Positions 1-64,000 are shown, counted from the first letter of the stretch. The stretch is 64,000 bases of DNA from Camelus ferus (GCF_009834535.1 NC_045716.1:29698001-29762000), one strand, 5' to 3'. Numbers and translations are program-made. Notes: generated from the sequence alone by a model not told the origin.

Positions 1-229
1 ACCAGAAGAGATGCAGGAGCCCAGAGGGCTGGCACCACGGAGCTTGGGGTCCTGGCTGCGAAGTGACCAGACTCTGGTGGAGAAGCCTGGGGCCTCTCCG
101 GCTGGGTCATGCCTGGGCTGGCACTTGTCCAGCCAGGGAGAGGGCGAGTGTGAGGGCCTTCCCAGGGAGGCCATGAGTTGAGAGGGACCCCGGGAGAGCG
201 AAGACCCTTTCCTGCTTCCTGGCAGGACG

Positions 230-1183
230 ATGCCTGTGCTTGGCCCCCAGAGGAGGCTGCTGGGCTCCCTCAACTCCACCCCCCAAGCCACCACCCACCT
301 TGGACTGGCCACCAACCAGACGGGGCCCCAGTGCCTGGAGGTGTCTGTTCCCGATGGGCTGTTCCTCAGCCTGGGGCTGGTGAGCCTCGTGGAGAACGTG
401 CTGGTGGTGGCTGCCATCACGAAGAACCGCAACCTGCATTCTCCCATGTATTACTTCATCTGCTGCCTGGCCGCGTCGGACCTGCTGGTGAGCATGAGCA
501 ACGTGCTGGAGACGGCCGTCATGCTGCTGCTGGAGGCTGGCGCCCTGGCCACACGGGCTACGGTGGTGCAGCAGCTGGACAATGTCATGGATGTGCTCAT
601 CTGCGGCTCCATGGTGTCCAGCCTCTGCTCTCTGGGCGCTATCGCTGTGGACCGCTACATCTCCGTCTTCTACGCACTGCGCTACCACAGCATCGTGACG
701 CTGCCTCGGGCATGGCGGGCCATCGCGGCCATCTGGGTGGCCAGCGTCCTCTCCAGCACCCTCTTCATCACCTACTATGATCACACAGCCGTCCTCCTCT
801 GTCTTGTCAGCTTTTTTGTAGCCATGCTGGCGCTCATGGCGGTGCTGTATGTCCACATGCTGGCCCGGGCGTGCCAGCATGCCCGGGGCATCGCCCGGCT
901 CCACAAGAGGCAGTGCCCCATCCACCAGGGCTTCGGCCTCAAGGGCGTGGCCACGCTCACCATCCTGCTGGGCATCTTTCTCCTCTGCTGGGGCCCCTTC
1001 TTCCTGCACCTTTTCCTCATCGTCCTCTGTCCTCAGCACCCCACCTGTGGCTGCATCTTCAAGAATTTCAACCTCTTCCTTGCCCTCATCATCTGCAACT
1101 CCATCGTGGACCCCCTCATCTATGCCTTCCGCAGCCAGGAGCTCCGGAAGACACTCCAAGAGGTGCTGCAGTGCTCCTGGTGA
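230..1183 (+). CDS. MC1R: Melanocortin 1 receptor (317 aa, intronless class A GPCR)
   Basis: Single [18 protein letters not shown]...LQCSW with [18 protein letters not shown] and DPLIY motifs. Length equals mammalian MC1R; lies upstream of TUBB3 as in other mammals. Confidence 0.99.
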
Positions 1184-1764
1184 GGGGTGGTCTGCGCGAT
1201 CAAGCCCGGCTGCTGGGCAGAGGGAGGTGGTGCTATCTGGTGGCCTGACTCCCGTGTGCTGGGGCAGTTACTTGGCAATGAGGACAGGCTTGGTCATCTC
1301 TGAAGGTGTGGAGGCACAGACCCTCTGGGGCCTGAGAGAGGGATAGCATGAATCTCCAGGAAGAGCTGCGGGGAATGGAGGCAGCTGGGGAGAAGGTGGG
1401 GCTGCAGGCACCGGGCAGGCAGGGGGCTTGTGGACACTCTCCCCACACCTGGGGAGCTCCACCTCTGTCCAGAGACCTGTGGCACCCACCTTCGCTGCCG
1501 GCTCTGGGGACTGTGCCCCACACACTGGGATGTGAGCTGTGTGAGACTTCTGTTTCCAACAAGGGCCTCAGGGGAAGGAAGAAGGGGCAGGGCTTCAGTG
1601 GGAGAGTGGGGCTTCTCTATGCTAAGAATCAGTAGGGACCAGAGAACCGGGGCTGAGCCTGCCTGTCTGTACCACACACACGGGGGAGACGGTGCCAGCC
1701 AACTCCTGCTCAGGCTGAAGTAGGGGCCAGTACCCAGTCCCTCAGGGCCAGAAAGCAGTCTGGT

Positions 1765-1770
1765 AATAAA
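1765..1770 (+). terminator. Probable MC1R polyadenylation signal AATAAA
   Basis: AATAAA about 580 nt after the MC1R stop, followed by a T/GT-rich tract. Confidence 0.6.
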
Positions 1771-4047
1771 TGCTATGTTTGGCGCAGCCTCTTTCCAGAA
1801 GTTGCTTGAAGCTTGAGGCCTGGGAGGAGTTGGGGGCAGGGGGGAAGGGGAGAGAATTAAGTCCAAGAAGCCAGCCAGAAACCAAGGCTGGCCTGCCCAG
1901 GTGATGGAAGCCCAGCCCCAAGGGCCTGAGGACCCCAGTCACACCTACTCCATCCCATATCTGCTTCTTCTCTGGGATGCCAACCCCAGCCCAGTGCAAC
2001 TAGAGTCAGAGGCTGCAGCTCCCCTGCCCCCAGTCACCTCCAGGGTGACAAGACTCAGCAGAAGCAGTATCACCATGACCCATGTGGCCAGAAAATGTCC
2101 CTTTCTCTGCCCGGTCCTACAGCCCCTCCTCTATGTCTGCTCCAAGGTGTCCTGGGGGTCCCACGCTGCAGGGTGGCCCTGTGGATGGGGTCTGCTCTCC
2201 TCCAAGCACTGCCCTTCTGGGAGAAGGCTAAGTGTTCAGCCAGCCCTGGGAGGTGTAAGGCAAGGCCCCCCAGAACAGAGTCAGGCTGTCCAGGGCTGCA
2301 GGGGGTCCAAGCCCCAAGGGAGTGGGCATCTGGGCTGGACTATGCTGCCTGGTGCTGGGAGCCTCTGGGTCCTCCCTCTGCTGCAACCCTGGGCTGAGTT
2401 CCCACCCAGTTCCCCCACAGGCACAGTGTATGGTCGAACCCCTTCCTGGTACAGGATCAGTGGAGGAAAAGTGAGGTATCGGCCAGCTTCAAGGCAGGTC
2501 TGGTAATACCTGCAGCCCCCTGGCCAGCCACCCAGCTCTGTTTCAACCAGTCCCCACCCCACCCACACCCGCAGCTCCAGCCCTGCCTGCTGGCCTCAGG
2601 GCTGGGAGCTGGTTCCCGGCAGGGCAGCCTTTGCTGGGAGACAGGACGATGAGTCAGCCTCGAGCCGGAGCCGGCACCAGAGCCCTCTGGGGATGGAGGG
2701 GAGCTGGCCTGGCCCAATGCCTTCCCAGAGGCAGGCAGGAAGGGTGAGGGGCCCTGGCTGACAGGATGCAAAGATTCTTCCTTTGCTCAATAGGGAGGCA
2801 CAGCCAGCTCCAGGGAAAAGTGCTCACCAGGACCCCCTGAACGGGGGCAGGGAGGGGCTCAAGGCAGCTGGAAGCCAACCACAGAAAGCCACCTCACAGA
2901 GACGTTGTGGGGGAGGGGAGTCTCTTGAGAACAAAAGACCCATTTCTAGACTTGCCAAACTGGGGAGCTTCAAGACGGGAAAAGGAGGGGCGCGTACACA
3001 GCTACACCACTCCAGCACGGTCTGAGCATGCAGACTGCACAGGTGACTGCTTGGGGACATCTGGACGCTGTGGCTGAGTCCCTCCCTGAAGATCTGTTGC
3101 CCAAGTAACAGAAGAACCTTATGGTGGATGTTTTCACTATAACGTCTGCCCCCGAGAGGATGTTAAGCCAGTGGTATTGTCGAGTCAGCTGCCTGTCCCC
3201 TTCACTCCCTCCCTTCTTTTCTGACCAGTGGACTCTCTCTTTCTCATTTTTTTTCCTCTAAGACCCCAGCCTTATGCACAAACCATCTCCCTACATAGCC
3301 CCACCCCACTCCACCAAATTTCACTGGCTTCACTTGGACCAAGACTTCAGCAGTACAAGCGACACTGGGGAGTGAGTCAGACAGAAAACACTGCTCACCT
3401 CCCACCAACCTTGCCACTTCTGTGACTGGCTTGTGTCCTGATGGCAATTGCCGACATCAGTGTTCACTGAGCAGCAGCTACATGCCAGGTGCTGAGCCTG
3501 GCAGGGGTGCAGAGCATCCCCACATGCAAGGTCCATTTGGAACCTCATAGCAGCCCCCTGGGGAAGAAGGGGGGTATTCCCTACTGCAGAGGAGAGTGAA
3601 GCTCAGGGCTTTCATAGCAACCCGGCGCCACCCTTCTGCACACGCAGCCCTGCTGACTCAGGCGTTTGGAGCCTTGCCCCATGTTTTCTTCCTCCTCAAT
3701 ATTTCAGTGCCTGTTGTAGCCTTTTCCTGCCTCCCCCACCCCACAGAGATCCGCCAAAGCTCAGAGTACCTTGTCTGTCCCTTCTCGACACAGGACAGGG
3801 AGCTGGGAGGCGTTCATGTTGGCCTTTTGGGGTGGGAAGATGGGGTTGTTCCCTAAATGGGTGTGGACAAGAAAGACTCTCCTCGTAAAGCCGAGGAGTG
3901 AGGCTGCCGCTTGGGTGGGGTAGGGTGAGCAGCGGGGGCAGGTGCCGACGGCCAAGGGGGGCTTCTATTGTCCTCCCTGGAGCTCGCCAGCCCCTCCTTT
4001 CGGGTGCGCGGGGCCCCCGGACCCCGCCCCCGGGGCCCCCAGACCCG

Positions 4048-4074
4048 GGCGGCGGCGGCGGCGGCGGCGGCGGC
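4048..4074 (+). repeat. (GGC)9 trinucleotide repeat in TUBB3 promoter
   Basis: Nine perfect GGC units read directly. Confidence 0.95.
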
Positions 4075-4305
4075 GGGAGGAGGTGCTGCAGCTTGCGGTC
4101 GAGCGGGGATGCGCGGTGCTGATGCTGCAGCGCCCTGCCGCATTTTGCGGCGGCGTCCGCGGATTGGCCCAGCGCGGTGACGCCAGGCCGGGCGCGGCGG
4201 GCGGGGTCCAGCCTATAAGAGCGGGCGGAGGGGGCGGCAGATCCTCCGCAGCCAGCCCTGTCCAGTCCGCGCGCGTCCTGCAGCCGCCCGCCACACGCAC
4301 CGAGC

Positions 4306-12546
<8,241 letters not shown>

Positions 12547-12855
12547 AGCAGCTGGAGGGGTGGGATGTGGCCGCGGCCAGGACCAAGAGGTCTGTCCCCA
12601 GAGCCATGAAGCCACTGACACCCCCCCCACCCCCACCAGGTCAAGTCGCATCACCCTAGGGCTCCCGAGTGTTCGTCCTTCAGTATCTACAGCATCCCCG
12701 CCCTGCGTGAGTCCACTTGGCTCAGTCTTCTGCCATAGGTCATTTCCATTTTTGTGTGACCCGTTTGTCTCTCTGCTTTACTGTCAGCTCCAGGCCTGAT
12801 GTTTTATGGCTTTTTCCTTTCGACTGGTTTGTGTTTATATTTTGGGGGGATACTT

Positions 12856-12861
12856 AATAAA
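12856..12861 (+). terminator. TUBB3 polyadenylation signal AATAAA
   Basis: AATAAA about 310 nt after the stop, preceded by a U-rich 3' UTR tract. Confidence 0.8.
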
Positions 12862-13500
12862 TTTATTGCTGTCAGACACCCTTGCCTGGTGCTGGAGATT
12901 TCTTCTCATTCTGGAAAGTTGGGGCCAGAGGGGTGAAAAGGGGCAGACAGGGAGGCCCAGTGGAGGTAGGGGGGAAGGCCAAGTGTCATTGTCTCCCAGG
13001 TGGGGCTGGGACAGGCACAGCCCCTGGGGAGCGCCTGGAAGTGGTGTTGGAGAAGGGATGGGCACCATTCCAGAATCTCAGATGTGCTCTCAGGTGACTT
13101 GGGGACAATCCCTAGTCCCCTCCAGGGTGACTCACACTGTAGGACTCTCCTCTGGCTTATCCGTGTGCTGGCTGTTAGAGGCAGGCAGCCCAAGACCCAG
13201 TGGGAGGTAGGAAGGGGGGGATCTTGGGAACTTCCCCCTGAAAAATGTTCTGTATCTGAGGGTTGGGGCTTCAGCCCTGGGGAAGGGCTGGTGGGGACAG
13301 CAAGTTACAGCCACACCCCCAGGAGCAGGCTGGGCTCTGAGGAATGGTCTGTCTCCTGCGCCCCCCTGGTGGTCATTTCCTGTGTCTGCAATGAGCCTGG
13401 TGTCCAGCTGGAAGGGGCTCACCTGGCTTCCCCTCTCCTCCTACAAGGAAAGAAGTGGGTTCCCAGAGAGGCGCTGGCTGCCTGGGGCCCATGTGAGCCT

Positions 13501-13552
13501 TCGCAGAGCTGGGTGGGCCCAGACCCTCGCAGAGCTGGGTGGGCCCAGACCC
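13501..13552 (+). repeat. Perfect 26-bp tandem duplication (TCGCAGAGCTGGGTGGGCCCAGACCC x2)
   Basis: Copies at 13501-13526 and 13527-13552. Confidence 0.95.
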
Positions 13553-16019
13553 TCTCCACCAGCCTCCCCACATGCACCCCACTCCTCGAAGCCCCTGGGT
13601 CTCATCAAGCCCAGCTCCCACTGGGACACAAAAGCACGCCTGCACCTCTATGTGGATACCTGTGCAGAAGGGAGGTTGATGGGGCTGATCTAGACCAGGG
13701 AACTGAAGCTCTGAGAGGCTCACATCCAAGGCTCTGGTCCCGATGCAGTCCGAGTCCACCAGGAGCTGGTCCCAGGCCAGCTCTAAGCCTACCACACCTG
13801 CTACACTCACCCACCTCGCACAGGAGGTGACCACGTTACAGTGTGTGTGACTGTTGTGTGTGGGGGTTTGAGTCCCGTGCTGGTCCCTTCCCACTGTATA
13901 ATGAAGGCCCCGACCCCACATCCACAGGGGCCTCACAAGGCTGCTGCCTCCACACATTTGGGAGGGGGAAGGGGTGTCTGCAGCTCAGGTTCTCAGATGG
14001 CTCCGTGACCCCAAAAGAGGTGAGATGCCCATGAGTGTCCATGCTGGCCCTGGGTCCATGGTCTTATGGTCTTACCCGGCCTCTCCTGAGAGCTCAAGAT
14101 ATGTACCTCATTTAACCTCTACAAGGAGGTCACAAGGTTCCCAGGCAAAGCAACGAGTCTCAAAGAACTGAGGTGTCTGCCTGTTGGCAGAGCCGAGCCA
14201 GTGTCCGGCCCTCTGTATACCTTTCTTTTTTGCTTAAAGAGACCCCAAATCACATTTCCTTCCTAAGCACCTACATCCATGAGAACTTTGTCCTACTCAC
14301 ATCACTCAGATGAAGCTGGTCTCCTTGGGCCATCCTGGCTTCTCCCCTGGACCACAGCCCAGCCCCAGCACTAACGTGCAGTGTAGACTGTGCTGGCAGG
14401 GGTCTGGGGAGGCAGCCAGCACGTCCAGCCCCGAGGACATCTCTGCTGTTCCCCAGAGTTCCTCTCCACGTGAGGGGCCTCACTCCTTCTTTCTCCAGCC
14501 CTCCCTCCCCTCCTTATGCTGGTCCTCCCTTGATGGGGGCCTCTAGCTCCCTTTCTCATGGGGGGCAGTTTAGTTCTCCTGTCTTCCTCAATCACGTCCT
14601 CACTCCTTACCCCTACACGGCAGACATGCCCTGGGCTCTGAGTGAATTCCTAGCCCATGGCATCCCTGAGCATGAATAATGGCTGTGCTTTATGTCCCCG
14701 CACTCCAGAGTGGGTTGTCACGCACACCTGGAAGCAGGAACACATGTGGAAAGCGGCTAACAGCGTGTGGCACATTACAGGAGCCCAAAGTGTTAGCTCT
14801 TGTATGTCTGTTATTATCACTGAGGGGACTTTGTCTGCATGGGGTACGTGGGCTCTAGGGGGCAGAAGAAGCCAACTTAAGGGCCAGTCAGTCTCAAATG
14901 AAACTCCCAGAAGGGCTCCGACTGGCCCTGCGCCATCAAGGACCGCACTGGCCCCTTTGCCCTAAGGCCCACCTGTCCCTTTCAGGCTGGATGAAGAGCC
15001 ATGGGTGTCCAGACCAGGTACACCCAGGCACCACCCTGCACCCTCTGCCTGGCGGGTACTTGGGGTGCTCAGGGGCCAGGAGGAGGCCTCACTCTCGGGG
15101 GTAGGGCTGCCAGAGCCAACACAGGATGCCCAGTCACACTGGAATTTCAGGTAAAGAATGGGTAACATACCACGTGGGGACATGTTTATACCGAGCACTG
15201 ATTCCTCAGTTACGAAGTCTGGTGATCCTAGACTGGGGCACCCAGCAGCTGCGCAACTGGGCCTGTCCTGGGAGCCAGGCATCCCAGGTGCCTCTCCATA
15301 CTGAACTCTTCATCCAGCAGGTTACATGTCAGGACAAACTTGTGAGGCAGATGTTTACAGATGAAGAAACCGAGGCTTGGAGACAGACCCCGCCGCAAGG
15401 GGCAGGGCCACAGTCTGAATGGAGGAAATGGGAACTGAGTCACCAAGGTTCCCACCTCCCCTGGGGACAATGACAGCCTGAGAAGGGGGACAAGGAGTGT
15501 CGAATGGAGACGACCTTCACCTCTGCCCCTAAATATGTGACAGGTCACTTCCCCTCTCTAGGGCACATTCCCCAGCTGCAAAGAACACGTCCCACTTGTA
15601 TTTCGGGAGTCAGAATTCCAGATAGATTCATTTGAAAGAAGACTGCTGATCTGCAAGTTCTTTGAAAGCTACTTGCTCAGATAATAATAAATGAGGGAGG
15701 ACACAGACTGAATGCAGATGAAGCCCAGCCTGCAGAGGTCACCAGGGGCGGGTGTCACTGCCAGCACAGGTGTGAGGTGGGGTAGGGTCCTGGGGAGCAG
15801 AGGGTGAGCCAGGGCTGCATGGGTTTGGGGGAAGGGTGGGGTCAGGCAGAGCTGAAGTTAATCAGGTCCCTGTGGCCTGGGTGTGGCGACATCCACCCCA
15901 GATCAAGACTTGGGGGCTGACCAGCATTCCATTTCCCAGGGAGCTGCAGGATTAAAGTAGATGTGGACGTTTGAGTGGAAACCCTCTACTGAAGCCCCCA
16001 CCTGGGCTTCCCTGGTCCA

Positions 16020-16460
16020 AGTGACCACGTGACCCAGATGCTCCAGGCAGGAGCCCGGGGCGGGACGCACAGACTCCAGCCGGCGTGTCGTGAGCCTCCC
16101 GGCCGCAGGTGGCAGCAGCGGGTGGCAGCGGAGACTCCGCAGCGAGGGCGGCAGGGCGGATACAACGTAGCGAGGTGGGCAATGGATACAATGTAGCGAG
16201 GGCAGCGACAGGTGAGCCGCGGACGGTGGAGCGCGGGTGACTGGGGGAGCGGCGGGGGTCTGGGTGGAGGGAACGGGGACGCTCGGCCCTGGAGCTCACT
16301 CGACCCGCCGCGCCTGGAGCTCGGGGAGCCTCCTCTCCTGACGCGGACACCACACCGGGGAGCAGGGGTGAGGGATCCATTCAAGGCTCCGGCCCCGGCG
16401 CAAAGCAGGATTCAGACCCACTGGGTCCTTACCCGGGCGCAGAGCTGCACCGCACTCCGT
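16020..16460 (+). promoter_or_regulatory. DEF8 CpG-island promoter and non-coding first exon (donor CAG|GTGAGC at 16211/16212)
   Basis: CpG-rich patch between TUBB3 and the DEF8 coding exons, with an E-box CACGTG (16026-16031), a GC box and a strong 5' splice site. Confidence 0.7.
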
Positions 16461-18039
16461 TCGGACAGGGTTTAGTGGGGAACTGGCCCCCTTCAGATGA
16501 CACTGTCACCGTTTCCGGCAGTCAGCTGTCTGTGGGATCCATGAGGCCTGAGGGGACACCCATGGCCGTCCCATCCTGAGCTGGTGCTGGGCTGCTTGGC
16601 CTGTCTCCTCATCTATGAAATGGGCGGACATGGTGCAAGGGACCTGCCCCCATGTGGAGCCAGTTAGCAAGGGTCCCCAGAGTGTATGATGTAGTTGTTG
16701 TGGGTGAAGCCGGGGGAGGTCGGTTTTGGGGCGGCTCCTCCCTGAGGCGGGGGTGGACACGCTGCTAGGTTTCAGTGGCAAACAACCCCCCTTTAAGGGA
16801 CAGTATACACTGCCTTGCTCCCTGCGGGTCTCAGCAGGCCTCCCTCCAGGTATGAGCTGACAGGATGTACCTTCTCCCCAGCGCTCTCCAGGGAGAAGTC
16901 TAGGGGCCTCTGGTGGCAGCTGGGGTGATGGCAGGACCTCTTGGTGGCCACAGAACATGGGAGAACATGGAGGCAGAACACGGGAGGTTGGTTCGAGCAC
17001 AGCTGAGCTTCAATCCAATGTCCCTTCATGCGCTGGGAGCTTTATTCTGGGGCTGCCTTTCATTGCCAAGTGCAGTCCTTGTCCCTGTGCTAGGAGGTCT
17101 CCAGAGGAGTCAGACAGTGGAAGAGTGGGTTTCCTCCATTCCCCTCACTTTGCACCTTCCTGCCTGCTCCTCTCTGAGGCCAAGCCTGAACTCTGGGTGC
17201 AGGGCCCTCTGTGGGCTGAGCCTGGTGGGGTGGTGAAGGTTGCTGGTGTTTTCCTCAAAGTCAGCTGCTGCAGACTGCATCTGCTGGTCCCAGGTGTTAG
17301 GACATCATCTGCCTGCCCTCAGCAGCCCTAAAGGAAATTCTCCAACTTGGCAGGAGAGAAACTGAGGCTGGGAGAGGTCAAGTGACCCCATTCGTTCACT
17401 CATCCATGGCCTCTATGCCAGGCCTGGGACGGGCACTGCCCACCAGGAAGTTAATGAGAGGTGCTGCTACCAAGGGAGCTTGTGGGCCAGAGGAGAGCTG
17501 CTGGGAAGAGCAGAGGTGTTCTGCCTTCAAGCACCTCTGGCCGTGTTGTAAACCGCTGGAATGTTTCATGGGAGAAACCCCTGGCGGTGGCTCCTGCACC
17601 CTCCAGTCTCGTGGGGTTGGGCTGATTGTCACGTGATGTCAGAGACAGTTTGCTCTGCAGCAACTGTGGGTCACAGGCTTCACCGCCACATACAAGTGCT
17701 TGGTCCCTCCACCCGCTCCAGGAGGTAGACATCCCCCTTTTCCTATAGGCAAGGAAATGGAGTCATGTAGCTCGTCACTGGGAGAGGCAGACTTAAATCA
17801 GGGCTGTCTGATTCTTAGTAGTAACAATGATAAGGGTAAGTTGCAGCTGATACTTCTGTCCAGGGTACTCAGAACTTTGTGTTAACCTTGTGCAGCAGGA
17901 ACTATTATCATCCCTATTTGAAACATGAGAACTCAAATGCAAAAAAAGCTTTAGGCATTTGCCCAAGGTCACACAGCTAGGAGCTGATGGAGCTGGGAGT
18001 TGAATAGGGCCAATTTGTCTTATTACCACAAGGCTTTTG

Positions 18040-18350
18040 GGGTGATTGTTTAGATGGCAAGAGACAGAAATCCTCCTCCCAATAACAGTAGTTTAAACAG
18101 AAGTTTATTTCTGTCTCACTTAAATTAAGCCTAGAGTGAGCAGCTCAGGGCTTCTGTCACAGCCCAAAGTGGCTGCTCCAGCTCCACCCATTACATCTGC
18201 ATCCCACACAGCAAAAGGCAGGAAGAGCTGAACAGGGGCAGTCCCTCCTTTTAAGAACAATTACCAGGAGTCTCGAGATCTTTCTGTTCACATGCTATTG
18301 GTCAGAACATAGTCATATGACCACATCTAGCTACAGGGAGGCTGGGAAAT
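18040..18350. mobile_element. MaLR (MLT1-like) LTR remnant
   Basis: Recognised by eye: 'agtttatttctgtctcac...gctccagctccacccattacatc...ctattggtcagaacatagtcatatgaccacatctagctacagggaggctgggaaat'. Boundaries approximate. Confidence 0.55.
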
Positions 18351-18384
18351 CAAATGATGAGTAGAGAATCACAGTTCCCCACTG

Positions 18385-18800
18385 TCAGAGAAAAGCCAGA
18401 CCTGGTCAGTCATTAAAGCAGTGGAAACAGATTTTATTGCAATAGGAGAAATGAGACTGGTATAGAACTGAGCTCAACTCCAAATACAGCATCGGCAAAT
18501 GGGGATTTATTTACAGCCAAGCAGCACGTGGGGTCAGTGGATGGACAATTACTAAGAGGAATCATAAAGGGCCAGAGGAGGGATTCTGGCTAAACTGGCC
18601 TAACAGGATCTTTGCTGAAGGCTGGCCGGGGGTGATCAGACATCACCTGGGAGATGCTGGGGTGGGGGCGGTGAGGAACACGGTCAGATATGAGGGTGAT
18701 CAGATGTCACAGCGGGGGCTTAGCAGAGTTCTTGCTAAAACTGGGTTTTATAGGAAGTGCACCGATGGGCCAGGAGAAGGCTTGGGACCTGACTACAGCC
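18385..18800. mobile_element. ERV LTR-like fragment
   Basis: LTR-like composition with TTTATT signal and repeated 'gtgatcaga' motifs; family not determined. Confidence 0.4.
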
Positions 18801-20020
18801 TGGTTGAGCGAAAAGTCTTTGTCACCACTTGGGAAGAAGGGGTTAGTGAATATGGGGACAGCTGGGTCTCTCCTGTACTCCAGGTGATTCCTGGGACATG
18901 GTGGCCCCTGACACCTGGGGGGTGTTGGGCACTCTCTGTGAGCTGCCGAGAGGCATCACGTGATAAGAGAGGGGACTGGAGCCCATGGCACCTGTGTCCT
19001 CTTTTGTTTTGACCCAGGAGCATTCAGTCAATGGGTACTAGGTTCTACCAGACTGGAACTTCCAACCCACATCCCCACCACAGGAACCAGAGAGGTAGGA
19101 TGGGGCCCACAGGTGATATGGGAGTGCCTGCCCAGGTGCAGGGTGGCACTTGAGGGGGTGGGTGTGGGGTGACATTGAGCAGGGCCTTCCCCTCTGTTTC
19201 AGTTCTCCTTCTTTGGGGAGGGGCAGATAGGCGTCAGTGGGATTGCCTTTTATAATTACAAAGTATTTCAGACCGTAACCAGGTGTAGGGGAAGTAACTA
19301 ACACCTGTGCACTCAGTACAAAGGTTTTAAAAACATATGTCCAACCTCCTACGAGAGACGCTAAGGAATGTGGCTCACCTAGTGACGTAGGGGGACCTGG
19401 GTGGCAGACTCCACCAAAGCCCCTTCCTTCCCAGAGCCATCAGCCCTGTGTGTCTGCCGTTTGCTGAGCTCTGGGCAGGGAAAGCAGGGCTGGGTTGTGG
19501 ACCAGGTACTTCCTGCCTGTTTCCTGAGCTCATAAGCTGTGAGGCCATGCACTGGCTCAGGCCACGTGAGGTGTCAGTGGAAGCCCAGGCCAATGAAGTG
19601 CTGGCCTGGCCACACTGTGACAAAATATCTTTCAGGGGCCTTCTCCATGGGGCACGAGGACGTGGCCCTGCCCAAGGTCACACTGCTGGTGGCAGGGCAG
19701 GCCTGGGCTCTGGTGTCAGCACTGACCCTTCTGCTGGGAGGGCATGGCTGGACTGGGTCTGAGTGAGGCAAGTGGGATCAGAGGGTCCTGTGCTGGGGGC
19801 AAGGGTCCTGGGTTCCAGACTTCCTGGCTGGGCACCTTGGATAGGTCAAGTCCCTCTCCTAGCCCTGCTGGCCCCATCAGCGGGTCGGACTTCATTGCTC
19901 TTACTGAGGGGAGGCCACCCGTGGGAACCTGGGTGAGGGGCTGACGATGGAGGCTGTGGAGTGGAGGTGTTCCACCCAGACCCTCTTGAGGGAGTGAGAG
20001 GGGCCGGGCATCCCCTCTGA

Positions 20021-29264
<9,244 letters not shown>

Positions 29265-31102
29265 AGCAACAAAACCCCTCCTGGGCCTGTCTGGTGCCCA
29301 TCCTGCTGGTCACTGGCCAAAGTCGAGGTGTCTCTTGTGCTCTGGAAGCCCCTAGGGTACTGCCCCTGGACCTCTCCCCACTGCTGGGCCAGCACCACAA
29401 GGACCATCGTCCTCCTGGCACTTCCTGGGACTTGGGGTGGCCTTGCCTGGCCGTTTTCTGTTTGGGGTGACCTTGCCTGGCTGTGAGAGAAGGGATAGGC
29501 CCCCCACCCCCCACAGGTTTTTAAGGGGAGGGGAGTGGGAGACAACTTCTTCTCATCCCCCCTTTGGCCAAGAGACCCCCACATCCTTGGGGCCAAAGCT
29601 GCCGGGCCTTGGAAATCCTGGAGGGCTCTGGGGGAGTGGCTGGCAACCAATGGTGCCTTGGCCTGAGTTCTACCTGCGGGGGTTGGTTTGGATTCTGCCT
29701 GGAGGCTCCCTCCCCCTGGTCCCTTGTCTCTTTGGGGACCTCTGGTTGTCTTTGGCTGGGGCTGTTCACAACCGTCTCCCAAAGGCCCTGCCCGGCCTCC
29801 CGAGGTTCTCTCTCAGGGTCCTCCTCTGGCAGGGCTGGTCCAGCAGTTATCGGCTCTTCCTATACAACACGGAAGGAAGGGGCCGTTGAGCTGTTACCCC
29901 TGGGTGGACCGGCCACTGCCCCCACCTTGTCCCAGCCCAGTTGACACTGGTGCTCCAAGCTGGGTGGCTGGGGGTCCTACCCAAAGCAGCTGCCCTGCTT
30001 CCAGGTGTGGGGCAGGGACTGGGCCCCCGGGGTCGGGGTGGAGGGTAAGGTTTGGCAAAAGGGTTGGTTGTAGCAGGTCCAGGAGGCGTTTCTCGGGATC
30101 AGGTTTGCCTGAGGAACTCCACCCTGCTGCCACTGGTGCCTGTAGGGGCTCCAGAGGACTCAGAGACCCCCAAACAGGGGCCTTTTGTTTGGGGTCCTGA
30201 GATCAGGCAAGAAGCCTTGTACACGGGGCATAGGGTGTGCAAGGCCCTGCCTCCAGCTGACAGAGGGACCCCGAGACGGAGGACTGTCCCACAGCTACCT
30301 AGTGGGGGAGCTGCGTTTGGTAGGGATGCTTTTTGCTTTGGACACCCTGCCGTCCAGGGAAGGCTCAGAGGAAGAGGACGTTTCAGGACACGGCTCCCCA
30401 GTCTCTCCTGCCCTTCTCCTTGCTCTGGATGGTGCCTGGCTGTCAGCGCCCATGGCTGACACACACAGGTGGGGGCCACTTGGCTTTTAACTGGGAAGCC
30501 CAAGAGGAGAGGCTTGGCCAGCAAAAAGACCAGCTTAGCTCACTGGCTGATACGAGAGGGTGGGCAAATACAGCACCATCCCCCTCGCCCTTGCCCCTCT
30601 GCACCACCGGGAAAACCCTACACTGTGGCTTTAGGCAGTCCCCTTGCTGTCTGTCCCGATCTGCCTCAGCACAGCCTCGCTGTGTCACAGTGAGAAGCAA
30701 ACCTGCTCCCCCTTCCTCTCGGGTTGAAGAGGGAGTGAAGGGCAAGATGCCCTTTCCCTGCACCCCTAGATCTGCACATTTCTCACTGCTGTCGTAGGGA
30801 TAGTGGTTATTCCTGAATTTACTGTATAATCAACACCGTATTGTTCCAGCTGCAATCACTGTGTCCACAAGAAATGTTAGGATGCTGGCATTTGTGGGAT
30901 GAAGCTGGCCCTTATTTTGTTTTAACCACCCCCACATTACCTCCTCCCCCAATACCTCTTTTCCACCTAACCCTTCTGGATGACAAATTCTTTAAACAGA
31001 CTCATGTGTGGGTCTTTCTGAGTCCACACCATGGTAGCAAGAACCCACCAAGGGGAGAGCAGGAGGCTCACCCAGCTGTACCAGCGTTGGAGCTGCTGTC
31101 TC

Positions 31103-31108
31103 ATTAAA
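31103..31108 (+). terminator. Candidate DEF8 polyadenylation signal ATTAAA
   Basis: ATTAAA about 1.8 kb after the stop, followed by a GT-rich downstream element (tgtggtgtgtgtggtg). Confidence 0.5.
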
Positions 31109-31899
31109 TCTGTGTTCTCCAGACTGTGGTGTGTGTGGTGAATTGGGGACAAGGCAGGGTTTGCTGACATACAAAGCAATTGAAGGCTTAATGAAAGCCC
31201 ACAGCCTTCCCCATCCAGAGGGGTCAAATATCCTCTGGTTTGGGAAGCCCCATATATGTGGGTATCAGATCTGGGCCTGCGGGCGCTGACTACTCCCAAC
31301 CTCCAATTCCTCTGTACAATGCACTAAAACACATCCTTTGAGGGGTTGTTTGGGTTCCAGGAAGCACTGAGCACAGCCTGAACACAGAGAATGCTCAGTA
31401 AATAGAAGCTGTCTTCTTTCCAGAATCCTCCTGGCGGAAAGACTGTCTTGTTAACCCAAAGTAAGCGACGAGAGGGTAGCTGGTCATGCAAATCACAGGT
31501 TCAGCTCCCGGAAGCCTCTTTTGTCTTTGAAAGTTAGGCCACTGAAAGGGCCCTCACTGCAACTCAGACCCCCTCCCACTGCCCTGGGGACTTCAGGAGA
31601 GCCACGTACCCCTCCCAAATTACATTCAAACCTCTGAGTGAATACATTTTCCCATGGGGATGGGGGTCTATAGTTTTGACCAGGCTCTCAAAGAAAATGT
31701 CAGGAATGTGCTTTAAGAAGGTGTCTGTAGACATCACCTGTATCCAGGCTAAGAAAGCCAGAGAGCCCAGGGGGCACAGGCACAAGGGTGGGAGGAAAGG
31801 TGTCTGCTGTCGGTGGGCCGGTGCTGGCACAGGTGAGCACACGCCTCCAACTACAAATCTCTAGAGCTACGTTTTGATAGCAGGTGGACGATGCAGTCT

Positions 31900-34230
31900 C
31901 CACCCACCCCTGCAGGTTATGCAACAGCAGTTTCTTACAACCTTTTAATTTTAACAAATGTAGCTTTGCCGGAGTGTTGCAAACACATTCCCACGTACCC
32001 GTCTCCTGGATTCTCTAAATGTTTGCATTTCGCCCCATTCCACATACTTCCTTTATGGAGCTGTCTGGCGCTCTCTGTGTGTCCCTCCCAGACAAGGACA
32101 TTACCTTACACGGCTTCACTGCGGCCATAATGTCGGGTTAGCATCAATCCGGTACCAAAAACCTACATCAGACCTTGTTCAGTTTGCCATTCACTGCATT
32201 GTCTTCAGCCTTTAACCCGCGAAGGTAGGTGACCCTCACACAAGCACAGGCTGGTTATTTTGAAGACTGTCCTTCAGTGTGGGTTTTCCTGATGGGATTC
32301 AAGCTTTGCACTTTCGGCAGCACCTTTACAGAAGTGATGCTCTTCAGCGTGCCGTCTGTCCCCTTCCTGGAGATGCTGTGACCTGCCTGTCTCCTGTGCC
32401 CTTCTGACATGTTCCGGTCTTTTGTTAGGCACTTGCTTAGTCTAGCGCAGCAAGGTGTTCCAGGCTTACTCTATATAATTTCCTCAGTCCCAGCCCTGAG
32501 ACCAGTCATTTCTCCAAGGAGCCCTAGTACCTTCTGGAGTTCACCCTGACACTCAGAATTTCAAAAGAAGGTTCATTCTTTCCCTTTTTCATATTTGTAA
32601 TTCCCTTGCTTATGCTGAGAAACCTGGCTCCATTATCCATAATGTACTTGTTTGCTCAGTCTGGAGCAGAGTGCCTTCAGCATTGCTGACCTGTGCCAGT
32701 GGACAACCACTGACTAGCGTTTACTATGTGTTTACAGTTCTTTTTTGTCTTTACCTGAGGGCACACAGTCAAAATGCACTGGGGGTGTTTCTCCCCTTCA
32801 TTGTGGGTGTGTAACTCATGTGAAATATGTTCTGTTCGTATATTCCATTGTATTTCCCTGTCCTTGTTTACTTCTGTTTGTGCAATACAGTGACGTGTTT
32901 CCCAAAGTCAGAACTTTTTATAAGTTTTCTTATAAAAAAAACTTCACGATACTCAGTCAGGTGTCACCCCTACCCTGCAACCCATCTCTTTCGTCTTTGA
33001 TTTCTCCTTCCCATGTTTCTTTTTGTACAAATGACTAAGATACCTGTATATTTTCTTACTTCCCCTTCTTCCACAGAACATTTTATGTGTGGCCATTTTT
33101 CAATTAACAGATTTGGAAACTGCTCCACATCAGCTGAGTTCTTTCTTATTCTGTCATTACCGCAGTCATCATCATTTATGTCTGCATTATATTCCACTGT
33201 GTGGAGTTGCCGTTTCACGTTTGACTACTGCATGAGACTAGTAGGCTGTTTCCTAGCTTTTGCAGTCACAAACGAGGCTGCAACAAATAATCTGTGCTTT
33301 ATGTATTTTCTTTTGTTGGAGGTGTATCATCAGGGAAAGTCCTAGAATCGGGATTGCTAAATCCTAAGAAATCCATTTTTTATTAGTGTTTGATGCACGT
33401 CCATAAGGGATGTACCAATTTGCTTTCCCACCAGTAATGAATGAGGGTGCCTGATACCCCACCAGCAGTATGTGTATTCATACTCTTTGATTACTTGATT
33501 AATGAGAAGTGGTATCTGTGTAGCTTTAATTTGCATTTCTCTGACTGACTGAGGTCAAACTTAGGTTTCAAGATCTAACTTATTTATGAATTACATCTTC
33601 AGTCCACTTTTCTATTGGATTTTTGGTATTTATTTTCCTTTCAGTCTTTAAGAATTCTTCATGTATCAGCGATATTAGCCCACTGCCTGTGAGATATTTT
33701 CTTCCTGGTGTCAGTTGCCTTGTTTGTAGTATCTTATTCTCATGGAAATGTTTTGTTCTGTTATATTTTCATACGGTCAAATTGATTCATCTTTTAAAAT
33801 TTCATCTGGACTTTGAGTCATAGAAAGTCTTCCTCCACACCCGTGTCAAACAGGACAGGCATTTGTGCGCGTGTTCTGCAGTGCTTGTTGGGTGTCAGTT
33901 TTTACATTCAGATCCCTCATCTGTTTCTTTATTCTTGTGTGTGCTGTGAGATATGAATTAACTGTTTCCAAATTTTAACCAGTTATCCTGCACTATTAAA
34001 AAAAAAAAAGCCTATCTGTATCTATCTCTGGACTTTCTGTTTTATTCTACAGATCGGAATACTACACAGACTTAATCACAGATGCTTCATGGTGTGTTTT
34101 AATGTTCAACAGGGCTAGTCTCCTCACAGTTTGCTTTAAATAACTTTTCCTCGGTATTCTTTCATGCAACCTTTTTCAAGCACATATTTAAGTAAAATTT
34201 TTATGACAAAAGTTGATGCTCTCAAGTGTC
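31900..34230 (-). mobile_element. Ancient L1 fragments (antisense)
   Basis: T-rich decayed sequence with reverse-complement L1 ORF2/3' UTR motifs ('aggctgtttcctagcttttgcagtcacaaac...gggattgct...cccaccagtaatgaatgagggtgcc'). Boundaries approximate. Confidence 0.55.
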
Positions 34231-34332
34231 AAAATGAAAATACCACAAACAGGGTTTCCAGGGATGTTACAGATCTGGGAGCGGAGGCGTGGCTGGGCCT
34301 CACCCACCGAGGTCACAGGCCCTGAAGACAGA

Positions 34333-35964
34333 CTAGGACAGCTGCTGCTTTGAGCGCCGCTCTTTCTCACTGTGCAGCTCCCTGTAGCAGGTGATTGCAT
34401 CACTGACTGCTCTTGAAACTTGCAGCGTCCACTCATCACCGGGGCTTCCACTGGTGAGGACCTGCAGGCCCGCCTCGAAATGTGACAAGGCGGCCGACAG
34501 CTCTGTGGTGGTCAGCTGACGCAGGACAGGGGCAGCATCTTCACTGTCCTCCTCTCTTGCCGGCTGCTGTTCCAGCTGCATCAGCTCCTCATTCGAGAGA
34601 TCTTCCTCATGGGAGCACAGCAGCTGGTCCACAGCAGCTCCCAGCACCTCTCCAAGAGCCACATTCTGGGCAAGGGTCACAATGTTTTGTCGAAGCCGTG
34701 CAATGTTGTCTGTTTGGGAAACACTCTGGAACTGAACACACTCTGGCCAAATCTTCTTCCACACGCTGTTCATTGTTGCTGGTCTGAGCTCCTCCCAAGC
34801 TACTGCAATGTTGTCCACAGCATCCATGATGCTGTAGTTTCTCCAAAACTCCCTGATTATAGCTGTATCCTCCCCATCTGTGGCTTCTAGGATGTGCTCA
34901 AAAGTCCTTCTCAGGTAATGTGCTTTGAAGGCAGAGGCTACACCTTGACCCATGGGCTGGATCAGGTCAGCTGTACTGTCATGAAGATATTCCACTCTCA
35001 CGTTATCAGACAGATTGCTCAAATTTACTGGGTGGCACGGTGCACTGTCTAAGATGAGCAGTGCTTTGTTAGTGAGATTATTTTGGGCACAGTATTTTTC
35101 AACTGCAGGGCAAAAAAAGTACGTAAACCATTCATGAAAGATGCTCCTGGTTGCCCAGGCCTTTTTGTTTGAGCGCCAAATTACTGGCAGATTGGGCTTG
35201 GAGTACCCCTTCAGAGCCTTGGGGTTTTCTGAGTGGTACACCAGTAAGGGCTTCAACTTGAAGTCCCCAGCTGCGTTGCCACCGAGCAGCAGCATCAGGC
35301 GTTCTCTGCATGACTTAAAGCCTGGCTCAGCTTTCTCTTCTACTGAAAGGAACGTTCCTTCAGGCATTCTTTTCCAATACAGACCTGTCTCATCTACATT
35401 AAAAACTTGCTGGGGGGTGTACTCACCTTCTCGGATAATGCTTTTCAGTATTTCTGGATAGATATCCTTGTTGCCAGTGGCTGTGCTGTTCGTCTTGAAG
35501 TGAGGCAAACAATGGCGCTCCTTGAATCTCACAAACCACCCTTTACTTGCACTAAACTTCTCTGTCTGAGAGCTTTCACCCTGTTCACGCTGCAAGTCAT
35601 CAAACAAACTCTTAGCCTTCTCCTGAATAACTGCGACACTCACGGGCACGTTTCGCTGGCTCTGGTCTTCAAGCCACACACGCAACAGGCGCTCCATGGT
35701 CTCCATGACTGCACTTCGGTGGCGAGTCAACCGAGAGGCTCTCAAGGGAGTAGCTATTTGTGAACTCACTTTGATTTTCTCTTTATTATCTCGGATCGTT
35801 GCCACTGTGGAGACAGCGAGGCCTAAGGTCTTTGCAATTTGGCTGAGCTTTTCACCCACTTCAAATCGTCTTAACACTTCTAATTTCATGTCGAGGGTAA
35901 TTGCCTTCCGTTCCCTTTTGGCACTCGGGATGACCATTGCATTTAGGGGCCTTTTCCTAGGCAT
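34333..35964 (-). CDS. CENPBD1: Tigger/pogo transposase-derived protein (543 aa): CENP-B N-terminal HTH, HTH_Tnp_Tc5, DDE_1; at the syntenic position of CENPBD1
   Basis: First true ATG at 35964 (the track's start at 36099 is GTG). Motifs [12 protein letters not shown]...STVATI; LLRVWL...[15 protein letters not shown]; [12 protein letters not shown]; [10 protein letters not shown]; IQPMGQG; Tigger-like C-terminus CYREL. Lies between DEF8 and AFG3L1 on the minus strand, like human CENPBD1. Symbol assigned by synteny. Confidence 0.85.
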
Positions 35965-36269
35965 CTCTGCCTCCAAAATGTACTGAAATGACAGCAGTCC
36001 CCGGTGCAAGAAAGCCTGTGGTTCCTCTATGCCCCCTTGCAGAACTAGGGAAAGCGAAAATGGGGCTTCGAGAAGGCGCAGGCTGACGTCCTCGGACACG
36101 GGAAAGGGTCACCACAGGCCTGCCTAGCCACGCTGCCCAGAAACAGGGCAGTTCATTCTGCCCTGGGCAGTGTGGGCCTCCAGTGTCAATCAGTGTCCAA
36201 ATTCCTGGAAAGCAGGCACATCTAAACTGGCGTGTGCCTCCGTGATGCAGAACACAGAAATCCGTGCAG

Positions 36270-37290
36270 AAGAATAGCGCCGCCGGGCACACGGCGTACA
36301 GGCTCCCAGGTCCCGGAGGGAGCTCAGGAAAGCAGCCCAGCGCGCCGCCGCCGCCGGCCTTCGCTTTGTGAGCCGCTTCCCAGGGAGGACCCCAGAAATG
36401 GGTGTTCTTGGAGATGCCCGACTTAAAATAAGTCTCGGGCCTCTGGCCATCTTAGCGCCTCGCTCGAGTCGGCCACTGGGGTTCCGGCGCCCAGCTGTCT
36501 GGGTAGGGCAAGCAGCGCTCACGTTCGTATCCTAAAGAGTCGGGCAATAGAGTAGACACCTAACGAGAGGCCCCGGGAGCGCACCCTGTCCTTACTGCGC
36601 ACGCGTGAGGCTTCGCAGAGGTCGGCGCGGGGGCGTGGCGCCTTATGACCTATTTGCCGCAATACTGCGCCTGCGCGCGCCCGAGCGGCGCGAGGTCAGG
36701 GGTGGAAATGTTGCAGTGGCTGGCGGCGTGTCGGTGGCCGGGCCGCTCGCCGTGCTGTGGCAATGCGGCGGTGGCCCACGAGGCGGCAGGACGGCCAGGG
36801 CAGGCTTGAGGGCCCTCGGAACCGCCCGGCAGGTGAGCGGGGAGGTGCTGGCTCCCCGCCGGTTCCGGGGGGCGGGGGTGGTGATGGTGGGGGCGGCCGC
36901 TCTCGTCGCCGCGGTGACGCCATCCAGGTGCGCCGGCCGGCGCGGTGGGGCGCCGTGCAGGAACACTGTGAGAGAACGCGAGGGGAGCCCGGGAGCCGAG
37001 GGGCGGCGACCGCACGTCGGGCCTTGCGGCCCCGGGCTCCTCCCCAGTCCCTGCGGCCGAGGCGGCTGCCCGTGGCCGGAACCTGTCTCCCTCTGTTCTC
37101 TGAGCCCCCGCCCTTCTCCCTGCGGCGCCTTCCGCCCTTGGAAAATTCCCGCTGCCCCTGCCTCCTTATTGCCCTCCCCAAGGAGCCCCACGTTGAGTGC
37201 ACTGCGTTCAAGCCTCGCTCCACTGCGAACCTGCCCTGTCTTCTCGGGCGCTCGCTCCGACTGCGAAGTGGTGTCCTCCTGGGCTCAGCG
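36270..37290. promoter_or_regulatory. Bidirectional CpG-island promoter (CENPBD1-like minus / AFG3L1 plus) with NRF1-like and YY1-like motifs
   Basis: CpG island between head-to-head genes; TGCGCACGCG (36596-36605), TGCGCCTGCGCG (36666-36677), GGCCATCTT (36445-36453). Confidence 0.8.
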
Positions 37291-40200
37291 GTAGTACTGC
37301 CTCTGCTCTGTCAGTCTCGCAGAGTTGCTCTCCTATATGAAGATGGACAAGAAGGAGTTTTATAAAGTGTTAACGTAGTTGTTATTCATCGTTTTTGGAG
37401 CCCAGTACCATCACTGTAATAATAGCTTACACTGTTTGAGGGCTTCCGTGCTAAGGGCTCTACAGGAATTATTTCATTTAAGTCATAACCATCCTGCAGG
37501 TAGGCGCTTGTATAATCCAATTTTATAGAAGAGGAAATATAAGACCGCAGCTGGTCGGCTGCTGCTCCAGCCTCTTCACTTTTAGATACTTCTGTACTGT
37601 ACGCCCTCTCCTGGGTTCGGTACTGTGAAATATTATTCCACATTTTACGGTTGCTTTTTTTCTTTTTTCTTTTTCTTTTTTGTATTGATACAGCCTTAGG
37701 GTGCTGTCACATTGAAGGACCTCAGTGGTTTTGGTTGTGAAGGGAAGAAGTTGGATGATTTTTGAGTTCCTTCCGAGACTCTGTTATTCGTCTGTTGAGA
37801 GTCTCCTACCTGGGTGACATCATGGTGAGCAGGACAGGCAAGGGCTCTGCCCCGTGAACTGCTCTGCTTTGAGGGCTTGGTGATTTGTAGGCTGAGGGGC
37901 CATGCAAAGGCTGGGGGTGAAGTAGCAGTCAGCACTGTAGGTAAAGGATATACCCGTGCAGTCTGCACTCATCAGGTGGAACCCTATGTTCTGGAAGCTT
38001 CTGTGCAGGTATTTTTTCATTCAGTGAGTTTCCTACACTGCCCCTGCCACCCAAGAGGGAGAACCAGACAACAAGCACGTATATAGCATGCAGGTGGTTA
38101 TACGAGGTGTGAAGGAAGAGAAGATAGAGCAAAGGCAGTGAGAATGAAGAGAAGGGAGTGGAGGAGAATAAATGCCACTTTGTCTCAGGTGGGATAGTCG
38201 GCTCCTGAAGGGAGGAGGGTACTGAGCGGTGGCTCGCCAGCAGGTCGACGAGGGCCGGTGAGGCCGCACGTGAGTGACTCTGATACACAGACCAGGGTCC
38301 CCTGATGTGTGATCTGGCGCAGAAAGGACAGTGGTGCTTTGCCTGTCAGCAATGGGGCAGCCTTGCTGAGCCAGCTTCATGTCTTGGCTTTGCATATGCA
38401 AAGACCAATTTAGAAAGCTCATCTAAACCAAATGCCAAGAATGGATAGTAGACCCCTGTCTTTTGAGAGTTGCAGCCCACCGAATGTGGTCCCCTGACTA
38501 ATCAGAAAAGGATTAGATCTCAAAGAAAAAGAGTTGGATGTTTTATCAAGTTTTGGGGCCTGAAGTGTTGTCCTTTGTACCTCTGGGGTTGTAGACCACC
38601 TGATACTGCTGTCGAGCCACCTGCATCGCGCTGGTTCTGGAGAGACCTGGGAGGTTTGGGCACCAGAGTCCTCATTGTGTACCTCCGGCTCTGCGTTATC
38701 GTACCTCAGGCACTTGTGGACCTCTCTGCACTTCTGCTTGTCCGCCCTGCAGTGGGAACAGTGGCAAGTACTTTCTCAGCAGGGGCATTGAGGGTCGGAG
38801 GAGGTGACAGAAGCACCTGGCGCACATCTGGTGCCTAGGGACCTGTGCTCCTTCATCTAAATCTCTTCCCGGTGACGTGCCTCTGTGACGTCAGGTCCTC
38901 GTTCTGCTGTGCACGGTGACTGGCTGCAGCAGGGAGGTTCATTCCCAGTGCAGAAGTTTCAGGATCCCCAACACCGTTACCTGTGGCTTTTCCTTTCTGA
39001 GTCCCCCTGCATAGATTTTCCCCGATTTTAACGTCTTTCTCATAGCTTACCTTACTTTTTAGTTCTTCTGGTCTTTGATAGGCGTATTTGAATACTTTGG
39101 CTAGTAGCAAATTAATCATTAGGGAATGAGTTTACTTTGAAGAGTGCACTGCCTCATCGTGAAAGACGGCACGGCTGGAATAACACAGTTGTCACCCGCA
39201 GACCCGGCTTCATTAGGATAAAACACTGGGGCCATCCCGATCTGCGGCTGGGTTGGACTTCTCTGAGCACAGTCAGTACTGTGAGTGTGGTTGGTTCTGT
39301 CTTTTCAGTGTGGTGGCTTTTCTTGTGCCTGCTTTTGCTCTGGTGGCTTTCTTCTACAATAGTGGGGACTGAAATGTCTCTAGTCCTGACCTTGACTGGT
39401 GTTAAGTACTGTTAGCAGCTTTTGGTAAAAGCTGTCATTTTCCACTTTGAGGACTAAAGAAAATACAGGGTCTGGAAAAATGTTTGCTTTCCTGACAAAA
39501 GCACTTATCCTTGGCTGAATAAAGATAAATTGTAGTACCCTTTGGTTTTTAAATTTCACATAATTTTAATGTTAGAGTAATTTTTTTTTTTGAGGCTGTA
39601 ATATTTTCAGTGAGCAAAATTGCCTTGGGCAAGAAGTGATTAGTGTGCTTTTGTTTGACAGCTGTAGCTATGAAAATTTGTCACGCATTTCTACATTGAA
39701 TTTATTTTCCACTCATCCTGTTTGAATCATATAATAGACAAGGGCGTCCGGGCTATACCTCAGCCCGAATCCTGGCCTCTTTGAACCTGTAATGGCCACT
39801 GTGAGAAAATGCCCCATGGTATTGCAGAAGCAGCTAATTGTCTCTCGAGTTTCAATGCCTCCAGGGAACCTGCTTTCAGCAGCAGGCTCTGCAGACGAGA
39901 CCACCGTCATTTTCCTAGTGGCTGTGTTCAGAACCATCCAAAGGTACCTGTCTTTCCCCTCGCATCACTGACAGCACAATGCTTATGGGAACTGAGTGTG
40001 GCTTCCTCTGTATCCTCCATAGTGGGGAACTGGGGACAGGGTGCATGACCAGGAGGCTCTGTGCCCCGCCTTAGCTTCCACACTGAGTCACATTTAGCTC
40101 ATCCTGTTTCTGGGTCACCTCTACATCTTTATGGTTTTGATATATCGTTGAAGACGGTGAAGGAGAAACTTCCAGGAGGAAGTTGCTTGATAAATCTTCA

Positions 40201-41299
40201 GGGTTGCATGGGAGCAAACCTTTGTTCCTGTGCATCTGAGGGCTGGTTAGGCCGAATCTCATGTTCAAAAAGCAGATAAGAGACGCTGTGCAGACTCAGT
40301 TAGTTTGGAGCCCATGTGCCCCTCAGAGCAGGCTGTGGGCTGTGCTCGGTGTGTCTCGGGATACCCCGTGTGTGGAGCTTCAGGTGCAGAGCAGAGTGTG
40401 CTGGCAACCAGGAGGTGCGTGCTGATCCACCAAGCAGAAGTCCTAAAGAAAACTGGCTTCTCCCTAACCCTTCCTACCCTGCTCTGATACTGTGGTTGCT
40501 GTGGTGAGTGTGATGCGTGCATTCAAAGTGCCTGAACCTCATCATCTTGTCCCTATAGGGTTGAGAAATTATGTAATAGTAGTAGAAGGAAAAGTGATGG
40601 AAGGTAAAAGGGACAGTTGGGTGGATCAGATTGTCCCTGTTTTACATGTGAGAATTTTTAAAGCATTCATTAATTTTGGGTTAATCTTGGAGCTGGTGAG
40701 CAGGTGGGCCATGCGTGGGTGGTGGTGGCTTCCCTTCCCTTCGCTCTTGTGGGCATGGCCACGTTCCCTTCCTTTGTCCCTGGTGCTCCCCACTCCACAG
40801 CCTGTGCAGTTGGAAGCCTTGACAAGTCTGTCCTCTCAGTTATGTCTCAGTTTGGTGAAGTTGGTGTCTCCCTGGGAACTGTGTCCTGCTTGGGCCCCAT
40901 GAGTGCAGGGTGGATAGAGGCCCGCAGAAGCACCTTGGGGGTGCACTTACATGATTTACTACAAACAGAAGACTTCTTTGGAGACTTGTGTTTTGTTTTT
41001 AACATTTATGCAGATTTCCACCCTGTCCCATAATATGTTTGGCCATTCCCCAGGTCATCATGGCCTTCGGGCTTCCATGGCTTTGTGTTGGCCTTGCTCA
41101 GCGCTGGCATGTACGTCAGGGGCAGGTCTGTGCTGGTGTCATCCTGGAACTTCTGTGGGTGTCGTGCATCTGCTGGTTGTTGCCTGGCTATGGACGAGTC
41201 GCCTGGCTGAGAAAGTGATTTCTGTCTCAAGCCTTTGTCTGACCACCTTTTCTTTACTCAGGGGAATGATTTTTTTTTCCCGTTTTGGGTTAGTTTCCC

Positions 41300-42053
41300 A
41301 AGTTTTTATGGAAAAACCTGTTCTGTGAGTCTCCTCGCTCTCGGTACGTCACTCTTCACTTCTTCACCCACCAGGAGGTTCTGCAACACCAGCTGGGTGT
41401 CCTGCAGCTGTAACACACACACTTCAGATGCCAGTCACACATCCGGTGGTTACCTGCCCTTCTGACCAAACTTGCTTCCCATGACCCCCTTCTCTGGTTT
41501 GGTTAATTTGCTGGAGTGGTTCACTGGAGTCAGGATACCCGTTTGCTTGCTAGATTATTGGTTTATTGCAAAGGACTTTAAAGGGTATGAAGGAACAGCC
41601 AGATAGGGAAGCGCACAGGGCAGGTTTGGGAACAGCCCCCAGCACAGGAGCTTCTGTCCTGGGGAACATGGGGTGCACCACCCGCCAGCATGTGGGTGTG
41701 CTCTTGTCTGCCAGCCTGGTAGCTCTCTGAACTCTGTCCTTTTGGGTTTTATGGGGGGTTCCATTGCACAGGCATGACTGAGGAAATCGTTGGCCATTGG
41801 TGATTGATTCAAAATACAGCTCCTCTCCCCCTTCTCGGAGGTGTGTGGGGTAGAGTTGAAAGTTCCAACCCTCCAGTCCCCATCACTGGAGTTTTTCCAG
41901 AAGTCACCAACACGAACTCTGGTGTGGTTGAAAGGAGCTTATGAACAACAGAAGGTGTCTTTCTCTCTCTTTCCGCTTGAGAAACTACAAGGGTTTTGGG
42001 AGCTCCTTCCTGGAAGAGCAAATGTACATTTCTTATTAAAAAGCAAATATCAC
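41300..42053 (-). mobile_element. MER21-like ERV LTR
   Basis: Minus strand begins TGTGATATTTGCTTTTAATAAGAAATGTAC...; internal 'gaaagttccaaccctc' and 'cagatgccagtcacaca' motifs match the recalled MER21 family. Left boundary approximate. Confidence 0.65.
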
Positions 42054-44937
42054 ACAGGCTAAACAAAAGCTGGATACCTGGCAGACACCGTGATAGCAGT
42101 TATTTGCTTTTGTTTTTGTTTTTGTTTTTCCCCTTGTCATTTTTATGTACGCTAAAATACCCTTCGGAAATTTTAATTGAAAGTGTAGTTGATTTAGTTA
42201 CGTGGGAAAGGAGATATTTTTCTGGTTTGTCCCAGCTTTCTAGGACTGTTCAGGCTGCCTGATCCTTAGATTGTACTTGAAAGAAATGGGGTCCTTAGAC
42301 GGCAGACTGAGTGTGTCCTGCGTCAGACCCATCTCCCCCAGGCTGGGGGCTTCAGGGTTGCTTATGGGCCTAGACTTGTGTAGTTTGAACTGTTACTGCT
42401 TCACATGCACATGTTACAGGAAGAGGCTTGCGGACTGGACTCAGTCATCTAGTTTGTGGGTCCCAGGTGTCCTGAGGAGAGGGGCTTCTGCCTGAGAGCA
42501 AGTGACATGAGTGCCAGTCTCTCATCACTTTGTTACTTTCTTTCCGCCACTTGTGTGGAAAGGTGGCTGTCACTCTGAGAGCGCAGGTCTGGAGCCAGCA
42601 AAGTGGAATGTGAGGAAGTTCGCAAGTGCCTGAACTACTTCTCAGCAGTGTCTGTAGAGGGCCAGTTACAGAGGTGCTGGTTTCAGCAGGAGCATACGAA
42701 GTGTCACTTCCTTAAAAGTAACCCACCTGGGTCACACCTGGCACGTGTGCACCGTTCGCTTGTGGTTTCGTAGAGAGTTGAAGAAACTGGTTTACAGCTT
42801 CCTTCTTGTCTGGAAATGTCTAGTGCCCGGATCCCTGGAGGGTGCTGCAGGCTTCCCTCCCGCCCTTCAGAAGGGGATGCTCTCTGGGGTCAGCTCTGCC
42901 CCTCACCGCCTCCAGCCTCTTCCTTTCCGTTCCCTGTTATTCTCCACAAAGCACCAGTGTTAGGAAAGCTGTATGTTGGAAGGCTTTTTCCTGTGCTCTG
43001 ACTCTTTCTTCTCTGGAAAGTTACATGATAGTTTTCTGAGATCATAGTTTTTCTCTTAGGAGCTGGTGAACTGAAGGATGCTGGGCCTGGAGCAGATGGA
43101 GGCAGGAGAGGAGGGGAGTGGGACGACTTTGCCTGGTGGAAACAGATGCAGAGGGTGTGTGCGTCTGAGGACCAGTCCCACCGTCCTGTCACCCTCCCAA
43201 GGAAGCAGTCACTCCAAGCTCAGGCTTTGTACAGCTTTTCTGCTGTTTCGGAGCAATGGTTTTAATTTGTAAAAACATGGAAATTTCTGTCTGAATTTTT
43301 AAAGCCCCAGGTAAGAGTAACCTGAGGAATGATGGCTCCACGGGCAGGGCTCTTGGTGGGCACTCTGCTTCTCCTGGGTGGTCTGGGGAGCTCAGACACC
43401 ACAGAGGTCTTTCCTCCCGAGGGCTGACTTTGGTTGTGCACCGGGGGCCATGTGGCGGAGTGTCAGGAGGGAGGGTTTGGACGACTTCTCTCACTTCTAT
43501 AAAGGGAGTGGCCATGTTTGCGAAGGAACCACCCTCATTTAACTGTGAAATGCTTCGTGTTTGCTTTTTCCACAGGGAGAGGTGTCCTGGGGTGACAAGG
43601 ATTTCCGCAGTCTGGCCGTTTTAGGGGCAGGTGTTGCCGTGGGATTTTTCTACTTCTGTTTTTGAGACCCTGGGAAAGAAATCAGCTGGAAGCACTTTCT
43701 GCGGTATCACCTGGTGAGAGGTCTGGTGAGGCGACTCTGTGCTCTGTCTACACACCTGCGGTGGTGGCCCATCCCTGTGGTCTGTCAGCCTCGGGGTGGA
43801 GACAAGACACAGTTTTACTTCTTCCACTAACTGCCCCGCCGAGCTCTCACACCCACTTTCCTGCTGGTTGGAGGCCCCTTTAACGTCATGGCCTGACTTC
43901 ATCTTTCATTAGCTTTAGCTTCTAAGACTTAGTTCTGTTTGTTTATTTATCTTTAAATTTCAGTCTCATATCTGACTCAGAACGCTCCTCCTCTTGGTGC
44001 ACCTCTGCCCTGCTCGCTGGCCTCAGACACTGAGGGCAAGCACTGTCATCCCTGGGCTTTGTGTCACAGCAGCAGAGGCCCCCCCCCCCCTTGTCCTGCA
44101 GGACTCTCAGGCTTGAGTGCAGACTCTCACAAGTGCAGAGGACTCATTCCCCCGTTGCCCTAAATAACCACTTATAAGGTGAGGCTTCCTTCTGTGTGAC
44201 GATGTCGGCAGAAAACTGTTGTTTACCACTGTGTTGTCTGTCACACGTCTGTCCTCAGAGAGCCCCTTGGTGATGCTCCCTACGTGGTGGGGGGAGGGCT
44301 GCTACAGCCCCTCTCTGCCAGGGACCTGCCACCTGCAGATGCTGCTGTGCAGAGGTTGAGACGGGTGTCTTCCTGTACCCGCGTTCTGGACAGATGCCAG
44401 AGTTTCCTCGAGGGTCTGTGTGGCTGACAGTCACATGCTTGTTCCACACTCGGCCTGGAGCACGTGCAGTCGAAGTGTTCTCTCCCCAGCCCACCTGACT
44501 CAGCCCTGCGGTGTCCAGTGGGGGCTGCCTCTGGCCTGGCTCAGACCAAGGACCAGATCCTCCTGACTTAGGGGCACTTCCGTGTAGGCTGGGAAAGTCC
44601 AGGTGTGAATGTGAATCTGTGTTCTCTCCAGCCATGCCCCCCACCCCCTACCCACTTGTCTGAGAAGACCCCTGATAACATCCTAGGGTGTCGCAGAAAT
44701 AAGATAGCTTTCACAGCTACCCCTGAGCCCGGGTGCACTTCCAGGGCCATGGCCTGGAACAGATGCTCTCTTGTGAAGGGCTTAATTGGGAACAAAGAAC
44801 TACAGTTCCCAAAACTTCAGTAGCATTCTTTGTTTTAAAACAGCTTTGTTGTTTTTCAAAAATTTGATAACAGAAGTTTTCGGAAATAAATAAAAACATT
44901 AAGAAGGAAGTCACCATCCCATGCTAACCCAGGCGGG

Positions 44938-44939
<2 letters not shown>

Positions 44940-44980
<41 letters not shown>

Positions 44981-45032
44981 GTGTCTGTGTCTGTGTCTGT
45001 GTCTGTGTCTGTGTCTGTGTCTGTGTGTGTGT
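44940..45032 (+). repeat. Compound microsatellite (GT)~20 + (GTGTCT)7 + (GT)n
   Basis: Read directly. Confidence 0.95.
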
Positions 45033-48000
45033 TCCTCCTGGCCAGTCTGAAAGCATACCCGTGGCCCACTGCACACTCAGGCGGTGGTGCACTGCGTTGG
45101 ATAAAGTGTGCCAGGTAAGCTGGGCAGCGATCCAGGCTGTCCAAGATCTCAGTGTAATGGGGACAGTGAGGGTGCCCCCACCCTCGTCTCACCAACGTGA
45201 AGGCTGGAGGGGCCTTGCTGTCTGGGGATTGTGTGTTGCAGAGGAGAAGCTGGGATGTGCAGGTGCTTTGAGACCTCTCTATGCCAGGTGTTATGGCTGT
45301 ATTACAGACATGTTCAGGAGTCTGTGTTGTAGTGGTTGTGGTGGTGGTGAGTCTCCACACTTAGGACTGTGTCCTCATTGTCCAGTCCTGGGCCCTCCTG
45401 CCATTTCCACAAGCAGCTGTGTTGTAGTGGTCAAGATGGTATAGACAGGAGGCGGACGAGGTGATGTAGGCACAGCCTTTGCCGTGTCTGATGCGCCCTT
45501 GGAGGGCCTGTGGGCTCCAGACGGCAGGTGGGCGGGCGACAGAGGGCTGCACGTTCATTTCGTTGGCATGCCCCTGACTGGATGGACAGAATGTTCCCAA
45601 ATCAGCTCTTCTTTCAACGTAAGCTCTTTTCAGTTTGTGTTCCTTTTGGATTTTCAAGCCAGTTTAGAAGCTTAGTGCTCAGTGTACCAAGTTATAATTC
45701 CTGTTCTTGAATTGGTTCCTGTTTATTAAAATAATCCCAAGCTAAAAATGTCCCTGTTAGTGCAATACGAAGCCAAGGCCTGTCTGCAGAGTGTGTGCTG
45801 CTCCCAGAGCCGGGGCGCCTGTGCGTGTGGATGTCTGAGGACCGAGGCCCGTGCCATGCTGACAGATGTCCTGCTTGTAACTCGGCTGCTGTGACTGGCT
45901 TTCTCTCTTCTAGGTGGACCGGTTGGAAGTCATGAACAAACAGTTTGTGCGTGTGATTCCTGCCCCTGGGACACCATCCGAGGTGAGGGGTGGGCTCGGC
46001 TGGGTGTTCCAGACATAGCTTTTGGTATTTAGTGTAAGATGTAGTTTTATGTTTTTTTAGAGAGATGCCTCGCTGAGTTTCAGTATCCAGCACCCACCTG
46101 TGTTAATGTGCTCCTTGACTTTGTTGGCACATCGGATAGCACAGGACCCCTTATAAACCTGCAGCTGTGATTTCAGTGTTTTAAGTAGCACGTAAGAGCC
46201 ACGAGCCAAGATTTGGGATGAGAGGAAGATGGCGTGAGGGAGTGAGGAGGCAAGCAGGTGTCAGTAGTCGATGGGCATTTTGTATGTTGACCTGACGCCT
46301 GAGCCTGTGCTTTGGGGGCCAGGACAGCAGGGCCTTCAGAGCTGCTCAGGGCTTCGCTGGGAGAGGAGCTGGTGAGGGAGGTGGCGGCCCTGGGTGGGGG
46401 CCACCTTAGGTGCCTCGGTCTCTGCAGAAGTTCGTATGGTTCAGCATCGGCAGTGTGGATGCCTTCGAGCGGAACCTGGAGACTGCTCACTGGGAGCTGG
46501 GCATCAAGACCCCCAACCGGATGGCCGTGGTCTGCACCACTGAGAGCGATGAGAGAGCCAGGGTGCAGTCCAGGGCCTCTGGCTCTGAGCACAGAACAGT
46601 TTAGTGCTTAACCTATTTTGGAGGGTGCATCCTTCCAGCCAGTTACAGGCATCTGCTAATAGTTATAATGTCCGTAGTGAAAAATCAATTTGTTATCTAT
46701 TTTTATTGAGGAAAGGCTTGATCAGGGAAAAGTTTAGCTAGACAGCCTTAGAAAAGTGGTGCAGTGCCTGCGGGACAGATGCTGACACATTTTAGAAAGA
46801 AACTGCTCCCTTTTGTGTTGCAGGGCCAGGCTCTGGAGCCCTCAGTGTTCTTGCCTGGAGGGCCGTGTTTCTGGCCTTTCCCTTGAATATGGCAGATGGT
46901 TTTCTTGGACTCTCTAGCTCTTTCTTTCAAAGCCTGGTGCCCACCGTTCTCCTGGTCGGCATCCTTCTCTGTACCCTGAGGAGAGGTCCGATGGGGGCTG
47001 GGCGTGGAGGGAGCCTCTTCAGTGTTGGTGAGACCACAGCCTGGGTCGTCAGGGACAACATCGGTGTGCGGTTTGCAGACGTGGCCAGTTGCGAAGAGGC
47101 CAAATTGGAGATCATGGAGTTTGTGAATTTCTTGAAGAATCCCAAGCAATATCAGGACCTCGGAGCCAAAATTCCAAAGGTACTGACTTCAGAAAACATG
47201 GTGATGCTGTGAGCTTCGTCCTGGTTTGTTGTTGACAGCTTAGCCTTTTGTGACTTTGGTTTTAGTGGTCCATTGCAGTGGGGAGAGGAAACAGCGTTTG
47301 CAGAGTAGAGCAGTGAAAATCCTCTCATCTGATGCGCTCGAGACCACAGTGAGGTGACTGTTTTAAAGTATGAAACTGGAATCACAGGAACAGTACACGT
47401 CTACCTGGAGTGAGTTTATTTCCACTCCAGGCACAAATGTGTGTTTTTCCTTGGTGTCTTGGAGGGCAGGCCTTCCTTTGAGTTTGGCACCCTATTCAAA
47501 CCCTCTGTTACGTTTCTTGCATAAACCACTTACTATCTGTGGTTGTGATTTTCATTCAAGTACAGTCCTGTATTTTTATGACATTCTTTCACGTTTTCTT
47601 ATCTGTTCAGTTTGGCAGCCTTGTTTTTTTTTTTTTAATGCAGTTTGCTTTTTTGCTTTATTATCCAAAGCCTTCAGCTTCGTTTTTGAAGGAACCGCTT
47701 TCTTTACTCCTATTTTATTAACTTATGTGGTATTAAAGTACATAATTAAAACAACAAGCACTGCCCTTGTAAACGGGTCTGGGACCAGATGCAGCTGCCT
47801 CTTGGGAAGCCCTTGACCCAGCAGGTGGAGCAGGCATGCAGTGTGGCCGCAGGTCAGGTGTGGCACAGGGAAATGGGGGCTCGGGGGTGGACCTCTGAGG
47901 GCCCGGCTGAAGCTGTGAGTCCTTTTCCCAGAAAGATTTGTGTCTCACAGGAAGTAGATTCACAGATCCCTCGAGGCGTCCCTGGGCTCTGGACCAGGCT

Positions 48001-48546
48001 GAGAGCCCTCCTGGTGTAGACCGTCCTCACCCCACAGAGCTTCCCCAACATGGTCCCTGCGGGGAGGGTACTGCCGACACCTTACTCTGAACAACAATAG
48101 AAGATGACTGACCATTGGGGATTAGAGGGCTGGAGGCATGTGTTTCTGCCTGACAACCTGGTGAGAGCTGGCTGGAAAGCTCACGAGTGTGGCCGGTGCA
48201 CAAGCCGCCTTCTGCTCCTGTTGGAGCCGCACCAGCAGGGAGCCCAGCTGTCGCTCACCTTGGCTTAACAGGCAGGTGCTGCTGGGGGTGCTTCTGTGTG
48301 CCTTTCAGGAATTTTTTCTGGGGCTTGTGTTTCCTGGGAAAGTGTGTGTGGTAAACAGTGGGTGTGGCACAGGCAGGTGACAGAAGAGCCTCTCGTGTGG
48401 AGGGAGGGCACTCTGTCAAGTCTGCGTGGTGCTGAGGACGCTGGGGCCTGTGTGACTTCCTAGCTCCCGCTGGGTGTGATCTGCAGTAAACGTGGGCACA
48501 GGGACCCTGGGTCCACTGCCTTCTGTCTTTTTTGTTTGTTTCTGTC

Positions 48547-48665
48547 TTTTTTGGGGGTGGGTAATTAGGTTTATTTATTTATTTATTTAATGGGGGTAGC
48601 TGGGATTGAACCCAGGACCTTGTGCATGCTCAGCAGCTCTCCACCACTGAGCTCTGCCCCCCCCC
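48547..48665 (-). mobile_element. tRNA-derived SINE (camelid type, with CCTAATTAC tail)
   Basis: Minus strand GGGGCAGAGCTCAGTGGTGGAGAG...CCTGGGTTCAATCCCAGCTACC followed by (AAAT)n, CCTAATTACCC and A tail. Confidence 0.8.
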
Positions 48666-51600
48666 CCCCACTGCCTCCTGTCTTGAAGAGACTGGCAGGG
48701 ATGGAGCGTGAAGACCCTGTGCATGGTGGGCTGTGACACCTCCATGAACCCCACCTCCCCATTCACAAGACGTGGGGCCCCAGCACCTGTGGGTTGAGTT
48801 GTGGCTCCCTCCTCCCCCACTTTACATATTTTGTTTCTGTTCTTAAAGACTTAAAAAAATTACTTTATGGTCTCTTTTGAAATAATTAGATATTAACCCA
48901 CAGCACGGACTGGAAATAAAGCAACATAAGCCCCCCTTTAAGTCTCTCCTCAGTTTCCAGGCATAGTGGTGTCCACAGAAGGAGCACTAAAGTGTGTCAC
49001 TAGGGCATGAATTGTGATTCTAACCCTCAAGTCAGTGCAGAGAAGGGCAGGCCGTAGACAAGGAAGCACAGCAGCGGCGGCCACACAGCTGCTGCCTTCC
49101 TGCTGCCTTGGGGCCAGCTGGACAGAGTCTCTGTGGCCACAGTATACACCACACCCTGTGACCCAGCTAGTCCTGCCTGGGAGCGTTTCCTGAAGAAATA
49201 ACACGCTCAGCTGCGGGGAGAGGGCACAGGGGGCTTTGTGTGTCTGCACCATCTGAACGTTTTACCATGAAACAGTAAACCAGTTTTACTGTGAACATGC
49301 ATTCATCTCACAAGCAGAAAATGTTAAACAGAAAGCACACCTCAGACTGCCAGCGCGGCGCACTCCTAGAAGGCATCCCTGGAGGGCGCCTGCTTCAGTG
49401 GGAGGGGGCGCTCTGCTCCCTCCGGCTCCATCCGTCCCCTTAAGAACCAAGTGTCACCTTTTTGTTCCAGGGAGCCGTGCTCACAGGTCCTCCTGGTGCT
49501 GGCAAAACTTCTCACCAAGGTGACTGCGGGGGAGGCCAGTGTGCCTGTCATCACTGTGAATGGGTCCGAGTTCCTGAAAGTGTTTGTGGGCGTTGGGCCA
49601 GCTTGGGTAGGTGGATGCGCTCTATCCCTGCCCCGGGTCTGTGTGGGGCCCTGGCGGTGGGCACCAAGCAGACCACAGATGTGCAGGGGAGACCCAGGTG
49701 GGCAGACAGCAGCTTAGGTGGGTCAGGTTCCAGAAGAGGGGGCTCAAGTTGGTAGACTCTTCTTCCTGTCTTTGTGCCGGTAACAGAGTAGACTCTGTGT
49801 GGACTCCTGTTTCAGGTTTGCGACATGTTTGCGATGGCCTGAAAAAATGTCCCTTGTATCTTATTCATTGATGAGATGGGTGCAATTGGCAGGAAACGAG
49901 GCTGCGGGCACTTTGGTTGCCAGAGCGAGCAGGAGAACACCTTGAACCAGATGCTGGTGGAGGTGAATGGTGAGACCCCACATTACCGTCTGCCAGGCCT
50001 TCATTTCTGTGCAGTAGCTCCCTGGGCGAGAACCCCTGATTATTCTGTTTGAGAAAGGCTGTTTTCAGGCACACGTACTGGAGAGAGCTGTTCGGTTCAC
50101 ACAGGCCCCACTGTCAGCAGGAGGACCAGGTGTTGGTGCCCTCCCCGGCCCGGGGCTCACAGGTGCCCAGGCTGCCTCTTGCACCAAAATCTCTCTCCTC
50201 TCTCCCCCTCGAGACTTATGCTCAGAGAGGCTCCAGCCGAGTCTGACAGCCTGCCAGGACTGCTGATGCCTCCCGGGAAGTGTCTAGGCCTTCGTGCCAG
50301 TTTTTGAATTTTGGAAAGCTTTCTGTGGTCCTTTGGCAAATCTTGTCTTCTCTTCATCTTTGTAACTGTGTTGGGGTTCGCGAGATTACCCCGGGTTTGG
50401 TGATCCACTGGAAGGCCTCCATGTTTAGTTGTGTTCGTACTGTGGTTGACTTCAGTGACAGGACACAGAGGAGAATCACGGGGAAGAGGTGCCTGGGCCA
50501 GGCCCAGGGAAGCCGGCCACAGCTTCCAGAGGCCCTTCCTATGGAGTCTCAGGGCACACTTCCTCCCCTGGCAGTGGGTTGGATGCCACTCGGGAGTGCT
50601 GTCGGCCAGGGTCAGGGTTCCCAAGGGGGTCGGGTCATGTGGCACCCTGCGCCAGCACATCCCGGGGGGGAAGGTGCGTGCTTGGCGTGAAGCACACTGT
50701 TTGCAGAGTGTAGACACAGGGGGCCCCACTTATCAGGGAGCAATGGAGACCCTCCTTAAATCCCGGGTCCCAGAGACGGTCGGGGGCCCTGTGAGCAGGC
50801 CTTGCCAAAGATGTGCTGGATGGGACTGCCGTGTGTGCTTTTCTGAACAGGCCAGAACGTTGCTCAAGTCTTCAGTTGTATTGAGTATCCAACAGTCATT
50901 CTAATTAAGCTGTTACTCTGTCCTGATGTCTGGAGGGGCTGATGGGAGAGACAGTTGGAGGGGAAGGAGGTTGGGAGCACTTCCTCTCCCCTGGCCCTGC
51001 CAGGTGCCCTGTTCTCCTTTGTACGGCCCTACCTGCCGCTGTCCCGTCTGGCTCCCTGGTCTGCAAGCCTTTCAGCACCTGGGTGATCCAGGGCACTGAC
51101 AGTGGTGGGGGGAGGTCTCCCTGACCCCTGCAGGTTGCCGCGTGGTGTCAGAGGCTGGCAGGAACCAGTAATGAGTTAGGATGGGGGTCCACACCCTGAG
51201 ACTGGGCTGTGGGGGTCCCAGTTAGCTGAGGAATGGCTGGTTACCCACCAGTGCAGATGCCTCTCAGAGCAGTGGGGGACTGTGGGGGCCTAGCTGCTGG
51301 TTCCTGCGTGGCAGAGTGGGTGTCAGAGCCAGCCTTGGGTGTGAGTGTCTGCCCCACGCTGAGCAGCCTGTGCAGTGTGCTGTGGAGCCAGTGGGAGGAG
51401 ACGCAGAGCCAGTGTGGGGCTTCCCAGGGTGGGCAGTGGTTCTAGAAGGTCGGGCCAGGTGTGCAGGGGAGAGCAGGGGAGAGGAGAGGCCCCTCGGAGT
51501 GTGGTGCTGACCTGACAGGTGCCGACCGCACCCTCTCCTCGGCCTTACCTGCTCCTCTTGCATCCAGGGTTCAACTCGGCCAACGACGTCGTGGTGCTGG

Positions 51601-51701
51601 GCCGGCACCAACCGGCCTGGCGTTCTCAACCCGGCCAGTTTGACCGCCAGATTTACATTGGTGAGTGTGCTGGCCACCCGGTGCTCAGGCTTGGGGTTTC
51701 A

Positions 51702-51739
51702 TTTGGGTTTGGGTGAAAAATTTGGGTTTGGGTGAAAAA
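51702..51739 (+). repeat. Perfect 19-bp tandem duplication (TTTGGGTTTGGGTGAAAAA x2)
   Basis: Copies at 51702-51720 and 51721-51739. Confidence 0.9.
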
Positions 51740-53049
51740 TTTAGATAGATCATTAGATGTGTATTTGAAGGAGATTTTTGATTGAGGTCCTAAAGCAGTT
51801 AATACAGCGTTTTGAAACAACGGAGGAACATGTGTGCCCTCTACTTTTGGAAAGAACAGGTGTGGTTGGCCCCGCAGGAAGGTCACTGCAGTCCATGCAG
51901 CTGGGAGTGATGTGACGGACGTAGAGTTTTCAGCTTTTGTTCTTCATGCGCTGTTACAAAAACTTAAAGGGCAGTTTACAAGGGGAGTTCACTGTGGCCC
52001 TTTCCACTGAGGAAACGTCGGTCCTGCAGCCTACATCTGCTCGTGGTTGGGTCCTGGTCCCGGGAATGGGTTTGCTGTAGGCCAGAGGCTGCACCATCCG
52101 GAAAGTGTTTTAATGTGTTGAAAAGCTGAATGACCACCATGACCCATGGTTCACTTCTGCCCTGGCCCTAGTCGGGCAGCCAGGTGTGCAGTGCAGACAC
52201 ACGGGTGGTGCCTGGAACCTCAGACTGCCCTCACAGCCTTTGTGAAGTGGCTGCAGGTGACCCTCATCTGGCCGTCTGTGCCTCTGTCTCTCTCTGTTAG
52301 GCCCCTCTGACGTCAAAGGCAGGGCCTCTGTTTTCAAGGTCCACCTGTGTCCACTCAAGTTGAATGAGAGCCTCAGCAGGGACACCCTGGCAAGGAAGCT
52401 GGCGGTCCTCACTCCAGGCTTCACAGGTGAGTGTTGGCCAGGCTGTGTTGTCATGGTGCCACTCTTGTCTTTAGAAAGTTGACTCTGTTGGGACATGTCA
52501 GCGGTCTCAAGAGATTATTACCCCAAAGCTAATTTGTACTTGTTTGAATTTCTGGTTTAATTCTGTTTAGACTTGATACGTTTTTGTTGCAGAGATCAGA
52601 CTGACATCTGAGGGCAGACAGGTGAGGTGAAGAAGTTGCCGTGCGTTTTTTAGTCTTGGGCTTGCCCTCCCACCTGGGGGCTCCCTTTGCCTTTCTCTCT
52701 TCTTTGTGGTCAAAACCCAAGAGTTTACACTGGGGAACTTGTTTCCCTACCAGAGTGGTTTAAACATCAGGAGTTCACAGCTTTTCCAGGGGCTCCTGTC
52801 CATCGTACACCTCCTCAGCAGCCAGGGGGCTTTGCAGGCCTCATGGTTACCATGGCAAGCCGCTGGCCGCTGCCTCTGCCCCTGCCCCTCTGGGAACATA
52901 ATGTGGTGGTGCCTCAGCCCTCCAGCCACCACGGCCTCCGTCTCCTCAGTGTCCTGCCCAGGGAAGAAGTAATGGATGAGCACTTCCCAAGCGGGATAAA
53001 AGACATGAGTCTACACATCCAAGAAGTTCAGGGAACTCCAAGTAGGGAT

Positions 53050-55072
53050 GGAGCCTGAGACATCCATACTGAGATGTACTGTAATCCACACTGGTCAGAA
53101 GCAAAGAGGAGCTCTTAAAACCAGCAGGAGAGGAGGGACATGTCATGTACAAGGGTCTTCAATGAGATTAACATCTGATTTCTCATTGGAAACCAAGGAG
53201 GCCAGAAGGCAGAGGATCTGGCGAAACTCTTTTTCAATGATGAAGGAGAAATTAAGGCATTTCCAGATACTTTTAGGAGTTGAGAGAGCTTGTTATATTT
53301 AAACCTGCCCTACAAGAATCATTAGAGAGCCCTTCAGGCTGAAGTGAGTGAGCCAGTAACTTGAGGCTGTGAGGCAAGATAAAGGTCACTGGTAGAGGCC
53401 GCTGCGTAGGTAAATAGAAAGGCTGGCGTGGTGGTCTTTTTGGTTTGTAACTCCTCTTTTTCTCTTTATGGCTTGAAGGACGAGTGCATAAAACCATGAT
53501 TACAAGTCTGTTAATGGGTGCATGATGTAAAAAGATGTAACCTGAGACAGCGTCAGCATAAAGCTGGAAGGAGATGTGTAGGAGCAGAATGTCTGTGTAT
53601 CATTAAAGCTAGAGATGGGAAAGCTGATCTTAAAACTCACGTGGAACTGCCAGGGGACTGAGTAGCCAACAGCATCTCGTGAAAGAGCAGAGTTGGAAGA
53701 CCCACGCTCCCTTTGTTCAGAGCTTCCTGTGAAACTCCAGCAGCCAGAACAGGCAAGAGGGTAGGCGTGGACCAGTAGAGGAGAATTAAGAGGCCAGACA
53801 CGAGTCTCTGGTCCGTCGTTTCTGTCAAGTATACGAAGACCATCTGACGGGGAAAGAACAGTCTGTTCGACCAAAGGTGCTTGGACGGTGATCTCCACAA
53901 GCAAAGACGGAAACTGGACCTCAGGCTGTATGCAGAGGTCAACTCAAAGTGGTGAAGAGGCCAGAGTTTGGAGCTAAAACTGTAAAGGTCTTAGAAGGAG
54001 ACAAGGGAGAGGGTCTTCGTGGCCTTGGATTTGTCAGTGGCTTCTTAAACCTGCAAGCAGCAAGTGAAAGAACAAATCGCACTTCCTGAAAATTGCAATC
54101 TTTCGTGTGTCAAGGGACACTGTTGAGGGGATGAAAAGACAGCCTACAGGATGGAAGAAAATACTTGGAGATTATGCATCTCGTAAGGGCCTAGAGTCCA
54201 GAATTTGCAAAGAACCCGATTTAAAAGTGGGCAAAGGATTTGAATAGACACTTTTCCAAAGAAGAAATACAAATAGCCAGAAAGGACATGAAAAGATGCT
54301 CAGTGTTATTAGTCATTAGGGAAATGCATGTCAAAACCGCAAGATCCCACTTCACACCCTCCAGGATGGCCACGAAAGACAGACAGACGGAAGAGCTGGC
54401 AGGGTGTAGGCAGGTGGGAACCCTCCCTGTTGGTGGGATGTAAGATGGTATGTCTGTGGAGGTCAGTGTGGCAGTCCTTCAAGAAGCGAGATACAGTTGC
54501 TGTATGACCCCAGTTCCACTTGGGCATCTACCTAAGAGAATTAAAATCATTTTTCCACACAAAGACTGGTACATGGGCATTCACAGCAGCATTATTCATA
54601 AGGTGGGTACCACCACAGTGTCCATCAGGGCATGACCTGCAGATGCAGAGGGCCAACAGTACCACACTGTTTTGTACAAGGGGCTTGGGTTTCTGTGGAT
54701 TTTAGTGTCTCCTTGTGGATACCTTGGGACAGCTGTACTTGGAACATTATTCAGCCGTAGAAAGGACTGAAGTACTGATTGGTGCTGCGATGCTGGAGGA
54801 ACCTCACAGTATTTTGCAGGTGAAAGAAACGGACACAAAAGACTACATATTGTATGATTCCTTTTCTGTGAAACTTCCACAGACGGAAAGTAGATTAGTG
54901 GTTGGCGGGGGTGGGTACGAGAATTAACCATGTAAGTGCCAGGAATGTCTAGAATGAGATTAGGGCAGTAGTTGCACATCTTGATAAATGTACTAAAAGT
55001 CTTTGAAATAGACCCTTAAAATGAGTAGATTGTACATTAAATAAGTTATTCCTCAATAAATTTTTGAACCAA
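53050..55072 (+). mobile_element. Old L1 (L1M-type) with deleted ORF1/ORF2 remnants and 3' UTR
   Basis: ORF1-like 'gagattaacatctgatttctcattggaaaccaaggaggccagaaggcag'; ORF2-end 'gaatagacacttttccaaagaagaaatacaaatagcc'; 3' end 'ctcaataaa...aaaaaa'. Boundaries approximate. Confidence 0.75.
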
Positions 55073-58000
55073 AAAACTGGCTAAAAGCAACGGTGACTGA
55101 CAAAGCAGCTTGCATCTCCTTCCAGTCCTTGACCTGGTCTGCTGTGGTCCCTTGACTGGAGACTTTCCTGTGACAGTCTGCCCTGGGGTGCTAATGGGAC
55201 TGCTCCCCCTGGCAGGCGCTCGTACCTCTAACGTTTGCACTGAGGCGGCCCTAATCACTGCCCGCCACCTGAGCCCTTTGGTTCCGGAGAAGCACTTTGA
55301 GCAGGCCATCGCGAGGATCATCGGAGGTAAGCTGGGCTGCCTTGAGGAGGGGACGTTTCCAGCTCTGACCTGCAGCAAGCTCACCCTGGGGCCCTAGCTT
55401 CATGTCAGTGCACTGGAGCCGGGAGCGGTCTTCCAGACCGGAATTGGGAACTGGGGTCTGCCAGCAGCTTCCATATTTTTTCTGGAGCAACATTTAGAAT
55501 CTCAAAGATGAGGGACCTCCAGGGTGCTGAATCAGATCCAGGTTTGGGTTCTCACTGGACAGGAGGAATGTTTGCTGGGTGCTTCCCCCTGAATGCTTGC
55601 AGGGGCCATCCCAGCACTCCTACTGGACCAGTGCACTGTGAGGGGTGAAGGCTGGAGTAGGGGCTTCAGCGTGGGGGTAGGGGTCTCCTGAGGGCCTTCC
55701 CAGGACGGAGGTCAGGGAGGTGTCTGTGTGGCCAGCAGCTCAGCTGTTCATACTCCGTCCCCATGGCTGTGATCACCACCTCACCCAGACAGCAGGTTGG
55801 CCACCCTACTTTGTTTGAGTTTCCCTTTTTATCGACGTGTAACACAACCAGAGAAGTGCGGAGAGAGTATCAGTAGCCCAGGACAGTCAAGGGCGATCTG
55901 GTGGCTCTGGCGAGCTGACTGGCCACAAAGCTGCGCTCAGCACGAGGGGTCTGTGCCTTGCTGTGCTCTGTTGCCTGCCTGTGACTGGGCTGTAGGCCAT
56001 GTAGAGAATTCCTCCTCGTTTCTCGTGCGGACAGCATCACTTCTTCTCAAGCCATGAAAAGTAGCTAATCTCTCACCCACCCCAGAGCCATCTGCTGCTT
56101 GTAAGGGAGATGGGTTGGGACCTGGTGTTTCCATAGAGCAGAAGGCAGCATAGTGTCTAGTGTGTCTGGCATGTGGGGATGGCGCAGAGTGGGGTCTGAG
56201 GAGTGTATGTGGAGCAGACGGCTGGGTCTGTTCTGGTTGGACACAGGCTCTGACCAGCCCCCAGCATGCCCCAAGTGCAGAGTGGGAACTTGGTGCCCAC
56301 TCCTCAGCTGTCCGTTCCTCCTCTCCCTCTTACGAGGACTCTGATTTGTAGGTCTGGAGAAGATGACGCAGGTCCTCAGCCTGGATAGAAGACAACGGTG
56401 GCCTACATGGTGGTGGGCTGGTTCCTGGAGCACGCAGATCCCCTGTTGAAAGTTGGTCACATCCCTTCGCGTGTCTGCACGGGGAGGGGCAGGGCCCACT
56501 CCCCTCCTAGCTCATCCCTTGGTCTCCAGGCGTGGGTGCCTGTGTGTAGCATGTGGCCACATGGGCACAGTACCTTCAAGGTGGCAGCCTTTTTGCTTTC
56601 AAGGAATGCAGTGGTCTAGAATTTGTTATAAGACTCCTTGAGGGTGAGTGGGTAGAGAGCTGGGTGCTGGTTTCAGGAGGGGTTTGGGTGCTGGCCACCT
56701 GACATCTTCTGAGGTTTTACCCGATGGCTGGCTCCTCTGCAGGATAGGTGAGGAGGGGTTTCATGTTAATTGTTGGGGTGACCCCCGTCAGTGGTGGGGC
56801 CCAGGGTCCGCTCTCCTTCCACACTCCTGCAGGGAGACCAGTGCTCAGAGGGGCAAGGTTGGTCCGGGATGCCCCAGGGCTGGGGCCATGTCTTGCAGGT
56901 GTCCATCATCCCCCGGGGCAAGGGGCTGGGCTTTGCCCAGTGTGTGCCCCGGGACCAGTACCTGCACACGCAGGAGCAGCTCTTTGACCGCATGTGCATG
57001 CTGCTGGGCAGCAGGGTGGCCGGAAAGCTGTTTTTCTGCCAGGTCGCCACAGGGGCCCAGTATGACTTGAGGGAGGTAACCCAGAGCGCCTATGCCCAGG
57101 TAGAGCAGCGCTGGGTGGGGGGCTCTGCACGCGAGTCTGGCCGGGCTCACCTCCCTCCACCCCCACTCCAGATAGTGCAGTTTGGGATGAGTGAGAAGCT
57201 GGGTCAGATGTCCGATTTTCCCCAGCAAGGCGAAGGGCAGGCGGGGAGGCTGTACAGCGAGGCCACAGCTTGGCTTATCGATGAGGAGGTGAGGTACCTC
57301 ATCAGCTCCACCCACGAGCTGATGCCGGACCTGCTGACGCAGTGCCAGGAGCAGGTGGACAAGGCAAGTGCGGCTGGGCCGGCGCCCATCCTCCGGGAGT
57401 TCTGGTGATTCGCAGGCCCCTGACGGGCGGTGGGACTTGCAGGTGGGCAGGCGGCTGCTGGAGAAGGAGGTGCTGGAGCAGGCTGACATGGTGGAGCTGC
57501 TAGGCCCATGGCCCTTCACCGAGAAGACCACCTACAAGGAGTTTGTGGAGGGCACAGGTGGCCTGGAGGAGGACACATCCCTTCCTGAGGGGCTGAAGGG
57601 CTGGAACCTGGGGCAGCAGGAGGTGGGCACGGAGCCCAGTGTGTGGGAGAGCCCAGCCTAGTGCCTCTGCTTTGGAGGGCAGCTTCTGGAATCGCTGGAA
57701 AACAAATGAAAACGTGGTGACTGCAAATGGGCAGTTGCAAATAAGGGTTTTCTGAGCCCACAGATTCCTGCTCCCAGAACACGCCTGTTCCCTGAGACGG
57801 GGCTGGGACCCTGTTCCTGAGTCATAGGGGACAGTGGTGGGCAGTGGGCTTCTCTGATGGGGACCTCCAAGGAGGGGGAGGGGGCTTTTGGCTCAGTTCA
57901 GAAATGCTCAAGGTTTGGTGAGGTGGCAGAATTAAGAAAAGGAAAATATAAGCCAGGTATCCAGGGAAATAGCTGTTTGGGTTGGTAGAAGGCCTGTTTG

Positions 58001-59394
58001 TTGGGATGGAGGGAACTCAACACCTCCTGCTGGCGTGTGGTTGGTGTAGGGTGGTGGAGCCTGAGGGGGGGCCCGCCTGCCAGCCGCAGCACCTGTTCCC
58101 TGGGTGGGGCTTTTCTGACCATGTGTTGGGATGTGATGATCTTTTCCAGGAAGCTGCATTCCTTGTGAGCCTTTTTGTTGGAGTCATGGAGAGGGAGCCT
58201 CTGGACTGCAGGGGAGAACCCTCTCCAGGTGAGAAGAAGGCCACTTTGGTGGTAGCTAAGCTGGAGGGCCGATGCCTTCCATCACCTGGGGGTCCTGGGA
58301 TGTGACCTGGGACCAGCCCCCGGGGAGCTGAACCCGGCTGGAAGCCTGGGCTTTAGTGGAAATGGCCCCTCTGCTCGGCCTGCCGCTAGGATTCCTGGGA
58401 ATCCTGAGGGTGGACGGGCAGGTGGGTGGATGTGGGTCGACTGCTGTCCTGGCCTCCAGGGCTGACCGCCCCCATTTGCCTGCTGCTGCTGGCCTAGCCA
58501 AGGCCACGTGCTGGAACTTGGAAATTAAACTTTCCAGATCGTTTGGTATGTTTGCCTCAAAAATAGAATTTCTGGCTTGGGACAAACACCTTCAACTTTG
58601 TAAAATGTGCATTATTGAATTATTTAAATTGGGGTTGATCCCGTAATGCAGCCTCTTCCAAACTCAGCCTGTTTTGCTGAGCTGCTTGGGGTCCTGCCAG
58701 GGTCCTGTCTTGGGGCTCCCTCTGACAGGTGGGATACTCCCTTTGACCCCAGGAAGGCCCTAAAGCTCAGCCCTTCCCCAGGGTCCAGGGCACCCCCTTG
58801 GCGATAGCGCCCCCTGGCCTGTGGTGCCTTCATTCTGCACCCCTTCCGGTCTCCTCAGTTCCCCTTTACCCCACTCCATCTGGGCCATCACACCACCTGG
58901 GGCTCCTTGGCCTGCAGTCGAGATCTGGCCAAGAATTTTGGGTTAGGGAGGCTCAGCCCAGCAGAGGAACCCCTGGCATGGGGCCCAGGGCTGGTTCTCT
59001 GGGCCGTCGTCTCACGGGTGATTGAAGTGTTTGGGGTTTGGGCTCATGGACTGGCCCTGCCTGCTTGGACCAGCCAGCTGCTCTGGACCTGGAGCTCCCC
59101 AGGGACCTGCCCTGGGCTGGGAAGAGGATCTCCAGGGAGCATCTCTGCCTCTTCCAGCCTGGGCTTGTGGAGCAGGGTCTTCCTTACTGCCTTGAGAGCC
59201 AGGGCACCTGTCCCTGAAACGAGACCCAAATGAGCCCAGAGTGTGTCGCGGTGGAGCCCCCAGTGGCTTCAGCTGGAGGAGGACCCGAACACAGAGTTCC
59301 GAGAGGCCCCTAGAGCAGCCACCCCCACCCCCGCCGCACCCCTGCGCTCTGCTGTCAGAGAGGAAGAGGTCAGGCAGGACTGAACAGGTGACGT

Positions 59395-59400
59395 TTTAAT
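59395..59400 (-). terminator. Candidate DBNDD1 polyadenylation signal (ATTAAA; alternative AATAAA at 59762-59767)
   Basis: Minus-strand hexamers 1.2 kb and 0.85 kb downstream of the stop. Confidence 0.4.
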
Positions 59401-60620
59401 CCTGCTTTTTGGAAATGAGTTCTGTGGAAGCGACAGCAAGAAGGATGGAAGTTGGGGAGGAAGACCCTGGGCGGGGGGCATGCTGCGGTTGCCCTCACGG
59501 AATCAGTTTTCAGTGAAATTCTCGATTGTGCCTGGAAGACATCGGTCGTGTTGCTGCCCCTCAGTGGGGGCGGGTCCTGCTGCAGAAGGCAGCCTGCGTT
59601 TCTGGGCTCCTTTTCCTGGTGGGAAGTTGGTATAGCTTCACCCAGTGGGCCCAGCACATGCCCAGGGCTTGTACAGAGGAGCCTCTTTTCCTTCCCCAGA
59701 CATGTTTCAGTGGGGAAGGATCAGGGCAGGTGGCCTAGGGGACAAAAAGCAAGCTTACACGTTTATTTTAGAACTGTTCTTGGACTCACTGTCAGACCAG
59801 AAGCCTGCTCTGTCCAGTTGCACGTGAGTGGCACTGGGAGCAGCTGAGCCTGGTGCCTCAGAACTGGGGGCCAGGGGCTATGCCCAGTTCCCCCTCACGT
59901 CCCCACCTCGTTCAGGCTGCCTCACCCCAGGTGGGGATGCCAGCCAGGGACACAGACCCATGCGTGTGCCTGCGTGTGCATTTGCATGATGGGCTGGGGG
60001 GACTGTAATGGGCCTGGGATGGGAGAGGGCGAGCCCCGTCTGCCTAGCAGCCTGAGGCAGTCATGACATATTTGGGGTCCAAGCTAAGGAAGGTGGGCCT
60101 GGCTGTCACGCAGGGACCAGGACTAGCAGGGTCTTAGGGTCTTAGGGCATGGGTGTGTGGTGCTGACAGTGCTCCCTTGGCGGCAGGAAGCAGACAGAGC
60201 TAAAGTCAAGGTGGTAATTTTCAGGGCTGACTCTCCCACCCATGTACTTGGCTGAACAGCAGTGTCCCATGGGCTGGAGCTTGGCTTAGCTGTTCATGGA
60301 GTGGAACTTGAGACCCCTGAGGGGTTTGCAGAGTGCCTCTCACAGGCAGGTCTCGATCACCCTGCACCCACTCTGGAGGTGGATGACAGATGAGAACACC
60401 AGTCCTGCAGACGGAAGTTTCTAGAAGGCTCAGGCCACTCCTTTCTCATCTCCAGGCGTTGTCCCTGATCCAGGGACCAGGAATGAGCTGGACATAAGGC
60501 CACTGGGCTGTGCTTATGCTGAGGCACTCTGAGACCCCATCCCAGAGCCATGTGGGGCGGGCAGTGTCCACGGGCACAGTTGTCCCGGCTTGCCCTGTCT
60601 CGGCCCTAGGGCCAGCCGGC

Positions 60621-61936
60621 CTAGTCCTCCTTGGGCCTCTCCACGGTGAGAAGTGTGTCCACGATGGTGGGCTGCCGCTCAGGGTCGCCAAAGGGCTGTT
60701 TCTCACGGTTCTTCTCAGCCCTGGTGCGGGTCCAGGATGGGGAGCGCAGACAGCTGGCCCGAGGCAGCGGGTGTAGGCCTGGTGGGAACACGGGGTGGGG
60801 TCAGTGTGGCTTGGAGTCTCAGGTCACTCCTGCAGCTACTGGGTTGGGCATGTGTGTGCCTCCAACATGGGGTCTGGCCACATGTTGGGGTCCTCTGGGC
60901 ACCAGCAATGCGTACCTGTGGGTCTGGGTGCAGTGTGGGCTGGGGATTATCTGATGCCCGCAGGAGGGTCCTGGTGCAGCCGAGGCCCAGCTCTCCAGCC
61001 TGCATGGGTTGTGAGCAGGGAGGGAGGAAGGCTCTGGGCCCCCCACAGCCCCGGTGGCTCCTTTACCATTTCTGAGGCCCGTGAGTTCTGGGCCAAGGGC
61101 AGTGCTTCCTGGAATTGAGATGAGGAGCGGCCACCCACTTGGTACTCAGCCTACTTGTGATTAAATCCGTGTAGTGAATCTACCTTCAGTGGGACAGTGG
61201 CTGTGGCCTTTTGTTGGGGTTTCAAGAATGAAAGTGAGGAGGAGTCGAAAGTTCCTTACAGTTGGCATACAGGTGTGTAAAATGCAGAAACGGTGCATGA
61301 AGTGGCACTTTGTTGACAAATACTTAAACACACATGAGAAATAAAGAAAATTGTTTTCCAAAATGAGGGTCTCCAGGGAGCGATGCTTGGTAGTCTTGGG
61401 CCCCAGGACCTCCCACAGTGCCCTCTAGGCCCAGCACCAGCCCCACCTGCAGGCGAGTCGCTGGTCAGGTTCTCGTCATCTGAGTCGGCAAAGACCTCGG
61501 CCAGCTCCTGGTCGGACATGTCGGTCAGCTCGGTGAGGTCCAGGAGGTCAAAGTGCACCTCCAGGGAGGAGACACTGCTCAGAGGCTCTGGGGACAAAGG
61601 GGCTTGTCAGCAGGGCGTTCTCCACCAAGGCTGCCCCATGAGGCCCAGGTGAAGCCCAGTGTGGGCCAGTGGCAGAGAGGGGGGCAGCAGACATGGCCCA
61701 GCTCTGTTCTTTGAGGCCCAGCGGAGCCCCTGAGAGTGGAGGAGTGTTTGGACAGGATGTGGACCCCGCCCCGTTCCCCAGCCTGTACTTACGTCGTCTC
61801 TCTGTGACCTGCAGGAGCCCTGGAGCAGGTGCTGGGACGCCCACCTCCTCAGCCACAGGCGAGTGGAGGCTGTTCCCTGTCCCAGGGACTGGGGTACCCA
61901 GGGCAGCCTGTGGCACCTCAATCTCCTTAACTATTT
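60621..61936 (-). CDS. DBNDD1: Dysbindin domain-containing protein 1, 5'-partial; exons 61936-61793, 61587-61447, 60778-60621 (first coding exon not found, presumably beyond the window)
   Basis: Spliced translation [14 protein letters not shown]...[49 protein letters not shown]...[52 protein letters not shown]; GT-AG sites and phases are consistent. Confidence 0.95.
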
Positions 61937-64000
61937 CTGCAACAAAGAAGGTGTTGGTTACCCCAAGGGCGCTGGGGTCTCCCACCCCCACCCCCAGGAG
62001 GAGACATGGGATTCCACCTGACCCTGACCCCCACCCAGGACACAGGTGGGAGGACTTGAGAACCTCCTCTGAGGCCCCGGGCAGTGGCCAGGGGTAGCCT
62101 TGGGCCAGAAAGCCAGGCAAGGGGTAGGGGCTTCTCTGAGGAGGCTGCCCTTCCCCGTTACAAAGGCTGACTTCCAGACCCTCTGCCCTGAGCACCTGAG
62201 CAGGAATGAAGGCAGACCACGTAGGTCTCATGGGGACACTTGCTGGTCCTGCCAGAGCCCCTAGTATCCCAATACTGTCACCTGTCTCGACTTTGGTCCA
62301 AACTAGGGTCCGGTGGTTGGTCATGTGTGTCCTTGGCCTTTGGTTCCCTTTAATCCACAATGGCTCCTGCTCACCTGTCTGTCCTATGTTGTGTTTGAAT
62401 TCAAAAGAACACATTCTTGTAGCCAAAGAGTTACTGGATGGGTAGGTACCAGCCTCTCCCCACCAACCCCCATCACGACGGGATGCTCGTCCAGGGTTTT
62501 ACATGCGGTATTCCCCTGTAATTGCTCATATTTTTGTGTTTGTTTTCATGTGATTGCTCGTTTCTTGTACTTTTCGTCGGGTGAGAGCTGCAGGCTCTTC
62601 AGGGATCTGCTTGGTGAGGACGTTGCCACTCAGAGTTGGGACCCCCACCCCATGGAGGCACCACCCTCACCCGTCTCCACACAGCGGGGGGTCCCAATCA
62701 CCTGTCAGGCACGTGCCCTGGGGCAGCTGGACCCCTTGGCTCCCCTGTGTCCCCACTGTTGCTGCCCTCTCCTGAGACCCCTCCACACAGATATCCCACC
62801 TTCCCTCAGCGAGGGACCCCTCGATGAACAGGTGCTCAGTCAAGAGTGAGGAGTGCCCTTCTGGCCCCTGTAGCAGTGTGGTGGGCTGAGCCACCCCAGG
62901 GGTGAGACTGAGGGCTGGGTGTGGGCCAGCCACAAGAGCAGCTGCCAGGGGTCCTGGCTGGGGCGCCCAATGCTGACAGCTGCCTGTGAAGAGTGGGCCT
63001 GTGTGGTCAGTGGGCTGGACTCGGCTGCCGGGACGTGGGTCTGGAGGGTCCCCAGCTGAGTGGAAAGACGGTGACGTGGATTCTCAGGTGCAGAGCTGCC
63101 CTTGAGGTGGGCGTCTGCCCTGGGAAGTGGGGCTGGGGGCGGGGCTTCCCAGCTCTGCCTGGTGCGGTGTCATCACACAGGGCCTGGGGCCGGACGGGGC
63201 TCAGGGTCTGGTTTCCACCTTGCTGCTGCATTCGGAACTTGGCTTCTGAGCATCTTCAAAGGGTAGAGTTACACCCACCAGTGTCAGGGCCTACCCAGCC
63301 CGCGGTGGGCAAGGGCACCTTCCTAACCAGAGGGCAGGAGAGCTGGGGGAACGGGAAATCTCCTGAGCCTCAGACCAGATCTAATCCTTGCTGAGGGACA
63401 AGGGCTAAGAAACCTCTTGAGGGCCTTTGCTCTGCAGGACGCTGTTCTGTTTCCTCAAAGGGCAGGCACAGCAACGCGGTCCCCCTCACAGAGGGGCACG
63501 TGTGGCCTGGGGTGGTGGGTGACCCTGCCTGGTAGGGGAGGCGCTGCCATCTGTCTGGAGCCTCCAGACAGGGTAAGTGGCTCTTGGTTAAGAACAGGAA
63601 CAATGACAGTGGCTCACGGTTTCTGTGGGAGCAGAGTCCCAGCGGCAAATTTTCCGACTAATGCCACAAGCAGCTGTGAGGGAGGACGCCGAGTTTTGTA
63701 CTTTAACCCCGAGGGGCTCAGCCTGTCCCAGGCACATAGCAGGGGGTCCTTGGGGCTTGAGCTCTGAGCCCCACCAGCTGGCCTCTGCTCCCAGGTCATG
63801 GCTTAGGGCTGGGAACATAGCCCATACAGGGAGAGACCCCAGACCTTGTGCCCACAGGGAAGCTGGTGAGTGTTCTCTGGGCCCCGACCAGGGACCAGGA
63901 GGAAGTGGACTTAGGGTAAAAGGTGGCACAGAGGTGGAGTCTCTGCTCACAACTCTTCTCTCTCACTGGGTGGGGCCCTCATCTAGAAGAGAAAGCACAT

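What the first reader, a model, noticed from the sequence alone, without database searches (positions are those of the whole stretch)
34333..35964. Full-length intact Tigger-derived transposase gene at the CENPBD1 locus, with the whole DDE domain
Seen: a 1,632-nt stop-free ORF with two N-terminal HTH DNA-binding domains, a complete DDE_1 domain and a Tigger-like C-terminal tail; no terminal inverted repeats were noticed; a plausible acceptor (gctgtcatttcAG, plus 35983-35984) lies 18 nt before the ATG. Known: Tigger/pogo elements are ancient and normally riddled with stops, and human CENPBD1 is described as a short product (under 200 aa) retaining only the DNA-binding domains. Inference: this is a domesticated TIGD-like gene under purifying selection in this lineage, and the human copy is a truncated relic. 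It would be a little-studied domesticated transposase of unknown function. The neighbouring AFG3L1 exons, with many stops, show what neutral decay looks like at this locus.
Basis: partly seen in the sequence, partly recalled or inferred. Interest (0 to 1): 0.82.

Follow-up and report, generated by a model that had tools for sequence, protein, structure and literature searches.

The report
Camel CENPBD1, a domesticated Tigger transposase
This is the intact camel copy of CENPBD1, an old jumping-gene enzyme that mammals kept as an ordinary single-copy gene; it is real and under selection, but it was already catalogued, camel copy included, in a 2020 paper.

Summary
Window 34333-35964 (minus strand) is an uninterrupted 543-codon ORF with CENP-B_N, HTH_Tnp_Tc5 and DDE_1 domains. 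The window comes from a camel assembly (GCA_009834535.1).

- Full-length orthologues (540-548 aa) lie in the same slot, between AFG3L1 and DEF8, in alpaca, whale, seal, horse, elephant, aardvark, koala and monito del monte.
- dN/dS is 0.135 (95% CI 0.115-0.159) and below 0.2 in every domain.
- No inverted repeats flank the ORF, and no near-identical second copy was found.
- The human Swiss-Prot product (B2RD01, 187 aa) matches only residues 1-185.
- Neighbouring AFG3L1 is decayed in this camel.

Two corrections.
- The DDE domain is complete as a fold but its catalytic triad is broken: D191, D306, G339 ("DD32G"). Marsupials have lost all three residues. The conserved function is therefore not transposition.
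- The proposed splice acceptor at 35983 has no support: seven public contigs are colinear with the genome across it.

It is not novel. Gao et al. 2020 (PMC7386202) describe CENPBD1 as a Tigger-derived, therian-only gene of about 540 aa with Ka/Ks 0.18 and DD32G. Their Table S2 lists the Camelus ferus protein. The function remains untested.

The parts
34333..35964 (-). CENPBD1 coding sequence: 543 codons plus TAG, in a single coding exon
   Evidence: It is 100% identical to protein cluster representative P0001, 99.8% to Camelus bactrianus and 98% to alpaca. The gene range equals the CDS length in all annotated orthologues.
35770..35919 (-). First helix-turn-helix (CENP-B_N / psq type), residues 16-65
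   Evidence: Pfam PF04218, 3.7e-07. PDB 1HLV, the CENP-B DNA-binding domain, matches residues 19-151. dN/dS for residues 1-70 is 0.092.
35503..35703 (-). Second DNA-binding domain (HTH_Tnp_Tc5), residues 88-154
   Evidence: Pfam PF03221, 2.1e-15. dN/dS for residues 71-160 is 0.081, the lowest of the protein.
34759..35304 (-). DDE_1 Pfam match, residues 221-402. The RNase H-like fold as a whole spans about residues 185-405.
   Evidence: Pfam PF03184, 3.5e-40, full profile. The AF2 model shows the strand/helix order of a DDE fold. The nearest solved structures are the Mos1, Metnase and Sleeping Beauty catalytic domains. dN/dS is 0.138.
35392..35394 (-). Codon GAT = D191, the first triad position (NVDETG). 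Kept in most placentals, Gly in marsupials.
35047..35049 (-). Codon GAC = D306, the second triad position (LILDSAP). Glu in marsupials.
34948..34950 (-). Codon GGT = G339, where active Tigger/pogo transposases have the third catalytic Asp (QPMDQG). Here the motif is QPMGQG.
   Evidence: Gly in 19 of 23 therian orthologues (Ser in horse and manatee, Cys in hippo, Ala in mole). Asp in sawfish, octopus and turtle Tigger copies. 'DD32G' in PMC7386202.
34333..34749 (-). Tigger-like C-terminal tail, residues 406-543, mostly helical with an acidic linker
   Evidence: Helices in the AF2 model. Aligns along its whole length with Tigger relatives. dN/dS is 0.198.
35965..36342 (-). Probable unspliced 5' leader with two short upstream ORFs (ATGs at 36221 and 36156).
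   Evidence: Four of seven Logan contigs start at 36333-36342 and all seven are colinear with the genome. Upstream ORFs. The boundary is inferred, not shown.
34084..34332 (-). Probable 3' UTR, with ATTAAA at 34098-34103. Further AATAAA signals lie at 34041-34046 and 33928-33933.
   Evidence: Contig ends at 34084, 34096 and 34098. Poly(A) signals. The block conserved between camel and elephant ends at 34095.
36200..37400 (.). CpG island between CENPBD1 and the AFG3L1 remnant, a probable bidirectional promoter
   Evidence: GC 0.57-0.77 and CpG observed/expected 0.76-1.09. In horse, elephant and koala the AFG3L1 gene call starts 700-900 bp upstream, head to head.
24333..29264 (+). DEF8 (C1_1 + RH_dom), the tail-to-tail downstream neighbour. 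It extends beyond 24333.
   Evidence: Gene call in L001, converted to window coordinates. The same neighbour is present in eight other species.
46910..57351 (+). Decayed AFG3L1 (AAA + M41 protease) exons, the upstream head-to-head neighbour
   Evidence: tblastn with E. coli FtsH shows a frameshift at 49508/49509 just after Walker A GPPGAGKT, an in-frame stop at 49840-49842, Walker B DEID changed to DEMG, a second frame break at 51549-51662, and no HExxH exon. Peptidase_M41 match at 56890-57351.

Best explanation
This is the camel orthologue of CENPBD1. A Tigger (pogo superfamily) DNA transposon inserted once between AFG3L1 and DEF8 in the common ancestor of marsupials and placentals. It lost its terminal repeats and has since been kept as a single-exon host gene.

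Shown here:
- The protein keeps two N-terminal helix-turn-helix DNA-binding domains, a complete RNase H-like (DDE) fold and the Tigger C-terminal helical tail.
- All four parts are under purifying selection.
- The catalytic triad is not maintained: D-D-G in the camel, G-E-G in marsupials.

Inferred: it most likely works as a sequence-specific DNA-binding protein and not as a transposase. The dead catalytic core and tail would serve as a scaffold for DNA or protein contacts or for oligomerisation, as in CENP-B, JRK and the TIGD proteins. Plausible targets are remnants of Tigger-type terminal repeats. It is probably expressed from the CpG-island promoter shared with the AFG3L1 remnant, as an intronless mRNA of about 2.25 kb. 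The gene is dispensable in some lineages: it is truncated in human and reported missing from most primates and rodents.
For: - Intact ORF and domains.
- Orthologues of 540-548 aa at 85-88% identity in Laurasiatheria and Afrotheria and 67-73% in marsupials.
- Conserved synteny, AFG3L1 head to head and DEF8 tail to tail, in eight other species including two marsupials.
- dN/dS: 0.135 overall (CI 0.115-0.159); 0.09 and 0.08 in the two DNA-binding domains, 0.14 in the DDE region, 0.20 in the tail. The camel-alpaca pair gives 0.31 (12 nonsynonymous against 11 synonymous changes), which still departs from neutrality at P = 0.006.
- All length differences among the nine coding sequences are multiples of three.
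- No TIRs.
- Triad D191/D306/G339, with Gly at the third position shared by marsupials and placentals.
- Fold: nearest solved structures are Mos1, the CENP-B DNA-binding domain, and the Metnase and Sleeping Beauty catalytic domains. Nearest Swiss-Prot models are TIGD1, TIGD2, JRKL, TIGD6/7, JRK and CENP-B.
- Independent published agreement: PMC7386202 gives about 540 aa, Ka/Ks 0.177, DD32G and Theria only. Its Table S2 lists Camelus ferus XP_006173803.1, 543 aa.
- Transcript model: seven colinear contigs with clustered ends next to a poly(A) signal.
Against: - No functional data exist for this protein. DNA binding and its targets are inferred from domain homology only.
- The AF2 model is of middling confidence (mean pLDDT 65.8, pTM 0.49).
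- Transcription is not cleanly shown. A control stretch inside the AFG3L1 remnant (38300-41800) is held at 0.98 by the same RNA-seq studies. Presence in those runs could therefore reflect pre-mRNA or genomic DNA, and I could not confirm that the seven Logan contigs come from RNA libraries.
- Repeated loss in Euarchontoglires shows the function is not essential everywhere.
- Placentals keep two of the three acidic residues, so a residual metal-dependent activity is not formally excluded.
Confidence: 0.9

Rival explanations
1. It is a recently inserted, still autonomous Tigger transposon copy whose open frame is intact only because it is young.
For: Full-length transposase architecture. Many databases name the orthologues 'tigger transposable element-derived protein 1'.
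Against: - No flanking inverted repeats or Tigger TIR motif.
- Same syntenic slot in nine species back to marsupials.
- The closest other camel relative is only 51% identical (P0098), and the exact protein is found on one contig.
- The third catalytic Asp is replaced.
Confidence: 0.01
2. It is a neutrally drifting relic whose frame has stayed open by chance or through recent relaxation, as in human.
For: The gene has been lost or truncated in several lineages. Some ungulate gene models are short: cow 381 aa, pig 419 aa. The camel-alpaca ratio (0.31) is higher than the deep ratios.
Against: - dN/dS is 0.07-0.17 in the 35 pairs other than camel-alpaca, and the bootstrap CI excludes 1 by a wide margin.
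- Within camelids, 12 nonsynonymous against 11 synonymous changes departs from neutrality (P = 0.006).
- There are no frameshifts among nine species, while the neighbouring AFG3L1 has acquired frameshifts and a stop in the same genome.
Confidence: 0.04
3. It is a domesticated gene that still uses a nuclease or recombinase activity of the DDE domain, like RAG1 or PiggyMac.
For: The DDE region is as constrained as many enzymes (dN/dS 0.14). Placentals keep D191 and D306.
Against: - The third acidic residue is Gly/Ser/Cys/Ala in all 23 orthologues examined.
- Marsupials carry G-E-G and the mole has Val at the first position.
- Selection is therefore not maintaining an active site. Constraint is strongest on the DNA-binding domains.
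Confidence: 0.05

Closest known systems
[quoted passage not shown] 2020, Mob DNA 11:25 (PMC7386202)
   Same: Length (543 against about 540 aa), domains CENP-B_N/HTH_Tnp_Tc5/DDE_1, the DD32G signature, Tigger origin, low Ka/Ks, therian distribution and position next to DEF8. The Camelus ferus, C. bactrianus and C. dromedarius proteins are in their Table S2.
   Different: Nothing of substance. The paper calls the domestication 'very recent', whereas syntenic marsupial orthologues place it before the marsupial-placental split. The paper itself also states that the gene emerged in Theria.
[quoted passage not shown]
   Same: Aligns to residues 1-185 at 77% identity, which is the two DNA-binding domains.
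   Different: The human product lacks the whole DDE region and the tail. The camel gene keeps them under selection.
TIGD1 / Tigger1 transposase (human Q96MW7)
   Same: Best full-length structural match in Swiss-Prot (E 1.8e-35, residues 8-543), with the same architecture. Automatic annotation often names CENPBD1 orthologues 'TIGD1'.
   Different: Only 38% identity in that alignment. The TIGD1-like paralogues are 50-60% identical and lie at other loci. The name is a mislabel for this gene.
CENP-B, JRK, JRKL and TIGD2-7 (other domesticated pogo transposases)
   Same: The same N-terminal pair of HTH domains and a retained, often catalytically degenerate, DDE fold. This gene probably works like them, as a DNA-binding protein.
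   Different: These are independent domestication events. There is no CENP-B dimerisation domain and no evidence of a centromere role.

Membership tests
CENPBD1 orthologous group (therian domesticated Tigger transposase) | About 540 aa with CENP-B_N + HTH_Tnp_Tc5 + DDE_1 | tested here: met
   543 aa, with all three Pfam domains above the gathering score.
CENPBD1 orthologous group (therian domesticated Tigger transposase) | Fixed genomic position between AFG3L1 and DEF8 | tested here: met
   DEF8 (C1_1 + RH_dom) lies downstream tail to tail. AFG3L1 remnants lie upstream. The neighbours are the same in eight other species.
CENPBD1 orthologous group (therian domesticated Tigger transposase) | DD32G triad signature | tested here: met
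   D191, D306 and G339, with 32 residues between the last two. This matches Table 1 of PMC7386202.
CENPBD1 orthologous group (therian domesticated Tigger transposase) | Purifying selection (Ka/Ks well below 1) | tested here: met
   0.135, CI 0.115-0.159. The published value is 0.177.
Autonomous Tigger/pogo DNA transposon | Terminal inverted repeats (CAGGC...) with a TA target-site duplication | tested here: not met
   No bracketing inverted repeat. The TIR motif occurs at chance level and not within 4 kb.
Autonomous Tigger/pogo DNA transposon | Intact DDD catalytic triad | tested here: not met
   The third Asp is Gly. The triad is not conserved across orthologues.
Autonomous Tigger/pogo DNA transposon | Multiple near-identical copies in the genome | tested here: inconclusive
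   The exact protein is on one contig, and the nearest other camel protein is 51% identical. I could not scan the whole genome at the DNA level.
CENP-B proper | C-terminal CENP-B dimerisation domain and binding to the CENP-B box | tested here: not met
   No CENP-B_dimeris hit in Pfam. About 16-19% identity to the CENP-B models in the structural alignment. DNA-binding specificity is not testable here.

The most novel reading that the evidence does not exclude
CENPBD1 may be a lineage-variable regulator that still recognises the terminal repeats of the thousands of fossil Tigger-type elements in mammalian genomes. Its loss in primates, rodents and some other orders would then have rewired, or released, the genes next to those repeats. 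Camelids would be a natural contrast to human: they kept CENPBD1 while its promoter partner AFG3L1 decayed, whereas human degraded both.
Probability: 0.15. Interest if true: 0.45.

Novelty: already known. Interest (0 to 1): 0.15.

Why it matters
As a discovery it matters little. The gene, its origin, its selection regime, its broken triad and its patchy distribution are all published, and this camel protein is in that paper's table and in RefSeq. What remains open is the function of CENPBD1, which nobody has tested. Species with the full-length gene (camelids, horse, carnivores, whales, elephants, marsupials) are where it could be studied, because human and mouse are poor models for it.

Tried and rejected
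- **Read laying.** I asked for four RNA runs to be laid on 32600-38500. No read-level splice or strand evidence was obtained, and I did not resend.
- **RNA-run word shares as evidence of expression.** 14 RNA runs hold 75-92% of 33800-37300. The control stretch 38300-41800 is held at 0.85-0.98 by the same studies. I therefore do not count this as specific evidence.
Rejected as unsupported, because all seven contigs that carry the gene are colinear across it. A minor spliced form cannot be excluded from contigs.
- **The 588-aa GTG-extended ORF.** This is an artefact of bacterial-style ORF calling, since the orthologues share the MPxKR start.
- **AFG3L1 check.** I had no mammalian reference protein, so I used E. 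coli FtsH from NC_000913 as the tblastn probe. This finds only the conserved AAA and M41 exons. The N-terminal exons were not examined, and the count of lesions is a minimum.
- **Structure.** The AF2 model is only moderately confident. Foldseek E-values against the PDB are weak (1e-3) because the model is multi-domain. I use it only to confirm fold class.
- **Earlier findings of this scan.** Nothing was on record near this place.

Full report
**What is in the sequence**

The minus strand of window 34333-35964 carries an uninterrupted ORF of 543 codons ending in TAG. The ORF lister extends it to an upstream GTG (588 aa). The ATG at 35964 is the start shared by all nine orthologues, which begin MPxKR.

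Pfam finds three domains above their gathering scores:
- CENP-B_N at residues 16-65.
- HTH_Tnp_Tc5 at residues 88-154.
- A full-length DDE_1 at residues 221-402 (E = 3.5e-40, profile positions 2-177 of 177).

The only solved structure found by sequence is the CENP-B DNA-binding domain, 1HLV.

**Where the window comes from**

The exact protein is on one record, CM020788.1 of assembly GCA_009834535.1. From memory, not from a tool, this is the Camelus ferus chromosome assembly. The protein is 99.8% identical to the C. bactrianus RefSeq protein, 99.6% to C. dromedarius and 98% to alpaca.

The rest of the window has the gene order known for human 16q24.3 (the human order is my own knowledge):
- A 317-aa 7tm_1 ORF at 230-1183, the size and place of MC1R.
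- A beta-tubulin exon at 11461-12543, partly masked.
- DEF8 (C1_1 + RH_dom) ending near 29264 on the plus strand.
- This gene on the minus strand.
- AFG3L1 remnants on the plus strand from 46910.

**Is it a host gene or a transposon copy?**

Four lines of evidence say host gene.

1. Full-length relatives of 540-548 aa exist across three groups: Laurasiatheria and Afrotheria (85-88% identity) and marsupials (67-73%).

2. I fetched the DNA of eight of them. In every case the gene sits in the same slot. An AAA + Peptidase_M41 gene (AFG3L1) lies head to head upstream in horse, elephant, koala and aardvark. In minke whale an 805-aa gene call occupies the same upstream position, with no Pfam hit on record. 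DEF8 lies tail to tail downstream in horse, elephant, koala, alpaca, minke, seal and monito. One insertion in the therian ancestor explains this.

3. No inverted repeat brackets the ORF. The Tigger terminal-repeat start given for camel Tigger1 copies in the supplement of PMC7386202 occurs in the window only at chance frequency, and not within 4 kb of the gene.

4. The nearest other camel protein in the search is 51% identical, so there is no family of young copies.

**Selection**

I built a codon alignment of the nine coding sequences and applied Nei-Gojobori counting.
- All length differences are multiples of three and no sequence has an internal stop.
- Pairwise dN/dS is 0.07-0.17 in the 35 pairs other than camel-alpaca, which gives 0.31.
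- Summed over four phylogenetically independent pairs (camel-minke, horse-seal, elephant-aardvark, koala-monito), dN/dS is 0.135 with a bootstrap 95% interval of 0.115-0.159.

| Region | dN/dS |
|---|---|
| Residues 1-70 | 0.092 |
| Residues 71-160 | 0.081 |
| DDE region (161-405) | 0.138 |
| C-terminal tail (406-543) | 0.198 |

Camel against alpaca gives 12 nonsynonymous and 11 synonymous changes (ratio 0.31). That is fewer nonsynonymous changes than neutrality predicts (binomial P = 0.006).

The first three are tested and none is met. The fourth, transcription, remains unresolved (see the transcript section).

**The catalytic triad**

The alignment includes Tigger copies from sawfish, octopus and turtles that carry the canonical NVDETG / LLLDN / QPMDQG motifs. 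Against these, the camel protein has D191, D306 and G339.
- Gly at the third position is shared by marsupials and most placentals. Horse and manatee have Ser, hippo has Cys and mole has Ala.
- Marsupials also have Gly at the first position and Glu at the second. The mole has Val at the first.

The active site was therefore already lost in the therian ancestor and is not under selection, while the fold around it is. The AF2 model (mean pLDDT 65.8, pTM 0.49) shows the strand and helix order of an RNase H-like core, with these three residues in the expected elements. Its nearest solved structures are Mos1 transposase, the CENP-B DNA-binding domain, and the Metnase and Sleeping Beauty catalytic domains.

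**The human copy**

Against Swiss-Prot models, the best full-length matches are TIGD1 (38% identity in the alignment), TIGD2, JRKL, TIGD6, TIGD7, JRK, TIGD5, TIGD4 and CENP-B. [quoted passage not shown] It is 187 aa and aligns to residues 1-185 at 77% identity.

**The neighbour used as a neutral yardstick**

I had no mammalian AFG3L1 reference, so I used E. coli FtsH. The conserved exons are recognisable between 46910 and 57351, but they are damaged:
- The frame shifts at 49508/49509, directly after Walker A GPPGAGKT.
- The next exon has an in-frame stop at 49840-49842, and its Walker B reads DEMG instead of DEID.
- The exon around 51549-51662 needs two frames.
- No HExxH exon was found.

Elephant, koala and aardvark have 787-792-aa gene calls with the AAA and Peptidase_M41 Pfam hits. 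Minke has an 805-aa call without Pfam on record. Alpaca has no call in the 10 kb examined. The contrast with the clean CENPBD1 frame 11 kb away is real.

**Transcript and the proposed acceptor**

Seven public Logan contigs (2.2-5.0 kb, seven runs) encode the protein. All seven are colinear with the genome at 99.9% identity.
- None breaks at 35983.
- Four start at 36333-36342.
- Three end at 34084-34098, next to an ATTAAA at 34098-34103. Two others end near further AATAAA signals.
- The block conserved between camel and elephant ends at 34095.
- A CpG island covers 36200-37400.

This fits an intronless mRNA of about 2.25 kb from a promoter shared with the AFG3L1 remnant, with two short upstream ORFs in the leader.

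I rate this only as probable, for three reasons. I could not confirm that the contigs come from RNA libraries. The RNA-seq studies that hold this stretch hold a control stretch inside the AFG3L1 remnant just as fully. The acceptor is unsupported, not disproved.

**Comparison with what is known**

Gao et al. 2020 (Mob DNA 11:25, PMC7386202) list CENPBD1 among 12 pogo-derived vertebrate genes. They report:
- It derives from the Tigger family.
- It is about 540 aa with CENP-B_N/HTH_Tnp_Tc5 and DDE_1.
- Its triad is DD32G.
- Ka/Ks is 0.177 +/- 0.098 (n = 62).
- It emerged in Theria.
- It is absent from Lagomorpha, Scandentia and Xenarthra, missing from most primates and rodents, and continuous in Laurasiatheria.

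Their Table S2 lists the 543-aa proteins of Camelus ferus (XP_006173803.1), C. bactrianus and C. dromedarius with DD32G. My independent results agree on every point. The finding is a correct rediscovery. The earlier framework for such genes is Mateo and Gonzalez 2014 (PMC4231638).

**Mechanism**

Shown:
- The architecture, orthology, synteny and selection.
- The loss of the triad.
- The absence of transposon ends.

Inferred from the family: a sequence-specific DNA-binding protein whose dead catalytic core and helical tail serve as a scaffold, possibly recognising Tigger-type repeat ends.

Not shown: any binding target, any partner, any phenotype.

**Verdict**

This is a real, well-behaved domesticated transposase gene. 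It is already known, so interest is low.

Noticed in passing
window 46910-57351 (+): AFG3L1 is a decayed pseudogene in this camel. It has a frameshift after Walker A (49508/9), an in-frame stop at 49840-49842, Walker B DEID changed to DEMG, and no HExxH exon. Elephant, koala and aardvark have roughly 790-aa gene calls with AAA and Peptidase_M41 hits, and minke has an 805-aa call in the same position without Pfam on record. Alpaca has no call in the 10 kb upstream of CENPBD1. This would be a loss independent of the human AFG3L1P one. I did not establish whether it is shared by all camelids.
   Followed up: partly
window 230-1183 (+); 11461-12543 (+): There is an intact 317-aa rhodopsin-type receptor ORF of the size and position expected for MC1R. 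There is also a beta-tubulin exon (GGGTGSG) interrupted by masked N runs at 11688-11910 and 12170-12501. Together with DEF8 these give the gene order known for human 16q24.3.
   Followed up: partly
proteins P0052-P0056, P0070, P0104, P0120: Tigger-type transposase proteins of 710-785 aa carry an added SCAN domain (PF02023). They occur in marsupials (62-63% identity to the query) and in whales, a mole and a bat (51-56%). This looks like a separate SCAN-transposase fusion gene family. I did not check whether these are real genes or merged gene models.
   Followed up: no
window 38300-41800 and 33800-37300: RNA-seq runs labelled 'reproductive system metagenome' and runs of the host species hold 85-98% of the words of a stretch inside the AFG3L1 remnant that shows no FtsH-like exon. 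So either these libraries carry much pre-mRNA or genomic DNA, or the pseudogene region is transcribed throughout.
   Followed up: partly
window 36156-36221 (-): Two short upstream ORFs (11 and 10 codons) lie in the probable 5' leader of CENPBD1. Their conservation was not checked.
   Followed up: no
proteins P0064, P0078, P0079: Lobster and octopus Tigger transposases are 42-56% identical to this mammalian gene over their full length. That is as close as many vertebrate Tigger copies, which is compatible with the horizontal spread of Tigger elements but was not analysed.
   Followed up: no
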